This document shows positions 1 through 64,000 of a stretch of 64,000 nt of DNA, piece after piece. The DNA comes from Escherichia phage phiWec179. The position numbers and the translations under genes are program-made. The notes under the pieces were generated by a model, which worked only from the letters and a program-made list of their open reading frames with translations, did no database searches and was not told where the DNA came from. The stretch lies in the sequence record LC739533.1; one strand, 5' to 3'. The first letter of the stretch is position 1, and every line of letters begins with the position of its first letter.

Positions 1-118
1 ACCCTACAGAAGAGCTAAACACGTCTTCCATAACAAGGCCCGTCTCGTCTCCATTTTCAGCCCAAGATAACCAAGCCTGATAAAAATCTAAAAGTAATTT
101 ACTTGATGCAATCTTCAT
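1..118 (-). CDS. paralog family A protein, N-terminal part only (gene runs off window start)
   Basis: ATG at 118 after GGAGAG; N-term MKIASSKLLLDFYQAWLSWAENG matches family A FYxxWLxW motif. Confidence 0.45.
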   Translation of the reverse strand, partial: MKIASSKLLLDFYQAWLSWAENGDETGLVMEDVFSSSVG

Positions 119-120
119 GC

Positions 121-309
121 TCACTCTCCTACACTTTCTGGTGTGCCATCCCAAGCACCTAAGACTTCTTTCAGGTGTGCACGGGGTTCTTTAAAATACT
201 CCTCCATTTTATCCAGAAGATCGTCTGTGTTTGGGCTGTATCCCAACATCCCACGTAAAACTCTTTCTTCTTGCAAGACCAACCATCTATGATAGCTTCG
301 AATCATAAT
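121..309 (-). CDS. hypothetical protein
   Basis: GGAGG + ATG at 309 (MIRSYHRW); tiled minus-strand ORF. Confidence 0.35.
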   Translation of the reverse strand: MMIRSYHRWLVLQEERVLRGMLGYSPNTDDLLDKMEEYFKEPRAHLKEVLGAWDGTPESVGE

Positions 310-721
310 ATTCCTCCAAGAGTTTCTCAATTCTCTGAACGGTCTTAGTATCCCAATAAACCTTATTAAAGTCAAGTGTTCCATGTGCATTTCTTTTTGT
401 TTCGAAGTAATAACCACCTTCCCGCTCCAAGCGATCACGGATCACTTCTATAAGATGATCCTTACCTATCTGCGTCAAACAATAATCATACTCTCCTTTT
501 AAGAGATCTATAGAAGGTTGACGGTTATCTCCAACCTGGGAAATCTTCCAATTTACCAATGATCCTTGTATACCAACGTCTGTCTGCTTCACAGCGAAGC
601 CTTTGGCACCCCAGCTACCCAACGTTACCACTAACAGGGCTTCTCCCGTCAGAGAGCGATTAAGCGTGTCGCTTCGGGGTTCACTTAAAGTTGAAAACCA
701 TTTAAGAATCTTTTTAAACAT
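287..721 (-). CDS. hypothetical protein
   Basis: GAGGAG + ATG at 721 (MFKKILKWF); tiled ORF. Confidence 0.45.
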   Translation of the reverse strand: MFKKILKWFSTLSEPRSDTLNRSLTGEALLVVTLGSWGAKGFAVKQTDVGIQGSLVNWKISQVGDNRQPSIDLLKGEYDYCLTQIGKDHLIEVIRDRLEREGGYYFETKRNAHGTLDFNKVYWDTKTVQRIEKLLEEYYDSKLS

Positions 722-782
722 TATATGCTCCTCTCGTTCAACATGCACAAACAATAACACCCTCCAAAGAGGGTGTCAATGA

Positions 783-992
783 TTAATCGATCACAAAAAA
801 CGTAGCGTTCAAACGTCTGAATGTCGCAGGGCTATATCCATGATCACACTCTTCAATGAACTGATCTGTAGTCTGATCGTAACTATAATACTGATCATTT
901 TGGAAATGGAAGGACGCACAGAACAAATCATTTCCTACAGTCCACACTGCCACAAAATTCTTACCGAACGGATAACCTTCAGCTACTTTCAT
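783..992 (-). CDS. hypothetical protein
   Basis: AGGAGGG + ATG at 992; tiled ORF. Confidence 0.4.
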   Translation of the reverse strand: MKVAEGYPFGKNFVAVWTVGNDLFCASFHFQNDQYYSYDQTTDQFIEECDHGYSPATFRRLNATFFVID

Positions 993-1003
993 TCTCCCTC
1001 CTC

Positions 1004-1273
1004 TTACCAAGAAACATACATAGAATACACAAAATCATTGCAGTCTGTCGTAAACGTCGCACTGCAACCTTGAGATCTGAATTTATCACAAATCCCGCGT
1101 ACAATCGAAGCTTGTAGTTCTTTACCTTTCGGTAGACCTAAAGCTTTTACTGGGTTCTGAATCGTCGTGCTGTAGTAACCCCCTTCTGCTGCCGTTGTAA
1201 TGAGGATTTCTGCTCGTTTGATATATTCAAAGTTCACAGAGTCAGCCAAAGCGTGTAAAGAATATGCATCCAT
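1004..1273 (-). CDS. hypothetical protein
   Basis: GAGGAGG + ATG at 1273. Confidence 0.45.
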   Translation of the reverse strand: MDAYSLHALADSVNFEYIKRAEILITTAAEGGYYSTTIQNPVKALGLPKGKELQASIVRGICDKFRSQGCSATFTTDCNDFVYSMYVSW

Positions 1274-1283
1274 TATAACCTCC

Positions 1284-1619
1284 TCAAGAACGATCGAGTT
1301 TCATTAAAAATACAATCATAGCTGCACGCAGTGGTTTATCGTCTTCACGGGACGGTACACCTTCTGTCTTCGCAAGCCAACCGCGAGGAAAACCATCTTC
1401 CCCTGTTACAGGGCTGATACAAATCCTATGTTTTACTATGATAGCCCAAGCATCTGCTGGATCATTGCAGTAATCATACCAAGTGTAATTGCCGTTGCAG
1501 TCATTCCCCACTGATCGTCCATCTGCATTGTGCGGATAACCTAAAGGCTTGACACCGTGGACTGCTGCAAACACACGCTTGTTGATTTCAAAATCACTCA
1601 TTACTCCATATTCTGTCAT
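1284..1619 (-). CDS. hypothetical protein
   Basis: AAGGAG + ATG at 1619; 111 aa, no motif recognised. Confidence 0.45.
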   Translation of the reverse strand: MTEYGVMSDFEINKRVFAAVHGVKPLGYPHNADGRSVGNDCNGNYTWYDYCNDPADAWAIIVKHRICISPVTGEDGFPRGWLAKTEGVPSREDDKPLRAAMIVFLMKLDRS

Positions 1620-1945
1620 GCTTTCTCCTTATCTTTGGATACTGGAAGGATATTGATCATAACAACCCCATCATATCCGTAGGTATCGTTGATTGTAGTT
1701 TCAACTTCACGTATGTCGGCTAAAGATGGAGGCCAATCTGTGAATTGCACATCAATATTACCTGTCCCGATAAAATTACCTTCTTCTGGTCTGTAGTTGT
1801 ATACAAACACAGCATCGTAACGAAACTCCTTCTGTTTGTTACGCTTCTTAAAAGTGCGGTCTAAGGCATAGATGCTTCCTATGACACATACCGCTACAGC
1901 AACAACAACAATGTTAAAATAGAGTTCTTGTAAAATTGCGCTCAT
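1616..1945 (-). CDS. hypothetical membrane-anchored protein
   Basis: N-terminal hydrophobic segment IVVVAVAVCVIGSIYAL; tiled ORF. Confidence 0.45.
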   Translation of the reverse strand: MSAILQELYFNIVVVAVAVCVIGSIYALDRTFKKRNKQKEFRYDAVFVYNYRPEEGNFIGTGNIDVQFTDWPPSLADIREVETTINDTYGYDGVVMINILPVSKDKEKA

Positions 1946-1947
1946 TG

Positions 1948-2277
1948 TTATTTACCCCCTTTCAGTTTTGATTTAACCCATGCCAACCGTTCTTTGTTCA
2001 TATGTTGCGTGCCGTGCTCATAATCCTGCATATAAGCTAAGTCACCAAATGGGTACAAGGTGTCTTGGAAATCTTTGAAAAGCATCTCTGCAAATGCTTC
2101 GTTAACTTCGTCAATTTCTTTTAATGAAAACCCTTGTTCCAGTAACCAGTAAGACAAAGAGTCGCAAAGCCTAACAAGTGTGCTGAAAGGTTTGACATTC
2201 TCTCTTTTCGGAGCCACTTTAGCCCAGGCTAACCATGCCTTAAGAAATTGTTGGATAATCACTTCGTTCTTTGTCAT
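1948..2277 (-). CDS. paralog family A protein (divergent member)
   Basis: AGGAG + ATG at 2277; FLKAWLAWAK...LYPF...KERLAWVKSKL resembles family A. Confidence 0.45.
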   Translation of the reverse strand: MTKNEVIIQQFLKAWLAWAKVAPKRENVKPFSTLVRLCDSLSYWLLEQGFSLKEIDEVNEAFAEMLFKDFQDTLYPFGDLAYMQDYEHGTQHMNKERLAWVKSKLKGGK

Positions 2278-2285
2278 TTTAGCTC

Positions 2286-2960
2286 CTATTTGATGTTCAG
2301 TTTGTTGAGCAGACGTTGAACCGTATAAGGGTGCCATGTGGTACTGCCACGAACGGTTTCAATTTTCTCTTCAGTAAAGATCTCTGCAATTCGAGTCAGA
2401 GATGCTCCTGCTTTCCTCATTAACGTCACTTTATCACGAAGCTTCTCTGCATACAAGACACTTTTATCATTTTTTCGAGGTTGTTTGTAGTCTTGACGTG
2501 ATTCTTTATACTTAGGGGAAGCAGATCCTAAAAGAACTCCTTTGCTCTTAGCTACTGCCAAACCTTTTTTGATACGATCTGCCATACCGCGAACTTCCTG
2601 TTCGGCGAGAACAGATAAAAGCTGGATAACCATCTTATCCGCATCTGGCATAATGGCGATCTTAACGTCGATCATTTCCAGCAAGATTGCTACCGAGGCG
2701 TTGTTACGACCTAAACGGTCCACTTTAGCTACCAGGAGGGTTGCTCCGGTAGCTTTACACATCTCAACAGCCTTGACAAGTTCTTTACGTTGCTTCCAGT
2801 CACCTTTACCTGAATAGAATTCAGAAAACTCTCCGATCACTTCAGCCTCCGGCACAGACTCCAAGAAGTAACGGATATCGTTCTCCTGACTCTGCATACC
2901 ATACTGGGCTTCGCCTTTCTTCTGTTTGGACAAACGGCTGTAAACAACAAACTTTTTCAT
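2286..2960 (-). CDS. serine recombinase (resolvase/invertase family)
   Basis: GAGGAG + ATG; YSRLS catalytic Ser box, VAKVDRLGR, MxIQLLSVLAEQE, C-terminal HTH; alignable by eye to gamma-delta resolvase. Confidence 0.8.
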   Translation of the reverse strand: MKKFVVYSRLSKQKKGEAQYGMQSQENDIRYFLESVPEAEVIGEFSEFYSGKGDWKQRKELVKAVEMCKATGATLLVAKVDRLGRNNASVAILLEMIDVKIAIMPDADKMVIQLLSVLAEQEVRGMADRIKKGLAVAKSKGVLLGSASPKYKESRQDYKQPRKNDKSVLYAEKLRDKVTLMRKAGASLTRIAEIFTEEKIETVRGSTTWHPYTVQRLLNKLNIK

Positions 2961-2970
2961 GATCAACTCC

Positions 2971-3177
2971 TCAATCGTTATTAGGCTTCCATTTTACAAA
3001 CTTGAAGCAGTTATTGTCAAGGAATTTATTGGCATCTTTTTCCTGTTTCCAAACGGTGCATTGTTCTTTAAGGGCTATCTGTTCATTCTGCACATCTGAT
3101 ACCACATCAGCAAGGAGGATCAGAAATCCCAAAAAGACCAACATCAATAACAGATTAAAGAAAGTTTGAAAACTCAT
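2971..3177 (-). CDS. small membrane protein
   Basis: GGAGG + ATG at 3177; hydrophobic FNLLLMLVFLGFLILL. Confidence 0.4.
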   Translation of the reverse strand: MSFQTFFNLLLMLVFLGFLILLADVVSDVQNEQIALKEQCTVWKQEKDANKFLDNNCFKFVKWKPNND

Positions 3178-3428
3178 GCGTCCTCCCATTTGATCCACAG
3201 AATCATTTCTTCAACGTAAACCTCTTTACCTTTGTTATTGATGAAAGTGTATTCTATGAACTCCGCTGTATACTTTTTGTTGTATTGCTCCGCTGCTGGG
3301 ATCGGACACTTTGTCATACGTGTCTCAACCCATTGACGATGAATCGTTGCCTTGTTTTTGGGGTCAAACGGGTGTAAATAGTGTGGTTCCCCACCCTGAC
3401 TTTGCCCCATCTTATTTTTCTTTGCCAT
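3174..3428 (-). CDS. hypothetical protein
   Basis: GGAGG + ATG at 3428 (MAKKNKMGQ). Confidence 0.4.
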   Translation of the reverse strand: MAKKNKMGQSQGGEPHYLHPFDPKNKATIHRQWVETRMTKCPIPAAEQYNKKYTAEFIEYTFINNKGKEVYVEEMILWIKWEDA

Positions 3429-3756
3429 GCTGCACCTCCTCCAGACGGTCATACACCCAAGCAAGACGATCGAAGTTTTTGTGTTGGGTGCCGGACTTCT
3501 TCTCAATCCAATAACAAGGAATCCAACCTGACAGATCCCACTCGCCATCGAACGGATAGTTCCATTCTAAACCTTCCGCTTCAAACTGCTCTACCATTTC
3601 ATCAGAAAGGGAAATATACAAATCTTGGTCTTCCCCGCAATACACTTCCACTGCATGACACAAACCGCAAGCTTTGATGTTTTCGTGCGGATCTTGGCCC
3701 ATAGCCTGATCCAACCACCACTCATAAAACTCCAGTAAAGCTTCACTTGATCTCAT
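3412..3756 (-). CDS. paralog family A protein
   Basis: GGAGGGG + ATG at 3756; LLEFYEWWL...GLCHAV...EQF...YPF...WV motif. Confidence 0.5.
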   Translation of the reverse strand: MRSSEALLEFYEWWLDQAMGQDPHENIKACGLCHAVEVYCGEDQDLYISLSDEMVEQFEAEGLEWNYPFDGEWDLSGWIPCYWIEKKSGTQHKNFDRLAWVYDRLEEVQHGKEK

Positions 3757-4129
3757 TTTCTTCCCCTCCCCCTTTTCCAATAAGCGGCGAAGCCGCGATC
3801 ATCGACTTATAGACAACTTCGGCTGTTCGGGTTAGCCCCGTCCAGTCCTTCGCTGCCTCCAACATTTCTGGGGTAGGCTCTTTCGGGACCAAGACATACC
3901 CTTCTGGGACACACATCCCACTCTCTTTCTTTTCGGCTTCTTCCGACATAACTTGCCACACTCCATAGCTGCAATTCTCGAACAAACAATAGAGTTCAGA
4001 TCCTTCATCATCCACGACAATGAAACAGTTCTCATCTGCTACTTTGGCATTATAGATCCGACCTATGGTCAAATAGTCTCGGACATTAATAAACTTAGAG
4101 GCAAGAAACTTCACACGAATGTTTTTCAT
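3743..4129 (-). CDS. hypothetical protein
   Basis: tiled minus-strand ORF, 128 aa. Confidence 0.45.
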   Translation of the reverse strand: MKNIRVKFLASKFINVRDYLTIGRIYNAKVADENCFIVVDDEGSELYCLFENCSYGVWQVMSEEAEKKESGMCVPEGYVLVPKEPTPEMLEAAKDWTGLTRTAEVVYKSMIAASPLIGKGGGEENEIK

Positions 4130-4365
4130 TTCTTAAACTCCGAAAAGCAACCCAAAGAGATGACCCCGCCATTATAGACGATAGCAAACTGGCACCCTGT
4201 CTTTGTGTCTGTGATGATGTAATCTAAAGCCCCAGTCATGCCAGTTTGAACAAAGCGATCCTTGGTTACAACTTTTGAGTCCGAGAAGCCGTTAACTTTC
4301 GGCACAGTGTCTGCCATAACAGTAGGAGTCACCAGAAACAATGCGATCAGTAATGCCTTTTTCAT
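4126..4365 (-). CDS. small secreted protein
   Basis: GGAGGG + ATG; signal-peptide-like MKKALLIALFLVTPTVMA. Confidence 0.5.
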   Translation of the reverse strand: MKKALLIALFLVTPTVMADTVPKVNGFSDSKVVTKDRFVQTGMTGALDYIITDTKTGCQFAIVYNGGVISLGCFSEFKK

Positions 4366-4376
4366 AAACCCTCCAG

Positions 4377-4691
4377 TTAGCCTTGAAATGAATTGCGACG
4401 ACCAATACGGGCACAGCGATCACCTTCATAAGAGGTGAAATCCAGACTCACTCGGAAGCCAGGGTGGGTATCAGAGATCCCCACATTCTTCACCCACATC
4501 TCGAAACTGCCGATATGTAAGGTCATAATGTTTACATACCATTCCAGCGTCACTTCTGTGCCGTCTACGCCTGTGATGTAGAAATCACGAGCGAAATGGG
4601 TGTCGTGCTTCTGTTTCTGACGCTCATACTTAGCGATTGCACCTTTCTCAACAGCCGCTTTCAGGATCACTTCTAACTCTTCTATTTGCAT
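4377..4691 (-). CDS. hypothetical protein
   Basis: AAGGAGAGAGA + ATG (MQIEE...). Confidence 0.45.
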   Translation of the reverse strand: MQIEELEVILKAAVEKGAIAKYERQKQKHDTHFARDFYITGVDGTEVTLEWYVNIMTLHIGSFEMWVKNVGISDTHPGFRVSLDFTSYEGDRCARIGRRNSFQG

Positions 4692-4745
4692 GTTCTCTCT
4701 CCTTTATTGTTGATGCAACCACTATAATATGTCTGACACTCTCTG

Positions 4746-4961
4746 TCAAATGTTTTCTGCTTCCAGCACTACTCTTTGGATCTGCACGTCATCAATGTTT
4801 GCGAGACAATTCCCTAAAATAAGCCCTGCTCGGAAAGGGGCTTGGAACTTGGAGGAAGCCCCCACTCGAATAGAATACTCCACACCGCACATAACATAAT
4901 CTACACGGTACATATTCAAGCCCATGAACATGAGTTCTTCTTCCGACTCTTCGATTTGCAT
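4746..4961 (-). CDS. hypothetical protein
   Basis: AAGAGGAG + ATG (MQIEE...), same initiation module as 4377..4691. Confidence 0.4.
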   Translation of the reverse strand: MQIEESEEELMFMGLNMYRVDYVMCGVEYSIRVGASSKFQAPFRAGLILGNCLANIDDVQIQRVVLEAENI

Positions 4962-4973
4962 TTTTATCTCCTC

Positions 4974-5528
4974 TTAGTTCCAACTAATAATGATGTGTTT
5001 GATAACCCCAAAAACGCTATATTCCGCTGTTGTCAACGTTACATCTAAACCTTTTGCACGCAACATTGCGGCTACTACATTCACCCCTTCTTTCTGTTTA
5101 TCCATCTCTTCGTAAGAAGAAGGGCTGTTACACAAACCAAAACTCGAAGGTTCAAAATATTTTTGGAATTTTCCCTGTTCTGCATAATCTTCAATCTCCA
5201 GCAGAACACAGTCTACCATTTCAGTAAAATGGGAATTTGCTTGCAGTGCTTTACTACGTAGTTTATCACGTAAACTTCCCACAAACCCTTCCTGATCTTC
5301 TGTTTGCTCTACTTCACAGAAAGGATGAAGTTCAGCCCAGTCCCAAACGTCTCCCTCTAAAGCAAACGTTGTGTTGTAGTTGAAGAAGGTGCAACGTGGA
5401 AGTTCCCCGTTGAAAGAATCCTTCAGCAAAATGTATTTCTTACCATTTGCGTGGAAGAGTTCCCCTTTGATAACCTTGCCTTTCTGGATATCGCTGTCGG
5501 TGGAACGGGTGCAGATAAACTGTTTCAT
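4974..5528 (-). CDS. hypothetical protein
   Basis: GAGGAG + ATG at 5528; 184 aa. Confidence 0.5.
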   Translation of the reverse strand: MKQFICTRSTDSDIQKGKVIKGELFHANGKKYILLKDSFNGELPRCTFFNYNTTFALEGDVWDWAELHPFCEVEQTEDQEGFVGSLRDKLRSKALQANSHFTEMVDCVLLEIEDYAEQGKFQKYFEPSSFGLCNSPSSYEEMDKQKEGVNVVAAMLRAKGLDVTLTTAEYSVFGVIKHIIISWN

Positions 5529-5582
5529 GATTTTCTCCTCTCTGTTTCGATGAGATGATTATGACAAAGACAGATCCTTCTG

Positions 5583-5903
5583 TCAACCAATTATTTCTTC
5601 TGCTATACGTTCTTTTACCCAGTTCACACGATCCACATTCAAATGACAACGGCTTCTTTCCGCTTCTAAGGTGTACTTTCCAAAATTACTGTTGAAAGGC
5701 AACACCATAACCAAATCTTTGCGGTAGAACTGCTCATGCATTTCATCCAGTACAGGTTCGTATCGTTCGCTTTCCCCCATATCGTAAAAATCATAGAGGT
5801 TCGAGCACAAACCTGTGCAACGGGTGAACGGTTCACCTTCAGGAGCACCAGCTTCCAACCATGCCAAATACGTGCGGTAAAATGTTAATAGTTCTTCGCT
5901 CAT
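5583..5903 (-). CDS. paralog family A protein
   Basis: AAGGAGAG + ATG at 5903; LLTFYRTYLAWLEAGAP...GLCSNL...HEQF...LPFN...HLNVDRVNWVKERI. Confidence 0.55.
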   Translation of the reverse strand: MSEELLTFYRTYLAWLEAGAPEGEPFTRCTGLCSNLYDFYDMGESERYEPVLDEMHEQFYRKDLVMVLPFNSNFGKYTLEAERSRCHLNVDRVNWVKERIAEEIIG

Positions 5904-6112
5904 TTCCACTCTCCTTCATGATAGTAAACCTCAAAAGAATAGTAAGTGAACATGCTCATTGTAACACCTCCCATTTCTGGATCAACGGAAGTGTTGTTAT
6001 ACATGTCAACTACTGCCTGACCCGCTGCTTTGGCATGTGCTGCCGAATCACAGGCACAAACATCTTTCTCCCACGGAAACTTGCCATCATACTTAAGACG
6101 GACAATCCACAT
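5900..6112 (-). CDS. hypothetical protein
   Basis: tiled ORF, 70 aa. Confidence 0.4.
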   Translation of the reverse strand: MWIVRLKYDGKFPWEKDVCACDSAAHAKAAGQAVVDMYNNTSVDPEMGGVTMSMFTYYSFEVYYHEGEWK

Positions 6113-6114
6113 GA

Positions 6115-6342
6115 TTATTCCTCCATCTTAAACCATTGAGGGAATACTTTACGGAAGACACGAGTTGCTTCCAAAAGGAATTCCAATTCTTTTTCCCGAT
6201 CTGCGTTCCAACCGTGTACTTTAACATTGATCGCCAGTGCATCAGCGCGCTGACTCAATGCTTGGCAAATCGGATCGCGCAACACTACCGCATCATAAAA
6301 CTGACAAACAGCTTCAAGTTCATACCAATTATAAGCAGCCAT
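6115..6342 (-). CDS. hypothetical protein
   Basis: tiled ORF, 75 aa. Confidence 0.4.
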   Translation of the reverse strand: MAAYNWYELEAVCQFYDAVVLRDPICQALSQRADALAINVKVHGWNADREKELEFLLEATRVFRKVFPQWFKMEE

Positions 6343-6668
6343 TATTCATTCTCCTCTGCAATACGATCTTTAACCCAATTAATCCTGTCCACGTTCAGGT
6401 GACAGGCATCTGCATCTGACTCTAAAACATATGCATCGTAGTTCTCATTGAAAGGGAGTTCTTGACTCAACCCTTTATAGTGGAACTGTGCGTGCATCTC
6501 ATCTGACAAGGTTATTATAATGAGATTGAAGCCATCCCTGTGCACATAATCGAACAAGTTGGCACACAAACCCACACTTGGCAGAAACGGTCTGCCATAA
6601 GGAGCACCATTTTCAATCCATGCCAGATACTTTTTGTAAAACTTCATCAACTCTTCACTTGTTTTCAT
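6342..6668 (-). CDS. paralog family A protein
   Basis: GAGGTGG + ATG; LMKFYKKYLAWIENGAP...GLCANL...HAQF...LPFN...HLNVDRINWVKDRI. Confidence 0.55.
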   Translation of the reverse strand: MKTSEELMKFYKKYLAWIENGAPYGRPFLPSVGLCANLFDYVHRDGFNLIIITLSDEMHAQFHYKGLSQELPFNENYDAYVLESDADACHLNVDRINWVKDRIAEENE

Positions 6669-6906
6669 TTAGCCACCTCGTCAGTTTTTCTTGCTCTTTG
6701 TTTGCGCGTTCTAAGCTTCTAAACTTTAAACAAAGGGGAAGAGTATCCACACCCATGCACAAGCTTTTATCTAAGCTGTGCTCCCCAACCAACCAAAGAG
6801 AATATGTTTGAACATCTAACCCATAGTTTCTGTCTTTCCATAATCTCACCCCAAGAACATCAAAAGGCGCTTCCGCGACTAAAGAAAGAAACCGATCTTT
6901 ATTCAT
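6655..6906 (-). CDS. hypothetical protein
   Basis: tiled ORF, 83 aa. Confidence 0.4.
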   Translation of the reverse strand: MNKDRFLSLVAEAPFDVLGVRLWKDRNYGLDVQTYSLWLVGEHSLDKSLCMGVDTLPLCLKFRSLERANKEQEKLTRWLNENK

Positions 6907-6907
6907 G

Positions 6908-7252
6908 TTACACCACCTCTACCACATGAATGGACACATCGTCACGGTAGTATTTATCATCCCCGTAAATCTGGCCCAAACGTACACATGCGTCGTAGAT
7001 AGAAAGGGCTGGGATCTGATAAGTTTTAATACTGCCGTTATCTTTTGTATACCGGATCTCAAAAAGACGCATCACATCTTCAGCTACCACCTCAAAAGTG
7101 GCGCAGCCCATTCTCAACTCAATAACACAATCTGTTCCGTCATCACTATTGATCCAGTAGTAGTCCACATCCTCGTCTGTATTTGTCACAGGGTATTGCT
7201 TACCAACAGTGAAATATGGAACGGAAGATGATACGCACAAAAGTTTAGTCAT
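6908..7252 (-). CDS. hypothetical protein
   Basis: GGAG + ATG at 7252 (MTKLLCVSSS). Confidence 0.4.
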   Translation of the reverse strand: MTKLLCVSSSVPYFTVGKQYPVTNTDEDVDYYWINSDDGTDCVIELRMGCATFEVVAEDVMRLFEIRYTKDNGSIKTYQIPALSIYDACVRLGQIYGDDKYYRDDVSIHVVEVV

Positions 7253-7312
7253 TTTTCTCTCCTTATTGTCTTGATGTGGTAAGCATACCATACAGAAATC
7301 AGGTGTCAAGCT

Positions 7313-7513
7313 TTATCGACACAGATAGTTGTAACGATCTGCTTTATCCTCTGCTTCAGCAAAGTCAGCAATCAAGGAAGTTTTGAGTTCTTCCAACTCT
7401 TTCACCCAAGAGTCGTAATCGCTCTGTGTTTCCCCGATGGTTTGGAGAAAACAATCGTCGTAGCCAATAGACATGGCTAACTCGATAATACGTTCCAGTT
7501 TTTCTTCCATCAT
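7313..7513 (-). CDS. hypothetical protein
   Basis: tiled ORF, 66 aa, acidic. Confidence 0.4.
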   Translation of the reverse strand: MMEEKLERIIELAMSIGYDDCFLQTIGETQSDYDSWVKELEELKTSLIADFAEAEDKADRYNYLCR

Positions 7514-8034
7514 TTCTCTCCTTCTACAGATTCTTGTTTAATATGATAATAGGCACCCCGTGCCAGATACACTTCGTGTTCTACATCGCTGATCGGGAAC
7601 CCATCAGGATTGGAAAGTCCTTGCTCAATAGTGAGAATAAGGCTTCGCAAACTAAGAGCCAGCAATTCTATACGTGCTTCAAGCACACGGTTGTGTTTAC
7701 GAGAAATATCGTAGTTGCACTGTGCTTCCTTCCATTGTTCGGTGGCATGTTCCGCTACACGCAGAAGAACAGCTTTCTCCTGTTCAGCTTTAGATACTTC
7801 CCAGTTCACAGAAGTGTCAGCAGGAACAAGAATGAAAGGTTCTTCTTTCTCTCCCACAACAGACCAACGCCCCAGCTTACTATCTTTCAATGTATCCCAC
7901 GCATAGTCCCCATCGTCACAAGTAAATCGGAATACCTCTCCTTCCTTGGCCTCCCATTCAGCCTCGTAAGTTTTACCAGTGGTAACAAAGGAATGTTTAG
8001 AGAGACTACAGTAAACAGCGAATACCTTGCTCAT
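7510..8034 (-). CDS. hypothetical protein
   Basis: tiled ORF, 174 aa. Confidence 0.5.
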   Translation of the reverse strand: MSKVFAVYCSLSKHSFVTTGKTYEAEWEAKEGEVFRFTCDDGDYAWDTLKDSKLGRWSVVGEKEEPFILVPADTSVNWEVSKAEQEKAVLLRVAEHATEQWKEAQCNYDISRKHNRVLEARIELLALSLRSLILTIEQGLSNPDGFPISDVEHEVYLARGAYYHIKQESVEGEK

Positions 8035-8276
8035 TCTACCTCCTCATTAGAAATTACAGACAAAGAGAGCGTAGCAAAACCTACAGAGATTGCTCGCCCC
8101 TCATCAATAGCTTCGTTAATCATATAACTTACCAAACTGGTAGTAGCAAAATCACCATCTTCAGTAAGGCGAAACACTTCTTGATCCGGTTCGGTGATGA
8201 AAGGCAGAAGGTATTCTTTCTTTGTATCCAGGAAACGTACTACATGGAATAAACGGGTTTTATTTCCGTAAGACAT
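8031..8276 (-). CDS. hypothetical protein
   Basis: AAGGAG + ATG at 8276 (MSYGNKTRLF). Confidence 0.4.
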   Translation of the reverse strand: MSYGNKTRLFHVVRFLDTKKEYLLPFITEPDQEVFRLTEDGDFATTSLVSYMINEAIDEGRAISVGFATLSLSVISNEEVE

Positions 8277-8541
8277 TCTTTCTCTCCTTTGCTTTTGGAT
8301 ACTCCCAACCCTCTGGGAGATCTTCGTTAAGCATCCACTCAAAAGGCCAGCGACAATAGCTATGCCACTTTCCATCCAAGTAGAGGCAATCTTCATCTAC
8401 TGGTCCACAAGGATTGATAACTACAACACACCCTTTTGCTCGCCAATACTGAACTATTTCGGGGTAAAAACAAGAAACATCAGTCCACTCCCAAATACGT
8501 TCATCATTCAAACGATACGCTGCTGGTAATGTTTCTTTCAT
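8260..8541 (-). CDS. hypothetical protein
   Basis: tiled ORF, 93 aa, Trp/Cys-rich. Confidence 0.4.
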   Translation of the reverse strand: MKETLPAAYRLNDERIWEWTDVSCFYPEIVQYWRAKGCVVVINPCGPVDEDCLYLDGKWHSYCRWPFEWMLNEDLPEGWEYPKAKERKNVLRK

Positions 8542-8545
8542 CCGA

Positions 8546-8992
8546 TCAAACCTCTGTCAAAGAGAAACGCCAATCTTTACTACTACCCACACCAAGGAAG
8601 TAATAGTCTCCGGTACTAACGGAAATACGCCAAGCGGAAATCCAGTCAGGAATCTCTGGCTTATGGCTGTAGCCATAGCGATCACCACTTGAATCTGTTG
8701 CAATATAATTAACAAATTCAGGCACATCTAAAGTTTCACCTTGATACTCTACACGCTTGAAGCCATCTTCCACTTGTTCCTCCCCTTCTACCAGAAGGGC
8801 AAGAAGCTGAATGTGCGGACAAGTGAAATCTTGCCCTGGATAACGTGAACGGATATCTGTAAGCAGAGCGATCACCGCGTCTGCCAGATTTTGGTAATCT
8901 TCATACTTCACGAACGTCCCTTTTGTAGGATCATCCGAACACAAAAGCCAAGCGTCGTTCGGATTCACTCCATAATGTTTAACTTTAGACAT
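8546..8992 (-). CDS. hypothetical protein
   Basis: tiled ORF, 148 aa. Confidence 0.5.
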   Translation of the reverse strand: MSKVKHYGVNPNDAWLLCSDDPTKGTFVKYEDYQNLADAVIALLTDIRSRYPGQDFTCPHIQLLALLVEGEEQVEDGFKRVEYQGETLDVPEFVNYIATDSSGDRYGYSHKPEIPDWISAWRISVSTGDYYFLGVGSSKDWRFSLTEV

Positions 8993-9072
8993 ACACCCTC
9001 CTATTCGTACATTAAGAAGCCCAAAATAATAATCAGGGCAGCGAAAATAATAATCTCTATCATATCACATTC

Positions 9073-9285
9073 TCACTTATTCATAGAAGCAGGAAGAATC
9101 GAATGACACTTCCTGCACACTTTCACTTTAACAAGATTATCACTCCCTTCTGCGTAAATCAAAGCTTCTTTCAACTTATTCCCACACGAACAATACTCTG
9201 TTAGGTCCAGGGGAACATCAAAAAGCCCGTAATCGCTCTCATATTGTTTCTTACACAACGAAACCACTCTTGTAAAGTAAGACAT
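9073..9285 (-). CDS. hypothetical Cys-rich protein (possible zinc ribbon)
   Basis: CSCGNK ... CRKCHS cysteine pairs. Confidence 0.4.
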   Translation of the reverse strand: MSYFTRVVSLCKKQYESDYGLFDVPLDLTEYCSCGNKLKEALIYAEGSDNLVKVKVCRKCHSILPASMNK

Positions 9286-9288
9286 TTC

Positions 9289-9510
9289 TTATTCCTCGAT
9301 CACTTCTACATCCCAAGAGAAGAATACATAGTCACAACCTTCCCAAACATCATCCTCCAGGATCTCACAACCTTCCACTTTAGCCATCTCTTCTTGGGAA
9401 ACGAAGAATGTTTGCAGATCATCGCTGAAAAGGTGTGCTTCAACAACAAAAGGAAGCTGAACGTTCTCGAAACCTACATAGCCTGTAACATCAATAATCT
9501 TAATTTTCAT
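9289..9510 (-). CDS. hypothetical protein
   Basis: tiled ORF, 73 aa. Confidence 0.4.
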   Translation of the reverse strand: MKIKIIDVTGYVGFENVQLPFVVEAHLFSDDLQTFFVSQEEMAKVEGCEILEDDVWEGCDYVFFSWDVEVIEE

Positions 9511-9701
9511 GATGGTTCTCCTTTATAAAGTAAACCTCTTAGTTCGCATTCTGCCACCAATAGACGGTTGGCTTGATTGTCCATAGACACGTCTATCTCC
9601 ACACTCCAAGCATTAATATACACTTCGTTGATCTTTGCGTCAAGCATTTGTGCAACTAAAGCTACGGCTCCAGCATATTCAAGTTTGATCTCTATAATCA
9701 T
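9507..9701 (-). CDS. hypothetical protein
   Basis: tiled ORF, 64 aa. Confidence 0.4.
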   Translation of the reverse strand: MIIEIKLEYAGAVALVAQMLDAKINEVYINAWSVEIDVSMDNQANRLLVAECELRGLLYKGEPS

Positions 9702-9985
9702 TTAAGATGATCCCTTACCCATTGGATACGGACAGCATTGAGATGAGAACCATCTTCCTTGTATTCTTTCGCGTAATCATCCCAATCCTTATTGAACGGG
9801 AGTTCTGGGTCCAACCCCGCAGCTTCAAACTGTTTTGACATTTCATACAGCAAATCATCATCACAATAACCGAAGAAATAGAGATTAGTACATAAACCCC
9901 ATTCACGGCGGAAAGGATTACCGTCTGGCGCTCCCGCGTCCACCCAATCTGCGTAAGCTTGATAGAACTCTCGTAATGTTTTCAT
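9698..9985 (-). CDS. paralog family A protein
   Basis: AAGGGGTGG + ATG at 9985; LREFYQAYADWVDAGAP...GLCTNL...SKQF...LPFN...HLNAVRIQWVRDHL. Confidence 0.55.
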   Translation of the reverse strand: MKTLREFYQAYADWVDAGAPDGNPFRREWGLCTNLYFFGYCDDDLLYEMSKQFEAAGLDPELPFNKDWDDYAKEYKEDGSHLNAVRIQWVRDHLK

Positions 9986-10140
9986 AACCACCCCTTATCT
10001 TGATAACCTTTAGAAAACCCTTCTTCCCACTCTTGAAACTGTTCAGGATGTTTATTGGGATCGTAAGGATTGTGGCGGCAAAACATGCCGAATTTATAAC
10101 CCTGTGCGTAGCCTTTATCGAATGCGTTCTTACTCTCCAT
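9982..10140 (-). CDS. small protein with ribosome-modulation-factor-like motif (tentative)
   Basis: GGAGAG + ATG at 10140; 52 aa; stop overlaps next start (TTATGA); KGYAQGY..G...NPY......W..GF pattern resembles Rmf. Confidence 0.35.
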   Translation of the reverse strand: MESKNAFDKGYAQGYKFGMFCRHNPYDPNKHPEQFQEWEEGFSKGYQDKGWL

Positions 10141-10152
10141 TGTTCTCTCCTC

Positions 10153-10425
10153 TTATTCAACGTTCCAGAAAACACCCCGTTTATCTGTAATGTCTATACG
10201 ATACTCCTCCCACATCTTAGTTACAAGAGGTCTTTTCACATAACCGTGAAAATAAACTTCAGAATGCACCCCGTAAGCTGTGTAATTGTCAACAGTCCCT
10301 TCTACCTTGAAGATCACCATGTCTCCACCTAAAAATCTTTCAAAAACCAAGGTGAAACAGTCGAACTTAACAACGTCTCCCTCGAAGAGGGAGATATCTT
10401 TCACCTTACAGAAATGTCCGATCAT
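10153..10425 (-). CDS. hypothetical protein
   Basis: tiled ORF, 90 aa. Confidence 0.45.
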   Translation of the reverse strand: MIGHFCKVKDISLFEGDVVKFDCFTLVFERFLGGDMVIFKVEGTVDNYTAYGVHSEVYFHGYVKRPLVTKMWEEYRIDITDKRGVFWNVE

Positions 10426-10434
10426 TTTCTCTCC

Positions 10435-10626
10435 TTAATACACATCACCTACAAACCAGATTTCTGGATCGCCATACTGATCCTTCTCGTAAGATTTGTA
10501 GACACTACAGCAATATTTCAAAACACCGTCCACAAGGATTGTTGATCTTTCTTCTGGAATCTCTGTGATCTCCCCTTTGCGGGTTTCGAAGATGGTATCA
10601 CCCTTTTCAATTAGTCGGATTTTCAT
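10435..10626 (-). CDS. hypothetical protein
   Basis: tiled ORF, 63 aa. Confidence 0.4.
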   Translation of the reverse strand: MKIRLIEKGDTIFETRKGEITEIPEERSTILVDGVLKYCCSVYKSYEKDQYGDPEIWFVGDVY

Positions 10627-10627
10627 A

Positions 10628-10825
10628 TCATACCTCCCTCAATGCGATTAGTGCGTTCACCAGATTATCAACACCTTGAGCATCCAGGGCAATAACATCA
10701 AAGTTAAACCCTGTATCAGTTGGGACTTTACGTGTTATGGTGTAATAATCCTCTGCATGACGTTCAACATATGCGTATGGGTAACTGGTGTTCGGATCAT
10801 GTTTTACGCGAATAGATGTTTTCAT
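10628..10825 (-). CDS. hypothetical protein
   Basis: tiled ORF, 65 aa. Confidence 0.4.
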   Translation of the reverse strand: MKTSIRVKHDPNTSYPYAYVERHAEDYYTITRKVPTDTGFNFDVIALDAQGVDNLVNALIALREV

Positions 10826-11295
10826 GTTTTGTTCTCCTCTTTAGTTGCAACACGGAACTTATTAGCTTCTCTCACCTGGAACATGAAGTCTTTCTTCTTC
10901 ATAATCCCGATGGACATTTCATCCAGTTCTTCTGGATGGATCTGGAGATTACGGCGATCGGACAGGAACCAAGATTTCTCCCACCAGAAGCGTTGATCCT
11001 CCTCCTTGTGGTGCTTGTATTCCTCTTTTTCTTTTTCTGTGAGGATCTTGAAGCGATTCTTTCCTTCCCAACGCATTGCTGTGTTAAAAGGAATACCGTT
11101 ATCCCCATTATACACTGCGGAAGTAGGAAGGCAATAGCCAGTTTCTGCGTCGATCATTTGGTAGTGAAATTCACATTCCAGTTCAACGTACTCTAAATCC
11201 CCATAAAAATCACTGATCAAGAAAGCAATGTAAGTTTCACCATGTTCGGGAACAAATTCTTGCTTTGTCAACATCTCCAGTTTCAAACCTGCCAT
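10822..11295 (-). CDS. hypothetical protein
   Basis: tiled ORF, 157 aa. Confidence 0.5.
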   Translation of the reverse strand: MAGLKLEMLTKQEFVPEHGETYIAFLISDFYGDLEYVELECEFHYQMIDAETGYCLPTSAVYNGDNGIPFNTAMRWEGKNRFKILTEKEKEEYKHHKEEDQRFWWEKSWFLSDRRNLQIHPEELDEMSIGIMKKKDFMFQVREANKFRVATKEENKT

Positions 11296-11307
11296 TGCTT
11301 TCTCCTT

Positions 11308-11541
11308 TTAGTCGAACCAGTTATATTCAGAAGGGTAACGCGCATAGTTTGGCTTATACCCCAGCCTTTTCATCTTAACAGACATACGAGTGAAGCCAAA
11401 GGTTTTTTTGCCCTTAGACATAAACTTCTTCCCACTCTTCATTGGCTTCTTAGGGTCTTTGATCGCCTGGTTTAACGCTCGCGCAAGCCACAAAGTGTAT
11501 GCGCTCGGTGCTTGGTTAACTTTCATCTTGTTACCCTTCAT
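11308..11541 (-). CDS. hypothetical basic protein
   Basis: 77 aa, Lys-rich. Confidence 0.45.
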   Translation of the reverse strand: MKGNKMKVNQAPSAYTLWLARALNQAIKDPKKPMKSGKKFMSKGKKTFGFTRMSVKMKRLGYKPNYARYPSEYNWFD

Positions 11542-11552
11542 ACGATCTCCTC

Positions 11553-11765
11553 TTATAAAATTTCAAGTTCTTCGAGTGTTTCTTTCAGGGAAACTGGCAA
11601 ATCACACTCCACATCCAGCATCGAAACCAACCAAGAGGTGGCTTCGGCTAACTTCTGGTAATCATCATACAACACATAACCCCCTTCGTCAACCTCTACG
11701 ATGCAACGATAAGATGCAAAAGGGTTTTTGCTCATTTCTTCAATGTCATAACGTTCAACAACCAT
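11553..11765 (-). CDS. hypothetical protein
   Basis: ATG at 11765 (MVVERYD); shares YxDYQxLAxA segment with 8546..8992. Confidence 0.4.
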   Translation of the reverse strand: MVVERYDIEEMSKNPFASYRCIVEVDEGGYVLYDDYQKLAEATSWLVSMLDVECDLPVSLKETLEELEIL

Positions 11766-12067
11766 TATTTCACCTCTGACCAATCAACAGTAATACATTG
11801 ATAAGCTTGATGATTTATGTCCAATTCAATATAAACCACAAGCCCACGCTCGCGGAGTGCTGTTACCACCATATACATTAACTCGCGCTGTCTGGCGATC
11901 CCATCTTGGGAAAGAGGACGATTACAGAAGCCAAAATCAGAGGGCGTGAAATCCCGTTGGTAATTTCCCGCCCGTGCTTCTGAAAAACACGTCTCAATAA
12001 CCTCTTCAATAGGAAAACCGATGGAAGCTTCTTTGGCAATACTGCGTAACTGTTCGGTCAAATTCAT
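11765..12067 (-). CDS. hypothetical protein
   Basis: tiled ORF, 100 aa. Confidence 0.45.
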   Translation of the reverse strand: MNLTEQLRSIAKEASIGFPIEEVIETCFSEARAGNYQRDFTPSDFGFCNRPLSQDGIARQRELMYMVVTALRERGLVVYIELDINHQAYQCITVDWSEVK

Positions 12068-12132
12068 TTCATTTCTCCTCTCGTCTGTGTATGCAAAGAT
12101 TATCTACCAACGTGATCCTTATGTCAAGCTAT

Positions 12133-12645
12133 TTATTCAAAATAAACTTTAACTTGTGCCGTGCTGTAGCGATTGTAAATCTCGACCACGGCTTTAGCAT
12201 TATCTTCTTTATAGGATTCTGCCAGATCTTCCGCATCTCGGATATTTCCGGCAACACCTACGAGAACAAGATCCACCATTACAAGATATTTTTTATCTTC
12301 TGGACTCTCTTGAGAAGGCTCTTGCACTGGTTCTTCCTTTGGTTCTGGTGGCAAACCAACCTCTGCCTCAACATAAGAGTCAAACCAAGTGATATCGTTA
12401 AAATGCTTTAACTCGTGTTTGGACAGCAGCATACCACAATCAACGAAAGCACCTGCATCAGCTTCAAAGACATGCCCTTCAAATGTTTGGAACTTAACCA
12501 CATCCCCTTTTTCTGTTGTCTCCAACACCAGGAAGTGTTTTGGCCCCAGCAGATCTGAAATCTTTCGGTTCAGATTGACAGCTTCACGGAACGCATTGTA
12601 CTCTTTTGTATTTTTGAATTTATAAGAATGCCCTTGAATAAACAT
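12133..12645 (-). CDS. hypothetical protein (tandem paralog 1)
   Basis: 170 aa; same layout as 12658..13176 (N-domain, GLPP linker, C-terminal VEIY..STA). Confidence 0.5.
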   Translation of the reverse strand: MFIQGHSYKFKNTKEYNAFREAVNLNRKISDLLGPKHFLVLETTEKGDVVKFQTFEGHVFEADAGAFVDCGMLLSKHELKHFNDITWFDSYVEAEVGLPPEPKEEPVQEPSQESPEDKKYLVMVDLVLVGVAGNIRDAEDLAESYKEDNAKAVVEIYNRYSTAQVKVYFE

Positions 12646-12657
12646 AGTAGTCTCCTC

Positions 12658-13176
12658 TTAGTCAAATATCACATTACTTACGAGTTTCGCTGTGCTACGC
12701 AGAGTATAAATCTCCACAAGCTTCCCTGGACTCTCTTTCTTCGCTTTCGTGGCTCTTTCTTGTGCCTCTGAAAAAGATGATACAGTATGCACTACTACGT
12801 AGTCAACAATAACTGCAAACTTTTTAGGCACAATATCGGCATCAGGACGATCGTCGTGCGCAGAAACATCCTTACCTGGCTGTGGTGCCAGCGGCGGCAA
12901 GCCTGTCATTAACAGTGCACCTCCATCAAAGAAATATCCGATTTCATCGTGTGCAATAAGGAAGCGATCCATTTGAGCATCACCTACTCCCTGATCCCAG
13001 AACACTTTCCTATCTTCTACGAAGATGATAAGGGACAGGACATTCCCATGAACATCCGTGTTAACTGGTTGGAACCAGTGATCCCCAATCGCTTCAGCCA
13101 ATTGTTTAGAGATTGATTGAAACAACTCTTGGTACGTGCCTTGTCTGAAACGATATACATTATTTGTTTTAAACAT
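12658..13176 (-). CDS. hypothetical protein (tandem paralog 2)
   Basis: 172 aa; paralog of 12133..12645. Confidence 0.5.
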   Translation of the reverse strand: MFKTNNVYRFRQGTYQELFQSISKQLAEAIGDHWFQPVNTDVHGNVLSLIIFVEDRKVFWDQGVGDAQMDRFLIAHDEIGYFFDGGALLMTGLPPLAPQPGKDVSAHDDRPDADIVPKKFAVIVDYVVVHTVSSFSEAQERATKAKKESPGKLVEIYTLRSTAKLVSNVIFD

Positions 13177-13198
13177 TAGTGTCTCCTCTTGTATTAAA

Positions 13199-13657
13199 TT
13201 ATTGTTCTACTTCACGCAGCCACGCTAAAGCCTCTTCTGGGGATTTATCGAAGTCGTTGAGCAGTTCCTGCTCCAACTCCTCTTTCATTTCATTCAGCAC
13301 TTGTAGTTGACGTGCCTTTTTCCACAAGGCTACACGATAATCAACACCTTGTGGTGCTTCTTCTGCCACTTTTACATTACCTGTCGGGCAGCGAGGAAGA
13401 TAGTCTTCAATATCTTCCAAGGCACGGCGATAATTGGGGTCCATGTAGTTCACACGAACACGATTACATTCTAACAAAGTGGCACGGAACACTTCATAAC
13501 GTGTTTCGGATAGAATGTGTTTCACACAGACAGCACCAGTATCTTCTGAAATTACGCTATACACTTCCAGTAGGCTGGAGTTTCTCTTGACATAATCTGT
13601 AACGCATTGCACATATGCTCCCAATATTGTGGAAGCTCTCGCTGGTTTTTCGCTCAT
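13199..13657 (-). CDS. hypothetical protein
   Basis: tiled ORF, 152 aa. Confidence 0.5.
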   Translation of the reverse strand: MSEKPARASTILGAYVQCVTDYVKRNSSLLEVYSVISEDTGAVCVKHILSETRYEVFRATLLECNRVRVNYMDPNYRRALEDIEDYLPRCPTGNVKVAEEAPQGVDYRVALWKKARQLQVLNEMKEELEQELLNDFDKSPEEALAWLREVEQ

Positions 13658-13893
13658 TTTCTACCTCCCCATAATGCCACCATTTTATTAAAGATGGAAG
13701 CGCGTCGTGCACGAGATGCTAACATACGATTGGCTTCTTCGTAGCCATAGAACAAACGATCTGTCAATACCAACGCCAGTGTCTTCTCTTGCAGAGACTG
13801 GCAATTATGTTCAGGACGACAGTCGTGCCCTGCATCGAAGTACAGATTGTTCAGATAGTTGTTTGCTCTCTCATTCTGCTTTGCAGTGATCAC
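13654..13893 (-). CDS. hypothetical protein
   Basis: tiled ORF, 79 aa. Confidence 0.4.
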   Translation of the reverse strand: MITAKQNERANNYLNNLYFDAGHDCRPEHNCQSLQEKTLALVLTDRLFYGYEEANRMLASRARRASIFNKMVALWGGRK

Positions 13894-13902
13894 GATCCCT
13901 CC

Positions 13903-14133
13903 TTAATGAACAATTTCATATTCGTGAGGAAGGAAAACATAATCTTCCCCTTCACCTGCATCTTCTTCATCCCAGAAGAAACCTGGTATCTCAATCATCT
14001 TCGAAAAGCGCACATGCGCCAACCCACTATACCCTATCTGTGCATTCAGCACAACGGGTAACTCTGCACCAATCAGACCTACATACCCGCAAGCGGTTTC
14101 AATACGAATTTTCATACGTTTTATGTTATGCAT
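13903..14133 (-). CDS. hypothetical protein
   Basis: tiled ORF, 76 aa. Confidence 0.4.
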   Translation of the reverse strand: MHNIKRMKIRIETACGYVGLIGAELPVVLNAQIGYSGLAHVRFSKMIEIPGFFWDEEDAGEGEDYVFLPHEYEIVH

Positions 14134-14335
14134 CTTTCATATTCTCCACGAAGTGACGAGCAACAGGATTCCCGTAGAAATATTCATTGATGAAATCGAT
14201 CACACAGGTTTCACTGCCTGTCACAACGGACGGTGCGAAGTTTCGGAACTGCACGAGTACACGACTTGCGTTAGCAAGGGCGTTCACACGATCAGTATTA
14301 GCTAAATACAAGGATACAGTTTTCATATTCGACAT
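14126..14335 (-). CDS. hypothetical protein
   Basis: tiled ORF, 69 aa. Confidence 0.4.
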   Translation of the reverse strand: MSNMKTVSLYLANTDRVNALANASRVLVQFRNFAPSVVTGSETCVIDFINEYFYGNPVARHFVENMKDA

Positions 14336-14406
14336 TTCAATCTCCTCATTGGCTATCTGTTATGCGCGGTATTGCGCCTCTCATGCAAACAAGTATACAG
14401 ACATTT

Positions 14407-14775
14407 TTATTCAATGCAAGCATTATTTGCATCTTCGATGCGATCTTTCACCCATTGAAGACGTAACGTGTTGGTATGACACGCCAAGTCTATACACTCT
14501 GAAAGGTAATCCATGCAATCTGCATTGAACGGAAGATTGTAGTCCAGTTTTGCACATGTAAATTGTTTCCTCATTTCGTATTTCAAACTATCCAACAAAC
14601 GATCACGCCATCTTTTATCTTCTTCTCTAATTACCTCACCAACAAAATCATCTACATAATCTACCAGACAACCACACAAGCCACTCGTTGTGCGATTCAT
14701 TGCCGGATGGTTGGCAATCCATGCTTTATAGAATCGTATTAATGTTGCACTGCTCAACGGAATGTTACTTTTCAT
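14407..14775 (-). CDS. paralog family A protein
   Basis: AAGGAGG + ATG at 14775; LIRFYKAWI...GLCGCL...RKQF...LPFN...RLQWVKDRI. Confidence 0.5.
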   Translation of the reverse strand: MKSNIPLSSATLIRFYKAWIANHPAMNRTTSGLCGCLVDYVDDFVGEVIREEDKRWRDRLLDSLKYEMRKQFTCAKLDYNLPFNADCMDYLSECIDLACHTNTLRLQWVKDRIEDANNACIE

Positions 14776-15130
14776 TATTGCCTCCTTCACAATCCTGGAT
14801 ACGATCTTCTACCCATTGCACACGCAGTCGGTTGAGATGACATTTTCTGTTTTCACATTCTTCCTCGTAGTCGAAGAAGTTGGTATTGAAAGGTGTGGTT
14901 TTAGACAACCCTGCATACATAAACTGTACCAGCATTTCATCAGCTAAAGCTTCACGCATCTCCCAAAACTGATCCACATCGGCACCATGTATCGGACACA
15001 ATACGTCCCATGCAAAATTGCCTAAACATACGCACAAGCCATTCGCTGTGTTCACCAACTCACTACGGTGAGCCATCCAATTCTTATAGAACATCAGAAG
15101 AGTATCACTACTCAAGGGAATATTTTTCAT
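14765..15130 (-). CDS. paralog family A protein
   Basis: AAGGAG + ATG; LLMFYKNWM...GLCVCL...VQF...TPFN...HLNRLRVQWVEDRI. Confidence 0.55.
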   Translation of the reverse strand: MKNIPLSSDTLLMFYKNWMAHRSELVNTANGLCVCLGNFAWDVLCPIHGADVDQFWEMREALADEMLVQFMYAGLSKTTPFNTNFFDYEEECENRKCHLNRLRVQWVEDRIQDCEGGNNEK

Positions 15131-15131
15131 A

Positions 15132-15512
15132 TCAGGCTCCTTTACGATTATGGAAACAATCTTTCACTCGCTCTTGCACCCACTCTACACGAAGCTTGTT
15201 TTCATGCGCTCTGTTGTGGTTATGCTCTTGCACATAGTCTTCGTAGTTCACATTAAAGGGAACACTGACAGACAATCCTGCACAACGAAATTGTTTCTTC
15301 ATTTCTTTTAATGTCGCATCACTTAGGGCACAAAGCTGATTTGCCTGTTCCTCACTGAAGTTACTGTCCCACATCTCATCCCAGATAAAACTATCCAAGC
15401 ATACACATAACCCATGCCTTGTGCGCTCTTTAGTATGATGATCAGCAAGCCAACTTTCATAGAAAGCTAACAACACCGGACTACTCAACGGAACATTTTT
15501 ACTCTCTTGCAT
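15132..15512 (-). CDS. paralog family A protein
   Basis: AGGAG + ATG at 15512; LLAFYESWL...GLCVCL...KKQF...VPFN...RVEWVQERV. Confidence 0.5.
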   Translation of the reverse strand: MQESKNVPLSSPVLLAFYESWLADHHTKERTRHGLCVCLDSFIWDEMWDSNFSEEQANQLCALSDATLKEMKKQFRCAGLSVSVPFNVNYEDYVQEHNHNRAHENKLRVEWVQERVKDCFHNRKGA

Positions 15513-15873
15513 GATAATCTCCTCTCTTGGTTTCATGACAAACATCCTAATTCTCAACGAGGAACATCTTACGATCAATCCTCGGCAATTACAATTCATT
15601 TATCATCGCTTTTCCCTATCAATTATTCTATATATACCTGTTATTTTTGACACCCCCTTTGGTCAAATATTAATCGGCAAAATATCTGGGGGTACTCTAT
15701 AAAATGATGCCCCCTGTTCCTGCAATTTATCGAGGAGAATATCATTCGACTATCATCGGCAAAGAGACAGAAAAGCCTTTGGTAGCAAGGATTTATGGCG
15801 AGTACGTCAGGACTGCTTAACGCGAATTTTTCGGCCCCTCCACTTCTGCGAGCCGGAATCCTCAAATATCAAT

Positions 15874-15892
15874 GAGAATAATTATCATTATC
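15874..15892. promoter_or_regulatory. Fur-box-like 19-bp site GAGAATAATTATCATTATC
   Basis: 16 of 19 matches to GATAATGATAATCATTATC by eye; half-site TGAGAAT shared with 30352..30465. Confidence 0.3.
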
Positions 15893-16055
15893 ATTCGTAT
15901 TCAATAACTTAGGCGATCTTTTCCCCTGCTATAAGGTCGGGCCTAACTTAACCATCACTTTTCAAACAATCCTTTATCAATCAACTACTTAACAACCTAA
16001 ACATATGATTACTACGGTGTAAAGGTGCCGCCCATAACAGACTACCTATAAAATA

Positions 16056-16075
16056 GATGAGAATGATTATTATTC
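16056..16075. promoter_or_regulatory. second operator-like site (GATGAGAATGATTATTATTC)
   Basis: same half-site family; preceded by CTATAAAAT as at 15687. Confidence 0.25.
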
Positions 16076-16269
16076 AGACAATTCTTACAACAAATCGACC
16101 AACAAATCAAGAATTTTCTTATTTTTATTCACGTTTAAGAGAACGTGCTCAACATTCCGCTACGCGTAACGGTTCGCCCCCAAAAGATTAGCCTTTGCTT
16201 TCCTGTATATTTATACACTATGTGCAAGGTGTCGCTACACGCTCGCCTTGCCCCGCATAATCCTTCACT

Positions 16270-16498
16270 GTGCTAATGATTTCATAGTGCAACAATAACA
16301 CTTATTATTATATTACGCTTAATTATTCTTACATACAATGCTAATAATAAGCCAGCGTAATTAGTGTAAGCGTAATACGCTTGCAATAATTGCAAGCTAC
16401 ATAATCACAAGAAATAACCATCACCGATGGTTATGATTGTGGGGGTGTAGTTGGCTTATTATTAGCTCGCTACGTGTCCGGCGTAGCGTGCTAATGAT
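16270..16498. repeat. nested repeat/palindrome element
   Basis: direct repeat GTGCTAATGAT at 16270 and 16488; 14-bp inverted repeat GCTAATAATAAGCC (16340-16353 / 16453-16466); perfect palindromes GCTTGCAATAATTGCAAGC (16379-16397) and ATAACCATCaccGATGGTTAT (16414-16434). Confidence 0.6.
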
Positions 16499-16577
16499 GA
16501 CTCTATGAATGATTCATTTTGCAATTATTACAGTCTTCACTATTTCGGCAATAGTTATTATTTTAATGGTTTCATTT

Positions 16578-16737
16578 GTTATCGTTAGTTAGTTGGTTGT
16601 TTTGTCGTGTTATCGTTATCTTGCTTAGTATTCATCATGGTTTGATTGTTTGTCGTTATCAATCATCTTTCTATTATTCCTTTGATTATGATTAGTTTGC
16701 TTATTGTTTTAAGTCGTTAGTTGGTTAGTTGTTGCGA
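16578..16737. repeat. iteron-like direct repeats
   Basis: TCGTTAGTT(AGTT)GGTT at 16581 and 16713; GTTATCGTTA / TGTCGTTATC recurring in T-rich ORF-free DNA. Confidence 0.45.
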
Positions 16738-17011
16738 ACTGTTATCAACATTATAGTTATGCACTTATATTGCATAGATACGCAAGGGTAGATGATAATG
16801 GTTATCATTGCACTGGAAAGGAAGAAAACAGCCTTTTTCGGTTGTTTGTTGTTGGTTGTTGATCGATTTTAACCGCTCTAAATAGCTCTCTAATAGCCTG
16901 TTGCCCTGGGGTGTATGGTTATTCGTTTAATGGTTGATTAGCTCGATACCGCGATCTATTCAGTTTTGTTCTGTGTCGGTTTTTCATAGGCGGAATCTAT
17001 CAACATTGTTC

Positions 17012-17052
17012 GGGCAAAAAGAAAGGGCGCTTTGTGCGCCCTTGTTTTGTTG
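17012..17052 (-). terminator. rho-independent terminator closing the minus-strand small-gene array
   Basis: hairpin AAGGGCGCtttgtGCGCCCTT flanked by T-runs on both strands, just past stop of 17057..17476. Confidence 0.6.
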
Positions 17053-17056
17053 TCAA

Positions 17057-17476
17057 TTATAACGCTTCATAGATTGAGTAGATCCGGTTTGCCAGGTCAT
17101 TACGAAAGCGGAATTTTTCATCACGTTTAATCATCAGATCCTTAAAACCGCATTCTTTCAAGGCTTCATTAACTTTACTGCGGCATACTTTCATATTGTC
17201 CTGCGCGTCACCAATAAACTTATTGCTATGATGCATTGTTTTGATCTCTTCCTCCAGGACCAGGGCAACTACACGGATCGGATCAAGCTGATACGCGGTA
17301 ACATCCATGCGGCATTGTAAACGGCTTTTAACATCGTTTACCGGATACACTGCAACCTCTTCCCCGTCAACGTTCACAATAACCAGCTTACCATCAATTT
17401 CGAAGCCTTTCGCGGCGCTACCGTGGCAAAAAGCGTTATCGAAGGAGTAAGCCGGATTATTTGATTTAATGTTCAT
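17057..17476 (-). CDS. hypothetical protein
   Basis: ATG at 17476; 139 aa. Confidence 0.5.
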   Translation of the reverse strand: MNIKSNNPAYSFDNAFCHGSAAKGFEIDGKLVIVNVDGEEVAVYPVNDVKSRLQCRMDVTAYQLDPIRVVALVLEEEIKTMHHSNKFIGDAQDNMKVCRSKVNEALKECGFKDLMIKRDEKFRFRNDLANRIYSIYEAL

Positions 17477-17521
17477 GTTGTTGTCCTTTGTTTCGTTTCG
17501 TTGTTTGCTGCCAGTGAGTTA

Positions 17522-17550
17522 AATATAATATAACGCCGATCCCCTGTCAA
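17522..17550 (-). promoter_or_regulatory. sigma70-like promoter
   Basis: minus strand TTGACA-N17-TATATT upstream of 17057..17476. Confidence 0.45.
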
Positions 17551-17585
17551 TAGGCGATAGCGCATTATTTACATTTCTTTACGTT

Positions 17586-17608
17586 AAAGGGCGCTTAGTG
17601 CGCCCCTT
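17586..17608 (-). terminator. intergenic hairpin (terminator-like)
   Basis: AAGGGCGCttagtGCGCCCCTT after stop of 17617..17985. Confidence 0.4.
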
Positions 17609-17616
17609 GTACAATC

Positions 17617-17985
17617 TTACTTTGTGCTGTTGTAAACGTTATCGCGTTCAACCATCAGGGCAAGGCGGATCAGTTGATCAGTTGTATCGCGTAAGCTGTC
17701 AGGCCATGTTTTATTGTTCCAGCTATCTAAATTTGATTGAATATAGGTTTCAATGGCTTGATCCATATTGTCGAACAAGTTTTCCTCCAAGCTCTCGGCT
17801 GTTTCACACTGGAAAGCATCAGCGACACTATTAATCAATAAGCAAGCCAGTAAATCAGCGTTGCGCCAATTTTTACGGATAGTTTCATCTGTCAGATAAC
17901 CAACGAGATTAACCTTTGCGCCAGTGGTGGACGTTGCGATCACTTCTTGCGCTTTTTCAACTGCTTTAATTGCTGATTTGCTCAT
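17617..17985 (-). CDS. hypothetical protein
   Basis: AAAGAGGAAAAG + ATG; 122 aa. Confidence 0.5.
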   Translation of the reverse strand: MSKSAIKAVEKAQEVIATSTTGAKVNLVGYLTDETIRKNWRNADLLACLLINSVADAFQCETAESLEENLFDNMDQAIETYIQSNLDSWNNKTWPDSLRDTTDQLIRLALMVERDNVYNSTK

Positions 17986-18063
17986 CTTCTTTTCCTCTTT
18001 GTGGGCTTGCTGTATTGCTTGCCCTACGCAATAACTATAAGTTAACAGGGTGTATAAAGCAAG

Positions 18064-18297
18064 CTATTTTTTATAAAATTTTTCTGCTGTGATATTCTTC
18101 CCTGTAGGCTTAACCGCTTGCAAGATCTTATCATGTGCCGAACGTCCAAAGGAATAAGATCCGTAAACGGTAAACCAATAATCCCCGTTCGGTTGAACGG
18201 TTACGGCGGCGTATGGTGTGCCTTTTTCATTATCACCAATAAAGTGTGAAACATTGCCGTTAACGTTCGGTTTAGTGCTTTTAATTTGTTCGATCAT
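18064..18297 (-). CDS. hypothetical protein
   Basis: AGGAG + ATG; preceded by cassette 18314..18374. Confidence 0.5.
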   Translation of the reverse strand: MIEQIKSTKPNVNGNVSHFIGDNEKGTPYAAVTVQPNGDYWFTVYGSYSFGRSAHDKILQAVKPTGKNITAEKFYKK

Positions 18298-18313
18298 GAT
18301 GTGACTCCTAAAT

Positions 18314-18374
18314 CAGGCGGGAAACATTCCCGCCCTACGTGATAAATAATAATATAAGGGTGATCCGGTGTCAA
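18314..18374 (-). promoter_or_regulatory. promoter + 5'UTR stem-loop cassette (PeSL-like)
   Basis: minus strand TTGACA-N17-TATTAT, hairpin CGGGAAACATTCCCG, SD, ATG. Confidence 0.55.
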
Positions 18375-18515
18375 TAGGTAGAATTGTAAAGATTTGATAG
18401 TTTATCTCTTTGATGTTTTGTTGTTTGATAGGTGTTAGCTATCAATATATAGCGGGGTCGTCCGGTGATTACCTCCCCCGTTGCCAGTGCCGCCCGTTCA
18501 GTAAGCATAACAAAA

Positions 18516-18545
18516 AACAGGACAAAAACAAGCCCTGTTTTGTAA
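18516..18545 (-). terminator. rho-independent terminator
   Basis: minus strand AACAGGgcttgtttttgtCCTGTT followed by TTTTTTG after stop of 18549..18752. Confidence 0.5.
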
Positions 18546-18548
18546 AGA

Positions 18549-18752
18549 TTAGATGATCTGCATATCCTCCACGATAATTTCTAATTTCCAAACAAGATGA
18601 TCTAAGCTCCCTGATAAAAATGATTCCGATACATAACCGCCATCGGACACCGTAGCAAGGATCTCGCCATTTGCTTGCTCTTTGATTTGAACATCCAGGC
18701 GGTTAGCCTTTGCTTTGTTCAGGACGGCGATCAAGCGGTTAGCTGTAGTCAT
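18549..18752 (-). CDS. hypothetical protein
   Basis: 67 aa; cassette upstream. Confidence 0.45.
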   Translation of the reverse strand: MTTANRLIAVLNKAKANRLDVQIKEQANGEILATVSDGGYVSESFLSGSLDHLVWKLEIIVEDMQII

Positions 18753-18770
18753 GGTGTTTTCCTTCCAGTC

Positions 18771-18830
18771 GTGAGCGGCACCATTGCCGCCCTACGTGAT
18801 ACATCTTACACTATCAGATACATTGTGCAA
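18771..18830 (-). promoter_or_regulatory. promoter + 5'UTR stem-loop cassette (PeSL-like)
   Basis: minus strand TTGCAC-N17-TAAGAT GTATCACGTAGG + hairpin GCGGCAATGGTGCCGC. Confidence 0.6.
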
Positions 18831-18836
18831 GCTATT

Positions 18837-19028
18837 TTAGATCTCGTCACCTATATAATCAGATCTGTTTTTCTCTGTCATACGCTTAAGCAATTCTTGC
18901 ATATGGCTTATAGCTTGCAATGTGTCTTCTTCCAGGCTTGAATCGAGATAATCAGGATCATTCTTTACCTTGCTATGGTTGTGATACCGCAACGCTGCTA
19001 ATACCTTTCTAACTTGTTCTGCATTCAT
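18837..19028 (-). CDS. hypothetical protein
   Basis: AAGGAG + ATG; 63 aa. Confidence 0.45.
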   Translation of the reverse strand: MNAEQVRKVLAALRYHNHSKVKNDPDYLDSSLEEDTLQAISHMQELLKRMTEKNRSDYIGDEI

Positions 19029-19171
19029 TTTTATTACTCCTTAAAACCAGGTGCCAACCGTTTCCAATAAGTCACTGACTACCAGAACAACATTGATTAG
19101 CACATATTTAATCAGGAAGGGGATTAGCGCCAGCGTCGCTACTATGATCCCCATTATGATGATTATTTTTC

Positions 19172-19462
19172 TCATGGTTGGCGGTTTACGTGGGCTTTAC
19201 CGTTTACGGTCATCGGTATGGCCTCAAGGTCTGGATCTTCCTTAAGGTCGCGTGCAAGCTCACCGCACCGGATACCCTCGAATCCGTGGTATTCTGTTTC
19301 CCCGTCCTTAAAAGTTTTAGCGGCAAGGCATAGGCGATAATTAACACCGATCCGGTTTACTGCGTTGATATCGGTTAACGTGATCGATTCCGGCAAATCG
19401 TTAGCCATTACAGGCGCGTTAATACCAACAACCAGGGCAACTACTGCGATCATCTTTTTCAT
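19172..19462 (-). CDS. small secreted protein
   Basis: signal-peptide-like MKKMIAVVALVVGINAPVMA. Confidence 0.5.
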   Translation of the reverse strand: MKKMIAVVALVVGINAPVMANDLPESITLTDINAVNRIGVNYRLCLAAKTFKDGETEYHGFEGIRCGELARDLKEDPDLEAIPMTVNGKAHVNRQP

Positions 19463-19491
19463 GTGTCTATCCTCTTCCTATTGCGTTTAAT

Positions 19492-19508
19492 GGGGGCGTT
19501 GCCGCCCC
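19492..19508 (-). promoter_or_regulatory. 5'UTR GC hairpin (no clear promoter)
   Basis: GGGGCGttgcCGCCCC upstream of 19172..19462. Confidence 0.4.
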
Positions 19509-19517
19509 GCTTATGGT

Positions 19518-19754
19518 TTATTGCTTGATGTTATGATGAAAGTTATTTTCTTCAACGGCTTTTAAAATAAAAGCCGTGATCGCTTTCGTGTCTACTTGTT
19601 CGAACGTATCAGAATAGCACCAATAATAATCATCCCCTACTTTCGGCGGGTAAACCTGGACAAGGAGATCCCCACCATGTTGATCTATAAGCTCAACATG
19701 TAAGCCGGATGATTCAGCGGTTTTAACGGCGTTTAATACTGTTGCAATACTCAT
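19518..19754 (-). CDS. hypothetical protein
   Basis: 78 aa. Confidence 0.45.
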   Translation of the reverse strand: MSIATVLNAVKTAESSGLHVELIDQHGGDLLVQVYPPKVGDDYYWCYSDTFEQVDTKAITAFILKAVEENNFHHNIKQ

Positions 19755-19773
19755 AATCTTTTCCTTTCTGATG

Positions 19774-19789
19774 TGGGGCGTTGCCGCCC
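19774..19789 (-). promoter_or_regulatory. 5'UTR GC hairpin (no promoter)
   Basis: GGGGCGttgcCGCCCC between 19799..20098 and 19518..19754. Confidence 0.4.
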
Positions 19790-19798
19790 CTTTGTTGA

Positions 19799-20098
19799 TT
19801 AGATCGCTGTTTCCAGTAGTTCGGCTAACGTCTTACCGCCTGATAGTTGGTCTAATGTTTGCTCTTCTGGCAAGAAATTAGCTGATATTAAACCGACTTG
19901 ATTCCCTTTGTGCCAGTTAGCCTGGCGGGTGATTCCATCCTTTAAGGATTTTACCGCCATTGTGCAACCGTCGCCAAATGATTCATTTTTATGGTCCATC
20001 ACTTCATAAGCGCCCAGCTTGCTGCTGTTAGGCACCATTAACGCGAATACATCACCAACAACCAGTTTTTCTACGGTAACAATAGCGATAGTTTCCAT
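19799..20098 (-). CDS. hypothetical protein
   Basis: 99 aa; cassette upstream. Confidence 0.5.
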   Translation of the reverse strand: METIAIVTVEKLVVGDVFALMVPNSSKLGAYEVMDHKNESFGDGCTMAVKSLKDGITRQANWHKGNQVGLISANFLPEEQTLDQLSGGKTLAELLETAI

Positions 20099-20116
20099 TT
20101 TGTTTTCCTCATTATC

Positions 20117-20173
20117 GGCGGCACCATTGCCGCCCTACGTGGTAAATATTATCACACTGGCGATCTGTGTCAA
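20117..20173 (-). promoter_or_regulatory. promoter + 5'UTR stem-loop cassette (PeSL-like)
   Basis: TTGACA-N17-TAATAT TTACCACGTAGG + hairpin GGCGGCAATGGTGCCGCC. Confidence 0.6.
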
Positions 20174-20179
20174 TACTTT

Positions 20180-20566
20180 TTATTCAATATAAATCAAATT
20201 ATCTTCACCAATGTAAGCCGACACGTCCGGCATGAATTTAGCGGCATTTGTTAGGCGGTTGGCTGTGTTAGTTGTGTATATTTCAGGGCGATCCCAAAAT
20301 CCTACGCCGTGACCGTTACGGGTAAAATGTAAATCATTGCCGATCTGGTTGGCTGTAGCGCCGTCGCTCATTGCCTCAGAGATAGCGGCAAGATTAGCAT
20401 TAATAAAGGCTGTTACATCTTGGGCGATTCGTTCATCCGCACCAGGAGAAAAATCATAATCGCCTAAGTTATCAATAAAATCACCTTCGTGATCCCTGGC
20501 TGATTCAGCAAAAATAAAAGCCTCTTTATAACCGTTGATGATTTCAATAATGATTTCTGTTTTCAT
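20180..20566 (-). CDS. hypothetical protein
   Basis: 128 aa. Confidence 0.5.
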   Translation of the reverse strand: MKTEIIIEIINGYKEAFIFAESARDHEGDFIDNLGDYDFSPGADERIAQDVTAFINANLAAISEAMSDGATANQIGNDLHFTRNGHGVGFWDRPEIYTTNTANRLTNAAKFMPDVSAYIGEDNLIYIE

Positions 20567-20787
20567 GCTGTACGCTCGACAATAATAATAGTTTGCGGGA
20601 TCTCGTTTTCTACTACTAACAAGGCTTTTTTCTGTGTGATAGATATTTTAACACGTTGTAAAGTAGCGGTAAAGTCTTTCATTTCGTTATGCGCCGACTT
20701 GCTGCAATGCCAGATCTCAGGCTTACCGACTTGTAAGCCGCGTAAAAATTCTGTTTTGCCTGTTTTGTTCGTGATCATCTGTTTCAC
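20563..20787 (-). CDS. hypothetical protein
   Basis: 74 aa. Confidence 0.45.
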   Translation of the reverse strand: MKQMITNKTGKTEFLRGLQVGKPEIWHCSKSAHNEMKDFTATLQRVKISITQKKALLVVENEIPQTIIIVERTA

Positions 20788-20788
20788 C

Positions 20789-20893
20789 TTAACCGATACC
20801 GTGGGAAGATAGGATCATATTAGCCATAGTTGCAACCACTCCAACCGATAACGCCAGGCCAACCACTGCAACCGTGAAAATTTTCTCTAACAT
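20789..20893 (-). CDS. small hydrophobic peptide (34 aa)
   Basis: GAGGG + ATG directly after cassette; MLEKIFTVAVVGLALSVGVVATMANMILSSHGIG; below ORF-track cutoff. Confidence 0.3.
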   Translation of the reverse strand: MLEKIFTVAVVGLALSVGVVATMANMILSSHGIG

Positions 20894-20911
20894 GATGCTA
20901 CCCTCATTAAT

Positions 20912-20974
20912 GGGCGTTGCCTTATTGCCCCGCCCTACAAGATGAATACTACGCGCTTATTTTGCTGTTGTCAA
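20912..20974 (-). promoter_or_regulatory. promoter + 5'UTR stem-loop cassette (PeSL-like, divergent)
   Basis: TTGACA-N17-TAGTAT + GC hairpin. Confidence 0.45.
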
Positions 20975-21139
20975 CAACGGGCGAAAAAACTTTTTGATCT
21001 GGCTTGCTGTTAGGCGCATATCTGCTTTGAGCGTTGCCAGGCGATAAGCTTTACCCTTAACCAGTTTATGGTGTCCGGTGCCGTTGCCGATGATAACATC
21101 AATTTCACACAATACGCGGGAAGCATCAATCTTTTTCAT
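20957..21139 (-). CDS. hypothetical protein
   Basis: 60 aa. Confidence 0.4.
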   Translation of the reverse strand: MKKIDASRVLCEIDVIIGNGTGHHKLVKGKAYRLATLKADMRLTASQIKKFFRPLLTTAK

Positions 21140-21159
21140 GTTGTTACCTTTCGTGTTAT

Positions 21160-21215
21160 GGGGCGCTTGTCGCCCCCTGTCTGATAAAGATAATCCCTTT
21201 CGGGATATCTGTCAA
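21160..21215 (-). promoter_or_regulatory. promoter + 5'UTR stem-loop cassette (PeSL-like)
   Basis: TTGACA-N17-TATCTT + hairpin GGGGCGACAAGCGCCCC. Confidence 0.5.
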
Positions 21216-21221
21216 CTATTT

Positions 21222-21407
21222 TTATTGTACGGTGTGGCGATCGCTGTATTCAGCGTAAAACTCACATCCATCGTCACGGCTATCAAGTTTAACGATGTAC
21301 CCGCTATTCCAACGTTCAACTGATACTACCGGATAATACTTCCCGTTAAGGATATTTTTCACCAGGTCGCCTTTTACCAGTTCTTTCGTTTTCTTATAAG
21401 TAGTCAT
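21222..21407 (-). CDS. hypothetical protein
   Basis: GAGAAAACATC + ATG at 21407 (MTTYKK). Confidence 0.45.
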   Translation of the reverse strand: MTTYKKTKELVKGDLVKNILNGKYYPVVSVERWNSGYIVKLDSRDDGCEFYAEYSDRHTVQ

Positions 21408-21427
21408 GATGTTTTCTCTTCTGTTTT

Positions 21428-21488
21428 GCGGTGGACCGTTCCGCCGCCCTATGTGGTAAACTATACGCGCCAACGTTCCAGGCGTCAA
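21428..21488 (-). promoter_or_regulatory. promoter + 5'UTR stem-loop cassette (PeSL-like)
   Basis: TTGACG-N17-TATAGT TTACCACATAGG + hairpin GCGGCGGAACGGTCCACCGC. Confidence 0.55.
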
Positions 21489-21606
21489 GCATATTTTTAA
21501 AATTATTTTCTACAACGTAAAACGCCCCAGCATAAGCCAGGGCGCACTAATTAAATCAGGTAGGGGGATTGCATTGCCTTACACCTTTTAGGCTGTTAGC
21601 TGGCGA

Positions 21607-21834
21607 TTAATAGCGTAGGATGTTTACACGCTCATCCCGCCCCAAGATATCCTCATATCTGTTTCCCCTTCCTTCGTACCAGATGATCACGGTATGAGGA
21701 TCAAACGGATTGTTTTCGATAGCCGTTACCTTGCAGAAGTCATAAGACGGGAACGGATAAACGCCAACCTGTAAACGCGCCCGATCTCCTGGGCGAATGG
21801 TAGCGGCACGATCTGCAATGATATTGTTATACAT
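21607..21834 (-). CDS. hypothetical protein
   Basis: 75 aa. Confidence 0.45.
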   Translation of the reverse strand: MYNNIIADRAATIRPGDRARLQVGVYPFPSYDFCKVTAIENNPFDPHTVIIWYEGRGNRYEDILGRDERVNILRY

Positions 21835-21958
21835 GGTGCACCCCCTTAATATTTTTCTTTTTCTTTGCTTCCGTTCGTCTAAGGTTACGGCTTGACTTGT
21901 TACGCAAGGCGCTCAAATCATCATAACCTTTAAAAGGTTGCATATTGTTCGGATTCAT
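21827..21958 (-). CDS. small basic protein (start uncertain)
   Basis: AAGGGG + ATG at 21958; Lys/Arg-rich C-terminus. Confidence 0.3.
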   Translation of the reverse strand: MNPNNMQPFKGYDDLSALRNKSSRNLRRTEAKKKKNIKGVHHV

Positions 21959-21968
21959 GCTACGCCCC

Positions 21969-22247
21969 TTAACGGTTATAGATATTGTGGATAGTGATAA
22001 AGGCGCTACGGTCATAAGCTGCCAAATCGGGATTGATCCAAGTGTTATCTAATAGTGTTTCAAGGATAATAGACTCATCATGAATAGCATCATAGAAATC
22101 AGGGTTAATAATGGTGTCAATGTCGCTTTCTGTTAACTCTACATTCAGCTTGCAAACCGCTTGCAAATCGGCTTCACGCTTCCAATCTTGCAGATTAGTA
22201 GTCAGAATGTTGGTGATCTCTTCGGTAGATAATTTGGTGATGGTCAT
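21969..22247 (-). CDS. hypothetical protein
   Basis: 92 aa; cassette upstream. Confidence 0.5.
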   Translation of the reverse strand: MTITKLSTEEITNILTTNLQDWKREADLQAVCKLNVELTESDIDTIINPDFYDAIHDESIILETLLDNTWINPDLAAYDRSAFITIHNIYNR

Positions 22248-22265
22248 GATATTTTCTCTCTGTTA

Positions 22266-22323
22266 GGCGGGGCGCTTGTCGCCCCTATGTGATACATCTT
22301 ATCAGGTTGATTCAGCTTGTCAA
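22266..22323 (-). promoter_or_regulatory. promoter + 5'UTR stem-loop cassette (PeSL-like)
   Basis: TTGACA-N17-TAAGAT GTATCACATAGG + hairpin GGCGACAAGCGCCCCGCC. Confidence 0.6.
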
Positions 22324-22329
22324 TACTTT

Positions 22330-22536
22330 TTAACGTGTCGCGTAAATAATATTACTTGCCGGACTACTGCAAACCAGGTTAAGCGGCTTGCTGTTATATT
22401 GCATCTTGTCGGCTTGTTTGCTTGCTGCGATGATTCCATCTATTACACGTTGCAAACTAACCTTTACCGCCTTTTTTGCCAACCGTTGACGCTTTACCAG
22501 TGCCTGGATCTTTTTCTTGTCTGCGTTGCTTAACAT
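22330..22536 (-). CDS. hypothetical protein
   Basis: 68 aa. Confidence 0.45.
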   Translation of the reverse strand: MLSNADKKKIQALVKRQRLAKKAVKVSLQRVIDGIIAASKQADKMQYNSKPLNLVCSSPASNIIYATR

Positions 22537-22545
22537 GGTGCGCCC

Positions 22546-22725
22546 TTACTTGTTAGCCGGATTGTATGCCAGGATCGCGCCGCTTGCTTTCACGCTTTCA
22601 TCTTCATAGTTGCGCAGATCGTTTTCTGTAAGATTGAGCGCGATCACTTCCTCGATCTCAATGCCAGTGGCAAGGGCGATCTCTTTAATGATGTTTGATG
22701 ATCTGATAACGTTTACTGTTTTCAT
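22546..22725 (-). CDS. hypothetical protein
   Basis: AAGGTG + ATG at 22725 (MKTVNVIRSS). Confidence 0.4.
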   Translation of the reverse strand: MKTVNVIRSSNIIKEIALATGIEIEEVIALNLTENDLRNYEDESVKASGAILAYNPANK

Positions 22726-22735
22726 GGTGTGCACC

Positions 22736-22855
22736 TTATAAGATGATTGATAAGATAGTGATAACGAAAGCGATAACACCAACGGCGATCGTAGTCTTAC
22801 GCCCTTCGGATACTGCCGGATTCTCTACCGTGTATTCTACTGTGTATTTGTTCAT
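22736..22855 (-). CDS. small membrane peptide (39 aa)
   Basis: GAGAGGATAACACA + ATG; hydrophobic C-terminus IAVGVIAFVITILSIIL; below ORF-track cutoff. Confidence 0.3.
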   Translation of the reverse strand: MNKYTVEYTVENPAVSEGRKTTIAVGVIAFVITILSIIL

Positions 22856-22878
22856 TGTGTTATCCTCTCGCTTGCTTT

Positions 22879-22935
22879 GAGAACTATTCCCGCCGCCCTA
22901 TGAATTAAATATACACTATCCCAAAATGATTGCAA
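22879..22935 (-). promoter_or_regulatory. promoter + 5'UTR structured cassette (divergent)
   Basis: TTGCAA-N17-ATATTT AATTCATAGGGCGGCGGG. Confidence 0.4.
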
Positions 22936-22954
22936 GCCTTTTTCTAAATTATTT

Positions 22955-23239
22955 TTATGCAGTAAACAGACCATCATTTACAACGGCGGCGATGATCTCC
23001 CGTGCCATTGATTCAGGGAACGGGGCGCTATAGTCCTGGCTTGTCTCGTCGCTGTCTGTTACCCAATGATAAGCCAACGAGTAAAAGCCTTTACTCCCTG
23101 TTTTCAGTGAAACGATGATCACTCGGTTAAGTCCATCGGTAAACGTTGCCGTTAATGTGTTATCATCTTGCGTCATGTTGGACAAGTAAGCGGCATCATT
23201 AACCAGGGAAAACAGTAGCACCGTGTTAGCTTTAACCAT
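22955..23239 (-). CDS. hypothetical protein
   Basis: GAGGAT + ATG at 23239 (MVKANTVLLF). Confidence 0.45.
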   Translation of the reverse strand: MVKANTVLLFSLVNDAAYLSNMTQDDNTLTATFTDGLNRVIIVSLKTGSKGFYSLAYHWVTDSDETSQDYSAPFPESMAREIIAAVVNDGLFTA

Positions 23240-23258
23240 GATTTGATCCTCAAACGGG

Positions 23259-23310
23259 CGCGGCACCATTGCCGCCCTACGTAATACACTTTACCTTATT
23301 TCTTCCAAAA
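23259..23310 (-). promoter_or_regulatory. promoter + 5'UTR stem-loop cassette (PeSL-like)
   Basis: TAAAGT -10, GTATTACGTAGG + hairpin GCGGCAATGGTGCCGC; -35 weak, overlaps upstream gene end. Confidence 0.45.
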
Positions 23311-23496
23311 AGCAAGTTTATTTGCAATTGGTGACAAATAACGTTTACCCGCGTAAAACAGTACAGCGACACTAACCACGGCGGCGATCTCATGCATAGC
23401 CGACGGGAAACGAGTATCATAATAAGATCCAATAATAGCAATAGCGGCAACGGCTGCAACGTCGATAATGATTTTTTCTTGTTTTGCGGTGATCAT
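23296..23496 (-). CDS. small membrane protein
   Basis: hydrophobic VAAVAAIAIIGSYY and VVSVAVLFYAG. Confidence 0.45.
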   Translation of the reverse strand: MITAKQEKIIIDVAAVAAIAIIGSYYDTRFPSAMHEIAAVVSVAVLFYAGKRYLSPIANKLAFWKK

Positions 23497-23516
23497 AATA
23501 TTTACCTTTTTGTATG

Positions 23517-23578
23517 GTGGGGGGAACTATTCCCCGCCCTGATGTAATACAGTTTAACAGATCCGGTTATAGTGTCAA
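23517..23578 (-). promoter_or_regulatory. promoter + 5'UTR stem-loop cassette (PeSL-like)
   Basis: TTGACA-N17-TAAACT GTATTACATCAGGGCGG + hairpin GGGAATAGTTCCCC. Confidence 0.55.
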
Positions 23579-23584
23579 CCACTT

Positions 23585-23770
23585 TTAAAGATATTTTATA
23601 CTGATAACATTTTCCGGTTTAACCTGGTTGTGATAAGCATCAATGTAAATCAAACCATCGTTAGAAACGCCCAGGATCACGCCTTGCGCAATAAAACCGT
23701 ATCGGTCGCGGTAACGTGCCGCCACTTTGTTCGCTGCGTTGTAGGCTGTTTTAATCTCGTTTAAGGTCAT
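23585..23770 (-). CDS. hypothetical protein
   Basis: 61 aa. Confidence 0.45.
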   Translation of the reverse strand: MTLNEIKTAYNAANKVAARYRDRYGFIAQGVILGVSNDGLIYIDAYHNQVKPENVISIKYL

Positions 23771-23797
23771 GTGCTGTTATCCTCTCGTTAGATATAA

Positions 23798-23828
23798 GAA
23801 AGGGCGCTATTTGCGCCCTTGATTTGTT
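23798..23828 (-). terminator. intergenic hairpin (terminator/attenuator-like)
   Basis: AAGGGCGCtatttGCGCCCTT, same motif family as 17023 and 17588. Confidence 0.4.
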
Positions 23829-23975
23829 TTAGTCTTCCAGGTCCATCCATGCACGTTTCTCGGTGCGGTCGCGCTTAGTTTTGTTGCGCTTGTCGCCCTT
23901 GCGGATCACTTCTTCATTCCACGCTGCGCGTGTTTTAGAAGATTGGATTTTTTCGGCGCGATTAGATGTATTCAT
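23829..23975 (-). CDS. small basic protein (48 aa)
   Basis: GAGGAAACATC + ATG after cassette; MNTSNRAEKIQSSKTRAAW...; below ORF-track cutoff. Confidence 0.35.
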   Translation of the reverse strand: MNTSNRAEKIQSSKTRAAWNEEVIRKGDKRNKTKRDRTEKRAWMDLED

Positions 23976-23995
23976 GATGTTTCCTCTTTTTAGTT

Positions 23996-24056
23996 GTGAG
24001 CGGCACCATTGCCGCCCTACGTGTTTTAATTTACTTTATTGTTTGATGCCTGTCAA
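23996..24056 (-). promoter_or_regulatory. promoter + 5'UTR stem-loop cassette (PeSL-like)
   Basis: TTGACA-N17-TAAATT + hairpin GCGGCAATGGTGCCGC. Confidence 0.55.
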
Positions 24057-24073
24057 CTACTTTTAAAAACTTT

Positions 24074-24427
24074 TTATTCGTGGGAAAGTGTAAGGATCAC
24101 ACCTGCAATATATAACCAATAGTTTTCCCTTTCTTTCTGGATCTTGTTTTCGCTACTACGCTCGTTAATGTACCCCCAGGATGTTAACAACCGATCTACT
24201 TCCCAATACTCGAAAGCTATATTAATATTTGACGGTAAACCTTGTAACCATGATGCTATTGCTCTGATAATGTTATGATCGTAACGTTTTTGATTATCGG
24301 TGTACCAATATTCAGATTTAAAACAGCGCATCAATTCCGCGATCTTCTCTTTCTCTTCTGTGATGCCATACTCGCTATAATCAATTGAGGCCAGAATATA
24401 AAGTTTAATTGCATTTTGTGCTTTCAT
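24074..24427 (-). CDS. hypothetical protein
   Basis: 117 aa; cassette upstream. Confidence 0.5.
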   Translation of the reverse strand: MKAQNAIKLYILASIDYSEYGITEEKEKIAELMRCFKSEYWYTDNQKRYDHNIIRAIASWLQGLPSNINIAFEYWEVDRLLTSWGYINERSSENKIQKERENYWLYIAGVILTLSHE

Positions 24428-24444
24428 GGTGTCTCTCTTCTGTT

Positions 24445-24504
24445 GTGAGCGGCACCATTGCCGCCCTATGTGTTACATCTTACCGGATTTTTAAAACTTG
24501 TCAA
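24445..24504 (-). promoter_or_regulatory. promoter + 5'UTR stem-loop cassette (PeSL-like)
   Basis: TTGACA-N17-TAAGAT GTAACACATAGG + hairpin GCGGCAATGGTGCCGC. Confidence 0.6.
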
Positions 24505-24726
24505 TCATTTTTCTACTATCATTTGATAACCTGTTTCAAGGTTAGTAAACACCGTGATCCCGTCCTGGCGTTCACTCATAAGCAAGCAAGGCGCTAACAT
24601 CCTTCCTACTTCCTTGCACTCGTTATAAGCGGCGGTAATGTCTCCCGCTGCTTTGTCTTCTGTGGTGAATGTATCGTTTACGTAAACTTTACCAGCGACA
24701 ACGGCGACAATAGCAAAAGTGATCAT
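24505..24726 (-). CDS. hypothetical protein
   Basis: GAGGAAAACATC + ATG at 24726 (MITFAIVAV). Confidence 0.45.
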   Translation of the reverse strand: MITFAIVAVVAGKVYVNDTFTTEDKAAGDITAAYNECKEVGRMLAPCLLMSERQDGITVFTNLETGYQMIVEK

Positions 24727-24804
24727 GATGTTTTCCTCTTTGTGTTTTTCGTTTTGATTAGTTGATAATACAGCAATTCGCAGATTAGTCTTTAGCAATT
24801 CATG

Positions 24805-25023
24805 CTATTTACTCACAACAGTATCGAAAACAAATTTTTCTTTGTTGTCGAAGCTAACATATCCGATTCGACCACGCAAGCCGCCAGTAGTGCCGTATTC
24901 GTAACCATCAAGGCCTTTAACCTTCCAATCCGTACCCATTAAAACCGCATTATATTTCTGACCAACTACAAACGCGCCACCAGTTGATTCAATGCAAACA
25001 ACTTTAATTTTACGGATTGCCAT
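24805..25023 (-). CDS. hypothetical protein
   Basis: 72 aa. Confidence 0.45.
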   Translation of the reverse strand: MAIRKIKVVCIESTGGAFVVGQKYNAVLMGTDWKVKGLDGYEYGTTGGLRGRIGYVSFDNKEKFVFDTVVSK

Positions 25024-25101
25024 TTTCTTTCTCTCTTTGTGGTGATTGGTTTCTCTTCTCTATAGCGCCCATTATAAGGCGCTATAACGAAAAGTCAACG
25101 A

Positions 25102-25269
25102 TTATTTTTTACGGCTTAAGGTGCCCAAGTTATCAGCGTGACGCAGACCAGGGAAGATCCAAGCGCCGGATTCATCTTTTACAGGTGCCTTAACACTTGC
25201 GCCCAGGTTGGCGGCGTTAACTTTACGTGCTACGTTGCGAGCGGCTTCACGGGTAGTAAAAGTAATCAT
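25102..25269 (-). CDS. small protein (55 aa)
   Basis: GAGGAAAACATC + ATG (MITFTTREAARNV...), same initiation module as 24505..24726; below ORF-track cutoff. Confidence 0.35.
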   Translation of the reverse strand: MITFTTREAARNVARKVNAANLGASVKAPVKDESGAWIFPGLRHADNLGTLSRKK

Positions 25270-25293
25270 GATGTTTTCCTCTTCTCTTTGTTA

Positions 25294-25355
25294 GGCGGTG
25301 GACCATTCCGCCGCCTTGATGTAATACAGTTTACTCTATTTTTATTTCTTTGCAA
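25294..25355 (-). promoter_or_regulatory. promoter + 5'UTR stem-loop cassette (PeSL-like)
   Basis: TTGCAA-N17-TAAACT GTATTACATCAAGG + hairpin CGGCGGAATGGTCCACCGCC. Confidence 0.55.
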
Positions 25356-25500
25356 CTACTTTTATATTTTCTTTCTTTGCCTCTTCCACCTGGTCCGCCC
25401 ACTGCTTACCCCACGTTTGAGCGTTATAGTGATATTGACAAAGAGCAACACCACGTTTTAAACCAGCGATAGACTTTTTACCACATTGACAAGTTTTCAT
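25345..25500 (-). CDS. small Cys-containing protein (51 aa, tentative)
   Basis: ATG at 25500 (MKTCQCGKKS...); weak SD; 3' end overlaps cassette. Confidence 0.25.
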
Positions 25501-25511
25501 TTTGTGATCCC

Positions 25512-25724
25512 TTAGTTGATGATAGTCAGTGTAAAATTATAATCACCATTCTTATATAACACCATATTACCGAAGGTGCCGACTCGACGCATATCCATAC
25601 GGATACCTATAACATCTTTAACGTCTTTAATGTTTTTAACGCCCGTGATATCTTTATTAAAATATTCCTCGTCTGAAAATAAAACTTGACTTGCATTTTT
25701 TAACAGTGTGCGGATATTAGCCAT
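25512..25724 (-). CDS. hypothetical protein
   Basis: 70 aa; cassette upstream. Confidence 0.45.
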   Translation of the reverse strand: MANIRTLLKNASQVLFSDEEYFNKDITGVKNIKDVKDVIGIRMDMRRVGTFGNMVLYKNGDYNFTLTIIN

Positions 25725-25745
25725 CGTGATAATCTCTCTTCTGTT

Positions 25746-25805
25746 GTGAGCGGCACCATTGCCGCCCTACGTAATACAGTTTACTCTTTTTCTTTCCGGT
25801 GTCAA
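25746..25805 (-). promoter_or_regulatory. promoter + 5'UTR stem-loop cassette (PeSL-like)
   Basis: TTGACA-N17-TAAACT GTATTACGTAGG + hairpin GCGGCAATGGTGCCGC. Confidence 0.6.
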
Positions 25806-25813
25806 CAATCTTT

Positions 25814-26041
25814 TTAGATTAATTCGTCCAGGCATAACAGGCGATCAACGTTGAGATCGGTCAGGCTGATGGTTGGCACCTGATAAGATTCGATGTACTC
25901 GACGCTTGCATATTCCCCAAAGTTAGCAATAGCCCACTTATTCAAGATCTCACATACATCATTAATCTTTTTGTTTGTTACAACTGCAATAACCTGGGAA
26001 GTGCCAACGGTGCCGGATACGCGAACAATATTGATAGCCAT
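25814..26041 (-). CDS. hypothetical protein
   Basis: 75 aa; cassette upstream. Confidence 0.45.
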   Translation of the reverse strand: MAINIVRVSGTVGTSQVIAVVTNKKINDVCEILNKWAIANFGEYASVEYIESYQVPTISLTDLNVDRLLCLDELI

Positions 26042-26061
26042 GATTTTTCTCTCTTCTGTTA

Positions 26062-26119
26062 GGCGGGGCGCTTGTCGCCCCTATGTGATACATCTTACAC
26101 TAATTTAAAACTTTGTCAA
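26062..26119 (-). promoter_or_regulatory. promoter + 5'UTR stem-loop cassette (PeSL-like)
   Basis: TTGACA-N17-TAAGAT GTATCACATAGG + hairpin GGCGACAAGCGCCCCGCC. Confidence 0.6.
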
Positions 26120-26214
26120 ATTATTTTCTATTTCTTCCGTAATAGCCCAATTTATGATCTAAGCTAAAACGTTTTGTGAGATAGGTCGAACGATGTTTCA
26201 TTTTTATGTCTCCT

Positions 26215-26454
26215 TTACATTCCAACCATAGCGGCGCGGATCGCGGTAGTGCTATACTTGAAACCGTCTGGAGTTTTATCTTGTCCAGTCTGTTCCAGAA
26301 AGAGCATCATATCACGCGCCGCATCGTTACGGTTAGAATTATAACTAATAAATTCTTTCGCGGTGCGGTATAATGATTCATCGTTATTAATCCAAAGGCT
26401 TACATTCCAATGAGTTTTGTTTTTGTGACCTAAGAACATTTTTGATTTAGCCAT
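26215..26454 (-). CDS. hypothetical protein
   Basis: 79 aa; cassette upstream. Confidence 0.45.
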   Translation of the reverse strand: MAKSKMFLGHKNKTHWNVSLWINNDESLYRTAKEFISYNSNRNDAARDMMLFLEQTGQDKTPDGFKYSTTAIRAAMVGM

Positions 26455-26475
26455 GATGTTAATCTCTTTTTCAGT

Positions 26476-26537
26476 GAGGCGGGAACTATTCCCGCGCCCT
26501 ATGTAATACAGTTTACTCTTTTTATTCGTGCTGTCAA
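26476..26537 (-). promoter_or_regulatory. promoter + 5'UTR stem-loop cassette (PeSL-like)
   Basis: TTGACA-N17-TAAACT GTATTACATAGG + hairpin CGGGAATAGTTCCCGCC. Confidence 0.55.
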
Positions 26538-26543
26538 TGCTTT

Positions 26544-26897
26544 TTATAAATCTTTTTTACGTTTTACATCGCTTGCATGACTGTATACAGCGATCCCATT
26601 ATCACGACAAAAACGGGTAAGGTATGATCCGCGTGAAAACTCTTTCCCTTCCAGGTCAACAACCTTGCTAAATTCTTCCAGGGCAACGGTATCAAAATGA
26701 TCACCATAACCATATTGAAACGGCACGTTAACAACTTCAATCAATTTACCGCCGATCTCAACGTCCACGCTTAAAGAAAAATATGTGTTACCGTAGGACT
26801 GTTGAAACCAGCGACGGGCGCTAATGTGAACGGCTTCAATCTCACCAATTTTAAATTGAGTGTTACCCAGGATCGCAACGTTGATATTTTTAGCCAT
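26544..26897 (-). CDS. hypothetical protein
   Basis: 117 aa; cassette upstream. Confidence 0.5.
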   Translation of the reverse strand: MAKNINVAILGNTQFKIGEIEAVHISARRWFQQSYGNTYFSLSVDVEIGGKLIEVVNVPFQYGYGDHFDTVALEEFSKVVDLEGKEFSRGSYLTRFCRDNGIAVYSHASDVKRKKDL

Positions 26898-26920
26898 GAT
26901 TTTTTCTCTCTTTTTGGTTA

Positions 26921-26974
26921 GTGGGAAGTGTTCCCGATAAAAGTTATTATGCTTATACTATCGTTTTTTGTCAA
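26921..26974 (-). promoter_or_regulatory. promoter + 5'UTR stem-loop cassette (divergent)
   Basis: TTGACA-N18-ATAATA + hairpin GGGAACACTTCCC. Confidence 0.45.
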
Positions 26975-26993
26975 TAGTATAAGACTAAAACTT

Positions 26994-27173
26994 TTAACGA
27001 TAATCATCGTAGGCTTTATTAACCTGGCGAATATAACATTCGAAAGCGAGATCAATAGAATCATATTCCCGCACATAATCCCCGTAAGAAACTACATACA
27101 CACCTTTTTGATCCTCAAACGTCATGATGATAGAATCCAGGCCGATGATTTCAGTTTTAGCGATGATAGTCAT
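26994..27173 (-). CDS. small protein (59 aa)
   Basis: ATG at 27173 after cassette (MTIIAKTEIIGLD...); below ORF-track cutoff. Confidence 0.35.
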   Translation of the reverse strand: MTIIAKTEIIGLDSIIMTFEDQKGVYVVSYGDYVREYDSIDLAFECYIRQVNKAYDDYR

Positions 27174-27194
27174 AATAATAACCTTTTTATTGTT

Positions 27195-27251
27195 GGCGGC
27201 ACCATTGCCGCCCTACGTGATAAACTATACCAGAATTTTAAACAGTGTCAA
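27195..27251 (-). promoter_or_regulatory. promoter + 5'UTR stem-loop cassette (PeSL-like)
   Basis: TTGACA-N17-TATAGT TTATCACGTAGG + hairpin GGCGGCAATGGTGCCGCC. Confidence 0.6.
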
Positions 27252-27261
27252 ACGTTTTTTC

Positions 27262-27507
27262 TTAGTTTGCGAAATATGGCGCGGCGGCTGATGCCGTTAA
27301 TCTCCAAGTGATTTGGCTATCGATCAAGTATTCTTCATTCTTGATCCGCACGGTATCAATCGAGAAGTTACTGAAAGGCTTGCTCTTGATTTTACGAACA
27401 ACCGTTACACGACGGTTATTTTTCATCTCTTTTAACTGAATCCAGGCGTAACCTTTTTCATTGACAAATATTTCATTGTGATTGGTGATAGATGATAAGT
27501 GTTTCAT
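27262..27507 (-). CDS. hypothetical protein
   Basis: 81 aa; cassette upstream. Confidence 0.45.
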   Translation of the reverse strand: MKHLSSITNHNEIFVNEKGYAWIQLKEMKNNRRVTVVRKIKSKPFSNFSIDTVRIKNEEYLIDSQITWRLTASAAAPYFAN

Positions 27508-27528
27508 GATTTTTCTCTCTTCTGTTTT

Positions 27529-27590
27529 GAGCGGTGGACCATTCCGCCGCCCTATGTGTTACATCTTACTACTTTTTTAAACATTGTCAA
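27529..27590 (-). promoter_or_regulatory. promoter + 5'UTR stem-loop cassette (PeSL-like)
   Basis: TTGACA-N17-TAAGAT GTAACACATAGG + hairpin GGCGGCGGAATGGTCCACCGC. Confidence 0.6.
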
Positions 27591-27598
27591 GGATATTT

Positions 27599-27880
27599 TT
27601 AACTATATGATCCACATCGTTCGCAGTAGTGATCATCGTCGTCATCTGCTACCTGGCTGATAAAATGATCTACCTTTGCTTTCAAATTATTATAATTGCT
27701 TTCTACTTCCTGTAGTCGTCGTTGGTAGTATTCCAGGGCTTGCACATAGGCCATTTGTTCGGTTTTAGCTTGCATAGCTAAATTCATGCCACGCGTTTCA
27801 TCGTATAACCAATAACCATCATTACATTCACTAATAGATAGTGTAGGGCTTAGTTTTTCGTGACGGATAACCTTGCTCAT
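27599..27880 (-). CDS. hypothetical protein
   Basis: 93 aa; C-terminal CERCGS. Confidence 0.45.
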   Translation of the reverse strand: MSKVIRHEKLSPTLSISECNDGYWLYDETRGMNLAMQAKTEQMAYVQALEYYQRRLQEVESNYNNLKAKVDHFISQVADDDDDHYCERCGSYS

Positions 27881-27890
27881 AGTGTGCCCC

Positions 27891-28001
27891 TTACTTCAAA
27901 ATGATTGTTGTGATAACTGCTACGGTGATCCAGAATGGAACAACTAAGATAATAGCGTTAATCGTTCCAACTGTCAAACTATTTTCTTTCTTGATCATCA
28001 T
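27891..28001 (-). CDS. small membrane peptide (36 aa)
   Basis: AAGGAAAAC + ATGATG; hydrophobic GTINAIILVVPFWITVAVITTIILK. Confidence 0.35.
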   Translation of the reverse strand: MMIKKENSLTVGTINAIILVVPFWITVAVITTIILK

Positions 28002-28008
28002 GTTTTCC

Positions 28009-28092
28009 TTACAGTGTCCAAAGAATGATTTCAAGTGCAGCACGGAAACCAGGAATAAAATTGATTGCAAAAAACAGGGAAGTAGTAAACAT
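28009..28092 (-). CDS. tiny hydrophobic peptide (27 aa, tentative)
   Basis: AAAGGA + ATG right after cassette; MFTTSLFFAINFIPGFRAALEIILWTL. Confidence 0.25.
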   Translation of the reverse strand: MFTTSLFFAINFIPGFRAALEIILWTL

Positions 28093-28110
28093 TTTTCTAT
28101 CCTTTCAGTT

Positions 28111-28170
28111 GTGAGCGGCACCATTGCCGCCTGATGAGTTAACTATAAGGGATCACGTTTTACCTGTCAA
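28111..28170 (-). promoter_or_regulatory. promoter + 5'UTR stem-loop cassette (PeSL-like)
   Basis: TTGACA-N17-TATAGT TAACTCATCAGG + hairpin CGGCAATGGTGCCG. Confidence 0.55.
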
Positions 28171-28724
28171 CCTAAATCATCAAAATAAAGATAATTTTTT
28201 TCGGCTTCTTTCTTCTCTTCCTGTGATGCCTCAAAGACTGGGAGAAAGTGATCAAAGGCGACGCACTCAACCGCTTGATCGTCTTCCTCTTCCTGGTCTT
28301 CCTCCTGGGCTATGGCTGCAATTTTGGCTAATTTCCTTTCAGCCTGGATCAGCTTACCATCTAAAACGCTTTTAGCGGTGCTGTACGCCGTCCAAGTGAT
28401 GCGCTTACTTTCCAGCGCGGCATCAAGCGCCGCTATCTTGCTGGGGTATTCATCCAGGACACGAAAAGCCGGATCTACCTTGTACAGCGGATTATCTTTC
28501 GCGCCGTCGCTATCATCTGCGGCGCTTGCAATGTCAGCGTTACCATTCGCCAGCCAACCAGGGCGATCGCTGCGTGTTTTGGTATTCCCATGACTACGCG
28601 CCGATCTGTTGCCTACTTGCTCGCCACTATAGCCAGGAGCATGATCGATCATGTCGTCCGGTATAATGCGCGGATCATTAACGTCATGTTTTACCCAGGA
28701 CTGGATCACATATTCGCGCCCCAT
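28167..28724 (-). CDS. hypothetical acidic protein
   Basis: 185 aa; higher GC than neighbours; EEDQEEEDDQ tract. Confidence 0.5.
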   Translation of the reverse strand: MGREYVIQSWVKHDVNDPRIIPDDMIDHAPGYSGEQVGNRSARSHGNTKTRSDRPGWLANGNADIASAADDSDGAKDNPLYKVDPAFRVLDEYPSKIAALDAALESKRITWTAYSTAKSVLDGKLIQAERKLAKIAAIAQEEDQEEEDDQAVECVAFDHFLPVFEASQEEKKEAEKNYLYFDDLG

Positions 28725-28984
28725 TATACACCCCTTTTAACAATCATTTCACACACAAGAAATAAGCTGGCGGAATCACGGCAAGGATAGAAAGATGTAC
28801 GATAATCTCTCACCCCTGCTTTTATGATCTCCGTGGTTTTACCTGATAGCACATTGTAAATAGTGTAACTTGTCGGACTGTTTTTATATACCTTGCCAGG
28901 GTAGATCATAACATAACGAGCAAGGTTATAAAATTCCTCGTTACGAAAGGCTATGATCTTCCCGCATACCTTAAGAAAGTGCAC
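28724..28984 (-). CDS. hypothetical protein
   Basis: 86 aa. Confidence 0.45.
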   Translation of the reverse strand: MHFLKVCGKIIAFRNEEFYNLARYVMIYPGKVYKNSPTSYTIYNVLSGKTTEIIKAGVRDYRTSFYPCRDSASLFLVCEMIVKRGV

Positions 28985-28994
28985 GTTAGCCCCC

Positions 28995-29267
28995 TTACAG
29001 CAAAAAGTTTACTTGTCTTGCTGTTAATGTAGTATCAACCATTTTCGGGCTTTTATAATTGACAAAACGCGCGGTTTTTTCAATAGCGAAGCCGAGATAA
29101 TCTTGTTTGTTGAAATTACATTCTTTCTTAAATGTTTCCCGTGCAATGGCGATCGCTGCGTCCAGGGATAAACGCCCGTCAATATTGATATTTGCGAAAG
29201 ATCCGCCACCGCTCATAGGTTTACCAGTGGTGCCCGTTACGATCATTGTTGCGCTATATGATGCCAT
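28995..29267 (-). CDS. hypothetical protein
   Basis: AGAGATTATCATC + ATG at 29267 (MASYSATMIV). Confidence 0.45.
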   Translation of the reverse strand: MASYSATMIVTGTTGKPMSGGGSFANINIDGRLSLDAAIAIARETFKKECNFNKQDYLGFAIEKTARFVNYKSPKMVDTTLTARQVNFLL

Positions 29268-29287
29268 GATGATAATCTCTCTTAGTT

Positions 29288-29351
29288 GTGAGCGGTGGAC
29301 CATTCCGCCGCTCTACGTGATACATCTTATCAGGTTGTTGCCTGTTGTCAA
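29288..29351 (-). promoter_or_regulatory. promoter + 5'UTR stem-loop cassette (PeSL-like)
   Basis: TTGACA-N17-TAAGAT GTATCACGTAGAG + hairpin CGGCGGAATGGTCCACCGC. Confidence 0.6.
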
Positions 29352-29357
29352 TACTTT

Positions 29358-29555
29358 TTATTCAAGCCCTACGATATGTAAGACACGGCGATTAGCAATA
29401 GCGTGCTGGTCTTCTGTTATAACGCCCATTTCTACCAGTGAATCAAGAAAGGAAAGCACCGTGATATATTCGTCATCGGGTACACTCATTTCATTAGTAC
29501 CGTTTACCACTACGTTGATTTGTCCTGCTTTCGCTACAATGTGCAATGTTGCCAT
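29358..29555 (-). CDS. hypothetical protein
   Basis: 65 aa; long GC-rich leader upstream. Confidence 0.45.
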   Translation of the reverse strand: MATLHIVAKAGQINVVVNGTNEMSVPDDEYITVLSFLDSLVEMGVITEDQHAIANRRVLHIVGLE

Positions 29556-29829
29556 GATCTTAACTCCAGGTGATGAATGATGTTTTTTGTTGGTTGACGG
29601 TGGATTATGGAGATCCTCACCTTTGCCCGTCCTGCATTGCGCCCTCCTGTTGTTTATTGTCGTTGTGCCTCGCCCCCCTCGACAAGATTAATACTACGCT
29701 ACCAGGTGCGGAACGTCAACGACTTTTTCAATCTTTTTTATTTTCTTTTTGCTTGCTATATATAAAGGAAAGGGCTATCATCTTTCTACCGCGCCAACCA
29801 GGGCGCACAACAGAAGAAAGGGCGACACC

Positions 29830-30096
29830 ATGACAACTACTACATTACACCTTATGCACTCGTTAGGCTGGCAAGGCGGCACGGTCCACCAGGTAGCAAG
29901 CGCAACGGGCTTAAAGGTTGAAACAGTTCTCAACCTGGGCGATCATAAAGTGGAAGAGATAGACCATTTTGATCCGTTCGCTGATGGTTATCTCTGGGCT
30001 TGCAGTGGCGGCGGGGAAAGCAAGATACCGCCAGCCGCGCGGGGCGATATGCATTTTTGGTTAGGTGTTCTCTCCTGGCAAGAAAACAAAAAATAA
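29830..30096 (+). CDS. hypothetical protein in GC-rich island (tentative)
   Basis: ATG at 29830 (MTTTTLHLMHSLGWQGG...); only plus-strand ORF between two minus-strand arrays; overlapping ORFs in other frames. Confidence 0.3.
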   Translation: MTTTTLHLMHSLGWQGGTVHQVASATGLKVETVLNLGDHKVEEIDHFDPFADGYLWACSGGGESKIPPAARGDMHFWLGVLSWQENKK

Positions 30097-30098
30097 TC

Positions 30099-30127
30099 TT
30101 GACAAGCCCAGGGATCGGGCTTATACT
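30099..30127 (+). promoter_or_regulatory. sigma70-like promoter before a GC-rich structured segment
   Basis: TTGACA-N17-TATACT, then about 110 nt GC-rich sequence with no convincing ORF. Confidence 0.4.
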
Positions 30128-30351
30128 GTTTTACATACAGAAGAGGAAGCGCCACCCCACGGCGTAAAGGCGGGGCTAACATACCAGGGGCACTGGTTGG
30201 AAGGTCGATCGCCGGGAGGCTGGGCGCTATATATTTGTAAAGAAATGTAAAGATAAAATAATCGCTTGCTTTCCTGGCTGGATCTGTTATTCTTATTACA
30301 TGGCGAGGGGACACGGGAGCGCGAGACAATCACCGGACCTGCCCGTCATTC

Positions 30352-30465
30352 TGCAAATGAGAAAAATTCTCATTTGCAAATAAGACTCATTCGCATTTAA
30401 TAATTGAATGAGAATCATTCTCATTCTCATTCGTATTTCGATTTTAAGTGAGAATAATTCTCATT
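30352..30465. promoter_or_regulatory. three operator-like palindromes sharing half-site AATGAGAA
   Basis: TGCAAATGAGAAaaaTTCTCATTTGCA (30352-30378, perfect 12-3-12); AATGAGAATcATTCTCATT (30407-30425); TGAGAATaATTCTCA (about 30449-30463). Confidence 0.5.
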
Positions 30466-30476
30466 TCGGTAATTTT

Positions 30477-30680
30477 CACGTAAACTTTAGAATTTGCTTT
30501 TCAACTTTCACTTTTGTAAAAGCAAAAAAACTTTAAATACCTGGTGCGCGCGACTTTTTAAAAAATTTTTCTCGGTTTTTTGCTTTGAAATCTGGCCCAC
30601 CAATTTGAGATAGTGTACGTAAACTTTAGAATTTGGTTTTGGATTCTCACTTTTGTAAACTCGTAAAAAGTTTAAATAAT
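30477..30680. repeat. imperfect ~64-bp direct repeat (two copies)
   Basis: ACGTAAACTTTAGAATTTG..CACTTTTGTAAA..TTTAAATA at 30477-30539 and 30616-30680. Confidence 0.5.
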
Positions 30681-30805
30681 TGTAGGGATTTTGAGATAGT
30701 TTGCTTGTAAGGTTTGAGATAATCCTTCCCGAAGATGTTACGCAGCCTACAGCCTACCTGAATGCTCGTCTAACGAGATTAACTCTAAAAGATGAGTGTT
30801 GGTGT

Positions 30806-30846
30806 AGCTAAAGAGAAAAGGCTCTCTACGGTGTTGTAGGAGCCTT
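30806..30846 (-). terminator. rho-independent-like terminator after NADAR gene
   Basis: minus strand hairpin AAGGCTC..GAGCCTT followed by TTCTCTTT, about 70 nt past stop of 30917..31444. Confidence 0.4.
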
Positions 30847-30916
30847 ATTTCTGTGGCACAAAGTTGACGTATTCTTTTTAAAAACGAATTTTTTCAAAAT
30901 ATCACGAATATCGCCT

Positions 30917-31444
30917 TTATGGTATTTTGGCTGGGAACAGGATTTTAATCAGATTGTTGTGGTATTGTCCTAAAAGATTCTGCCCTTTCCAGTTGGCAGG
31001 ATTAAGCACCCCTGGTTCGTACATACCCATTCCAATTCCGTAAACCTTATCATAAGGACTCGCCTCAACGAACGTTTTGAATTGGTACAGTCGCAAGTCA
31101 GAATAAAGATCAGGGTTCTGTGTATACTTCAAGCATAAGCCTCGCATTACGATACGCTCTCGGTACTCTTCCCACATGTCATTATTAAAACCAGACACCG
31201 CTCGACCCATGCGCTTGTAGTATGCCTGTCCCTTCTCGTCGTCACGCTTCATTGAGTGATCAAGGATAGCTGCTGCGATTACCTGATCCTTGAACAGCAA
31301 AGCCTTACGCCACATCATGTATTGCTCTACACAACAGAAAGTTTCATTGTACCCTGGTTCCGTCTCTGTGAATGGTGCAATGTACCAATTGCTAAACACA
31401 TCTTTATGTGAAAAGAAGAATACATATTCATTAGTTATTCGCAT
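30917..31444 (-). CDS. NADAR (YbiA-like) family protein
   Basis: FFFSHKDVFSNW...ETFCCVEQYMMWRKALLFKD...MWEEYRERIVMRGL..KYTQNPDL...FVEASPYDKVYGIGMG...NWKGQNLLGQ matches NADAR signature. Confidence 0.8.
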   Translation of the reverse strand: MRITNEYVFFFSHKDVFSNWYIAPFTETEPGYNETFCCVEQYMMWRKALLFKDQVIAAAILDHSMKRDDEKGQAYYKRMGRAVSGFNNDMWEEYRERIVMRGLCLKYTQNPDLYSDLRLYQFKTFVEASPYDKVYGIGMGMYEPGVLNPANWKGQNLLGQYHNNLIKILFPAKIP

Positions 31445-31619
31445 TTTTCATGCCTCTTAAGACTTCAGCTTGCCCGTCTTGAAAAGCTTTCATCAGAACT
31501 ATCTTAAGATTGACTTCCAAGCGTTCTTCATCCTCTTTATAACAATCCAACACTGCCTTAAGTTCATCATAGTGGTTCAGAATAGGTTTAAAGATTTCAT
31601 GATCTGCTAAACGTGCCAT
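31431..31619 (-). CDS. hypothetical protein
   Basis: AAAGGAGAAACT + ATG at 31619 (MARLADHEIF). Confidence 0.4.
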   Translation of the reverse strand: MARLADHEIFKPILNHYDELKAVLDCYKEDEERLEVNLKIVLMKAFQDGQAEVLRGMKNANN

Positions 31620-31632
31620 AGTTTCTCCTTTG

Positions 31633-31998
31633 TTAGTCCATCCACCAGTAGCCATAAACTGCGTCTGCGTCGATGAGTTTGTGTTTGTTGTTCCGCATGT
31701 AGTCTAAGATAAGTAGACGTTTATTGTATCTGGAGAGATTATGACCCTCTTTTCCGCCATAGTCAAAATATTTTGCAAGACTTTTACACTCAAACAAAAT
31801 CAGTTCGGGAGTTTCTTCACATTGGTCTGTCTGGTACACTTGACGGATGATCATGTATACGTCATCGTCTTCCGCTAAGTGCTCTACTGGTCCACACCCA
31901 GCAGGAATAAATTCATAGTCCCATCGAATCAGATGTTTCTCTACTGCTTCAAAGAAATCCATTTTTTCGCTACGCATGATCTGAACATCAATTAACAT
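31633..31998 (-). CDS. hypothetical protein
   Basis: 121 aa. Confidence 0.5.
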   Translation of the reverse strand: MLIDVQIMRSEKMDFFEAVEKHLIRWDYEFIPAGCGPVEHLAEDDDVYMIIRQVYQTDQCEETPELILFECKSLAKYFDYGGKEGHNLSRYNKRLLILDYMRNNKHKLIDADAVYGYWWMD

Positions 31999-33004
31999 AA
32001 TTTTCCTCCTGTCTCATTATTCCACCTGCTTGGTTGATAGCACTTAAGACAACAGCCAAATCCTCACGCAGGAAGGTTTCACTATGACCGTCTTTCATGT
32101 GCAACGCTTCCACACAGCCGATAGACGGTAGGATCTGATCAGTCTTAGATTTTAGCTTACTCTCTAACGCCCTGCAAGCCTGGTAGGACGGCAGATCAAA
32201 CAATGCTACACGTTGCATAAAGTAGTTATTATTTGCATTCTGAATCTTCAAACGTATATCACTATCCTTTGCAATCCCCAGCTTGAAAGCTCCCGTATCT
32301 TCTCCATACTCATCAAGGATAACGTTGATGTAAAATTCTTGCTGTGATCTGCCTTTACATTCAGAACAACCATTCCCACTTAGATACTTATTAGGTGTTA
32401 TCGTTTGTTCTCCGTGCTCACTACATAAATATTTAAACTTAGACATGGTTCCCACCTTACCAACGAACCCTATAAACTGGTCCCCTCGTTCCTGGCAAGC
32501 TTCAGTCATACGGAAAATCCATTGCGCAGGAGTGTAACGATGGTTTTTAGAACAACGGCAAGCAAGCAGCCCATCTCTAAGACTGCTCCTCGTTACTTCA
32601 AACCTACCGTTACACACGCCAGCCTTTACATATTCGTCATGAGAACATACGGAACACTTAACTATCCAATAAGCCGCCCATCCTTTACTATCTAATCTAT
32701 CACTACGATAATACTCACGCGGAACGTTATCAGGACACGCTTTGTTAAAGGTTGTGATATGGATTGAATCATCAATTAAACATGTTTGCCTTATTGCTTC
32801 CACCCTACAACCTTTACAACCACTTCCTATTTTAGCATTATCTATAGAAGTTGTTCTCCATTCCCCATGTATAGAACATTCACAGGTTAGTTTAGTGCGT
32901 GCCCCCTTCCATTCACCATGCCACCCCGTAATGGTCCACGGTTTATCCTGGTAAGCTTGTTCTATTTCTTCCTGATATTCCTCCCAACTTTTAGCCCTCA
33001 TCAT
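31988..33004 (-). CDS. zinc-ribbon repeat + T5orf172 (GIY-YIG-like) domain protein, homing-endonuclease-like
   Basis: repeated C..C...G.GC..C zinc-ribbon units; C-terminal FKLGIAKDSDIRLK...HMKDGHSETF; paralog of 36572..37525. Confidence 0.5.
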   Translation of the reverse strand: MMRAKSWEEYQEEIEQAYQDKPWTITGWHGEWKGARTKLTCECSIHGEWRTTSIDNAKIGSGCKGCRVEAIRQTCLIDDSIHITTFNKACPDNVPREYYRSDRLDSKGWAAYWIVKCSVCSHDEYVKAGVCNGRFEVTRSSLRDGLLACRCSKNHRYTPAQWIFRMTEACQERGDQFIGFVGKVGTMSKFKYLCSEHGEQTITPNKYLSGNGCSECKGRSQQEFYINVILDEYGEDTGAFKLGIAKDSDIRLKIQNANNNYFMQRVALFDLPSYQACRALESKLKSKTDQILPSIGCVEALHMKDGHSETFLREDLAVVLSAINQAGGIMRQEENYVN

Positions 33005-33041
33005 CCCCCCTACAACAAATGCCCCTTGCGGGGCATCTTTA

Positions 33042-34181
33042 TTAGAACACGCTACTTAAGGTTGCAGATCGTGTAGTGGTTGGTTCCAGAACCACACGGA
33101 ACGTATCCCCAGGTTTATCGCTCACTACTACAATCTTACCACCTTCGATCAGGTCACACTTCAAACCTTCGGCAGTAGCTTTCAGGTCGATGCGTGGATC
33201 GCCATCATCATCCAGGATAACGTAGCTGCTATCTTCGAGAGGCTCCAGTTCTTCGTCTTTCACGGCTTCCAGGTAGATGTTCAGTTCACATGCACCAGAC
33301 AAGAACTTGGTAGGAGTGAACTCATGCCAGTTGTTGACCCAGTTAGGCTTGATAGCTTTACCGTTGACAACAATAGAGCTAATCGTCCAGCGTGCATCGT
33401 TACCCAGAGAGATACCCATCATCTCCAGACAGGTCTTGAACGTCATTTTCGGATAGAAGTTTAACTCTTCTACGATCCCTTGAATAACATCGAAAGACAG
33501 TTCAGTGCTAACATCCCACAAACGTTGGAAGCTTTCAACATGTTTGCGATTCTTCAGATTCTTGTCCAGGTAGTCCAGCATAGTTTCAATAGACAGTTTG
33601 TCGTAGTTGAAGCTATAGAAGATACGGCTCGGACGGTTGACGAAGTATTCCGAGATGTATCCGCTGTTCTTTGTCAGCATGAACAGTTTGTTACCGCTAC
33701 CTGTGCCATCCAGCAGAGTCAGCAGTGCTTCCTGATCTTCCTTCTTGGAATACACTTTGTCGAACTCATCGAACAGTACTACTGCGCGTTCAGAGATCTT
33801 ACTCATGAACTCCAGGAAATTGGCATCAGAATATGGCTGCGTTACCAGAATAGTTGGGATTCCCAGGTCTTCCGCTTCCAACAGAGTGTTACTGATCAGT
33901 TTTGCCAGCATTGTCTTGCCACTGCCTTTTGTACCCGACAACAGGACACCTGTGTTCTTACCTTCTTTACTACGACGAGCGAAGGTACGGATAACGTGGG
34001 CTGCACGTTCTTTGGTTTCCCCGTACAGGCGATCAGGAATCGTGAACTTATCAGCGCGACTAAGAGAATAGTTACCATGTGGATCACAATTGACAGTCCA
34101 AACGCCAGCGGGGAGTTTATCAACCTCTACACCAAAATCTTTATTAACAATTGCAACATCCCCATAAACTGTGTATTTCAT
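33042..34181 (-). CDS. P-loop NTPase (AAA+-like ATPase)
   Basis: Walker A GTKGSGKT, Walker B VVLFDEFD; 379 aa. Confidence 0.6.
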   Translation of the reverse strand: MKYTVYGDVAIVNKDFGVEVDKLPAGVWTVNCDPHGNYSLSRADKFTIPDRLYGETKERAAHVIRTFARRSKEGKNTGVLLSGTKGSGKTMLAKLISNTLLEAEDLGIPTILVTQPYSDANFLEFMSKISERAVVLFDEFDKVYSKKEDQEALLTLLDGTGSGNKLFMLTKNSGYISEYFVNRPSRIFYSFNYDKLSIETMLDYLDKNLKNRKHVESFQRLWDVSTELSFDVIQGIVEELNFYPKMTFKTCLEMMGISLGNDARWTISSIVVNGKAIKPNWVNNWHEFTPTKFLSGACELNIYLEAVKDEELEPLEDSSYVILDDDGDPRIDLKATAEGLKCDLIEGGKIVVVSDKPGDTFRVVLEPTTTRSATLSSVF

Positions 34182-34249
34182 TTACTTTCTCCTCTTCTGT
34201 TGGAATAGACGTATTATCTCTTGTCTAATACGTCTTGTCAATACTTGTT

Positions 34250-34609
34250 TTAGATCCCTTCGCCTTTAGTGATGATAGCTTCCATCACCACAGCTTTCTT
34301 CTTACGTTGAACATCTTGACGGATCAGGAGGCTACCACCTTGATCATCCTTATACTGCTTCATGATGATGAAGTTGTTGCCACACACAGCGCCGATAGCC
34401 ACGTATGGGCGATTAGAATTATCCACATCCGCAGATGGGGTTACATCCGTGCAAGTAAAGAACTTGCCATCAGGATCAGTATAAGCAAAGTGGCCTTTAG
34501 CAGTTACTGCAACTTCTCCGGTGCTTGTGGACTGTGCAGCCACAAACGGTGCAGCAGATGCTACGAAACTTGCAGACAGCAGGGCTACAGCTAAAATAAT
34601 CTTTTTCAT
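34250..34609 (-). CDS. secreted protein
   Basis: signal-peptide-like MKKIILAVALLSASFVASA. Confidence 0.5.
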   Translation of the reverse strand: MKKIILAVALLSASFVASAAPFVAAQSTSTGEVAVTAKGHFAYTDPDGKFFTCTDVTPSADVDNSNRPYVAIGAVCGNNFIIMKQYKDDQGGSLLIRQDVQRKKKAVVMEAIITKGEGI

Positions 34610-34619
34610 GGTGATCTCC

Positions 34620-34781
34620 TCTTATTCCAACAACATACACAATGCAGCTACAACCAAGAACAGAGTAGCCACGCTTAAAGCGATAAACATTCCTAATTGA
34701 GAATGAAATTCGCCTATGATAGGTGCAGACAACGCACTTAGCAAACAACCTGTCAAACTTGCTTTGATAATAAGATCTAAC
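34620..34781 (-). CDS. small membrane protein (53 aa)
   Basis: AGGAGG + ATG; two hydrophobic segments; below ORF-track cutoff. Confidence 0.35.
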
Positions 34782-34791
34782 ATATTACCTC

Positions 34792-35043
34792 CTACAATTC
34801 CACAATAGTTTTATCTAAGTGGTGTGCCTCAACTTGAGATAAGGTTAGCACTTCAACCAAACCTCTGTCAATACCTAATTTGATCACTTGCAAATAATCA
34901 CCGAAAAGATCAGAGATTTCAATCTGGTGTTCAGTAACCACCACGACCTCGTTACCCTTGGTATACTCTCTCCAGATTCGTCCACACTTATAAATGAAAT
35001 CTTTCTGGTCTTCACTGATCATCTTAGGCTTAACGCTTAACAT
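34792..35043 (-). CDS. hypothetical protein
   Basis: 83 aa. Confidence 0.45.
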   Translation of the reverse strand: MLSVKPKMISEDQKDFIYKCGRIWREYTKGNEVVVVTEHQIEISDLFGDYLQVIKLGIDRGLVEVLTLSQVEAHHLDKTIVEL

Positions 35044-35411
35044 TACATACTCCCGTAGTCTGGTTCAATATGGTGTTTACGACAAATAGCATCCCAACGT
35101 TCACTACCGAAACCCCGTCCGTGTAGTGCATCGTATGCGAAATGTTCTGCCAACCACAATACTACACCATCTGGTTCAGTGTCAAGCGGAATTCGAAATT
35201 CTCGATCATAACGCATACGGAGAACAAACTCATTACCGTCTTCCAGGAGATGCATGTGACTTTTCGCTCGTGATGCCAAGTCAAAGAAAGGTGCCTCGTC
35301 TTTCCAAACCTGGCGCTCAACCTCAATACCGTGATCAACTACCAGGGTAGCAATCACATCTTTCATTTCTTTACTAAACATATTCCCTCCTAATAATGTT
35401 TTAAAGTCCAC
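35043..35411 (-). CDS. hypothetical protein
   Basis: 122 aa. Confidence 0.5.
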   Translation of the reverse strand: MDFKTLLGGNMFSKEMKDVIATLVVDHGIEVERQVWKDEAPFFDLASRAKSHMHLLEDGNEFVLRMRYDREFRIPLDTEPDGVVLWLAEHFAYDALHGRGFGSERWDAICRKHHIEPDYGSM

Positions 35412-35635
35412 TCAATACCTGACGGGTAACTGCCTCGACAAATCTTACCATCGGAATGCCAGTTAATGCTATCAGGGAAAGTATGATTTAGTGTTTTTTC
35501 ATGAGGAAGCCATTCTGTAGGCTTCTCTCCACCATTGATCCATACAAAACCTTCGTCTTCCAGTAAACCTAAAGCAAACTCCATCTCTTCTGCATCGTGA
35601 ACCGTTACTTTCTGACCTTTCTGTAATTTAATCAT
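35390..35635 (-). CDS. hypothetical protein
   Basis: 81 aa. Confidence 0.45.
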   Translation of the reverse strand: MIKLQKGQKVTVHDAEEMEFALGLLEDEGFVWINGGEKPTEWLPHEKTLNHTFPDSINWHSDGKICRGSYPSGIEWTLKHY

Positions 35636-35644
35636 ATTACCCCC

Positions 35645-35830
35645 TTAACCAATTAGTTGGACTGCCTTGCAGATGTAAATCCAAACAGGACTAAGCATAA
35701 GTGCTACAATACTGGGGTAAATCCCTTTTGGCTCTATCTCAATTATTGATAAGATTAAGGTGACAGCACTGATAAACATATAAGCTCCCAAGAAAGCCAG
35801 CGTCAAGAATTCAGACATAATTAGCTCCAC
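35645..35830 (-). CDS. small membrane protein
   Basis: hydrophobic FLTLAFLGAYMFISAVTLILSI. Confidence 0.4.
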   Translation of the reverse strand: MELIMSEFLTLAFLGAYMFISAVTLILSIIEIEPKGIYPSIVALMLSPVWIYICKAVQLIG

Positions 35831-36153
35831 AAGTTATGAAAATATTCAGCAAACAGGCAACGACCTTCGATTTTATCCGTTTTGGTCATAACGGATTCAG
35901 GTTTAAAACCTTCAATCATTTGATCAATAATGGATAACCACTCCACTGTAGCTTCCCGCTCCTGCTCTTCTGTTAGTTTACGGTAATCTGACACATATTT
36001 AGCCCAAATCTTAGATGGGATAAGGATATCCCCTCGTTCCACAATACGTGCCTTGAACGCGTACAGTCCAGCACAGATAATCGCGGAGAACGTATCATCC
36101 AGGTCTTGCAGATCTTCTACGCCAAATTGTAATTCATCATGGATAATTTTCAT
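35821..36153 (-). CDS. hypothetical protein
   Basis: 110 aa. Confidence 0.5.
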   Translation of the reverse strand: MKIIHDELQFGVEDLQDLDDTFSAIICAGLYAFKARIVERGDILIPSKIWAKYVSDYRKLTEEQEREATVEWLSIIDQMIEGFKPESVMTKTDKIEGRCLFAEYFHNLWS

Positions 36154-36437
36154 TTTGTTTCTCCCCGCTCTGCGTCTAATTTCAATAAGAAGGCTGCATA
36201 CTCTTCCGAACCTTTGTGTAAGAACATACGATAAGAACTCACCAGTTTCTTCGTTGTTGTATAACGCTCCATTCCGCCGACAACCCCTGTACCGAGAGTG
36301 TAGAGAACAACACCTTCAACCCCAACATGGGTTACGACTTCAACCATGTCCGTGTTATCCCAGTGATATTTAGGGGATACAATAAGATCGCCAACTGCTA
36401 ATTTGATGTTTGCCGCTTCGTCTTGTGAATAGTACAT
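36150..36437 (-). CDS. hypothetical protein
   Basis: GAGAGGAGAACAAA + ATG; first gene of leftward unit. Confidence 0.5.
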   Translation of the reverse strand: MYYSQDEAANIKLAVGDLIVSPKYHWDNTDMVEVVTHVGVEGVVLYTLGTGVVGGMERYTTTKKLVSSYRMFLHKGSEEYAAFLLKLDAERGETK

Positions 36438-36482
36438 TTTGTTCTCCTCTCACATTAGGACACGTTTTGTGTCGATGGGTGT

Positions 36483-36511
36483 AGATTACGTGAGCACAAA
36501 GGGGTTGTCAA
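36483..36511 (-). promoter_or_regulatory. sigma70-like promoter (leftward)
   Basis: minus strand TTGACA-N17-TAATCT, back-to-back with rightward promoter. Confidence 0.45.
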
Positions 36512-36516
36512 CTACT

Positions 36517-36545
36517 TATTGACAAAAATTTCTAAACGTTGTAAA
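36517..36545 (+). promoter_or_regulatory. sigma70-like promoter (rightward)
   Basis: TTGACA-N17-TAAATT, 27 nt before AAGGAGG + ATG of 36572. Confidence 0.5.
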
Positions 36546-36571
36546 TTAAAAACATCTACAAAGGAGGAAAC

Positions 36572-37525
36572 ATGAAATACGAAGATTTTAAACAAATAGT
36601 TAAAGACGATGTGGTATTTGAGAACTTACAGGAAGGTTGTGAAGTCTTAGGTTGGACAGAAAGAGATAGAAACTTTGCAAAAATATACGTAATACGTTGT
36701 AGTGTTTGTGCCAAAGACCCCGAAATGTATGGAGATGGTCTTTTTACAGCTACAAAAGGGCGTTTAGTGAAAGGTCAGAAATGTTGCGCGTGCGCTGTAT
36801 CCTTTAAATACAGTCAAAACCAACACCTAATTCTGCTAAACAGGCATTTAAGTGTCGCAGGGTACAGCATAGTTTCTATTGGTGCTTGGGAGTGTTCTAA
36901 GACGAGAATAGAGTTTAGTTGTGAGAATGGACACACGAAGAACAGAACCCTGGCTCAAGCAAAGGTAGTAGAACCTTGTAAACAGTGTCTTGAAGAAGGC
37001 TGTACAAAACACAAACAAGATGAGGCAGAGGCAAAAATTATGAAGATAATAGAAGATAAATGTTTACCTTATGTATTTGTAGGGTGGGATACTTCTTACA
37101 AGAATGTAACTTCAAAATTCAACCTCATCTGTTCGGATCACGGTTTAAAAACAATAAGATACGCTTGTTTCCTAAATGGTCATTTTTGTAACGAGTGTTC
37201 TGGTAGAAATTGCCTAAGTCTTTATTTATTAGGAGTTTATGATAGAGACTTGTTGGTAGGTTTAAAATTTGGCATCTCTCAGAGTCCAGTAAGAAGGGTT
37301 CAACAGTTAAATAAAAGGAACTTATTTAAATGTAAAATACTACAGATTTGGACTTTTACATCACATGATCAAGCTGTACGGATGGAAACATTATTAAAGA
37401 ACACATTGCGAACTGGAATATTTACTAAAAGAGAGATGAAAGATGGTCATACAGAAACCACAGAAGTTACTAATTTAGAAACCATAATGGACCTTATGAC
37501 CTCATCTCATGGATTGGTTAGTTAA
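36572..37525 (+). CDS. zinc-ribbon repeat + T5orf172 (GIY-YIG-like) domain protein, homing-endonuclease-like
   Basis: CSVCAKDP..CCAC, CKQCLEEGC, CNECSG cysteine pairs; C-terminal LKFGISQSPVRRVQQL...EMKDGHTETTEV. Confidence 0.5.
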   Translation: MKYEDFKQIVKDDVVFENLQEGCEVLGWTERDRNFAKIYVIRCSVCAKDPEMYGDGLFTATKGRLVKGQKCCACAVSFKYSQNQHLILLNRHLSVAGYSIVSIGAWECSKTRIEFSCENGHTKNRTLAQAKVVEPCKQCLEEGCTKHKQDEAEAKIMKIIEDKCLPYVFVGWDTSYKNVTSKFNLICSDHGLKTIRYACFLNGHFCNECSGRNCLSLYLLGVYDRDLLVGLKFGISQSPVRRVQQLNKRNLFKCKILQIWTFTSHDQAVRMETLLKNTLRTGIFTKREMKDGHTETTEVTNLETIMDLMTSSHGLVS

Positions 37526-37820
37526 CAAAAACCTTAACATTTCCGATGTTCTTGCTGACTTCTTGTGAGAACATTGAAAGTACCTTGTCAAGCAGTTTTA
37601 CTAATTCATTTGTAATTTGTTCCTCTGAACGAGAAGAAGTAAGTACCTTACTCTCACCAACGATGTGCATCACCTTGATAGGAGCATTCAGGATAACATT
37701 GTGCTTTTCATCTTCTTCGAAAGATGCTAACCACTTCTCATTATTCCCGTGCAAAGCCACGATAACACCAAAACCGTTAATAGTTTGTGAAATGTTCTTA
37801 GTTGCTAATGTAATGTTCAT
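37518..37820 (-). CDS. hypothetical protein (lone minus-strand gene)
   Basis: AGAGAGG + ATG; own promoter TTGACC-N16-TACAAT at 37849..37876. Confidence 0.45.
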   Translation of the reverse strand: MNITLATKNISQTINGFGVIVALHGNNEKWLASFEEDEKHNVILNAPIKVMHIVGESKVLTSSRSEEQITNELVKLLDKVLSMFSQEVSKNIGNVKVFVN

Positions 37821-37848
37821 TGTTCACCTCTCTTAATAATGTAGGGCT

Positions 37849-37876
37849 ATTGTACACTAAAAATATTTCAGGTCAA
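37849..37876 (-). promoter_or_regulatory. sigma70-like promoter
   Basis: minus strand TTGACC-N16-TACAAT. Confidence 0.4.
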
Positions 37877-37879
37877 GTG

Positions 37880-37907
37880 TTGACAAGCTTTTTGGTTCTG
37901 TTATGAT
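37880..37907 (+). promoter_or_regulatory. sigma70-like promoter
   Basis: TTGACA-N16-TATGAT upstream of 37938. Confidence 0.45.
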
Positions 37908-37937
37908 TAGCTCATACTAAATGAGAGGAGAAAACAA

Positions 37938-38375
37938 ATGCAAAACATCAAACTGACTTGGACCGAAGCTAAAGAAGCAATGAAGGAAGGTAGACGTGTT
38001 AAACACGAGTATTTCTGTGGTGGGGAATGGTTTGAGATGCAATATGGTGTTATTCTGGACGAACATGGTTATAATATGACTGATTGGTATCGTGACGAAG
38101 CTTGGCAGGATGATGGTTGGTCTGTGGTTGAGAAAGAAGGTAATGAGGAAGAAGGACTGTTGTCTAATGTAGAGCGCGAAATGCGGGAAACAAAGGTGCC
38201 CGAACTGGACTACCATCACCTGGAACTTCTTGTGGCAGCATCTTTCGCTACTGGAGATACAATGTGGCAAACTCCGGTGTCCCGTGTCGATAACCAAAAT
38301 AAACCGTCTGCCCGTAATCACAAGCTTTACAAAGGTAAAGGTCATAACAAACTGAAGAAAGGAAAGAAGAAATGA
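37938..38375 (+). CDS. hypothetical protein
   Basis: GAGAGGAG + ATG; 145 aa, Lys-rich C-terminus. Confidence 0.5.
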   Translation: MQNIKLTWTEAKEAMKEGRRVKHEYFCGGEWFEMQYGVILDEHGYNMTDWYRDEAWQDDGWSVVEKEGNEEEGLLSNVEREMRETKVPELDYHHLELLVAASFATGDTMWQTPVSRVDNQNKPSARNHKLYKGKGHNKLKKGKKK

Positions 38376-38518
38376 TCTACAAAAACAAGTTCACTGGTTG
38401 TCTACGTAAGTTTGTCGATAAAAAAGGTTATGTTTCGCTTGACAACGGGACTACATGGGTGCAGAATGGGACTTCAGAACAATTGATCAAGGCTCTGCCT
38501 TACTACGAGGAGGTTTAA
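38372..38518 (+). CDS. small protein (48 aa)
   Basis: ATGA overlap with upstream stop; stop overlaps next ATG; below ORF-track cutoff. Confidence 0.35.
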   Translation: MIYKNKFTGCLRKFVDKKGYVSLDNGTTWVQNGTSEQLIKALPYYEEV

Positions 38519-38842
38519 ATGTCCAACAATCTGTTTAGCGTGTCAATCGCACCGCGTGTTAATATTCGCTGTCAGTTTGTTACCTTGCCAGGCGTGACAC
38601 ACATTACTTTAGAGTATGATCCTCGTTCACGAGAGAACCCAATTACAGGCAAGATTGATTCAGCCTACGGCGACTTCCTAATGGATCACCAAGCGATCTT
38701 ATGTTGTGTGCAACGCTTACAGGCAGGGTCTTTATACATCTTTAAGAAGTCTGTGTTCCAAGAGATTGCTCAAGCAGTTGAAAGCGGTATGGAGACTCTT
38801 AACGCTATGATTGAAGCAGCCAACAAGAAGGAGGTTTTATGA
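38519..38842 (+). CDS. hypothetical protein
   Basis: 107 aa; translationally coupled chain. Confidence 0.5.
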   Translation: MSNNLFSVSIAPRVNIRCQFVTLPGVTHITLEYDPRSRENPITGKIDSAYGDFLMDHQAILCCVQRLQAGSLYIFKKSVFQEIAQAVESGMETLNAMIEAANKKEVL

Positions 38843-39096
38843 CACTCTATCACGTAACCACTGAAGGCGATACCGAAGGTCGTACTACAAAAGACTTAGG
38901 GTATGTTGAAGCAGATTCGCCTGAACATGCAATCAAGTATCTGCACTCTATAGGGAAGTATGCAGGGTATAAATATGACATTCAAGAAGTTGAAGTCAAC
39001 CCTGTACAAGTGGCAACACCTATGGTAGAGTTGCAGTATCTTAAAGCCAAGGTTACACCTGGGCCTTTGGGCGGTTATAAGGGAGAGGTAAAATGA
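38839..39096 (+). CDS. hypothetical protein
   Basis: 85 aa; ATGA overlap. Confidence 0.5.
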   Translation: MTLYHVTTEGDTEGRTTKDLGYVEADSPEHAIKYLHSIGKYAGYKYDIQEVEVNPVQVATPMVELQYLKAKVTPGPLGGYKGEVK

Positions 39097-39302
39097 GCGG
39101 TTGGATTAAGGTATCTGGCACCGAAGATGTTCCTGTAGGAGAGTGGCTTGTCATCATGGCAGACGGCAAGAAGGGCTTCTGTGAGGTGCACAAAGCCGCA
39201 AAAGGGACAATAGCAGTCATTAACCGTTTATTTTACTTTGACTGTGAACCTGTAATAGCGTATCATGCATTACCAACTTATGAAGAGGAGACTAACAAAT
39301 GA
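39093..39302 (+). CDS. hypothetical protein
   Basis: 69 aa; ATGA overlap. Confidence 0.45.
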   Translation: MSGWIKVSGTEDVPVGEWLVIMADGKKGFCEVHKAAKGTIAVINRLFYFDCEPVIAYHALPTYEEETNK

Positions 39303-39595
39303 GCCTTACCACTATGCACAAAACACTGCTCAAACTATTTAACAATCAACGTAATCTTTTGATCGAAGATTTCCGTAGCTTTAAACGTAACAAGGTCAAT
39401 CGTGCCTACATGCCTCATTCAGCCTTTGATGCCACGTTAAAAGAGTTTCGTAACCGTATCTCTGAAATGGATGCTTACATCCGTGGCACAAAGCTTGCAC
39501 GCACAGTAACTATCCAAACAGGATTGTTGCACTTTTATGATGGAACTACCGGATCGATCTACAATCCAGACAGCATAGAGAATTATTTAAAATAG
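39299..39595 (+). CDS. hypothetical protein
   Basis: 98 aa; ATGA overlap. Confidence 0.5.
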   Translation: MSLTTMHKTLLKLFNNQRNLLIEDFRSFKRNKVNRAYMPHSAFDATLKEFRNRISEMDAYIRGTKLARTVTIQTGLLHFYDGTTGSIYNPDSIENYLK

Positions 39596-39604
39596 TTGTT
39601 GACT

Positions 39605-39690
39605 TTGATATACGAAGTATGCTACCCTACCCACGAAGTGCCGAGCGGGAGCGAGGTATAAGTGTTACCCTCCCGTTAGGGTAGAGGGTA
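39605..39690. other. GC-rich palindromic element between operons
   Basis: CTACCCTACCC ... GTTACCCTCCCGTTAGGGTAGAGGGTAG inverted repeats, followed by direct repeats TATCGTTAGAT x2. Confidence 0.35.
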
Positions 39691-39797
39691 GTAATTATAG
39701 TTTCTATCGTTAGATTGTTCGAAGAACAGAAACTTAGATCTTGTTCTTATCGTTAGATGATCGTAAGATCAAGAACATAATATAGAGGAGATAAAGA

Positions 39798-40334
39798 ATG
39801 AAATTGTTAGACTATGCGATGGTTATGGATCTTAGTGTGCTTCGTGACGATGCTCAATACATGACACAGAACCAGGATGGCACCTTAAACCTGTATTCTG
39901 CCTATCCACGTAATCATGGTCCAGTTACAACTTACGGTTGGGGTGATAGCAACTTCCTGGATTACTACCCAGCACCACGTAGCCTGGAAACTGCTGAAGA
40001 TTGGTTCCACTCTATTATCAACTTGCAAGCAATCCGTGACTACCAAGAGAGTGGGTCAGATAGCAACCTGGCAAATACATTGGGAACGTTGAATACCATC
40101 TCTTACAAAGAGAAGCCGCCTAAGCTTTACTTCCTGCGGGATATTCCAGAAGGCACTTTCTTTGTCTATGGCGGTGCTGACGCTTCTGGTGAGCCTCCTA
40201 TCTGGCAGAAAGTAGATGGCGGTTTAGCAGTTATGTTTGATACAGGGATCACTTCTCCGCAAGATACTTTCTCTCAAGATCGTGTGTGGAAAATCTTGAA
40301 AGCGCATCTGACTGTTAGCCCAATCCGAGAATAA
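39798..40334 (+). CDS. hypothetical protein
   Basis: AGAGGAG + ATG; 178 aa. Confidence 0.5.
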   Translation: MKLLDYAMVMDLSVLRDDAQYMTQNQDGTLNLYSAYPRNHGPVTTYGWGDSNFLDYYPAPRSLETAEDWFHSIINLQAIRDYQESGSDSNLANTLGTLNTISYKEKPPKLYFLRDIPEGTFFVYGGADASGEPPIWQKVDGGLAVMFDTGITSPQDTFSQDRVWKILKAHLTVSPIRE

Positions 40335-40412
40335 TCCTAATCTGCAAATAAGTCTTGATCACGAGGTTGTATTCTGATAGAATGCAATCTCACTAAACAA
40401 AAGGAGATTTAA

Positions 40413-40610
40413 ATGGCTACGAAGAAACAAAAAATGAAGTGTCTGTCACTGACTCAACTGGGGCATAGTTCTGGTTGTGTGACGATCGGAAAAACCTACT
40501 CCACCACTTTGAATAAAGAGAACAACAGCTTTACATTCAAAGATGACAATGGTAACATGCAAGTGGGGATTTACCCTGAGTGTGCATTCGGTACTTGGGA
40601 AAAAGTTTAA
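40413..40610 (+). CDS. hypothetical protein
   Basis: AAGGAG + ATG; 65 aa. Confidence 0.45.
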   Translation: MATKKQKMKCLSLTQLGHSSGCVTIGKTYSTTLNKENNSFTFKDDNGNMQVGIYPECAFGTWEKV

Positions 40611-40629
40611 TTAACTGATCGGAGGGAGT

Positions 40630-40803
40630 ATGCAAGACAAGAAAAACAATGTTCGTTATGCTTTGTACGGACGTATGGGCGTAGACTGCGAATGGAGACT
40701 TCTGTTACAGCGTATTCCCTCTTATCAAGAAGCTATGACGAAGAGAGAACATTATAAGAAGACGTGGAGACACGTTGTTTGCAAACATTACGAGGAGGCA
40801 TAA
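40630..40803 (+). CDS. small protein (57 aa)
   Basis: GGAGGGAGT + ATG; stop TAA overlaps next ATG (TAATG); below ORF-track cutoff. Confidence 0.35.
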   Translation: MQDKKNNVRYALYGRMGVDCEWRLLLQRIPSYQEAMTKREHYKKTWRHVVCKHYEEA

Positions 40804-41111
40804 TGAGCACATTATCAACAGCAGTCAAGTTCCACCAGGATTATGAAGAAGCTGTCAAAGATGCTGACAATCCTTCCTCATTAGTGTTTGAGGATCGTAC
40901 AGGTTTGAAGTGGGTTAAATCTTTCGATGAGATCTATTTCTGGTATCCGCAGGGAGCCACAAGCAATAGTTCTCTGTATAGCTACGAACTGGAATACCGT
41001 GGCCCTGTAGACGAAGATGAAAACTTTATCATGTATTTCGTAAATAATGGTTGCGGTGAAACGTTTAATGTTGTATTCTCTAAAGCAGATGAGTCTGACG
41101 AGGAGGTGTAA
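40803..41111 (+). CDS. hypothetical protein (tandem paralog 1)
   Basis: GAGGAGG + ATG at 40803; FIMYFVNNGCGETFNVVF shared with next gene. Confidence 0.5.
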   Translation: MSTLSTAVKFHQDYEEAVKDADNPSSLVFEDRTGLKWVKSFDEIYFWYPQGATSNSSLYSYELEYRGPVDEDENFIMYFVNNGCGETFNVVFSKADESDEEV

Positions 41112-41416
41112 TGCAGTACAATACGACTTTAAGTTTGGCAGTTGCAGCCCACATGCTGTACAATGATTCTGTGAAGGATGAGTTGTCGCCTGTGAGTTTA
41201 GCTTTCTATCTGATAGAAAGGGATTGGATGTTCTCTGGTGAGGACGAAATCTACTACGTAAATTCGCGCGGTTTTATTGAAAGTTTTGAACTTGAACATC
41301 GCGCACCGACAGCAGAAGATGATCGTTTTATTATGTTCTGTGTAAATGATGGTTACGGAGAGGTATATGACGTAGTATTCTTCAAAAACCGACAGAAGAC
41401 TGAAGAGGAATTCTAA
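41111..41416 (+). CDS. hypothetical protein (tandem paralog 2)
   Basis: FIMFCVNDGYGEVYDVVFF; paralog of 40803..41111. Confidence 0.5.
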   Translation: MQYNTTLSLAVAAHMLYNDSVKDELSPVSLAFYLIERDWMFSGEDEIYYVNSRGFIESFELEHRAPTAEDDRFIMFCVNDGYGEVYDVVFFKNRQKTEEEF

Positions 41417-41779
41417 ATGAAAAAGCTACTTTGTGTCCTGATGTTGATGATTGCCACCAATGCTACAGCCGCCCGTGACGGTTTCAAGATTGGGGTGGAA
41501 GGTAGCCAATTCTTCACTTGGTACGGTGGTGAAGCTGTCTACCAGGTGGATGATAAAAAGTATAACTGTAAGTTTGATCGTATAGATCGTGGAGTAGATA
41601 ATTGGGGCGACGCTTATAAAGCAACAGGTTTTTATTGCACCAAAGAAATCTACATTACGGTCAAAGAACCACAAGACAACAGAAAGGTGTTGTTTATTGT
41701 GATAAACCCTGCTAAATTTGAAGAACGTAAAGCTTACTATGCAGATATGTTCATTGAATACAAAAAGGAGGAAAAATGA
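41417..41779 (+). CDS. secreted protein
   Basis: signal-peptide-like MKKLLCVLMLMIATNATAA. Confidence 0.5.
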   Translation: MKKLLCVLMLMIATNATAARDGFKIGVEGSQFFTWYGGEAVYQVDDKKYNCKFDRIDRGVDNWGDAYKATGFYCTKEIYITVKEPQDNRKVLFIVINPAKFEERKAYYADMFIEYKKEEK

Positions 41780-42138
41780 GAGAAACAATCGTAGATGTTG
41801 TTATTAATGGACAACGTTATGTACCTGTTATAGAGAAAGCTGAACCAGACGCTTTAGATGTTGTCTTTGAAGATGATGATCTTGGCACTGTTACTGTGCG
41901 TGAATATTTCAGACGACTACTCTCTACACTTTGGGAAGAAGAAGACAGTTTTAGTGGAAAACGACCTTTTGGTAACTCTTGCTGGCAGTTCGATTTGATT
42001 ATCGGTTTGATCGATGCTGGCTACCTGGAGGGTAAAGTTTATCGTGACGAAGATGGAGGTATAGAAGATACCGACTATGATCGTGAAGAAGCAGATAAAC
42101 TCATTCAAGGTCTAATTTCACGTATGTGTTTGGGGTAA
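41776..42138 (+). CDS. hypothetical protein
   Basis: AAGGAGG + ATG; 120 aa. Confidence 0.5.
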   Translation: MRETIVDVVINGQRYVPVIEKAEPDALDVVFEDDDLGTVTVREYFRRLLSTLWEEEDSFSGKRPFGNSCWQFDLIIGLIDAGYLEGKVYRDEDGGIEDTDYDREEADKLIQGLISRMCLG

Positions 42139-42139
42139 T

Positions 42140-42508
42140 ATGAAAGTCTTGAACTTCTACCATTTAGGTAAAGTTGTTCCCGACACTGCAATATACATTG
42201 GACGCGCGATGCCCCACTTCGGGTTGAAAGCGTCAAAGTTTGCCAACCCGTTCAAACTGAAAGAGGATGAACCAAGAGGTGCTACCATTCAAAGATACAA
42301 AGAGTGGTTGTGGGATCAGATCCGTTCTGGTAAGATAACTCTTGAAGATTTGTTGGAGTTGGAAGGTAAAGATGTAGTCTGCTTTTGCTCGCCCCAGAAA
42401 TGTCATGGAGATGTGCTCGTTGCAGCCGTGGCATGGGCGCGAAGGGAATACGATAGACGTAATCCACCGTTTACGGATGGGTATTGGAACTGGGAGGAAA
42501 ATCTATGA
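42140..42508 (+). CDS. DUF4326-like protein (tentative)
   Basis: IYIGR...FANPF...Y..WL...GKDVVCFCSPQKCHGDVL pattern recalled for DUF4326. Confidence 0.4.
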   Translation: MKVLNFYHLGKVVPDTAIYIGRAMPHFGLKASKFANPFKLKEDEPRGATIQRYKEWLWDQIRSGKITLEDLLELEGKDVVCFCSPQKCHGDVLVAAVAWARREYDRRNPPFTDGYWNWEENL

Positions 42509-42858
42509 AGAATATTATTGCGGTGGATGTATTTGGTGCAAGCGTCTTGCAAGACAAGCAAGCTATGCTGTACCACTATGAAGAAGATAAGCTTACGTAC
42601 ATTTATGTCGGGTCAGAAAAGTATCGTATCTTTGATTTGGCTTTGTTGAAAGAGGGTGATCTCCCTTTAACAGAGAAGCTATATGGCTTCAAATTCAGAC
42701 GAGATGTAAAGCTTGATGGGAAGATTGCAGTGATTCAAGTTGACGCGTATTATATCATTACCTTTGTCACCCCTGTGTTCAGCGATCTGAACGGAGAAGG
42801 TGCTATTAATGATGTGATCGTCCTGAAAGTAGGTAATGCATTGCACGATGTGAAATAA
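42505..42858 (+). CDS. hypothetical protein
   Basis: GGAGG + ATG at 42505 (MKNIIAVDVF). Confidence 0.45.
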   Translation: MKNIIAVDVFGASVLQDKQAMLYHYEEDKLTYIYVGSEKYRIFDLALLKEGDLPLTEKLYGFKFRRDVKLDGKIAVIQVDAYYIITFVTPVFSDLNGEGAINDVIVLKVGNALHDVK

Positions 42859-42869
42859 CAGGAGGTAGT

Positions 42870-43379
42870 ATGTTCTTTGACGTAGATTCCTTATTCGTTG
42901 CCACTGCTGGACAATCTGCGGTTAACGCAGAGTTTGAAGAAAGGGAGGCGTGGATTGATGCTCATAACTATGATCCTACAAACCTAAACTGGTGCTGTAT
43001 GGATATCAAAGGTATGAGCAGGGATAGTGCGTTTAGGGCATACTACGCTGTATATACTCTTGACAATCTTTATCAGTATTTTGTATTCCGTAATATGATT
43101 GTCAACCTTAATCTTGCTGGGAGACTAAAGAACAAAAAAGAGTTTACTTTAGGGCACTACATACCGTTCAAAAAAGGTGGTGAACATTTTCCTTCCAACT
43201 GGACAGTGCAAATAAGAGTTGAAAATAACAACGCAGGTGATACAATACCAAAAGTCAAAACAAAATGGTCATGGGAGAAACAGGAACGTTATATACGTTC
43301 CCATCTCCCACCAAACCTGAGAGAGCCGTATGCGAGTCGGGCCTTTCATTTAATGAATATTGTCAAGAGTTTTTACTAA
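42870..43379 (+). CDS. hypothetical protein
   Basis: AGGAGG + ATG; 169 aa. Confidence 0.5.
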   Translation: MFFDVDSLFVATAGQSAVNAEFEEREAWIDAHNYDPTNLNWCCMDIKGMSRDSAFRAYYAVYTLDNLYQYFVFRNMIVNLNLAGRLKNKKEFTLGHYIPFKKGGEHFPSNWTVQIRVENNNAGDTIPKVKTKWSWEKQERYIRSHLPPNLREPYASRAFHLMNIVKSFY

Positions 43380-43389
43380 GGAGGATTTA

Positions 43390-52785: not shown

Positions 52786-53760
52786 ATGCAACTTGGTTTT
52801 CCAATCATTGATGTAGTGGTGTTGGTAGGTATTCTTGTTCTGTCGATCTGTGTTGACTTTTTTGGTCATCGTGAAAACAAGGAGATCTCTTTCAAATCCG
52901 CTGTGGCTTGGTCAGTATTCTGGATTGGTGTGTCTTTAGCCTACTACGGTTTTGTATACTTCCAGCACGGCGCAGCTTTTGCAAACTTATTCTTGAGTGG
53001 ATATGTGTTAGAGAAGTCGCTCTCGGTAGATAACTTGGTAGTGTTTGTAGCAGTGTTCTCCAGTTTCGGGATTAAGAGCACACACTTACAACACAAAATT
53101 CTACTCTGGGGTATTGCAGGTGCGATTGTCTTCCGAGGTGTGTTTGTAGCAGCAGGGACTTATCTGCTAAGTTTGGGTTGGTTTGTTAATATCATCTTCG
53201 GTGCTGTTATCCTGTTCTGTGCTTTTAAAATGGTAATGGCTGGCGGTGATGATGAAGAAGTGGATTACTCTAAACATTGGGCGACACGCTTTGTACGTAA
53301 ACTATTCCCAGTATCGGATCAGATGGATGGCGAGAAGTTCTTCACAATTAAGAATGGTGTTCGTGTAGCAACTCCGGCTCTGGTTTGTGTGTTCGTGATG
53401 GAAATGGTGGATGTGATCTTTGCAGTAGACTCGGTTCCGGCTGTAATTGCAGTGACACAAGAACCACTGCTTGTATTCTCTTCGATGCTCTGTGCAATCT
53501 TAGGCTTACGTGCTCTGTTCTTTGTTCTTAGTGTGGCCCTGAAGTATCTGGTTCACCTGGAAAAAGCAGTTATCGCAGTCCTGGTGTTTGTTGGTGTGAA
53601 ACTGATGTATCACCCGTTTGCAGAAACGCTGCACGCAAAAGTGAGCTTCCTGCCAGCGCATATTGACCCGACGATCAGCATGTATATCGTGCTTGGTACT
53701 CTGACCCTGGGCGTGATTGCAAGTTTCATCTTCCCTGAAAAAGAAGAAGCTACCGCTTAA
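52786..53760 (+). CDS. terC: TerC-family integral membrane protein
   Basis: multiple TM helices; two TerC-type motifs EKSLSVDNLVVF and AVDSVPAVIAV. Confidence 0.7.
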   Translation: MQLGFPIIDVVVLVGILVLSICVDFFGHRENKEISFKSAVAWSVFWIGVSLAYYGFVYFQHGAAFANLFLSGYVLEKSLSVDNLVVFVAVFSSFGIKSTHLQHKILLWGIAGAIVFRGVFVAAGTYLLSLGWFVNIIFGAVILFCAFKMVMAGGDDEEVDYSKHWATRFVRKLFPVSDQMDGEKFFTIKNGVRVATPALVCVFVMEMVDVIFAVDSVPAVIAVTQEPLLVFSSMLCAILGLRALFFVLSVALKYLVHLEKAVIAVLVFVGVKLMYHPFAETLHAKVSFLPAHIDPTISMYIVLGTLTLGVIASFIFPEKEEATA

Positions 53761-53767
53761 TACCAAT

Positions 53768-53792
53768 GAACCTCCTTCGGGAGGTTTCTTAC
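53768..53792 (+). terminator. hairpin terminator after TerC-family gene
   Basis: GAACCTCCttcgGGAGGTTTCTT. Confidence 0.5.
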
Positions 53793-53808
53793 TAACATAG
53801 GAGGAATT

Positions 53809-54159
53809 ATGTCTGTATATTTTGACGATGTTCAGGAATATGTTTGGTGTCTTTCTGGCACAATCTCGGAAGTAGAAGCTGCGATTCAAGAGGTTTTTCC
53901 TTACGCTTATGTAGAAGTTAAACAGGCACCTCCTATGGATCTTCCCCCTAATGTGGAAGCTTGTTGTGGTTCCGGCGAGGGTACAGTCATCCCAGTTCTG
54001 CGTTACGAACTACAAGCAGCAAGTGCAAATGTCGATGATATTATTACAGAAATTAAGGCGTATGGTTTCTGGACCTCTCCTTACGCTAAATGGGATAACT
54101 CTGACACTTGGGATTTATTCTTCTGGGATAATGAGACAGATGACGAGGTATTTCTGTAA
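53809..54159 (+). CDS. hypothetical protein
   Basis: AGGAGG + ATG; 116 aa. Confidence 0.5.
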   Translation: MSVYFDDVQEYVWCLSGTISEVEAAIQEVFPYAYVEVKQAPPMDLPPNVEACCGSGEGTVIPVLRYELQAASANVDDIITEIKAYGFWTSPYAKWDNSDTWDLFFWDNETDDEVFL

Positions 54160-54401
54160 TGAAAGTTGTTTGGGTTGTGTTTGAAAATATTTGTTTTGCA
54201 ATAGGTTTGTTCGTCATACTTTTTGTGTTGACAAACGTGATCAATGGTAGTAAAGTATCCCTATACAAAGACGGGGAGCAGATTTACTGCTTCTCTGGAG
54301 ATTTCAAACACACCTGTGTTAATATGCAGAAAGAAGAAACTCCACACCAGAAGTCAAGAGAAGATTTTGATTGGTGGTCACTACTTAATAACTTAAGATG
54401 A
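54159..54401 (+). CDS. small membrane protein
   Basis: N-terminal TM VFENICFAIGLFVILFVL. Confidence 0.45.
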   Translation: MKVVWVVFENICFAIGLFVILFVLTNVINGSKVSLYKDGEQIYCFSGDFKHTCVNMQKEETPHQKSREDFDWWSLLNNLR

Positions 54402-54410
54402 GGAGAAAAT

Positions 54411-55280
54411 ATGAAAAATATTCAGCCATTACCTGTAGTTGGGGATTTGTATTTCTTATCTGGTACGGGTTATTCCCCAGAAGCATTAGAAGTTAACAAG
54501 AACGTCTTCCGAGTGAAAGAAATAAGAGAAGAATGTAATGAAATTGTTTTCGAAGGTATTACTAATGGAGTTCTTCAGTATGCAGAGATGCGTAGCTGCT
54601 TCCAGCAACCTTTCCGCCCGTTGGCAGACGAGTATAAGATTGCGGTAAATATTGATGATCTTAAAAAAGAACCAGGGTTCGAAGCGTTCTCTACTTTTAT
54701 GGAAGATACGTATGTGGATGTAAAGAGATCTAACCTTTTCGCGGGGGATAATTTCCCTCACTTTGTGTCAGAGAAAAGTGATGGTTTTTCCGACTACGTG
54801 GATGCTGTAAACTATGATGTTTCTGAATTGACAGGAGAGCAGGATTATCTTCTGCTGTCTCCTAAAGATTTCATGCGCGTAATGTATGCCGTAGCCGAAC
54901 AGAAAAAGAAGAAAGAAAAGCTTGTAGCCAAAAAAGTTAAAAAGGTTAAAGGTAAACGTGCCAAAGGTGTTCCAGAACGTAAGCGCACCGTAAATAAGGC
55001 GACAGTCTTCTTTACCAGCGGTGAGCAATATACGATCAAAGGTTTTAAAGAAGTGGGTTACACTGCTGGCGGAAACCTTCTGTTCTTCACAGTTGCAGAA
55101 GAAGGAGAAACTTTTATCCGTTTTTCCAATATGTGGGAAATGTCTGTAGAAGATATTAAAAGTGTTGTTGTTTTAGGTGTACATAAGAGTTTCATTATTA
55201 ATCAAATCTCTGATTTCAGTGCACACTTGACAGCACCAGATTTCGAAACTACCACAACAAGCTTTAACTTCAAGGTGTAA
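54411..55280 (+). CDS. hypothetical protein
   Basis: GAGGAG + ATG; 289 aa; Lys-rich internal tract. Confidence 0.5.
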   Translation: MKNIQPLPVVGDLYFLSGTGYSPEALEVNKNVFRVKEIREECNEIVFEGITNGVLQYAEMRSCFQQPFRPLADEYKIAVNIDDLKKEPGFEAFSTFMEDTYVDVKRSNLFAGDNFPHFVSEKSDGFSDYVDAVNYDVSELTGEQDYLLLSPKDFMRVMYAVAEQKKKKEKLVAKKVKKVKGKRAKGVPERKRTVNKATVFFTSGEQYTIKGFKEVGYTAGGNLLFFTVAEEGETFIRFSNMWEMSVEDIKSVVVLGVHKSFIINQISDFSAHLTAPDFETTTTSFNFKV

Positions 55281-55283
55281 TGC

Positions 55284-55874
55284 ATGAATACCGAGAGAGA
55301 TTTAAAACTCTTGTGGTGGGAAGTGATGCAGGAGATCAAGGAGGATTTCCCTGTTTACTACAACATGCTACGTGAAGCTGGATATACGGCTTGCGTTAGG
55401 AACAAAGTGAATAACTCTTTCGGTTGGTGCAACTACCGAGAAAAGATTGTTGTTGTGAATTGGCACTTGCATAAAAACTCCACAAGGGATATGATAGTGG
55501 ACACAATGAAGCATGAGATTGCTCATGCGATCGACGGTTGTATGGGTAAGTTCAGTCGTCATGGACCACACTGGCAAAAGCTGGCAGCAGAGTTGGGAGC
55601 CAATCCTAAAGCTACTTCCAAAGAACCGTTAAACCATGAGTACAAATATGTTCTTGTTTTGGTGGACAGATTTGCCACAAGATGTGTTAGAGGGTATAAT
55701 CGTAAACCTAACCGTATGACTCCAGGGAAACAACCACATATTTGGTTGAAGAGTGATAAAGAGGGGACAGAAGGAAAAATATGGTTGTATAAATGGGAAG
55801 ATTGGGTTAAAGTAGCTAAAGAATATGGTGTTTCACCTTACACAAGAGAAATAGAAGAGGAGAATGAAGAATGA
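55284..55874 (+). CDS. SprT-like zinc metalloprotease domain protein
   Basis: HExxH in MKHEIAHAID; N-terminal SFGWCNYREKIVVVNWHL typical of SprT. Confidence 0.55.
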   Translation: MNTERDLKLLWWEVMQEIKEDFPVYYNMLREAGYTACVRNKVNNSFGWCNYREKIVVVNWHLHKNSTRDMIVDTMKHEIAHAIDGCMGKFSRHGPHWQKLAAELGANPKATSKEPLNHEYKYVLVLVDRFATRCVRGYNRKPNRMTPGKQPHIWLKSDKEGTEGKIWLYKWEDWVKVAKEYGVSPYTREIEEENEE

Positions 55875-56983
55875 CAAGTCCATTTTTGAAAGCGGCAACT
55901 GGTGGTCAAAAGAAATCTGAAACGAGTGTACTGACTGCTACTACAGATGCAAGCAAGTCCGTGTTCGCTCCGAGTGTCCTGGATGCAAGTCCAGTGTATG
56001 CTCCAGCAGCGCCAAAAGCTGTGCCTACCTTGCCAACAATGTCTCGTAAAGAGATTGAAGAAGTGGGTGCAGAAGCAGGTTTAACTCTCCGCACGCTGAA
56101 TGCCGAAGTGTTAAAGCACCAACGTAGCAATCAAGGCGATGAAATGAGCCAACGCCTTACCGCGCTGATTAAACAAGCCAAACAGCTTGATCCTGCTTCT
56201 ATCAAGCAGAGCAAAGGTGTAGGCAAACTTATCAAGAAACTGATGGGTATGAAGGAAGATCTGTTCGGGGAATTCGATAATGTGAACAACCGTATCGAAG
56301 AACTCGTTAAGAATCTTCAGATGGATATTCGTAAAGAAGAAGATTCTCTGGTGTACCTGGAGAAGCTGCACCAGGCGATCGGACAGTACGCCGCAAGCCT
56401 GAATCGTGATATGGAATTACTCACAGCAGCTTATGAGCAAGAACTGGCTAACTTTGAAGCTACGCCAGAAGATGACGTAGAAGCCCGTCAACGCGTCCGT
56501 GACACGCTTGATCTTCTGGAGATACGTATTGCTGACTTGAAGGCATTACGCTTGCTGTGCGTGCAAATGGGTCCGCGTGTATTGGGTATGCAGAAAGTAT
56601 CTGCCAGCCTCATGCGTTCTGCTCGTAATATTGTGAACAATGTGATTCCTGCTTACTCGGCAAACTTCTCGATGTATATTGAAAGTCTGCGCCAGAAGAA
56701 AGCAGCAGAAACACAGAACAACGTTCTGGACGAGTTCAACCTGGCAATCAAACTGGGTAGCGATCTTGCCACACAGAACCAGATCGAAGCAGCAGCACTG
56801 GCTAACCGCCAAGTGTTGGATATCGAAACTCTGCGTCACGATCAGGAGAACTTGGTTAAGATGTTGGAAGAAACTAACCGCATCAATACGGAAGCCCGTG
56901 CTGCCCGTGTTGATTACATCAATGAAGTTCAATCTCTCGAAGATGGGATGGTTGACGCTGTTAAGAAGGGGTTGGGTAAATGA
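55871..56983 (+). CDS. TelA-like (toxic anion resistance family) protein, tentative
   Basis: 370 aa, predicted long helices/coiled coil; size and Ter context fit TelA; no single diagnostic motif verified. Confidence 0.45.
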   Translation: MTSPFLKAATGGQKKSETSVLTATTDASKSVFAPSVLDASPVYAPAAPKAVPTLPTMSRKEIEEVGAEAGLTLRTLNAEVLKHQRSNQGDEMSQRLTALIKQAKQLDPASIKQSKGVGKLIKKLMGMKEDLFGEFDNVNNRIEELVKNLQMDIRKEEDSLVYLEKLHQAIGQYAASLNRDMELLTAAYEQELANFEATPEDDVEARQRVRDTLDLLEIRIADLKALRLLCVQMGPRVLGMQKVSASLMRSARNIVNNVIPAYSANFSMYIESLRQKKAAETQNNVLDEFNLAIKLGSDLATQNQIEAAALANRQVLDIETLRHDQENLVKMLEETNRINTEARAARVDYINEVQSLEDGMVDAVKKGLGK

Positions 56984-57186
56984 GAATCCGTGTATACATG
57001 CTTGACGAACAAGCTGGAGAAATAGGTGTTCGTTATGATGAAGAGAAACGCTTTGCCCCAATGACCCAGCTACAAACTCCAGATATTTTTGCAGCTTGTC
57101 GTGACGGATATATCTATGAAGGTTGTCGCAACTTTGGCAGATTTAAAGTTATTTCTGATGTGGAATTTAACGAGGAGGAAGAATGA
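56980..57186 (+). CDS. hypothetical protein
   Basis: 68 aa; ATGA overlap. Confidence 0.45.
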   Translation: MRIRVYMLDEQAGEIGVRYDEEKRFAPMTQLQTPDIFAACRDGYIYEGCRNFGRFKVISDVEFNEEEE

Positions 57187-57353
57187 AAACATTGCGTGTG
57201 AACATCGAAACTACCTGGCGAGATTTCGAGGTTGTTGATATTGAGATTGAAGACGATATGTCTCAAGAAGATATCGAAGATCTTGCAAAAGAAACATTTC
57301 AGGACTATTGTAATTACGGGTTCCATATTTTAGGGGAGGAAGAAGATGTTTAA
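57183..57353 (+). CDS. small acidic protein (56 aa)
   Basis: GAGGAGG + ATG; stop overlaps next ATG; below ORF-track cutoff. Confidence 0.4.
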   Translation: MKTLRVNIETTWRDFEVVDIEIEDDMSQEDIEDLAKETFQDYCNYGFHILGEEEDV

Positions 57354-57744
57354 ACACACAAACGTAAACTTGAAATTAACAGTAACAGATCCGACTCTTT
57401 TCATCAATCTTACAAGCGGGGAAGTTTATGAAGTTATCACAGACGAGGATGGTTCTTGCTTCCTTAAAGGTTATTATCTCTGTGAATCTGATGAGTTGGT
57501 ATCTATTATCACCTTGGGAGAATACGAAGAACCAGGCTTCCGTGTGGAGGTTGTTAAGAATCCCGATATTATCCAGTTGACTCGCCAAGAACTGATCACA
57601 ATCATGGAAGACGCTTTTATTGATGGATGGAAGACTCAAAACTATGATTGGAGTGGCCCAGAAGACTTCCTGCGTCTTCATAAAGAGTATGACGATTCCA
57701 GCGAAACTACTATTGCCATTGATAGTATTAAGGCTGGTGTGTAA
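57346..57744 (+). CDS. hypothetical protein
   Basis: 132 aa. Confidence 0.5.
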   Translation: MFKHTNVNLKLTVTDPTLFINLTSGEVYEVITDEDGSCFLKGYYLCESDELVSIITLGEYEEPGFRVEVVKNPDIIQLTRQELITIMEDAFIDGWKTQNYDWSGPEDFLRLHKEYDDSSETTIAIDSIKAGV

Positions 57745-57762
57745 TGAAAAGTGTTGACAACA

Positions 57763-57812
57763 ATCTCCATAAGATGGATAATACCTCCATCGAAAAAACG
57801 GGAGGAGATAAG
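57763..57812 (+). promoter_or_regulatory. promoter + leader hairpin
   Basis: TTGACA-N17-TAATAC, CCTCCatcgaaaaaacGGGAGG, then ATG 57814. Confidence 0.4.
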
Positions 57813-57813
57813 A

Positions 57814-58086
57814 ATGTTTGATTTTAAAATAAAGGATTCAAAACCCCAAGATGTAGCAGTTCGTTTCGAAGAGTTGGGGATTGGTGAAACTTTCATGTAT
57901 TATTCAGCATATGAAGAAAATGGTTTGGATACATTTGCAAACTTAGTATTCCTTAAAAGCGGCGGCGCGACTGCTGTTTGTTTGAATAGTTCATCAAGAG
58001 GGAGTGTCCATACCGTATCCCCAGATGTGCCGATGGTTGCAGTTCGTTTAGTAGTTACTGATATTACACTTACAGAGGAGAAATAA
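57814..58086 (+). CDS. small protein, paralog B1 (pairs with vWA gene)
   Basis: ATG at 57814 (MFDFKIKDSKPQ); paralog of 59108..59389. Confidence 0.45.
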   Translation: MFDFKIKDSKPQDVAVRFEELGIGETFMYYSAYEENGLDTFANLVFLKSGGATAVCLNSSSRGSVHTVSPDVPMVAVRLVVTDITLTEEK

Positions 58087-58087
58087 T

Positions 58088-58888
58088 ATGTCCAATAAAA
58101 TTAGCCTGAAGAAACGCCAAGACACCCTGACCATTTCACTGAAGAAAAAGAAAATTGTCAACGAAGATCAAAAGATCGTTCTGCGTGTTGCAAGCGCACT
58201 GGATATCTCCGGCAGCATGTCCAGCCTGTATCGTAACGGTACTGTAAGTGAGTTTGTTGGTAAGCTGCTTCCGTTTGGTATGCTGTTCGATGATAACGCG
58301 CAGATCGATATGTGGGCTTTCAACAATAGCTCTCGTGAAATCACTCCAGCAACTGCTGATGTGTATGATGATTACGTTGGTAAATGCATTAATGGTCGTG
58401 TAACAGTCCAGGGTGGCACAAGCTATGCACCTGTTATGCAGGATATTTACGATTCCTACTTCGGTAGCACCACTAAATATGAAACTGTAGAAACCCCTGT
58501 AACCAAAGAAGTTCCTAAGAAAGGTTTCTTCAACCGTTTACTGGGTAAAACCGAAACTGTAGAAGCTATTGTAGAAAAAACTGTAGCCGTTGCTGTGCCT
58601 GGTGTAGACGTTACTCCGGCAGTTGTGTTCTTCCAGACAGATGGAGAGAACGATGATCCGAGCCGTGTACTCTCCGTACTGGAAAAGAACAAGGGTAAAC
58701 CTATTTACTGGTTCATGGTGGGTGTTGGTAGTGCTCGTTTCTCTTTCCTGAAAGATTTGGCTGAAGCTTACGACAACGTAGCATTCATTGGTCTGAACGA
58801 TCTTTCCTTGACAGACGAGCAGCTTTACGATAAACTCTTGTCTGAAGAGTTCGGTGAGTGGGTTGAAAAGGTTGGTGCTAAGAAATGA
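58088..58888 (+). CDS. vWA-domain protein with TerD-like N-terminus (TerY/TerF-like)
   Basis: N-terminal KISLKK..ISLKKK; MIDAS DISGSM, GGTSYAP, QTDGEND. Confidence 0.65.
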   Translation: MSNKISLKKRQDTLTISLKKKKIVNEDQKIVLRVASALDISGSMSSLYRNGTVSEFVGKLLPFGMLFDDNAQIDMWAFNNSSREITPATADVYDDYVGKCINGRVTVQGGTSYAPVMQDIYDSYFGSTTKYETVETPVTKEVPKKGFFNRLLGKTETVEAIVEKTVAVAVPGVDVTPAVVFFQTDGENDDPSRVLSVLEKNKGKPIYWFMVGVGSARFSFLKDLAEAYDNVAFIGLNDLSLTDEQLYDKLLSEEFGEWVEKVGAKK

Positions 58889-59127
58889 TCGACACGCTGA
58901 TCTCTCAAACGGTGTTGCAAGTGATGCGTGAGAGAGAAGCTTTCATCATGAAGGGTCTTAAAGATTATTTTGGGACTCTTTCTTTGGAAGAACTCAAACT
59001 ACGCGTTGAGATCCATGCGTATCCTTCTTATGAAGAATGGATTGACAAAGCAAATAAAGCTGTTATAATGCGTATCAACAAACCAGAAATCACGACAGGA
59101 GGACAAGATGTTAAATTTCGCCATTAA
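58885..59127 (+). CDS. hypothetical protein
   Basis: 80 aa; ATGA overlap. Confidence 0.45.
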   Translation: MIDTLISQTVLQVMREREAFIMKGLKDYFGTLSLEELKLRVEIHAYPSYEEWIDKANKAVIMRINKPEITTGGQDVKFRH

Positions 59128-59389
59128 GAAAGATAGCAAACCAAAGATTCAGACTTGTCGCATTGCAAATCTTACACATGGTGATTTGTTTGTTCTGAAA
59201 AGTGCCTACGACGAAGACGGTCTTGATCCAGAAGCAGTCGTCGTTTATATGGTGTTGCGGCGAGATGAAGACACCAAGCACCCATACAATGCGGTAGAGA
59301 TGAATTACAATGCAATGTTGTGCTCAATACACTATACGGCAGAGTTGGTGCAGGTAGAGTTAACAGTTAACGAAATTAAACTTAAATAA
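59108..59389 (+). CDS. small protein, paralog B2 (pairs with TerD gene)
   Basis: AGGAGG + ATG (MLNFAIKKDSKPK); paralog of 57814..58086. Confidence 0.45.
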   Translation: MLNFAIKKDSKPKIQTCRIANLTHGDLFVLKSAYDEDGLDPEAVVVYMVLRRDEDTKHPYNAVEMNYNAMLCSIHYTAELVQVELTVNEIKLK

Positions 59390-59404
59390 TAGAGGAGACA
59401 CATA

Positions 59405-60007
59405 ATGAGCGATAAAATTTCCCTGAAAAAAGGTTCCACCGAGAAGATTTCCCTGAAGAAAGTTGCTCCGGCACTGAAAGAACTGCGTCTGGAGTTCTCC
59501 TGGAAATCAAACTCTAAACTGGATCTGGATGTAAGCGCACTTGTATGCCGACACAACGCCTCTGGCAACCCTGAAATGCTGTCTGCACGTCATCTGGTTT
59601 GTTATGCTAACAAGTTTGATCCAGAACGTTCTGTATTCGCAGGTGATGATGTTCGTGACGGTACTGGTCAAATGGAACAAATCGATGTAACCTTGGCTAA
59701 GATCTCCGATAAAGCCGAAGAGATTGCTTTTGTCCTAACTATTGATGATGAAACGGGTCAGAAACGTCTGGGTCACGCTACTGAAGGTATGCTGAAGATC
59801 TTTGATGCCGAGCGTAACGTTGAGATCCTGGACTTCGACTTCTTGGCTCCTGAAGTGGCTGGTAATACCATCTGCCACGTAGCTTCCCTGGTTCGTGAAG
59901 ACGGTGAATGGAAACTGAAAGCTTACGGTGTTGGTAAAGCAGGTATGGATATCTGTGATGTGGTTATGGCCTTCGGTGGTCAGAAAGAATGGTACGATTG
60001 CCCGTAA
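59405..60007 (+). CDS. terD: TerD-family (tellurium resistance / Ca-binding) protein
   Basis: alignable by eye over full length to canonical TerD: N-terminal ISLKKG..ISLKK, LDLDVSAL, GDDVRDGTGQMEQIDV, IAFVLTIDD, GEWKLKAYGVG. Confidence 0.9.
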   Translation: MSDKISLKKGSTEKISLKKVAPALKELRLEFSWKSNSKLDLDVSALVCRHNASGNPEMLSARHLVCYANKFDPERSVFAGDDVRDGTGQMEQIDVTLAKISDKAEEIAFVLTIDDETGQKRLGHATEGMLKIFDAERNVEILDFDFLAPEVAGNTICHVASLVREDGEWKLKAYGVGKAGMDICDVVMAFGGQKEWYDCP

Positions 60008-60027
60008 GATTTAACTGAAATGTTGTT

Positions 60028-60043
60028 GGGGGAGAAATCCCCC
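60028..60043 (+). terminator. hairpin after TerD gene
   Basis: GGGGGAgaaaTCCCCC, 20 nt past stop. Confidence 0.4.
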
Positions 60044-60044
60044 A

Positions 60045-60073
60045 TTGCAAAAACGCCTCTCATGTGTTATACT
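60045..60073 (+). promoter_or_regulatory. sigma70-like promoter
   Basis: TTGCAA-N17-TATACT upstream of 60105. Confidence 0.45.
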
Positions 60074-60104
60074 GGTAGTTCATTCACCCAAAAGGAGGCA
60101 AAAT

Positions 60105-60626
60105 TTGCTGATAAAAAACTTTGTAACAGTTGCGTTACTATCCTTAACTGCTTTTACATTTACACCTGTCACGGCAACCGCCGAAGCTGCAAACGTAAAG
60201 ACTGCTAAAGTAGTTCACAAATGTGCAAAGCAAGATACTAAAGAAAATCTCTTGGCTTGTGCAATTTACGCTGAAAGTCGTAATCAGGGTAAACGTGGGA
60301 TGTATGCTGTAGGTAATGTAGTATTGAACAGGAAAGGTGATGATTACTTCCCTGATAATATTAAAGATATTCTCTTCCAACGAGGACAATTCTCTTACAG
60401 GAAGAAGTTTAACGTTACCGAAGCAGAGCGATGGAAAGAAGCTAAAGCTATCGCAAAACGACTTATATACCTGGATACACACTTCCCTACACTTAGAGAA
60501 GCCCAGGACATGACAAAAGGTGCGACATTTTTTAAGAAAGTAAAAACCCGTGCACACTGGACAAAAGATATGGTCTTAGTGTATCGTTATAAAGAACATC
60601 AGTTCTACCTACCGACAAGGAGCTAA
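60105..60626 (+). CDS. SleB-like cell wall hydrolase with signal peptide
   Basis: AAGGAGG + TTG start; signal-like FVTVALLSLTAFTFTPVTATAEA; LACAIYAESRNQGKRGMYAVGNVVLNRKGDDYFP...QRGQFSY. Confidence 0.7.
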   Translation: MLIKNFVTVALLSLTAFTFTPVTATAEAANVKTAKVVHKCAKQDTKENLLACAIYAESRNQGKRGMYAVGNVVLNRKGDDYFPDNIKDILFQRGQFSYRKKFNVTEAERWKEAKAIAKRLIYLDTHFPTLREAQDMTKGATFFKKVKTRAHWTKDMVLVYRYKEHQFYLPTRS

Positions 60627-60627
60627 T

Positions 60628-60912
60628 ATGCGAGAAGATAATACTGTTGTTGTTGCGAGCTATCTCGTTATCGGTTTAACCGAAGAAGATGTGTACTACA
60701 TTCGTAAAGGTTTGGAAGCTTACGCTACCCTCTTCATGGAAGACGAAAGCGATGTTGATAAATATTCCGTGGAGTTGATCAACGACAGTATTTATCCTTG
60801 CATAGCTCTTAAAGTAGATGCTGTTCTGTGGGAGCGTTTTGCAAGAAGTCACGATGCTATTGAATCTTCAATGGTTATGACACAAAACAACATTTTGGGG
60901 GTGATTCACTAA
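60628..60912 (+). CDS. hypothetical protein
   Basis: AAGGAG + ATG; 94 aa. Confidence 0.45.
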   Translation: MREDNTVVVASYLVIGLTEEDVYYIRKGLEAYATLFMEDESDVDKYSVELINDSIYPCIALKVDAVLWERFARSHDAIESSMVMTQNNILGVIH

Positions 60913-61142
60913 TGGCAGATATCATTGAGGTAAACTTCCGTACTCGGAAGAAAGTAGAGAAATATACAATATTGAAAAGTGTTTGCGTTGTTTGTTTCAA
61001 TAGTGTAATCTACGATTCAAGAAAGGGCGAAGACGGTAATGAGCCGTATATCGAACTGTCAAAGGGCAACGGTAGTTGCATTTGTAAAGCTTGTGCTGTT
61101 CAGATTAAGGGGGTTGTTGATGAAAACGAATGGGATAAATAA
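60912..61142 (+). CDS. hypothetical Cys-rich protein
   Basis: CVVCFNS ... CICKAC cysteine pairs. Confidence 0.4.
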   Translation: MADIIEVNFRTRKKVEKYTILKSVCVVCFNSVIYDSRKGEDGNEPYIELSKGNGSCICKACAVQIKGVVDENEWDK

Positions 61143-61314
61143 TACAGGGGAACTTTCTCTTGAGAACGTAACAAACGACAAACTGATTAAAATGCGAGAT
61201 GTAGCTTTGGATCATCTCCAAGACTCCTTCAAGGAATATATGGAAGCACGGGATCGTGTGCTTGAGATTCGTCAAGCAATGGTTAAACGCGGAATGGTGG
61301 TGGATTCTAAATAA
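61120..61314 (+). CDS. hypothetical protein
   Basis: AAGGGGG + ATG at 61120 (MKTNGINNTG). Confidence 0.4.
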   Translation: MKTNGINNTGELSLENVTNDKLIKMRDVALDHLQDSFKEYMEARDRVLEIRQAMVKRGMVVDSK

Positions 61315-61323
61315 GGGGTCAGT

Positions 61324-61887
61324 ATGATTTATTATATTACCCCCTATCTAAGTGGAGATATCGGCAAAGCAATTAACGATGCTATTGCCGTTCTTCACGA
61401 AGATAGTTGGGTCTGTTTACGTGATATCGATACCATGTTCTTACTGCCAGACCAACCTTCTATGTTGGAAGATTTGGTAGCAACCAATCCACCGTTTGAT
61501 GTGATCGGTGCGTCTTGTAATCGTTTAGGTAGTGGTTATCAACTTCTCGGTGGAAAGATTGATGATGATCCTAACATTCTGAACCATATTTCTCATGCCA
61601 AAGTTGCTCGTGATTACTATGGTGATGAAATTGAAGAAGTCCCACAAGGCACTCCCTTAGCAGGTTTCTTTCTATTGTTCAGGAAATCATTATGGAAGGA
61701 GATCCCTTTTGAAGAACGTACCATCCAGTTCGATATAATCTTCTCAAACACTTTACATGAACGAGGAAAAAGGTTAGGATTGATGCGTGGGATGTATCTC
61801 TTCCATATTTACCGTTTAGGTCAAAAAGATCCTCAACGGGCAATATCACACCTTATGCATTGTCATGATCACCGGAAAACTATTTAG
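61324..61887 (+). CDS. hypothetical protein
   Basis: AAGGGG + ATG; 187 aa. Confidence 0.5.
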   Translation: MIYYITPYLSGDIGKAINDAIAVLHEDSWVCLRDIDTMFLLPDQPSMLEDLVATNPPFDVIGASCNRLGSGYQLLGGKIDDDPNILNHISHAKVARDYYGDEIEEVPQGTPLAGFFLLFRKSLWKEIPFEERTIQFDIIFSNTLHERGKRLGLMRGMYLFHIYRLGQKDPQRAISHLMHCHDHRKTI

Positions 61888-61895
61888 GGGGAAAG

Positions 61896-62579
61896 ATGGA
61901 AAATATTAAAATTGGGGTTGGCGTTATCACTGTAGGTGTTCGTCCACTTAAAGATTACATGGTTGCACCTGGTGTAGACTTCAAAGTGTTTCACGATCCC
62001 GATCGTAAAGGTGTAGCTTATGCTCGCAACCAATTAATGAAACAGTTCTACGATGAAGGTTTTGACTACTGGTTCATTTTTGACGATGATTGCTATCCGG
62101 TTAAACGTGGCTGGGAAGAATACTTCGTTAACCAGGCTGTCGAGAATGGTTGGGACTTCTTCGGTATGCCAGAATACTTCAAAGATACTGTGATAGGTTG
62201 TTCTGGAGAAGTAGTCTTCTGGGAATTGGCTATGTGTCAGTTTGCAATGTATTCTCGTGCAACTGTTGAGACGATGGGTTATTTCCGTCCTTATACACAC
62301 GGATATGGTTTCGAAGATGCAGAATGGACTAATCGTCTGAAAGCTTCAGGTTTGAATAAAGGACTCCAGGGCGTACCTTGTCCGATGCGCATTATGGCGT
62401 ACATTCACCCCGACGATGTTTTCGGTGATAACCCTTTACCTTTTGCTAATCTGACAAAAGAAGAGAAAGAATCAGCAATCGGGATCAATTGGGAAGAATA
62501 CAAACTGTCTTTGGAGGATATTAATAATGGCAAAACACACATCTCTTTTGAAGAGGCTGAAGGATATGGCGTTAAATAA
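61896..62579 (+). CDS. GT-A-fold glycosyltransferase-like protein
   Basis: N-terminal IGVGVITVG, DxD-type FIFDDDCYP, downstream GYGFEDAEWTNRL. Confidence 0.5.
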   Translation: MENIKIGVGVITVGVRPLKDYMVAPGVDFKVFHDPDRKGVAYARNQLMKQFYDEGFDYWFIFDDDCYPVKRGWEEYFVNQAVENGWDFFGMPEYFKDTVIGCSGEVVFWELAMCQFAMYSRATVETMGYFRPYTHGYGFEDAEWTNRLKASGLNKGLQGVPCPMRIMAYIHPDDVFGDNPLPFANLTKEEKESAIGINWEEYKLSLEDINNGKTHISFEEAEGYGVK

Positions 62580-63513
62580 GAAACCAACCCTACTGTGTGA
62601 CAACAAATTCAACAGTGGTTGTGATTACCATCGCATTGTCATGCCATTTTCTAACACAGAGATCAAGCCACGTACTGATGTACTGGTCTTTAACCGCATC
62701 TTCTCGAAGGGTGCTGATGAAGTAGCCAAACTTAAGCGCCAAGGTGTTAAGATTGTTGTAGATTTGGATGATTTCTATCAATTGAATCCAGAACACTACC
62801 TGGCGCATCTGTACGCGCCAAACACCCGCACAATCGTGGAAATGGTTAAAATAGCAGATATTGTCATTGTCACAACCGAATACCTGGCGTACAAAGTTCG
62901 TCACTTAAACTCTAACGTTGTTGTGATCCGAAATGCTCTACCGTTTGATGATGGTCAATTCACTCTCTCGAATGATCGTACTTCGGGTACGCCTATCATT
63001 TGGGCTGGAGGTGCGAGTCATGAACCGGATTTACGTTTGCTTTCAAACACTTTTGATGATAGTTTATTGTCTATCGCAGGGTATGAAGCGAGCAGCACAG
63101 TGACAGGGCAAGAGTGGGTTAAGATCCGCCGTAGTTTGCCTAATGCGCAGTATAAACCTGCTGTAGATTCTTTGAATCATTATATGTCTGCATACGATGG
63201 TCATGCTATGGCTGTAGCTCCGTTAGTAGATAACGACTTCAACCATTGCAAGAGCAACCTGAAAGTATTAGAAGCTGGTGCTAAAGGCATTCCAATCGTT
63301 TGTTCTAAGGTATTACCTTACTACAACCCGATCGATGCCCGTGCAGTAACCTTCGCAGATAGCAAAGCAGAGTGGCACTATGAAGTTGTAAAACTACTTC
63401 GTAATCCAAACTACCGCGAAGATCGTGGACTGTTCTTGGCTGAACATGTTCGTACTCACTACAACTTGAAGGATGCAAACGAATTGCGTCGTCAAGTGAT
63501 CGAAAGTCTGTAG
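62566..63513 (+). CDS. glycosyltransferase-like protein (tandem paralog 1; start uncertain)
   Basis: start at 62566 chosen by alignment to paralog N-terminus (alternative 62527); CDYHRIVMPF, DLDDFYQ, NALPFDDGQFTLSNDRTSGTPIIWAGGASHEPDL. Confidence 0.45.
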   Translation: MALNKKPTLLCDNKFNSGCDYHRIVMPFSNTEIKPRTDVLVFNRIFSKGADEVAKLKRQGVKIVVDLDDFYQLNPEHYLAHLYAPNTRTIVEMVKIADIVIVTTEYLAYKVRHLNSNVVVIRNALPFDDGQFTLSNDRTSGTPIIWAGGASHEPDLRLLSNTFDDSLLSIAGYEASSTVTGQEWVKIRRSLPNAQYKPAVDSLNHYMSAYDGHAMAVAPLVDNDFNHCKSNLKVLEAGAKGIPIVCSKVLPYYNPIDARAVTFADSKAEWHYEVVKLLRNPNYREDRGLFLAEHVRTHYNLKDANELRRQVIESL

Positions 63514-63519
63514 GTGTTT

Positions 63520-64000
63520 ATGGGACAAATTATTCTTGACAATCGTGGTGGAAAAGAATATAGTGTCTGTGATTATCACCGAGTAATGCTGCCTTACACA
63601 AGGCAGTTCTCGGCCCAACCGTCACAGAACGTATATGTCTTTAACGGTGTCCCTACGAAAGGGAAACAAGGCTTCATAGCCCTTAAGAGCATGGGCTTTA
63701 AGATGGTAATGGATTTGGATGACTCTTTAAACATTCCCCAAGGCCATATGCTGGAAGACATTTTTGATGCAGGTATTCGAGAAGACTTGCAATGGTTCCT
63801 CGAACGCAGTGATCTTGTAACGACAACAACCCCTGCTCTCCAGGTGGAATTGTCCCAGTACAATCCTAACGTGCATATTATCCCAAATGGTTTACCGTTT
63901 GACGAGGATCAGTTTACGTTAACTCGTGATCGCTACTCCAAGTCCCCTGTAGTTTGGGCTGGAAGTGAAACACACAAGCAAGACCTGGCTCTACTACCGA
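63520..64000 (+). CDS. glycosyltransferase-like protein (tandem paralog 2; 3' end beyond window)
   Basis: AGGTG + ATG; CDYHRVMLPY, DLDDSLN, NGLPFDEDQFTLTRDRYSKSPVVWAGSETHKQDL. Confidence 0.45.
   Translation, partial: MGQIILDNRGGKEYSVCDYHRVMLPYTRQFSAQPSQNVYVFNGVPTKGKQGFIALKSMGFKMVMDLDDSLNIPQGHMLEDIFDAGIREDLQWFLERSDLVTTTTPALQVELSQYNPNVHIIPNGLPFDEDQFTLTRDRYSKSPVVWAGSETHKQDLALLP

Follow-up and report, generated by a model that had tools for sequence, protein, structure and literature searches.

The 1.36-kb gap at 29556-30916 of the window (the whole stretch of 64,000 nt which was analyzed) very probably holds a composite island, consisting of a leftward promoter with its 5'UTR, a rightward gene for an 88-aa protein and a promoter, P1, from which RNA-A is read without a terminator into a second unit, P2/RNA-B; four Fur-box-like palindromes and then the most AT-rich DNA follow, and order and orientation are kept in eight genera, while the neighboring protein gene can be flipped or replaced. 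Among the non-coding DNA found here, the locus is the best conserved between Stephanstirmvirinae and Vequintavirinae. Its function most likely lies in the start of replication or in early regulation. We tentatively read P1 and P2 as sources of cis-acting early transcripts, which would switch on a replication origin or supply its primer; that the RNA acts in trans is almost equally likely.

Composition of the gap

The window is Phapecoctavirus DNA, 100% identical to phiWec181, of a phAPEC8-like coliphage, and the locus lies inside the leftward early-gene block. The original prediction had proposed a GC-rich island at 29560-30340. The elevated GC content was borne out (0.492, against a window mean of 0.421 with sd 0.022 for 781-nt windows) and is reached by only 0.1% of the 781-nt windows of the 64-kb window. 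ORFs do overlap on both strands as described (29988-30329 and 30121-30333 on the minus strand, 30065-30250 and 30000-30167 on the plus strand), and this overlap is compositional. The island is not the single non-coding structured block it was taken for, as about two thirds consist of minus-strand promoter, 5'UTR and protein-coding gene. The core idea, a consensus promoter leading into a non-coding GC-rich segment with a real small plus-strand gene alongside, holds on comparative evidence, whereas real covariation is confined to one helix.

Flanking genes and their leaders

29358-29555, minus strand: coding sequence of the 65-aa gene (sequence)
29556..29690, minus strand: long GC-rich 5'UTR of the 65-aa gene (sequence)
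29691..29719, minus strand: σ70-type promoter of the 65-aa gene, TTGACG-N17-TAGTAT (promoter scan, 9/12)
29753..29781, plus strand: promoter of the 88-aa gene, TTGCTA-N17-TATCAT (promoter scan, 9/12)
29791..29806, plus strand: 5' leader hairpin of the 88-aa gene, GCGCC/GGCGC (RNA fold; cf. the 5' hairpins on leftward early transcripts)
29830..30096, plus strand: gene of the all-helical 88-aa protein, phrog_19316 (codon-position substitutions, homologues)

The promoter of the 65-aa gene is homologous to one annotated in phAPEC8. About 117 nt of its 5'UTR are absent from phAPEC8, where the match begins at query position 117 and the site is occupied by a standard 5' hairpin; folding of this 5'UTR is unexceptional (z = +0.55). 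The promoter of the 88-aa gene is followed by the hairpin-plus-SD layout of other early genes, the Shine-Dalgarno (SD) region ACAACAGAAGAAAGG coming after the hairpin. The plus-strand ORF, formerly rated as plausible, is a real gene: it evolves like a protein, with substitutions by codon position of 59:43:193, and homologues with identities down to 45% were found (212 cluster representatives at E ≤ 1e-3). The AlphaFold2 model has a pLDDT of 93.9. Neither a Pfam family nor a match in fold searches was obtained for this protein; a helix-turn-helix identity was discarded, being unsupported by Pfam, PDB sequence search and fold searches.

Promoters P1 and P2

30099..30127, plus strand: P1, TTGACA-N17-TATACT (11/12 consensus positions)
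30104..30122, plus strand: GC hairpin inside the P1 spacer (terminator-like match)
30236..30253, plus strand: direct repeat TGTAAAGAAATGTAAAGA directly upstream of P2 (conserved in nearly all homologues)
30266..30293, plus strand: P2, TTGCTT-N16-TATTCT (conserved position and spacing)

TTGACA (30099-30104), a 17-nt spacer and TATACT (30122-30127) are present exactly as originally given. A match of 11/12 is not rare here because a promoter precedes nearly every early gene; a 5-kb scan returned 22 promoter-like sites against 10.3 expected, and two on the minus strand also reach 11/12. P1 is nevertheless not due to chance, since its position is conserved in all 40 distinct homologues (aligned position at least 9/12 in 40/40 and at least 10/12 in 27/40). 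The hairpin in its spacer probably belongs to the mRNA of the 88-aa gene, as its terminator or 3' hairpin; other lineages carry different hairpins there, with GAAA, GUAA or GCAA loops. P2 is weak in this phage (7/12), reaches 9/12 in most relatives and is kept in nearly all homologues. Plus-strand terminator-like sites were found neither between 30128 and 30404 nor in the alignments.

RNA-A and RNA-B

30133..30228, plus strand: RNA-A, predicted conserved non-coding transcript core (alignments, covariance model)
30150-30153 with 30161-30164, plus strand: stem S1 of RNA-A, CGCC/GGCG (invariant)
30155-30158 with 30172-30175, plus strand: stem S2 of RNA-A, CCCC/GGGG, a possible pseudoknot (invariant apart from two related sequences)
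30179-30200, plus strand: bulged hairpin of RNA-A (pair counts, per-sequence hairpin folds)
30201-30215, plus strand: invariant block AAGGTNGATCGCCGG of RNA-A (alignments)
30298..30351, plus strand: RNA-B with the invariant motif GAGACAAnCACC (alignment)

As predicted, the segment after P1 is without a convincing ORF: relatives of 88-98% identity differ by indels of 1, 2, 3 and 5 nt, and column entropy by position modulo 3 (0.64/0.63/0.67) reveals no 3-nt periodicity. RNA-A starts with a purine-rich, SD-like tract, which is lost in the homologues L023, L024 and L036. Its covariance model has a single match in the window (102.8 bits) and exactly one copy per genome region.

In the hairpin at 30179-30200, four pairs are changed on both sides. 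The covariation value is 0.113, compared to at most 0.040 with slid partners, and was equaled in 0/500 shuffles; 84% of the cells are paired versus 28-48% with slid partners. Pair 52-74, for example, occurs as A-U and as G-C in 13 sequences each. Four homologues (L047, L051, L023, L036) have quite different hairpins at this site, one with a UUCG loop. For the putative H-type pseudoknot, the sole variation is CCCC/GGGG to CCAA/TTGG in two related sequences, and a competing long-range helix predicted by RNAalifold (GGC..GGC with GCC..GCU) is no better supported. The folding energy of RNA-A is unremarkable (z-scores -1.9, +0.3 and +1.4). The proposed check by folding and covariation hence came out in favor of one hairpin with compensatory changes, but not of unusual stability, and the other helices are invariant or ambiguous. 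Of the candidate small RNA of about 110 nt, the conserved promoter and the non-coding segment were confirmed, whereas an intrinsic terminator is missing and the segment runs into the second promoter/RNA unit and the palindromes. RNA-A resembles a component of a larger cis-arranged module more than it does a free-standing 110-nt sRNA.

The rV5-like phages have preserved RNA-B as well. Pairing is possible between the 5' end of RNA-B (ATGGCG) and CGTCAT directly upstream of the palindromes; this putative long-range helix, with 86.9% of the cells paired versus 27-57% with slid partners and 21 G.U-type versus 8 A.C-type cells, is only moderately supported. RNAalifold returned no consensus structure for RNA-B, and a local 4-bp hairpin was uncountable as the MAFFT alignment shifts register.

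No match to Rfam 15 was obtained in the whole window at gathering thresholds, and a search of 29300-31000 at E ≤ 10 gave weak chance matches only (best 21 bits, threshold 47). No tRNA or tmRNA was found. A blastn search of 5,426 E. coli genomes yielded no sequence similar to the RNA-A/B locus; host origin or mimicry was dismissed, the GTDB pattern scan producing only chance matches in high-GC bacteria, besides one phage-like MAG contig. Antisense control of the phage's own early leaders was likewise rejected, as complementarity is not in excess: in duplexes with six early 5'UTRs of the window, the energies do not surpass what shuffled RNA gives. Likeness to a CRISPR repeat (RNA anti-CRISPR) or to SRP RNA was too weak by eye, and so was complementarity to the 16S rRNA anti-SD, the SD-like tract being unconserved in divergent members. 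Literature searches turned up neither an account of this RNA nor transcript data for the phage group. RNA-A/B is a new RNA family, although of a known general kind.

Palindromes, AT-rich DNA and genome ends

30352..30466, no strand: four Fur-box-like palindromes of the type AATGAGAATnATTCTCATT (repeat finder, consensus scans; common to T5-like phages)
30467..30809, no strand: most AT-rich DNA of the window (repeat finder, alignment, composition)
30478-30539 and 30617-30678, no strand: two 62-nt direct repeats, each with a conserved AAAAA(C/G)TTTAAATA
30810..30846, minus strand: intrinsic terminator of the leftward NADAR-domain gene at 30917-31444 (sequence; annotated in phAPEC8; conserved in the alignment)

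The 300 nt of lowest GC content in the 64-kb window begin at 30401, right after one of the most GC-rich stretches. The terminator at 30810..30846 shields the locus from leftward read-through.

The E. coli Fur box is GATAATGATAATCATTATC, with the 7-1-7 consensus TGATAATnATTATCA. From this consensus, the palindromes TGAGAATnATTCTCA and TGAGAATGATTATCA differ in one or two positions. The Fur 19-mer is matched at 14-15/19 positions at 30404-30428 and at 17/19 at 15874, and relatives reach up to 16/19. Fur-type sites within 5 mismatches number 15, compared to 3.6 expected in shuffles, and all five palindrome-core sites within 2 mismatches are located in the two big non-coding regions of the window. 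The palindrome part is 72-86% identical to T5-like phages, where it falls within iss Repeat Region 3. Similarity to T5 is confined to the palindromes, and neither RNA-A nor RNA-B has an equivalent in T5-like phages. DnaA boxes are absent from the gap, and TTWTNCACA does not occur between 14548 and 34419.

In BME3, the counterpart of the second non-coding region (15.5-17.1 kb) forms the genome ends with their 342-bp direct terminal repeat (DTR), which maps to about 15.8-16.1 kb of the window. A genome terminus in the gap at 29556-30916 was rejected, since the DTR falls in this other region; with a probable physical end there, the locus would lie about 14 kb away from it.

Conservation across phage genera

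When an 8-kb query was compared to several Vequintavirinae genera (Seuna-, Mydo- and Certreviruses), only 30130-30383 still matched at the nucleotide level. P1, RNA-A, P2, RNA-B, the palindromes and the AT-rich repeats are strictly collinear in Phapecocta-, Justusliebig-, Seuna-, Mydo-, Certre-, Henuna- and Avunaviruses. Two tandem units, each composed of promoter, GAGACAAnCACCGG and palindrome, are present in rV5-like phages; in one of these, slur16, the element occupies 13467-13631. The orientation of the RNA element relative to the flanking genes is constant even when the adjacent ORF is inverted. Blocks of 31 nt and 18 nt are near-invariant across the subfamilies, and the RNA core is invariant although the hosts span many genera.

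Possible replication origin or trans-acting RNA

If the locus is an origin, host RNA polymerase would fire P1 and P2 immediately upon DNA entry. The resulting transcripts, G-rich and partly structured, would work in cis on the adjoining palindromes and AT-rich DNA, either opening this DNA or priming DNA synthesis via an R-loop. The locus would be a transcription-activated origin like the T7 primary origin, T4 oriF/oriG or ColE1 RNA II, and its invariant RNA/DNA blocks would be what a host factor or conserved replication proteins of the phage recognize.

Several observations are consistent with this reading. Both promoters are preserved (P1 in 40/40 homologues, P2 in nearly all) and are directed into the AT-rich region with no gene to express, and plus-strand terminators are absent between P1 and the palindromes. 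Collinearity is strict, the units are tandem in rV5-like phages and their orientation is fixed; 30130-30383 is the sole nucleotide match of the 8-kb query in several Vequintavirinae genera. The lowest-GC 300 nt directly follow the GC-rich stretch, with the iteron-like 62-nt repeats downstream. The transcribed strand is G-rich (skew +0.14; six G runs of at least 3 versus two C runs), and its transcript may be prone to a persistent RNA:DNA hybrid. ColE1 RNA II is a structured origin RNA, and an RNA hairpin with compensatory changes would fit such a role. In rV5, a skew change is reported at 13675-13725 (PMC3606486), next to the position of the element in slur16; the rV5 authors, however, ascribe their skew changes to altered transcription direction. 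Further points argue against an origin. DnaA boxes are missing from the gap and no recognizable initiator gene lies alongside, P2 is only 7/12 here and the folding energy of RNA-A is unexceptional. The same palindromes occur in the second non-coding region of this phage, the counterpart of the BME3 genome ends, and in T5-like phages, where the region is not thought to be an origin (Davison, 10.1101/866236). The near-invariance of the 31-nt and 18-nt blocks exceeds what R-loop priming needs, and an RNA contacting a conserved partner fits equally.

In the T7 primary origin, two promoters in tandem, 1.1A and 1.1B, precede an AT-rich stretch, and T4 oriF/oriG combines a promoter with a downstream unwinding element and an R-loop primer. 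Here as well, two tandem promoters aim at the regional maximum of AT content, have no gene to serve and are placed in an intergenic part of the early region of a virulent phage. In contrast, the promoters described here are of the host σ70 type, they are separated by about 165 nt of RNA that is highly conserved and partly structured, and palindrome arrays lie between the promoters and the AT-rich DNA. RNA-A shares with ColE1 RNA II that it is promoter-driven, non-coding and G-rich, with conserved stem-loops, no terminator of its own and a proposed cis action downstream; it differs in length, is of phage and not plasmid origin, lacks sequence or Rfam similarity and has no visible antisense partner of the RNA I type. 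HK022 put is a structured antiterminator RNA directly downstream of an early promoter. RNA-A is similarly placed and structured and could act in cis on its own polymerase, but for at least 6 kb the plus strand offers no gene that read-through could reach, and only one helix is supported; we know of no sequence similarity between the two.

As a possible alternative, RNA-A and perhaps RNA-B may be abundant trans-acting early ncRNAs, the invariant single-stranded or pseudoknot segments of which would bind or sequester a factor conserved in Enterobacterales or a phage protein, with the variable hairpin as a mere scaffold. Invariant blocks combined with a hairpin that changes its sequence but keeps its pairing (84% of cells versus 28-48% with slid partners) are the pattern of a functional RNA. 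The conserved promoter P1, the invariance of the RNA core over hosts of many genera and the single covariance-model copy per genome region fit as well. Abundant early ncRNAs of obscure role are known from other lytic phages, which lends this explanation further weight; RNA-A has in common with them a strong early promoter, the lack of an ORF and group-wide conservation, but it spans two subfamilies, has no terminator and always sits in the same DNA setting. A trans-acting RNA would leave the fixed cis arrangement with palindromes and AT-rich DNA unexplained. Neither an intrinsic terminator nor a defined 3' end is seen, the z-scores do not stand out (-1.9, +0.3, +1.4), S1 and S2 are invariant and so have no covariation support, and the SD-like 5' tract is missing in L023, L024 and L036. 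Likewise, complementarity to the phage's own early 5'UTRs is not in excess and nothing similar turned up in the E. coli genomes searched.

Other explanations

It is unlikely that the gap is primarily a DNA-level control region resembling the T5 iss repeats, with palindromes bound by Fur or a Fur-like host factor and promoters and RNAs as accessories. Possible roles would be an end mark of the first-entering early segment, Fur titration or iron-dependent early transcription. The closeness of TGAGAATnATTCTCA/TGAGAATGATTATCA to TGATAATnATTATCA (1-2 positions; up to 16/19 in relatives) and the confinement of the five sites with ≤ 2 mismatches to the two big non-coding regions speak for such a region, as does the second of these regions being that of the BME3 ends/DTR, about 14 kb away. 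The candidate phage sites share with the E. coli Fur box the 7-1-7 symmetry, with 1-2 differences per site, and form tandem arrays as in Fur-regulated promoters. They deviate in half-site position 4, where T is replaced by G (TGAGAAT), and are found downstream of P2 instead of over -10/-35. AT-rich palindromes often resemble Fur boxes. T5 iss Repeat Region 3 is a large untranslated region with paired DnaA boxes (Davison, bioRxiv 10.1101/866236). The gap, too, is a large untranslated region beside early genes with the same AATGAGAATCATTATCATT palindrome class, matching at 72-86%; on the other hand, the paired DnaA boxes which define the T5 region are absent, the likeness stops at the palindromes with no RNA-A/RNA-B in T5-like phages, and the BME3 DTR maps outside the gap. 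Demerecviridae and Vequintavirinae share a high sensitivity to daunorubicin (PMC13250531), which is a weak lead. Such a control region would not account for the compensatory changes in the RNA-A hairpin.

A broader and more speculative version, to which we assign little probability, would make the gap a cis-acting control station for genome entry and replication common to T5-, rV5- and phAPEC8-like phages. It would consist of arrays of Fur-type palindromes occupied by a host factor, with promoter-driven structured RNAs added in the myoviruses, and mark the boundary of the first-expressed early segment of about 14 kb by the physical end. It might time the use or copying of the remaining genome, or titrate Fur to feed phage iron enzymes.

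Very improbable is a functionless relic, in which P1/RNA-A and P2/RNA-B would be the decayed starts of former early genes, i.e., promoter and leader without the coding part. RNA-A does begin with an ACAGAAGAGGAA SD-type tract, as early genes do, and is 75% identical to the leader of the 88-aa gene over 20 nt, and RNA-B begins with ACAT and a GC hairpin like early leaders. Yet the best-conserved nucleotide stretch across subfamilies, compensatory changes and a promoter spacing kept in 40/40 are unexpected of a relic.

Finally, a minus-strand protein encoded in the GC-rich segment (phAPEC8 gp257 of 113 aa, slur16 gp025/gp026) has practically no standing despite long open minus-strand frames, which in many homologues extend over most of the 260-nt core, and a CDS annotated there in some records, since coding at RNA-A/B is ruled out by the 1-, 2- and 5-nt indels between relatives of 88-98% identity and by variation without 3-nt periodicity, the 113-aa product has no PHROG or Pfam match, most records have no annotation there and open frames are expected in a C-rich strand.

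Significance

Phages of the phAPEC8-like and rV5-like groups are common in collections for phage therapy and biocontrol, while hardly any of their early genes, and neither their replication origins nor the circuits of early regulation, have been characterized. The locus is routinely left unannotated, or is misannotated as a minus-strand protein. Its promoter is clear and evolution supports at least one RNA helix, and it offers a concrete and small experimental target; RNA-A/B would merit its own RNA family entry. Through the shared palindromes, the locus is linked to the injection-stop region of T5, which has long lacked an explanation.

Genomic setting and features of the gap

Genes are directed leftward from the window start to ~38 kb and rightward beyond. 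The leftward block contains a 1.36-kb gap (29556-30916). Over 29300-30800, identity is 100% to Escherichia phage phiWec181 (Phapecoctavirus, Stephanstirmvirinae) and 85-96% to many phAPEC8-like phages. Gap annotation differs among records, which give a rightward 88-aa ORF, a leftward 113-aa ORF (phAPEC8 gp257) or none. The original prediction was a GC-rich island at 29560-30340 with ORFs overlapping on both strands and a near-consensus promoter. As stated, it was confirmed: the GC content is 0.492 compared to 0.421 for the window (3.2 sd; 0.1% of equal-length windows reach this value), ORFs overlap on both strands and the promoter, P1, is present. The features are:

29358-29555, minus: 65-aa gene, left boundary of the gap
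29556-29719, minus: promoter TTGACG-N17-TAGTAT and long 5'UTR of the 65-aa gene
29753-30096, plus: 88-aa gene with leader (promoter TTGCTA-N17-TATCAT, hairpin GCGCC/GGCGC, Shine-Dalgarno (SD) sequence, ATG)
30099-30127, plus: promoter P1, TTGACA-N17-TATACT, 11/12 consensus match
30133 to ~30228, plus: RNA-A, non-coding segment downstream of P1
between RNA-A and P2: repeat TGTAAAGAAATGTAAAGA
30266-30293, plus: promoter P2, consensus match 7/12 (9/12 for most relatives)
~30298-30351, plus: RNA-B, non-coding segment downstream of P2, with invariant motif GAGACAAnCACC
30352-30466: four palindromes
30478-30539 and 30617-30678: pair of 62-nt direct repeats with 84% identity, in AT-rich DNA
30810-30846, minus: terminator of the NADAR gene
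30917-31444, minus: NADAR-domain gene (Pfam PF08719, E = 1e-33), right boundary of the gap

The P1 spacer contains a GC hairpin (30104-30122), which scored as a terminator and probably belongs, as its 3' hairpin, to the mRNA of the 88-aa gene; other lineages have different hairpins with GNRA loops in this spacer. For transcripts from P1 and P2, no terminator was detected and no plus-strand gene is present which they could express. The 300 nt of lowest GC content in the entire window start at 30401. Each 62-nt repeat has a -10-like TAGAAT at its start and AAAAA(C/G)TTTAAATA at its end, the latter invariant in relatives; the repeats could be iterons or additional small transcription units. The NADAR family is associated with reversal of ADP-ribosylation, and the NADAR-domain gene could be an anti-defence gene.

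Conservation and a possible replication origin

A sensitive blastn search with the gap as query matched 407 phage records. Matches in Seuna-, Mydo-, Certre-, Henuna- and other Vequintavirinae genera do not extend beyond ~30130-30425, which is mostly unannotated there, and an 8-kb query (26001-34000) matches these genera solely at 30130-30383. Thus, the element (the rightward RNA-A/RNA-B locus) is the best-conserved nucleotide stretch of its neighbourhood. All genera inspected share the architecture of leftward genes, ~1-kb gap and rightward element. P1 is kept at the identical aligned position with at least 9/12 matches in 40 of 40 distinct homologues, which were taken from phage records, IMG/VR and metagenomes. 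The element was not found in 5,426 E. coli genomes nor, except for one phage-like contig, in the GTDB species representatives. A covariance model of RNA-A has a single match in the window (102.8 bits) and none in rV5-like, T5-like or BME3-end loci. The rV5-like phages (slur16, L019 1853-2189) are without RNA-A and carry two tandem RNA-B-type units, each with a promoter, a GC hairpin, GAGACAAnCACCGG and a palindrome.

The order P1, RNA-A, P2, RNA-B, palindromes and AT-rich repeats is fixed, whereas the neighbouring ORF is flipped or replaced. One Vequintavirinae-like contig has its 88-aa gene homologue in inverse orientation, running with the flanking genes (L007 2086-2758, compared to L012 2471-3112); the RNA element retains its orientation against them. 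Seuna- and Mydoviruses have an unrelated rightward 61-aa ORF in this place (L018 1761-1943; L021 1768-1953) with just 12% identity to the 88-aa protein. Because of the coupling in cis, the G-rich transcribed strand and the adjoining AT-richest DNA, our first choice, albeit a tentative one, is that the element would be a transcription-activated or primed replication origin. Its proposed mode of working is likened to the T7 primary origin, T4 oriF/oriG or ColE1 RNA II.

Coding potential and early leaders

The rightward 88-aa ORF is a real gene. Its layout of promoter, hairpin and SD matches early leaders, and substitutions compared to relatives are distributed over codon positions 1:2:3 as 59:43:193. 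Homologues in other genera have identities as low as 45%, and a profile search gave 212 cluster representatives. The AlphaFold2 model is confident (five helices, pLDDT 93.9); the searches gave no Pfam family, solved relative or significant fold match, and a helix-turn-helix at residues 17-36 is only an impression.

Over the element, a minus-strand protein is made very unlikely by indels of 1, 2 and 3 nt separating relatives of 88-98% identity from the window (5 and 9 nt in more distant relatives) and by the column entropy (0.64/0.63/0.67 by position mod 3), in which 3-nt periodicity is not seen. Therefore, the long open frames of the minus strand are compositional. The minus-strand CDS annotated here in phAPEC8 (gp257, L002 4330-4671), slur16 (gp025/026, L019 1718-2165) and phi1_175008 (CDS0268, L025 2343-2549) are probably artefacts of the C-rich strand.

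Downstream of each early promoter, phAPEC8 has an SD tract CACAACAGAAGAGAG preceded by a conserved 5' hairpin, which is annotated 'PHIRE promoter' but resembles a conserved RNA stem-loop of the 5' end. Six leaders of this layout were found on the minus strand of the window (starts near 29351, 27590, 25805, 24504, 24056 and 21488); in the leftward early genes, a σ70 promoter precedes the hairpin (AGGGCGGCAATGGTGCCGCT or AGGGCGGCGGAATGGTCCACCGCT) and the SD tract. At the position of the long 5'UTR of the 65-aa gene, phAPEC8 has a short standard leader instead. The ~117 additional GC-rich nt (29570-29690, minus) contain an SD and a six-codon mini-ORF (ATGCAGGACGGGCAAAGGTGA).

RNA structure

Between constant anchors, every RNA-A variant forms a bulged hairpin (30179-30200), in which sequence and loop size vary (one variant has a UUCG loop). 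In alignment A3, 84% of the cells are paired compared to 28-48% with slid partners, and pair 52-74 occurs as A-U and as G-C in 13 sequences each. The hairpin has a covariation score of 0.113 (≤ 0.040 slid; 0 of 500 shuffles as high). Two candidate stems, S1 (CGCC/GGCG) and S2 (CCCC/GGGG, possibly part of a pseudoknot), are nearly invariant, S2 being exchanged for CCAA/TTGG in two related sequences. Folding energies are unexceptional (z-scores -1.9, +0.3 and +1.4). For RNA-B, RNAalifold yields no consensus structure. A candidate helix between its first bases and those before the palindromes is 87% paired (27-57% slid) with 21 G.U-type versus 8 A.C-type cells, an excess pointing to the plus strand; the helix is no more than suggestive.

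With a trans-acting early RNA contacting a conserved partner, the invariance of the blocks and the scaffold-like nature of the hairpin would be explained as well as with an origin. We consider such an RNA nearly as likely as the origin, which we keep as first choice.

Palindromes and genome ends

The palindrome TGAGAATnATTCTCA (TGAGAATGATTATCA in most relatives) is 1-2 positions off the Fur 7-1-7 consensus, and the relatives' palindromes match the Fur 19-mer at up to 16/19 positions. The palindromes AATGAGAATnATTCTCATT (30352-30466; Salmonella phage BSP22A, L062 2400-2560) closely resemble Fur boxes. All sites with ≤ 2 mismatches from the palindrome core (5/5) are in the gap or in a second large non-coding region (15515-17056). 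In T5-like phages, the same palindromes lie within the untranslated injection-stop (iss) repeat region, which was described by Davison (10.1101/866236). A Fur- or iss-like control region acting at the DNA level is the third reading and an improbable one. In the T5-like untranslated region of BSP22A, a perfect LexA-type box TACTGTATATTTATACAGTA (L062 2262-2281) is located directly left of DnaA boxes and the palindromes.

The second non-coding region is the second most AT-rich DNA in the window and has Fur-box-like palindromes at 15868-15897 and 16057-16078. BME3, a related Justusliebigvirus, has a 342-bp direct terminal repeat at its genome ends (PMC12210895). The region 15515-17056 is homologous to these ends and the repeat, and by this homology may be the physical end of the phiWec179 genome. 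Since the BME3 ends map there, the gap itself is probably not the terminus; it would be ~14 kb from the probable one.

Novelty of the element

No Rfam family matches the element and no description was found in the literature. It represents a new family of RNAs or cis-elements whose general kind is already known (early, promoter-driven non-coding RNAs of phages, or origin-type regions). The element is real and testable, shows deep conservation and belongs to a class with precedent.

Follow-up and report, generated by a model that had tools for sequence, protein, structure and literature searches.

Clustered Fur-box-like palindromes in a non-coding gap of a virulent Escherichia phage and their recurrence in other phage lineages

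What reads the palindromes packed into one large untranslated gap of Escherichia phage phiWec179, and what they do there, are the questions raised by this locus. We analyzed a stretch of 64,000 nucleotides from sequence record LC739533.1 (hereafter the window), to which all coordinates refer unless another record is named. An initial annotation, made from the letters alone, had described three palindromes within 115 bp at 30352-30465 and had read them as Fur-box-like sites for a dimeric regulator of flanking divergent early units. The three palindromes were found exactly where and as described, although the count was incomplete, as a fourth, degenerate copy at 30378-30398 and a 40-nt duplication had been overlooked. 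Judged by sequence comparison, the window is a mosaic variant close to phiWec181, a virulent ~150-kb myovirus. It was 100% identical to phiWec181 (LC739534.1) at 23700-37000 and 98.4% identical, with indels, to the left of ~22330; within the comparison range 8108-22331, the segment 21961-22331 was 75% identical to LC739534.1. The region of the array, 29700-31000, was 100% identical to phiWec181/phiWec186 (Phapecoctavirus, Stephanstirmvirinae) and 84% identical to phAPEC8 and many relatives. All four sites of the array are packed into 115 bp, as follows (scores are those of the E. coli Fur matrix described below).

30352-30378, site 1, a perfect 12-3-12 palindrome, TGCAAATGAGAAaaaTTCTCATTTGCA, with 100% complementary arms
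30355-30375, 21-mer core of site 1, AAATGAGAAAAATTCTCATTT, scoring 12.1-13.8 in two overlapping frames
30378-30398, site 2, a degenerate copy, AAATAAGACTCATTCGCATTT, 76% to site 1, scoring 13.1
30406-30445, whole part of site 3, with the 19-mer AATGAGAATCATTCTCATT at 30407-30425 and the 21-mer GAATGAGAATCATTCTCATTC at 30406-30426
30446-30466, site 4, the 21-mer AAGTGAGAATAATTCTCATTT, with the 15-mer TGAGAATAATTCTCA at 30449-30463, scoring 13.6
30386-30425 and 30426-30465, + strand, tandem duplication of 40 nt, 78% identical, carrying sites 3 and 4

Sites 1, 3, and 4 share the layout TGAGAA-N3-TTCTCA, with starts at 30358, 30409, and 30449, and sites 3 and 4 were generated by the tandem duplication. 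Site 3 is followed by a run of ATTnnn hexamers, read off the sequence as ATTCTC ATTCTC ATTCGT ATTTCG ATTTTA. The exact layout occurred three times in the 64-kb window, every time in the array, against 0.00 copies expected from 100 dinucleotide-preserving shuffles. When up to two mismatches were allowed, there were 13 matches in the window compared with 4.5 +/- 1.9 expected, and the extra two-mismatch matches revealed another group of related sites, at 15873, 16058, and 16793. The scan for further copies proposed in the initial annotation thus placed the exact pattern in the array only and looser related sites at these three positions. The two groups are close in sequence, as 30407-30437 and 15871-15901 are 90% identical over 31 nt.

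Whether the repeats act through their own folding or through a bound protein could be assessed from how their two halves vary. Herein, 53 sites were collected from 10 phages, and their consensus was AAATGAGAATCATTCTCATTT. At the variable core position, the half-site combinations were G/A in 20 sites, G/C in 17, T/C in 7, and T/A in 4, and the G/T position was complementary between half-sites in a fraction of 0.40 of the 53 sites, compared with 0.45 expected under independence. The half-sites thus vary independently and base pairing is not preserved, which argues for recognition of degenerate half-sites by a dimer, as the initial annotation had supposed, and against cruciforms or RNA stems. The spacing between sites was 17, 23, 29, or 35 bp in 20 of 30 spacings, counts that are phylogenetically non-independent, and the recurrent values suggest a modular repeat unit. 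A structural element, in which DNA cruciforms or RNA hairpins (terminators or processing sites) would act with no protein site, could account for the perfection of the inverted repeats, and a scan flagged 30405-30433 as weakly terminator-like. It is nevertheless extremely improbable, given that the halves change with no compensatory pattern (for example, TGAGAAT-G-ATTATCA in phAPEC8), that the stems are AT-rich and lack proper T tracts, and that no Rfam family matches. Rfam searches returned nothing for the whole window at gathering thresholds and only chance-level matches for 29500-31000 at permissive thresholds. A structured RNA beside the array (30134-30352) was also considered and rejected, the fold being no stabler than shuffles (z = -0.11 and +0.85 on the two strands).

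The likeness to Fur boxes was then a matter of specificity. Fur, the host ferric uptake regulator, is an iron-sensing repressor that binds DNA as an Fe2+-loaded dimer. We refined a 19-bp E. coli Fur matrix from the published consensus on 14 Fur-regulated promoter regions of K-12 (fepA-fes, fepD-entS, fepB-entC, fhuA, feoA, ryhB, fiu, cirA, tonB, exbB, fecI, sodA, fhuF, and fhuE) in 187 kb of fetched DNA. The best matches in the window were at 15874 (23.8), 30410 (19.4), and 16794 (17.4), so the second-best match of the window is site 3 (30410-30428), and each of the four array sites scored at least 13. In 200 shuffles, matches of at least 19 were expected 0.02 times and observed twice, and matches of at least 12 were expected 4.3 times and observed 22 times; six matches of at least 12 fell inside 150 nt, where the shuffle maximum was two. 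In leave-one-out scoring, the 14 real K-12 sites ranged from 6.9 to 21.7, compared with 13-19.4 for the array sites and 14.3-23.8 for the sites in the terminal region described below. By matrix score, the array sites suit E. coli Fur at least as well as validated boxes of the chromosome do. Weaker matches (14.3-16.3) were seen at 20546-20596 and 9043-9061, in intergenic promoter regions of small - strand genes; these could be chance matches in AT-rich DNA or genuine single boxes.

The reverse comparison gave the same picture. A matrix built from the four array sites only was run on the 187 kb of K-12 DNA, a sample fetched around known Fur promoters in which the labelled Fur regions make up 2.1% of the sequence, and 17 of its 25 top matches fell in those regions. 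The top match was the ryhB promoter, and fhuE, fecA, fecI, fhuF, fhuA, exbB, sodA, fepD-entS, and fepB-entC were also recovered. By our own arithmetic, eight of the ten top matches at a rate of 0.021 correspond to a binomial P of ~2e-12. A further match outside the labelled regions lay between fecR and fecA, on the upstream side of fecA, a Fur-regulated gene. In both directions, therefore, the Fur-box likeness put forward in the initial annotation proved real, and far stronger than the letters alone could have shown: a matrix trained on E. coli ranks the array sites at the top of the window, and the phage sites retrieve known Fur promoters from E. coli DNA.

The phage sites form a 19-bp inverted repeat of the 9-1-9 / 7-1-7 type, TGA(T/G)AAT-N-ATT(A/C)TCA. 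The initial annotation had pointed to G/C in place of T/A at the central position as a departure from the Fur box. Since genuine E. coli boxes often have GAGAAT/ATTCTC half-sites, this G lies within the normal range of Fur. The likeness extends to other bacteria, as the 19-mer AATGAGAATCATTCTCATT of site 3 is identical to the Fur-box consensus published for Xanthomonas campestris, AATGAgAATcATTctCATT (PMC1790865), and TGAGAATGATTCTCA boxes lie upstream of Fur-regulated iron transporters in Enterococcus faecalis (PMC6056675). The exact palindromic 19-mer was found in at least 120 bacterial contigs. Of 20 downstream genes inspected, a non-random set hand-picked by eye from 89 candidates, 18 were iron- or metal-homeostasis genes. 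These 18 comprised five of the Fur family, FeoA, two FeoB, FTR1, a TonB-dependent receptor, two ECF sigma factors, and several iron-type binding proteins. Taken as a statement about sequence, the Fur-box reading of the array is strongly supported.

To place these sites among genes and promoters, the following features of the surrounding DNA are needed.

29719-29691, - strand, sigma-70 promoter-like element for the leftward early block
29753-29781, + strand, sigma-70 promoter-like element for the 88-aa gene, forming a divergent pair with the preceding one
29830-30096, + strand, 88-aa gene with no assigned function, left of the array
30099-30127, + strand, sigma-70 promoter match (11/12), TTGACA-17-TATACT, with a hairpin in the spacer, pointing into the array and invariant in four phages
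30807-30857, hairpin terminator, closing the rightward gap and ending the convergent - strand cluster; its phAPEC8 equivalent is annotated as a terminator
31444-30917, - strand, NADAR gene, right of the array

The array is flanked by convergent genes, the 88-aa gene on the + strand and the NADAR gene on the - strand, the latter belonging to a cluster of NADAR, CapR/HNH endonuclease, and AAA ATPase genes. The control of flanking divergent early units envisaged in the initial annotation was therefore not borne out: the flanking genes converge on the array, and the divergent sigma-70 pair, in a region (29691-29781) conserved in four phages, lies ~600 bp to the left. Control of a promoter fared no better, and an operator at a promoter was rejected, since no sigma-70-like hexamer pair lies over any of the four sites on either strand. 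A replication origin was likewise rejected because there was no DnaA box near the array; no TTATCCACA-like DnaA box was found within one mismatch in 27608-34078. Host-derived DNA was ruled out as well, blastn of 30400-30470 and 29830-30352 against 5,426 E. coli genomes having given no match.

Several other elements share the gap. After the promoter at 30099-30127, a GC-rich stretch of ~220 nt, reaching to ~30350, is nearly invariant across two genera; 30099-30350 contained no convincing ORF, Rfam match, fold signal, or E. coli match. Between the array and the terminator lie two 62-nt direct repeats (30478-30539 and 30617-30678) and three copies of TTTGAGATA. The latter fall within 30604-30721, with no others in the 64 kb, and TTTGAGATA may provide further binding sites for a protein next to the Fur-like array, as a positional analogue of the DRD repeats of T5. 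A further motif, TTTGTAAA-N13-TTTAAATA(A/C), is present in three copies (30234-30262, 30514-30541, and 30652-30680), the last two within the 62-nt repeats. Its AAAAA(C/G)TTTAAATA core is kept in four phages, and the motif may be a phage-specific (late-type) promoter. A TAGAAT element in the first 62-nt repeat was discarded as a promoter, as it is not conserved in phAPEC8 or a PD06-like phage.

If the sites are read by a protein, it could come from the phage or from the host, and the distribution of the sites bears on this choice. In Phapecoctavirus and Justusliebigvirus, 29700-30350 is almost invariant, while the array sequence diverges but keeps four or five sites, and TGAGAAT and TGATAAT interchange at sites among relatives. 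A site is kept at the position of site 2 in phAPEC8, a PD06-like phage, and UAB_1. Using the NADAR protein as a route to relatives yielded only 5 loci in IMG/VR. By blastn, the 141-nt array matched 418 phage records. These included T5-like Demerecviridae, with matches at ~7.5-10 kb or in annotated terminal repeats, Justusliebigvirus, Vequintavirinae (Cronobacter PBES02 and Erwinia SNUABM_55), and the Klebsiella jumbo phage Muenster (Alcyoneusvirus), in which the matches fall in its terminal repeat and at least seven strong sites occupy 2.5 kb. In each phage inspected, the sites occupied a non-coding gap (~0.8-1.3 kb) that adjoins clusters of small genes, and when the non-coding gaps were compared between these lineages, the Fur-like box was all that they had in common. 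None of the T5 terminal-repeat (pre-early) proteins has a homologue in the window. That phages with a common host, but without detectable early genes in common, carry one motif suggests a factor supplied by the host.

The sites might instead be operators for a dimeric regulator that is encoded by the phage and has a Fur-like target. In its favor, the palindromes surpass host sites in perfection, conserve their AAA/TTT flanks, and prefer G, and most neighboring genes have no assigned function. We regard this as very improbable, because the motif is common to Demerecviridae, Stephanstirmvirinae, Vequintavirinae, and Alcyoneusvirus, which do not share detectable early proteins, and because it retrieves the regulon of host Fur. 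No Fur homologue is encoded in the window, and the ten neighboring proteins have no recognizable DNA-binding domain, so that the candidate phage DNA-binding proteins to which the initial annotation had looked did not emerge. Readings in which Fur binds are more likely than a dedicated phage protein or an element that works by structure alone.

The position of the array relative to the end of the DNA was deduced from relatives. Phage BME3 has a 342-bp direct terminal repeat according to PhageTerm (PMC12210895), and its record starts at window position 15819 and closes with a second copy of its first 342 bp. The records of Mt1B1_P17, WPEC1, WPEC2, WPEC4, WPEC6, Schickermooser, and BI-EHEC likewise start or end at 15819 and hold two copies each; dw-ec also has two copies of the repeat, with one match ending ~150 bp from the record end. 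The record of Salmonella phage bobsandoy was uninformative on physical ends. These record ends and duplicated copies map the terminal repeat to ~15819-16181. In the BME3 record (PP239276), we also noted at 146169-147371 that the first 788 bp are duplicated internally, that Ns precede the terminal copy, and that the repeat is annotated 73 bp off the true duplicate; these irregularities are probably an assembly artefact. The features of the terminal region are as follows.

15819-16181, physical genome end and direct terminal repeat of about 342-360 bp, placed from relatives
15870-15903, strongest Fur-like box in the window, CAATGAGAATAATTATCATTATCATTCGTATT, at +52 from the end and within the terminal repeat, scoring 23.8
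16055-16075, Fur-like box AGATGAGAATGATTATTATTC, at +237 from the end and within the terminal repeat, scoring 14.3
16790-16812, Fur-like box AGATGATAATGGTTATCATTG with canonical TGATAAT half-sites, scoring 17.4, the third-best in the window

All three boxes lie in a 1.45-kb ORF-free region (15600-17050) that is full of short repeats. The box at 15870-15903 outscored all 14 E. coli training sites and was the only part of this region to match T5, MM-1, Muenster, and PBES02. Within 16055-16075, a run of 18 bases, ATGAGAATGATTATTATT, is identical to the Fur box that overlaps the -10 region of the ryhB promoter in E. coli; the phage copy lacks a corresponding -35 element. The array itself lies outside the terminal repeat, 14.5 kb inside the genome end, or ~9.4% of 154.5 kb. 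Between the end and the array there are only small - strand genes, transcribed towards the end, with sigma-70 promoters. All eight copies of GGGCGGCAATGGTGCCGC (18775-28115) are on the - strand in this terminal early block, and as they sit just downstream of the sigma-70 promoters, they look like conserved 5'-leader hairpins. In phAPEC8, copies of GGGCGGCAATGGTGCCGC are annotated as "PHIRE promoters" but look like leader hairpins instead, and none occurs at the array.

Phages with the array probably recruit Fur for something besides ordinary iron-gene control. With moderate confidence, and from sequence alone, we favor a reading in which the array comprises four high-affinity sites for host Fur that act as an iron-sensitive boundary or roadblock and not as an operator for a phage repressor. 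Because no site overlaps a recognizable promoter, this functional consequence is one that we infer; the promoter-free position between convergent units speaks for a boundary or roadblock and against a classical operator. When the cell is replete with iron, dimers of Fur would fill the four sites and spread over the adjoining ATTnnn hexamers, and this occupancy would create a nucleoprotein block of ~115 bp. Such a roadblock would stop rightward transcripts from the promoters at 29753 and 30099 from running antisense into the convergent cluster. The array would thereby mark the edge of the left-terminal early block and would be the counterpart of palindromes E, G, and I in the injection-stop region of T5.

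Fur might also be bound to be withdrawn from the host. Replicated phage DNA, with hundreds of copies carrying roughly ten strong sites each, would titrate Fur as a decoy, and the iron-starvation regulon (iron uptake, RyhB-mediated iron sparing, NrdHIEF, and Suf) would be de-repressed, supplying iron for phage DNA synthesis. Many near-consensus, non-overlapping sites off promoters have the architecture of a sink rather than of an operator, the density of strong sites in Muenster agrees with such a role, and the terminal repeats duplicate sites. A sink, however, would work anywhere, whereas the sites recur at terminal repeats and at the inner edge of the early block, and we consider titration unlikely, though it is the most plausible of the alternatives to a boundary or roadblock.

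Bacteriophage T5 gives the position of the sites a possible meaning. In T5 (AY587007), the same motif corresponds to palindromes E, G, and I together with direct repeat C of Repeat Region 3, at about 9468-9640, and this region brackets the calculated shear point of first-step transfer, 9618, and the 7.9% nick. The array may be the functional equivalent of the T5 injection stop signal and mark a pause after the first ~10% of the genome, the host component being Fur or looping between terminal and internal Fur boxes. Two traits of the T5 type are found here: a large untranslated gap in which AAATGAGAATCATT-type palindromes and repeats are clustered, and a location at the inner edge of a terminal block of host-takeover genes, 14.5 kb from the mapped end. 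The array also bounds a block of small leftward genes that is the sole carrier of the eight leader hairpins, and Fur-like boxes lie within a few hundred bp of the end in both T5 (228-252) and this phage family (+52 and +237). Set against this, the terminal repeat is ~360 bp long, compared with 10 kb in T5, there are no paired DnaA boxes like those of the T5 region, and the sites of Muenster lie within 2.5 kb of its end, not at ~8-10% of the genome. A cytoplasmic protein on DNA that has already entered would moreover be expected to favor entry and not to block it. To our knowledge, two-step DNA transfer is not known for these myoviruses. An entry pause at the array is improbable.

A broader form of the idea would make Fur boxes near the DNA end, together with an array 8-10% in, a conserved architecture of large virulent enterobacterial phages, with Fur as the host component that defines the first-entering or first-expressed segment. 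We hold this, too, to be something of a long shot. It draws on T5-like and phAPEC8/phi92-like phages; rV5-like phages and Alcyoneusvirus carry comparable arrays, whose placement relative to the end forms no part of it. If it were true, the stop-signal palindromes of T5 would be Fur-binding sites, and early infection would be sensitive to host iron.

Fur boxes, and single boxes on cargo genes of temperate phages, are already known. Consensus Fur-box arrays that lie in structural non-coding DNA of virulent phages and accompany no iron gene appear to be undescribed in the open-access papers searched, in which nothing was found to connect the T5 palindromes or first-step transfer with Fur; Davison's analysis of T5 lists the elements without function and does not mention Fur. 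Fur is thus a concrete protein candidate for the injection-stop palindromes of T5, a question dating from the 1960s-80s. Host iron status differs sharply between laboratory broth and the gut or an infected tissue, and if Fur binds, it could modulate the early infection of cells by several groups of therapy phages. Across hundreds of deposited genomes (418 records matched), repeats that stand out in the sequence would also gain an annotation.

Compared with known systems, the array combines familiar sites with an unfamiliar setting. Chromosomal Fur boxes normally overlap promoters. Those of ryhB, fhuA, fecI, and fhuF have the same 19-bp inverted repeat as the phage, AATGA(G/T)AAT-N-ATT(C/A)TCATT. 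The E. coli consensus has T where the phage sites prefer G, and the phage sites exceed chromosomal ones in length and in perfection (21 bp, AAA/TTT flanks included). Chromosomal boxes are overlapping hexamer arrays at promoters, whereas the array consists of four separate sites 23-40 bp apart with no promoter and no iron gene; phage sites in general are spaced 17-40 bp apart, in contrast to the overlapping E. coli boxes. These departures would also fit a dedicated protein, of phage or mobile origin, with Fur-like specificity. The carrier, moreover, is a virulent phage, with further copies in its terminal repeat. Temperate lambdoid phages with sitABCD also have host Fur sites on phage DNA (PMC6969025), as here, but those are single boxes that sit on the promoters of iron-related cargo and extend the Fur regulon in the ordinary way. 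Unlike them, the present sites belong to a virulent phage, serve no cargo gene, and form arrays in structural non-coding regions.

The closest parallel is T5, although the two differ in part. In T5, the array is inside the 10.1-kb terminal repeat, whereas here it is outside the repeat of ~342-360 bp, and the paired DnaA boxes (IRD'-spacer-IRC') and nine DRD repeats that adjoin the T5 palindromes are both absent here. No homologue of A1 or A2, the T5 proteins on which two-step DNA transfer depends, was found in the 64-kb window by tblastn. Each array nevertheless occupies a large untranslated gap where a terminal early-gene block has its inner edge, at 7.8-7.9% in T5 and ~9.4% here, and T5 9576-9602, AAATGAGAATCATTATCATTTGCATTT, is nearly identical to site C of phAPEC8. 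T5 also has a canonical Fur-like box at 228-252, AACTGATAATCATTATCATCC, inside dmp and ~230 bp from the left end, with two overlapping frames at 18.1, which parallels the boxes at +237 in the window and +247 in BME3 from the DNA end. The layouts are thus comparable: a terminal Fur-like box, then, in T5, pre-early genes transcribed towards the left end, and then the array.

Follow-up and report, generated by a model that had tools for sequence, protein, structure and literature searches.

The closest characterised relative of the NADAR protein considered here is AdfN^Bas60, which neutralises DarT1 without phage infection and which, expressed alone, rescues the phages RB69, T5 and Bas25 on DarTG1 hosts and gives no help against DarTG2 (Johannesman et al. 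2025, PMC11825919). AdfN^T4 (gp30.3) and DarG1, the NADAR antitoxin associated with DarT1, belong to the same superfamily and presumably catalyse the same reaction, the hydrolytic removal of ADP-ribose from guanine N2 in DNA. The T4 protein requires a T-even context, which the Bas60 type does not (PMC11825919), and is reportedly fully active only with the help of a further T4 factor. Hydrolysis of guanine-ADP-ribose in vitro is not always equivalent to protection in cells, since neither Escherichia coli YbiA nor T4 gp30.3 counteracted DarT1 in the absence of infection (Cihlova et al.); the Bas60 protein, in contrast to YbiA, did protect cells (PMC11825919). For the other type of mark, T4 encodes the macrodomain protein Tk.4/AdfM, an anti-DarTG2 factor, and Streptomyces SCO6735 is a thymidine-ADP-ribose DNA hydrolase with a catalytic Gln85 (PMC9411070).

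We analysed a window of 64,000 nucleotides from Escherichia phage phiWec179 (LC739533.1), which is 100% identical to Escherichia phage phiWec181 (Phapecoctavirus, Stephanstirmvirinae). A sequence-only reading of this window had grouped a NADAR protein, a P-loop ATPase and a zinc-ribbon/T5orf172 protein, all encoded on the minus strand according to our ORF check, into one counter-defence locus at 30917-34181, and had added a macrodomain as a second ADP-ribose-reversing activity. The NADAR protein holds up in our analysis and the dual reversal of ADP-ribosylation is plausible, but the gene block with a shared function is not supported. Instead, we assign a probability of about 0.72 to the region comprising three independent things, namely a NADAR protein of the AdfN kind, a homing endonuclease gene and an AAA+ ATPase gene, with the macrodomain as a separate matter. 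Because the genes next to it are most likely unrelated bystanders, we regard the NADAR protein as a member of a known counter-defence family rather than as part of a new three-gene system.

The NADAR protein and its substrate

The 175-aa product of the minus-strand gene at 30917-31444 is a single-domain protein that matches PF08719 with E=1.2e-33 (117.1 bits; cutoff 35.1). Its AF2 model (pLDDT 96.7), which predicts a YbiA-like alpha-helical core, aligns in Foldseek with Phytophthora nicotianae NADAR bound to ADP-ribose (PnNADAR, 8BAU; TM 0.80, E=1.5e-9) and with E. coli YbiA (2B3W; TM 0.69), and beyond these two no match was obtained at E<=0.001. The residues through which PnNADAR contacts ADP-ribose and performs catalysis have been described (PMC11543638), and their presence had been named as a check on the enzymatic assignment. 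Combining the phmmer alignment to 8BAU with two family alignments (A3 and A4), we found the ADP-ribose-contacting residues to be kept: E43, K50, K75, R79, W89, R93, E125 and D130 of PnNADAR correspond to E40, K47, K77, R81, W91, R95, E127 and D132. E40, K47, W91 and E127 are invariant among 30 homologues, and K77, R81 and D132 are retained in at least 90% of them. At the position of PnNADAR W133 the phage protein carries Y135, and AdfN^Bas60 has a tyrosine there as well.

Kinship with the tested protein is close, as the phage protein shares 57% identity over 172 aa (E=4e-68) with bas60_0111 of phage PaulScherrer (Bas60), which belongs to the sister genus Justusliebigvirus. We take bas60_0111 to be the published AdfN^Bas60 because it is the YbiA-like protein annotated in that record and because the listed Justusliebigvirus records show one NADAR match each. 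The two proteins agree in their stand-alone size, active-site residues and phage subfamily, and their genes lie in the same order of ATPase, endonuclease and NADAR. They differ in that the protein studied here has an N-terminal loop shortened by 7 residues and in that two small conserved ORFs, absent from the sequence-only reading, intervene here between the endonuclease and NADAR genes. One of these (31633-31998, minus strand; 121 aa) belongs to phrog_24465 (E=2e-84) and had no match in Pfam, NCBIfam, PADLOC or PDB. The other (31431-31655, minus strand; phrog_22330, E=3e-43), with 74 aa as an ORF and 62 aa in the GenBank version starting at 31619, is present only in Phapecoctavirus loci and missing from Justusliebigvirus loci. 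About 70 nt past the NADAR stop codon, RNA folding of the minus strand yields a hairpin followed by a U-run at 30809-30846 (-20.6 kcal/mol; z=-3.9 against shuffles), which may serve as terminator on the NADAR side.

Given this orthology and the shared synteny, the protein very probably hydrolyses guanine-linked ADP-ribose on DNA and thereby counters DarT1-type defence, as had been proposed. It would be an AdfN-kind DNA ADP-ribosylglycohydrolase, akin to an orphan antitoxin, that, during infection, strips the ADP-ribose placed by DarT1-like toxins on guanine N2 of the phage DNA, so that replication could go on in DarTG1 hosts. At 57% identity its substrate specificity could differ from that of AdfN^Bas60.

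An alternative that we consider unlikely, yet deserving of real weight, is that the substrate is something other than DarT1-modified DNA, such as an immune signal in the form of a small ADP-ribose derivative, RNA or cytidine carrying ADP-ribose, or, in a YbiA-like housekeeping role, a reactive intermediate of the riboflavin pathway. The protein exceeds the cutoff of TIGR02464, the riboflavin-intermediate N-glycosidase model (109.7 bits; cutoff 73.7), and possesses the YbiA-type Glu127, although this match is a sequence criterion only and the same model also covers enzymes acting on ADP-ribose. Phage NADAR and macrodomain proteins have been argued to act mainly on low-molecular-weight ADP-ribose derivatives (Iyer et al., PMC9503650), a NADAR homologue of Listeria phage LP-083-2 lies among genes for RtcB, an RNA ligase and a phosphoesterase, and NADARs reportedly also reverse ADP-ribosylation of cytidine and RNA (PMC12945103, PMC11833690). 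Against this, the closest characterised relative neutralises DarT1 and lets phages form plaques again on DarTG1 hosts (PMC11825919). Moreover, unlike its counterparts in E. coli and P. nicotianae, the protein is phage-encoded, and neither a riboflavin gene fusion or linkage nor a dinG-ybiB SOS operon context was found around its gene, the neighbours being phage ORFs without assigned function. Even YbiA cleaves guanine-ADP-ribose in vitro (Cihlova et al.), so that the activities need not be mutually exclusive. The label 'GTP cyclohydrolase II' borne by GenBank relatives of the NADAR protein has been carried over from the annotation of a fusion domain.

The protein also belongs to another clade than AdfN^T4 and DarG1. 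T4-type NADAR enzymes were not picked up by tblastn at E<=1e-3, and the position of Glu127 is occupied, according to the literature, by His in T4-type enzymes and by Asp in DarG1. No ADP-ribosyltransferase domain was detected in the scanned neighbour ORFs (31431-34181, 28167-30096 and 34250-36153), among which the NADAR gene thus stands without an adjoining DarT, unlike DarG1. For these reasons, the lack of such a neighbour and the presence of Glu127 instead of Asp at the PnNADAR E125 position, we rejected identity with DarG1 (the BC4488-type antitoxin).

An inserted gene for a probable homing endonuclease

Homing endonucleases of the ICP1 type consist of repeated CapR modules followed by a T5orf172/GIY-YIG-like nuclease and are inserted intergenically beside a conserved gene (Barth et al. 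2023, PMC10448857). The 338-aa protein encoded at 31988-33004 on the minus strand appears to share this architecture. Its zinc fingers, suspected from sequence before, proved to be PF21817 (CapR) CxxC...CxC repeats occurring in three stretches (93.2 bits; cutoff 24.2), and it matches the endonuclease family phrog_681 with E=3.6e-57. The T5orf172 part of the earlier assignment stays below threshold (E=0.16; 13 bits; cutoff 20), covering profile positions 3-98 of 101, and an in-window paralogue likewise scores slightly under the cutoffs for T5orf172 (18 bits) and MUG113 (21.7 bits). The C-terminal domain is hence T5orf172/GIY-YIG-like at a sub-threshold level, and its core motifs (FYINV, KLGIA and the Glu in GHSETF) look intact by eye. 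Compared with the ICP1 type, the phage lineage is another one and the nuclease domain is too divergent for the Pfam threshold. At its 3' end the ORF runs into the beginning of the 121-aa gene.

The gene is missing in phiWec188, phiWec190 and PsgM04F, which share about 97% identity with this phage in the flanks. Relative to phiWec188 and phiWec190, an insertion of about 1.0 kb at 32010-33016 contains the endonuclease gene almost in full; in pairwise alignments with phiWec188, about 11 nt are present there instead. It sits between a hairpin 3' of the ATPase gene and the ribosome-binding site of the 121-aa gene, and the same spacer contains divergent endonuclease variants in relatives (68%, 48% and 38% identity), the repeat number varying among alleles (338 to 486 aa) as in the ICP1 type. 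A mismatch map reveals a cluster of synonymous differences beside the insertion, in the 3'-terminal part of the ATPase gene at 33043-33060 (minus strand), with 6 differences in 18 nt against 2.5% overall and an ATPase protein that is 100% identical between the two phages compared. We regard this cluster as a candidate for the endonuclease's recognition or immunity site. The protein would be a selfish free-standing homing endonuclease that landed in the intergenic spacer past the ATPase terminator. Its spread probably relies on cleavage of relatives that lack the endonuclease, at a presumed site close to the ATPase gene's 3' end that appears synonymously recoded in this phage.

That the protein is, on the contrary, a domesticated DNA-binding regulator controlling the downstream genes including that for NADAR, comparable to CapR of the PLE satellite, seems very improbable. 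CapR itself is an endonuclease-derived domesticated repressor (PMC8096241, PMC10448857), and the sub-threshold nuclease domain and the overlap with the 121-aa gene would both fit such a role. Clean presence or absence, a single intergenic site occupied by several divergent alleles, and another paralogue elsewhere in the genome are, however, typical of mobile homing endonuclease genes; the apparently intact GIY-YIG-like motifs point the same way, and close relatives keep the NADAR operon without the endonuclease gene.

The AAA+ ATPase gene and its linkage to NADAR

Both motifs by which the P-loop ATPase had been recognised, GTKGSGKT and VVLFDEFD, are present in the 379-aa protein encoded at 33042-34181 on the minus strand, which matches PF00004 (37.6 bits; cutoff 21.2) and phrog_2376. 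In alignment A1 the Walker A residues G83-T90, Walker B D138/E139, sensor-1 N172 and R183/R186 form invariant columns. The AF2 model (pLDDT 84) consists of an N-terminal beta domain, an AAA+ core and a C-terminal beta domain, and its best PDB matches in Foldseek are Bcs1, YjoB, proteasomal Rpt/Mpa and FtsH (E ~1e-8). With such classic-clade AAA+ proteins (Bcs1, YjoB, Rpt/PAN/Mpa, FtsH) it shares Walker A and B, the sensor-1 Asn and an RPxR arginine motif, but the flanking beta domains are unique to the phage ATPase family and the TM scores reach only ~0.42. Visual inspection of the stretch from Walker A to Walker B revealed no canonical aromatic pore-loop motif. Since the protein has no protease domain, its designation in GenBank as 'FtsH-like protease' is unjustified.

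The gene appears to be delimited by its own signals, called as consensus matches only: a sigma-70-like promoter (TTGACA-17-GATAAT; 11/12 matches) at 34213-34241 on the minus strand, 32 nt upstream of the start codon, and the G+C-rich hairpin ATGCCCCTTGCGGGGCAT at 33019-33036, directly past the stop codon. This hairpin is kept in phages with and without the insertion, and in phage Schickermooser a terminator is annotated at the equivalent place on the ATPase strand.

These observations bear on whether the ATPase, the endonuclease-like protein and NADAR could form one cooperative counter-defence module in which, for instance, the AAA+ protein remodels or unfolds a defence protein or loads NADAR onto DNA. 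The order of ATPase, (endonuclease) and NADAR genes is kept in both Phapecoctavirus and Justusliebigvirus, and the T4 factor on which AdfN^T4 reportedly depends provides a precedent for partner dependence among phage NADARs. Nevertheless, we judge such a module quite improbable. AdfN^Bas60 comes from the same gene arrangement and requires no phage partner, being active on its own in E. coli without infection as well as in three unrelated phages (PMC11825919); the endonuclease gene is dispensable, as relatives with 97%-identical flanks do without it; and the terminator-like hairpin divides the ATPase gene from the downstream genes. Furthermore, only 4 of 80 IMG/VR NADAR loci, all four from Stephanstirmvirinae, have an ATPase homologue at a distance of up to 10 kb, and no such homologue was found within 4 kb of NADAR in PVP-SE1, Sb-1, Eowyn or LP-083-2. 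In Yersinia phage fHe-Yen9-04 the two genes are about 180 kb apart, and the ATPase family, widespread in large phages, occurs in many phages far from or without NADAR. The ATPase would thus be a conserved classic-clade AAA+ protein that adjoins NADAR only through shared ancestry within Stephanstirmvirinae.

A lineage-specific functional link between ATPase and NADAR nonetheless keeps a small probability because the synteny is conserved across two genera. Its strongest form, in which the ATPase is itself an anti-defence factor or an AdfN potentiator, for example an unfoldase removing DarT or another immune protein, is very improbable; if true, the locus would constitute a counter-defence unit of two components, specific to this lineage and interrupted by the landing site of a homing endonuclease.

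The stand-alone macrodomain and a second activity

Situated 20 kb away, at 51987-52469 on the plus strand, the macrodomain of 160 aa had been correctly recognised, although it is marginal in Pfam (23.0 bits; cutoff 22). PHROG 335 (E=6e-58) and the PADLOC DarG profile (E=3e-12) agree with the assignment, DarG is the best NCBIfam match (E=2e-11), and in the PDB the protein matches Thermus aquaticus DarG, TARG1 and, best of all, SCO6735 (5E3B; E=6e-13), whose GQ pair coincides with that of the phage protein. A full-length DarG, which combines the macrodomain with a DarT-binding domain at the C-terminus and has a catalytic Lys (K80), was rejected, as the score is 43.7 bits against a cutoff of 250, the macrodomain part alone aligns, and Gln83 replaces Lys at the DarG K80 position. 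The protein falls into the TARG1/DarG/SCO6735 class and is a homologue of T4 Tk.4/AdfM (35% identity, E=6e-23, Gln aligned). Like Tk.4 and SCO6735, it is a stand-alone macrodomain of ~160 aa with Gln at the DarG K80 position (Q85 in SCO6735); unlike them, it is encoded amid a gene cluster for HAD hydrolase, ComF-like PRTase and TerC proteins, neighbours that hint at a possible metabolite-related role. By its similarity to these two proteins, it probably removes thymidine-linked ADP-ribose of the DarT2 type.

The NADAR protein would hence be the Phapecoctavirus orthologue of an anti-DarT family that has already been described, an ordinary member whose proposed mechanism was in print between 2023 and 2025. 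Its combination with the macrodomain into a dual arsenal as in T4, with two ADP-ribose-reversing activities, is plausible from the homologies found, and if the macrodomain removes DarT2-type marks, the phage would own the two-enzyme arsenal of T4.

Gene content of the NADAR region

Five consecutive ORFs, from the ATPase through the NADAR gene, are carried by the minus strand. The ATPase (33042-34181, 379 aa) displays the P-loop motifs GTKGSGKT and VVLFDEFD and matches PF00004 (AAA) above threshold as well as phrog_2376 'ATPase' (E=6e-109). It is followed by an endonuclease-like protein (31988-33004, 338 aa) with three CapR zinc-finger stretches (93 bits) and a match to phrog_681 'endonuclease' (E=3.6e-57), by two small ORFs of 121 aa (31633-31998) and 74 aa (31431-31655) that match only PHROGs of unknown function and found nothing in Pfam, NCBIfam, PADLOC or the PDB, and by the 175-aa NADAR protein itself (30917-31444; PF08719, E=1.2e-33). 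The sequence-only reading had joined a NADAR protein, a P-loop ATPase and a zinc-ribbon/T5orf172 protein into one candidate counter-defence locus. The first two are present as it described; for the third, the zinc fingers and the endonuclease family hold, whereas the T5orf172 domain stays below threshold (E=0.16, covering profile positions 3-98 of 101), and a PDB sequence search with this protein gave no match.

Window positions 30500-34700 are 100% identical in phiWec181 and phiWec186, two Phapecoctavirus (Stephanstirmvirinae) phages from pig-farm sewage in Japan, in which GenBank labels all genes across this region 'hypothetical protein'. Neither tRNA genes nor Rfam families were detected in the whole window. 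The labels in other relatives are inconsistent ('GTP cyclohydrolase II' for NADAR, 'FtsH-like protease' or 'Zn metalloprotease' for the ATPase, 'phosphatase' for the macrodomain) and those on the orthologues are probably wrong. We rejected 'GTP cyclohydrolase II' as inherited from the annotation of ribA fusions. A number of records filed under 'Campylobacter' or 'Pseudomonas' phages are near-identical to coliphages, and their hosts may well be mislabelled.

Relation of the NADAR protein to tested anti-DarT factors

An AlphaFold2 model of the NADAR protein, built on 30 homologues, was very confident (pLDDT 96.7), and its only significant PDB matches were 8BAU (TM 0.80), the Phytophthora NADAR with bound ADP-ribose, and 2B3W (TM 0.69), E. 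coli YbiA. The residues by which the Phytophthora enzyme (PnNADAR) holds ADP-ribose and performs catalysis, E43, K50, K75, R79, W89, R93, E125 and D130 (Schuller et al., PMC11543638), align in order with E40, K47, K77, R81, W91, R95, E127 and D132; across the 30 aligned NADAR sequences E40, K47, W91 and E127 never vary, and K77, R81 and D132 are kept in 90% or more. The catalytic residues, whose absence had been named beforehand as evidence against the counter-defence reading, are thus present, with all eight PnNADAR positions retained. At the position of Glu127, DarT1-linked NADARs possess Asp and T4-like NADARs His (PMC11543638 among the sources), and the window protein belongs by this residue with the Glu-type NADARs.

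In T4, the NADAR protein gp30.3 (AdfN) strips DarT1-made ADP-ribose off phage DNA (Johannesman et al., Nat Commun 2025, PMC11825919). In the same study two unrelated phage NADARs, AdfN^Bas32 and AdfN^Bas60, neutralised DarT1 in uninfected E. coli and allowed RB69, T5 and Bas25 to plaque again on DarTG1 hosts, while neither helped against DarTG2 (PMC11825919). Bas60-62 are phi92-like phages, now Justusliebigvirus, the sister genus of Phapecoctavirus. The Bas60 NADAR was identified via the BASEL GenBank record MZ501100 (phage PaulScherrer), where bas60_0109 'FtsH-like protease', the hypothetical bas60_0110 and bas60_0111 'putative YbiA-like N-glycosidase' follow one another. On the basis of this shared gene order and of the identities of the window ATPase, endonuclease and NADAR to these proteins (67%, 38% and 57%, respectively), the window NADAR is the predicted orthologue, in Phapecoctavirus, of an experimentally validated anti-DarTG1 factor. 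The protein lies outside the T4 AdfN clade, since T-even phages are missing from its 718 tblastn matches at E<=1e-3.

It is possible that the in vivo substrate is instead a small ADP-ribose derivative or an RNA adduct. In Listeria phage LP-083-2 (locus L010, 2475-7852) a NADAR homologue is located among genes for RtcB, an RNA ligase, a 'tRNA amidotransferase' and a phosphoesterase, and these RNA-repair neighbours hint that some members of the clade may act on RNA-related ADP-ribose products.

Probably separate histories of the neighbouring genes

In the predicted structure of the ATPase (pLDDT 84) the AAA+ core lies between two beta domains, one N-terminal and one C-terminal, with Bcs1, B. subtilis YjoB, proteasomal Rpt/Mpa and FtsH as best PDB matches (E ~1e-8, TM ~0.42). 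All 30 aligned homologues retain Walker A, Walker B (D138/E139), N172 and an RPSR motif (R183/R186) without change. We rejected the protease labels of its relatives, as the match is limited to the AAA module and the beta domain at the C-terminal end matches no protease. The family counts 929 database relatives at E<=1e-5, ranging over Herelleviridae, jumbo phages and Aeromonas, Proteus and Lactococcus phages. Some 26 nucleotide differences separate the gene from that of phiWec188 (L002, 4547-5686) and yet the proteins are identical, a sign of strong purifying selection.

Linkage to NADAR was assessed by tblastn in four annotated distant phages and in 80 IMG/VR NADAR loci, flanks of up to 10 kb included. 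An ATPase homologue near NADAR was found in only 4 of the 80 loci, all Stephanstirmvirinae, and linkage outside this subfamily was rejected. PVP-SE1, Staphylococcus phage Sb-1, Klebsiella phage Eowyn and Listeria phage LP-083-2 possess NADAR without an ATPase homologue within 4 kb, and in Yersinia phage fHe-Yen9-04 the two genes are ~180 kb apart. The ATPase gene is moreover preceded by a sigma-70-like site and followed by a hairpin; in phage Schickermooser a terminator is annotated at the equivalent place on the ATPase strand. Given this distribution, these transcription signals and the fact that AdfN^Bas60 acts autonomously, we attribute the adjacency to shared ancestry rather than to an operon-level partnership.

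The endonuclease gene represents a mobile, selfish insertion. The region is ~97% identical in phiWec188, phiWec190 and PsgM04F at a coverage of only 76%, and their annotation shows the ATPase directly followed by the 121-aa gene. Alignment delimits an insertion of ~1.0 kb at ~32010-33016, bordered by a conserved G+C-rich hairpin just past the ATPase stop codon and by the ribosome-binding site that serves the 121-aa gene. In other Stephanstirmvirinae different alleles occupy the same spacer: one of 486 aa in the phAPEC8 type (68% identity), one on an IMG/VR contig (48%) and ones of 390-467 aa in Justusliebigvirus (38%). CapR repeats in variable number together with a T5orf172 domain, here a sub-threshold match, make up the architecture reported for the free-standing homing endonucleases of ICP1 (Barth et al., PMC10448857). 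In the final 18 nt of the ATPase gene (33043-33060), six differences from phiWec188, all synonymous, form the densest mismatch cluster of the 3.2 kb compared (background 2.5%), tentatively a candidate recoded recognition or immunity site of the endonuclease. What had been proposed as a three-gene locus falls apart into separate pieces: the AAA+ gene, which is conserved, the endonuclease gene as a selfish insertion, and the NADAR operon.

A second CapR/T5orf172-like endonuclease gene (36572-37525, plus strand, 317 aa), 28% identical to the first at its C-terminus, scores slightly below the T5orf172 and MUG113 cutoffs. The indel that holds it (~36482-37569) is missing from phiWec188, which has a 163-aa gene instead, and phiWec181 is without that gene; we read the indel as another mobile-endonuclease polymorphism.

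Downstream of NADAR, a non-coding gap of ~800 nt contains a cluster (30355-30466) of Fur-box-like 7-1-7 palindromes, TGAGAAT-N-ATTCTCA, at 30358, 30409 and 30449. With a further one at 15873-15887, the window holds four against 0.05 expected by chance, and they may be operators of a Fur-family regulator encoded by the phage or by its host. Two 62-nt direct repeats (30478-30539 and 30617-30678, 84% identical) each overlap a plus-strand sigma-70-like promoter match directed toward the NADAR antisense side; no plus-strand ORF follows these matches and the repeats match no Rfam family.

A plausible second ADP-ribose-reversal activity

The macrodomain (51987-52469, plus strand) has marginal Pfam support; its best models are DarG in NCBIfam (E=2e-11) and in PADLOC (E=3e-12), and its best PDB sequences SCO6735, BT1257, Thermus DarG and human TARG1. 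T4 Tk.4 is 35% identical (E=6e-23) and has been identified as AdfM, the factor that T4 requires on DarTG2 hosts (2025 preprint). Gln83 aligns with DarG K80, a position at which Tk.4 and SCO6735 likewise have Gln, and SCO6735 requires Q85 to free DNA of thymidine-linked ADP-ribose (PMC9411070). Among the 80 NADAR loci, 11, representing ~7-8 independent lineages, have a homologue of the macrodomain less than 3 kb from NADAR and on its strand, in some cases directly adjoining it, suggesting that the two may form a recurrent pair, in agreement with the co-occurrence reported by Iyer et al. (PMC9503650). These neighbours, on unrelated IMG/VR phage contigs, lie 3-2850 nt from NADAR on the same strand (loci L017, L043, L055 and L088; also L018, L020-L022, L026, L057 and L058). 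The family matches, the link to Tk.4, Gln83 and this co-location make the proposal of two ADP-ribose-reversal activities reasonable, mirroring T4.

Alternatively, the macrodomain could act on a metabolite, as it is embedded in a cluster (50501-53760) with genes for a HAD-like hydrolase (50501-51157), a ComF-like PRTase_3 (51129-51977, E=7e-41), a TerC-family membrane protein (52786-53760) and, between the latter and the macrodomain, a small membrane protein. We take this cluster to resemble the Ter-linked nucleoside-metabolite gene sets of the Aravind group.

No new question is opened here: earlier publications already cover the mechanism, the idea of orphan antitoxins in phages and the co-occurrence of NADAR with macrodomains. 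As putative orthologue of a counter-defence enzyme already in the literature, the window NADAR takes the AdfN family, which experiments have defined, from Justusliebigvirus into Phapecoctavirus. Phages of the latter genus are widely employed in therapy research directed at APEC and ESBL-producing E. coli. These assignments are useful for correcting labels such as 'GTP cyclohydrolase II', 'FtsH-like protease' and 'phosphatase' and for host-range prediction: Phapecoctavirus phages are predicted to withstand DarTG1 via NADAR and DarTG2 via the Tk.4-like macrodomain.

Follow-up and report, generated by a model that had tools for sequence, protein, structure and literature searches.

Seg genes lie between phage genes or at their ends, and they spread by cutting a genome that lacks them and co-converting flanking markers (marker exclusion). 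To our knowledge, Seg proteins carry no CapR zinc-finger arrays for DNA binding. I-TevI, an intron-encoded GIY-YIG homing endonuclease, represses its own promoter. An architecture that joins CapR domains to a GIY-YIG nuclease, with genomics resembling that of homing endonuclease genes (HEGs), was described by Barth, Dunham and Seed (2023, PMC10448857), who also cite T4 SegE and SegG as free-standing GIY-YIG endonucleases. No experiment has yet demonstrated homing by CapR/T5orf172-type nucleases, and it is unverified even for the members in Vibrio phage ICP1 (PMC10448857). The CapR domain also occurs in PLE CapR, the capsid-operon repressor of a Vibrio cholerae phage satellite (Netter et al. 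2021, PMC8096241).

The window, a 64,000-nucleotide stretch of DNA from the E. coli phage that we call phiWec181, contains two genes, A and B, that are ordinary new members of this described family. We give a probability of about 0.8 to the reading that both belong to a family of free-standing CapR/GIY-YIG (T5orf172-like) phage nuclease genes treated as HEGs, and that they entered independently at different sites. Their layout, taken from the ORF map, domain models and a promoter scan, is as follows.

31988-33004, minus strand: gene A, 338 aa, three CapR zinc-finger units and a predicted C-terminal GIY-YIG nuclease domain
32015-32344, minus strand: predicted nuclease domain of gene A, residues ~221-330
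32345-32947, minus strand: predicted DNA-binding array of gene A, three Zn units at residues ~20-75, 95-155 and 175-220
36572-37525, plus strand: gene B, 317 aa, BDU12440.1, three CapR zinc-finger units and a predicted C-terminal GIY-YIG nuclease domain
37208-37522, plus strand: predicted nuclease domain of gene B, residues 213-317
37849-37907, both strands: divergent promoter pair, leftward TTGACC-16 nt-TACAAT and rightward TTGACA-16 nt-TATGAT

In GenBank, gene A (BDU12430.1) begins at the second ATG, 33001. The gene belongs to a leftward operon, 4.8 kb in, and gene B runs rightward within the same operon, with one gene between it and the strand switch. The ORF map and GC skew place the switch and its facing promoters at 37821-37937. 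An earlier note on this DNA had the two genes flanking the divergent promoters, which was not borne out because the promoters lie to the right of both.

The repeated cysteine motifs that the earlier note called zinc ribbons correspond to real zinc-finger units of the CapR type. The CapR homology domain (PF21817) scores 93.2 bits in A and 73.6 bits in B against a cut-off of 24.2, and it matches 29 of 29 close and 86 of 92 distant homologs. Each protein contains three CxxC...CxC-type sets of four ligands, placed by high-confidence models in three separate small beta-rich modules (A: C41/C43/C63/C66, C117/C120/C149/C151 and C194/H197/C213/C216; B: C43/C46/C72/C74, C117/H121/C136/C139 and C187/H190/C206/C209). 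The CapR arrays of both proteins are thus predicted zinc-finger DNA-binding modules. The assignment of the C-terminal domain to T5orf172 held in part. The Pfam T5orf172 model (PF10544) did not reach its gathering score in B (15.1 bits vs 20) and had no match in A, and the same was true of MUG113 (PF13455; B 19.4 vs 22.3, A no match). T5orf172 matches 13 of the 29 close relatives at E<=1 (best 7.8e-5), and the FKP3 homolog clears MUG113 (22.9 vs 22.3). At the threshold that Barth et al. used in their survey (E<=0.001), only 4 of 92 distant relatives pass for T5orf172 and 8 for MUG113. In the structural models, the domain has a GIY-YIG fold nearest to T5orf172/MUG113, and in gene A the predicted order is beta-beta-alpha-beta-alpha. 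The GIY-YIG core residues (Y225, K241-x-G243, R251 and E281 in A; Y218, K232-x-G234, R242 and E272 in B) fall on matching secondary-structure elements and are invariant in alignments of 29 and 92 sequences. The invariant columns are Y225, K241, G243, I244, R251, E281, G306, E309 and T310 for gene A (29 sequences), and Y218, K232, G234, R242, E272, G292 and E295 for gene B (92 diverse relatives). The motifs KDGHSETF and KDGHTETT are present as had been noted, and the G..E inside them is invariant across the family. A and B are therefore putative GIY-YIG nucleases. Relatives are already annotated 'endonuclease' or 'putative homing endonuclease' in RefSeq and GenBank. A search with the gene B nuclease domain found 366 cluster representatives at E<=1e-3 among 1.84 billion proteins.

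The two genes are homologous, and their relationship appears to be old. BLASTP aligns them at 28% identity over the C-terminal 144 aa (E 2e-14), with a second segment at E 4e-6, and amino-acid identity is only 22-28%. A recent duplication onto opposite strands within this genome, which had been taken as a sign of recent mobility, would account for the shared family and overall architecture. The identity values already refute it, the order of zinc-finger unit types differs, and each gene is far closer to genes at the same site in other phages, so that we regard it as next to impossible. An identity of only 22-28% argues for independent insertions, and by sequence A and B are separate old lineages at separate sites.

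Family genes occupy three insertion sites (A, B and C) within 7 kb, and the combinations vary among near-identical phages. Two of these sites are defined by the following features.

32010-33016, strand not applicable: site-A insert, ~1007 bp here vs a ~11-bp spacer in phiWec188 and L012/L013 (BLAST breakpoints and junction sequences)
33019-33036, strand not applicable: G+C-rich hairpin ATGCCCCTTGCGGGGCAT between the ATPase gene and gene A, right edge of site A
30904-30935, strand not applicable: site C, empty here, just downstream of the NADAR gene

Gene A follows the hairpin, which is present in empty and occupied genomes alike, and lies between the ATPase gene and a conserved two-gene block. 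In L012/L013, site C is filled by a third family member of 329 aa; these phages encode an identical gene B protein, yet they differ at sites A and C. The region is mosaic and includes small window-specific inserts without a nuclease (35392-35628, 21459-22546 and 41505-42359). Site A is occupied in ~71 of 76 records, nearly every phapecoctavirus, and is cleanly empty in phiWec188/190 and L012/L013, whose flanks are 95-98% identical. Sporadic presence with precise junctions, a classic HEG signature, holds only weakly for gene A, since the gene is nearly fixed. Universal presence at a fixed position, which would have spoken against a selfish gene, is approached here, yet the alleles are divergent and clean empty sites exist. 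The nuclease domains of site-A alleles are 31-89% identical, and all alleles have intact catalytic residues with an omega of 0.17-0.25. The search for a second genomic background with the same gene A allele found none, and the promoter scan detected no promoter of gene A's own.

The gene A protein is 67% identical to the ZCKP1 type. Its nuclease domain is 88-89% identical to the ZCKP1/ESCO13-type allele, and identity to the ZCKP1 allele falls through the Zn units toward the N-terminus (72%, 56% and 46%) as dS climbs (0.9, 1.2 and 2.3; omega 0.18-0.25). Identity to ZCKP1 is 94.5% in g121, steps through 88%, 73%, 69% and 63% across gene A, and is 74% in the ATPase gene. By these measures gene A sits on a divergence boundary and is under purifying selection.

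Gene B shows a different pattern, and its cassette is described by the following features.

36482-37569, strand not applicable: gene B cassette, a 1088-bp insert relative to phiWec188, PsgM04F and ZCKP1 (breakpoints and junctions)
36519-36547, plus strand: cassette promoter, sigma-70-type TTGACA-17 nt-TAAATT, 10/12 matches in the promoter scan
37518-37820, minus strand: DUF7325 gene, host of the gene B insert (Pfam PF24011, E 7.6e-18)
36455-36512, minus strand: displaced 3'-end remnant of the DUF7325 gene, from comparison with empty alleles and L005
36459-37669, strand not applicable: tract near-identical to metagenomic phage L012, 9 mismatches in 1211 bp
37569-37590, strand not applicable: junction-proximal copy of the proposed target, with a hypervariable patch at 37575-37584 (TGAAAGTACC here)

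A ribosome-binding site, AAGGAGG, lies at ~36561-36567, and the L005 and FKP3 homologs have equivalent TTGACA promoter-like sequences upstream. The insertion point follows the '...RMF' codons near the 3' end of the DUF7325 gene. The last 16 codons of the interrupted gene (SQEVSKNIGNVKVFVN) are derived from the cassette and replace DNAPIDTKRVLM. The remnant consists of the stop and last 8 codons (36455-36481), a scrambled 21-bp patch (36482-36502) and GGTTGTCAAC (36503-36512); L005 has a nearly complete copy of it, which makes a ~24-bp direct repeat with the right junction. Of 60 rows sampled from 95 related records, just two (phiWec186 and FKP3) have an interrupted site, phiWec181 being the same genome permuted. 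The site is also occupied in L005-L008 (74% identical protein), and the Justusliebigvirus FKP3 gene encodes a 33% identical protein. Presence of gene B is therefore sporadic, with precise junctions.

Gene B has clearly been exchanged recently between phages. The protein is 100% identical in L012, and the near-identical tract comprises the cassette with ~23 bp of left and ~100 bp of right flank. It has 3-4 mismatches/kb, compared with a median of 34 and a next-lowest value of 15 in the 18-kb overlap, so the gene is much less diverged than its flanks. The site occupancy, junctions and mismatch map thus support the earlier description of a free-standing, mobile gene in the case of B. Divergence between gene B and its L005 homolog equals that of their flanks (dS 1.66 in each case), so gene B also appears to travel vertically over long timescales.

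Five of the nine mismatches to L012 fall in 37569-37590. Nine empty alleles are nearly invariant there, synonymous sites included, whereas phiWec181 and L012 each have 5-6 different changes. The rewriting of six codons adjoining the junction suggests a target site, and we propose 37569-37590 as the core of the putative gene B nuclease target. Both copies of this proposed site are rewritten in phiWec181 and L012; L005 keeps an almost intact copy beside its cassette, which fits poorly with recognition of that sequence alone. We offer only tentatively the stronger statement that gene B is an actively homing endonuclease with a candidate recognition site in the DUF7325 codons ...GAC AAY GTT CTT NNN ATG TTT / GAT AAT.... 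A six-codon patch that differs between otherwise identical cassettes and is near-invariant in cassette-free phages would then be the trace of a continuing contest between nuclease and target. The retained half-site overlaps the -35 box of the cassette and might, speculatively, allow putative self-repression of the nuclease. If the homing statement is true, phiWec181 and phiWec188 would offer the first workable E. coli system in which homing by the CapR/GIY-YIG family could be proved, and in which one could learn how a string of zinc-finger modules sets the specificity for a long DNA site.

From these features we infer cleavage, a target site and homing itself. The gene B cassette is self-contained: besides the nuclease ORF it has a promoter and a ribosome-binding site, and it supplies the interrupted gene with a short new tail. 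Host RNA polymerase would transcribe it early, and the three zinc fingers would recognize an asymmetric site within the 3' end of the DUF7325 gene of a co-infecting cassette-free phage. The GIY-YIG domain would cut there, and recombinational repair would then transfer the cassette, with some tens of flanking bases, to the cleaved genome. The carrier would be protected because the insertion splits the site and both copies of its core are rewritten. Marker exclusion in co-infection, suggested earlier, is a plausible consequence of a putative nuclease of this kind. Gene A shares the architecture of gene B, and almost every phapecoctavirus has a family member at site A; these alleles recombine and are deeply divergent, and purifying selection keeps them intact. 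Gene A most likely owes its persistence to conversion of allele against allele or allele against empty site, or to a useful role that it has taken on.

Such a role leads to an alternative in which one or both genes are domesticated and do not home, acting instead in the manner of ICP1 Odn, as a nuclease directed at competing phages, satellites or host DNA, or else as a sequence-specific repressor. For the repressor, PLE CapR and I-TevI autorepression provide models, and this reading is most plausible for gene A. The occupancy of site A is in keeping with it, as are the intact alleles, since a fixed selfish gene should decay, and transcription of gene A within an early leftward operon. Barth et al. 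document repeated domestication in the family, including in the related phages Mt1B1_P17 and Inny (PMC10448857). The empty site-A genomes show gene A to be dispensable, however, no DNA-binding domain of satellite origin, RepA_N or other, occurs (all tested site-A alleles have CapR arrays), and the nuclease domain is retained, unlike in CapR. We consider domestication unlikely overall.

A further explanation, to which we assign a still smaller chance, is that ordinary homologous or illegitimate recombination shuffles accessory cassettes and the nuclease plays no part. These genomes are generally mosaic, so such recombination could move the gene B cassette without nuclease help, as the nuclease-free inserts illustrate, and the direct repeat around the L005 cassette could allow simple excision or insertion. 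Against this, no other kilobase of the L012 overlap comes close to the gene B tract in its low divergence, and the edges of the tract coincide with the cassette. The junction rewrites are clustered and partly synonymous, with none in the nine empty alleles, which points to DNA-level selection by a site-specific nuclease. We therefore favor the HEG-like reading.

Compared with known systems, A and B resemble the putative HEGs of ICP1 (gp165 and gp174, for example) and other phages, which likewise place N-terminal CapR 'beads on a string' before a C-terminal GIY-YIG-superfamily nuclease and share variable presence, domain shuffling among alleles and location at genetic-exchange boundaries (PMC10448857). 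They differ in that the nuclease domain of A and B is a separate sub-lineage; with this domain alone as query, BLAST matches are confined to large enterobacterial myoviruses, and Vibrio phages are absent. Phapecoctaviruses other than Mt1B1_P17 were not found in the tables of PMC10448857. Since the T5orf172/MUG113 models mostly miss this sub-lineage, surveys would undercount such genes in large enterobacterial myoviruses. PLE CapR shares the CapR domain (PF21817), but in A and B the nuclease domain is retained and none of its conserved core residues is missing. The phage subfamily of A and B also contains Odn-like nucleases (coliphages Inny, Muut and Mt1B1_P17), which, like ICP1 Odn, combine a T5orf172-type nuclease with a swappable DNA-binding module. 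Odn-type proteins have a satellite-derived RepA_N domain, whereas A, B and the Mt1B1_P17 site-A gene have CapR arrays; RepA_N had no match at E<=0.1-1 in A, B or other site-A alleles. I-TevI has the opposite order, with an N-terminal nuclease, and differs also in its helix-turn-helix DNA-binding domain and its intron. The three sites in varied occupancy illustrate how, in therapeutic-type coliphages, members of the family mark the boundaries of recombination and probably also create them. The locus provides a natural donor/recipient pair of cultured coliphages (phiWec181 and phiWec188) with precise junctions and a concrete target-site prediction, a readily testable case of homing, and gene B has the footprint expected of a T4 Seg gene, a cassette with short nearly identical flanks.

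The 8 kb around the two genes match the record LC739534.1 of Escherichia phage phiWec181 (Stephanstirmvirinae, Phapecoctavirus; 154.5 kb) at 100% identity, and a window coordinate equals the coordinate in that record minus 21675. Both open reading frames are present as described earlier, and both are annotated as "hypothetical protein" in the GenBank record of phiWec181. The features referred to by name are:

31988-33004, minus strand: gene A, 338 aa
36572-37525, plus strand: gene B, 317 aa
36519-36547: promoter-like site of the gene B cassette, TTGACA-17 nt-TAAATT (promoter scan)
30917-31444: gene for a NADAR-domain protein (Pfam E 1.2e-33)

The cysteine motifs that had been read as zinc-ribbon units are real. 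The Pfam CapR homology domain is matched far above its cut-off of 24.2 bits by both proteins (gene A 93.2 bits in three stretches, gene B 73.6 bits in two), and each contains three four-ligand Cys/His sets. PHROG 681 ("endonuclease") also matches both, at ~1e-57. The earlier note had assigned the C-terminal motifs KDGHSETF and KDGHTETT to T5orf172. The motifs stand, their G..E being invariant in the family. The gene B protein scores 15.1 bits for T5orf172 (threshold 20) and 19.4 for MUG113 (threshold 22.3), T5orf172 was undetected in a Pfam search of the gene A protein, and there are no precomputed T5orf172 matches among close homologs. When the members of a 29-sequence family alignment were scanned individually, T5orf172 was found in 13 (best E 7.8e-5) and MUG113 in 11. 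Since a PDB sequence search with the family profile returned just a weak zinc-ribbon likeness to ribosomal protein L31 (E ~0.03), the fold was taken from structure prediction. The AlphaFold models, built on the 29-sequence alignment, are confident for both proteins (mean pLDDT 91.2 and 91.6). Y, K-x-G, R, E and G-x-x-E do not vary among 29 close and 92 distant relatives. In the models they map in turn to strand 1, strand 2, helix 1, helix 2 and a loop behind it, the order expected of a GIY-YIG core. Profile matches, invariant residues and modelled fold together identify each of the two proteins as a CapR zinc-finger array joined to a GIY-YIG nuclease domain. This domain belongs to a sub-lineage nearest to T5orf172 and MUG113 that is poorly captured by those profiles. 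When the nuclease domain of gene B was used by itself in an exhaustive search, 366 cluster representatives reached E<=1e-3, and the domain is nearly always C-terminal in proteins of 300-480 aa. CapR domains occur in 86 of the 92 sampled relatives, T5orf172 in four and MUG113 in eight (E<=1e-3). The C-terminal domain of gene A, used alone in tblastn, has matches confined to large enterobacterial myoviruses, with none in Vibrio phages.

The two genes had been placed on either side of a divergent promoter junction and regarded as a recent duplication on opposite strands, and neither proposal survives. The junction, a strand switch where two strong promoter-like sites face each other, lies at 37849-37907, and both genes are to its left. 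Gene B runs rightward inside a leftward operon, and the DUF7325 gene (37518-37820) separates it from the strand switch. In BLASTP the C-terminal 144 residues of the two proteins align with 28% identity (E 2e-14), followed by a second weak segment (E 4e-6), and their overall identity in the family alignment is 22%. Each is far closer to genes of other phages: gene A is 67% identical to the same-site gene of ZCKP1, ESCO13 and about two dozen further records, and gene B is 74% identical to one metagenomic homolog and 100% to another. The types of zinc-finger unit also follow one another in a different order in A and B. By these comparisons, the pair is not the product of a recent duplication. The C-terminal domain alone is found in only two places in the whole phiWec181 genome. 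The only candidate for a third copy in the window, a weak tblastn match at 45575-45745 (E 0.025; queries A and B), was dismissed as noise because it is antisense to a real ORF.

Gene B resides on a cassette, a 1088-bp insert (36482-37569) that replaces ~8 bp relative to phiWec188, PsgM04F and ZCKP1. It interrupts the DUF7325 gene (Pfam PF24011, E 7.6e-18) near its 3' end, right behind the codons for ...RMF, and exchanges the original protein tail DNAPIDTKRVLM for a cassette-encoded one, SQEVSKNIGNVKVFVN. The 3' end of the phiWec188 counterpart falls at ~140100-140300 in LC739537.1. A remnant of the displaced 3' end, stop codon included, is found at 36455-36481. Gene B and the DUF7325 gene are convergent with an 8-nt overlap, and besides its promoter-like site the cassette supplies a strong ribosome-binding site for gene B. 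In the metagenomic contig L005, a ~24-bp direct target duplication (AAACATCCGAAGAA..TTGTCAA) is present on both sides of the cassette; in the window both copies are altered. The retained target piece TTGTCAA and the -35 box TTGACAA of the gene B promoter form a 7-bp inverted repeat (36505-36525). Its arms are 7 nt apart, an arrangement kept in L012 and L005, and it could be an operator.

Site B, the insertion site of gene B, is continuous and thus empty in 58 of 60 rows sampled across 95 related GenBank records; the counts for this site and for site A come from BLAST summaries and sampled rows. The record of phiWec186, which is the phiWec181 genome in permuted form, is interrupted at the junction. 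Klebsiella phage FKP3 (Justusliebigvirus) has an occupied site and for that reason matches on the right side of the junction only. The FKP3 homolog is 33% identical to gene B and likewise convergent and overlapping with its DUF7325 gene, which has a similar cassette-type tail (...DVKVYL). The site is also occupied in contigs L005-L008, by a homolog with 74% identity. A constant association of the gene B lineage with DUF7325 among more distant phages was rejected, as the homologs of Pectobacterium phage DU_PP_I and Salmonella phage SSE121 are, by annotation, located elsewhere. In this neighbourhood phiWec188, PsgM04F and ~20 others have an extra minus-strand gene of 163 aa, with a weak DUF7337 match, between the tudor-domain and DUF7325 genes (6729-7220 in L002); it is absent from the window (36438-36454), ZCKP1 and L005.

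Evidence for recent exchange of gene B comes from two metagenomic contigs, L012 and L013, which encode a protein identical to that of gene B. They differ from phiWec181 elsewhere, with site A empty and a third insertion site, site C, occupied. Over 36459-37669 the window and L012 show 9 mismatches in 1211 bp, as opposed to 73 mismatches in the 560 bp to the left and 72-93% identity to the right of 37670. Across their 18-kb overlap, 1-kb sliding segments show 3-4 mismatches at the cassette, with a median of 34 and a lowest value elsewhere of 15. This pattern is the footprint that would be expected of a cassette copied recently, with short flanks, between diverged genomes. The broad dip in identity expected from co-conversion was not found around either insert relative to phiWec188, where the flanks are 93-99% identical and the region is patchy; L012, rather than phiWec188, gave the informative comparison. 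Over longer times the cassette is also inherited vertically: relative to L005, the dS of gene B (1.66) equals that of the adjoining DUF7325 gene, and its dN/dS is 0.10.

Of the nine mismatches that separate the window from L012, five cluster in one patch of 10 bp (37575-37584) in the junction-side target copy. Nine cassette-free alleles across the subfamily read GAC AAY GTT CTT (AAC or CGG) ATG TTT, with almost no synonymous variation. The phiWec181 codons are GAC AAG GTA CTT TCA ATG TTC and those of L012 are GAC AAC GTG CTC ACC ATG TTC, the changes in L012 being mostly synonymous. The patch itself is TGAAAGTACC in phiWec181, GGTGAGCACG in L012 and GTTAAGAACA in ZCKP1. In the left, non-coding target copy, 21 bp are scrambled with conserved sequence to both sides. 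We infer from these alleles that the recognition or cleavage site of the nuclease includes the patch codons and that carriers are selected to alter them. Both target copies are nearly intact in L005-type carriers, so the full site must reach further, or the L005 allele has another specificity. An IMG/VR scan gave no exact match to the junction patch, and a metagenome scan returned two ZCKP1-type empty alleles and nothing else. A single protein relative in IMG/VR is 25% identical.

At site A, the insertion site of gene A, a 1007-bp insert (32010-33016) takes the place of an 11-bp spacer present in phiWec188 and also in L012 and L013. It is bounded on one side by a hairpin (33019-33036) behind the ATPase gene and on the other by the ribosome-binding site of the following gene, and gene A overlaps the start codon of that gene. 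The empty site A reads CCTCC-GTATATGAGAA-ATGCCCC, and the flanks of the insert are 95-99% identical to phiWec188. The promoter scan found no promoter-like site upstream of gene A. Variable presence among relatives, implied by the proposal of mobile genes, is borne out at site B, which is mostly empty, and only weakly at site A, which is occupied in nearly all. Among 76 records, only three (phiWec188, phiWec190 and one more) have an uninterrupted empty site A at high identity; a distant Klebsiella phage, in two records, is also continuous across it. Every occupant is a CapR-array protein, with a length of 329-486 aa and a nuclease domain that shares 31-89% identity with that of gene A, compared with ~92% nucleotide identity for the adjoining gene g121 in the same phages. 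Nucleotide identity to ZCKP1 declines from 94.5% in g121 to 88% in the nuclease domain and to 73%, 69% and 63% in the three zinc units; the ATPase gene is at 74%. For the DNA-binding array, positive selection was rejected. Because dN and dS climb in parallel toward the N-terminus (dS 0.44 to 2.3) and omega is 0.17-0.25 all along, gene A is a recombination mosaic under purifying selection. A reading of site A as ancestral to the subfamily was also rejected as stated, since phi92 gp222 (43% identical) lies across the strand switch, outside the site. Gene A is dispensable in phiWec188 and L012. It may still be homing, on empty sites or rival alleles, or may have been put to phage use.

Sites A and C bracket a conserved g121-g74-NADAR block. 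Site C lies right behind the NADAR gene and is unoccupied in the window (~30904-30935). In L012 and L013, where gene A is absent, it is filled by a 329-aa CapR/GIY-YIG gene (L012 2613-3602) ~29% identical to the gene A alleles. The NADAR ortholog is named "GTP cyclohydrolase II" in several relatives, which looks like a carried-over mislabel. A ~0.8-kb non-coding stretch beside the NADAR gene contains four copies of a 21-bp palindrome, AAATGAGAAnnATTCTCATTT (30355-30466, spacing 23-40 bp), and after them a pair of direct repeats of 62 nt each (30478-30539 and 30617-30678; 84% identical). These repeats resemble an operator or iteron array; they have no Rfam match, and Rfam and tRNA scans of the whole window found nothing.

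Other segments also vary among these phages. A 238-bp window-specific insert (35392-35628) is missing from phiWec188, PsgM04F, ZCKP1, L005 and L012. It is edged by a short near-repeat (CCTCCTTAAC.AATTAGTTG) and contains an 81-aa ORF (35390-35635) with no Pfam match. Segments 21459-22546 (versus phiWec188) and 41505-42359 (versus L012) are likewise window-specific and contain small accessory ORFs only, with no nuclease genes. The 876-aa UvrD-type helicase of L005 (12780 onward) probably carries an intein, since it has Hint and intein-splicing Pfam matches. The helicases of the window (43360-44991; 543 aa as listed) and of phiWec188 (533 aa) are much shorter, which by length is consistent with no intein. 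Records labelled as phages of Pseudomonas (PsgM04F), Campylobacter (A150, B15 and others) and Acinetobacter (ABPW7) (OR584014.1, MG0656xx, OP562383.1) are 86-94% identical here to E. coli phapecoctaviruses or justusliebigviruses, which suggests host mislabelling or contaminating coliphages.

The domain reading and the idea of selfish genes hold, most clearly for gene B. The same architecture was described by Barth, Dunham and Seed (2023; PMC10448857), who found CapR domains in 41.5% of T5orf172 homing endonuclease genes (HEGs), arranged as "beads on a string", and in whose assessment homing by these HEGs awaits experimental verification. Such HEGs show domain shuffling and occupy positions at genetic-exchange boundaries (PMC10448857), and gene A, judged by its identity gradient, lies on a boundary of this type. 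Genes A and B are new members of this already known kind of gene, and their chief value lies in a sharply delimited case of recent cassette transfer, open to testing in cultured E. coli phages and with a target site already predicted.
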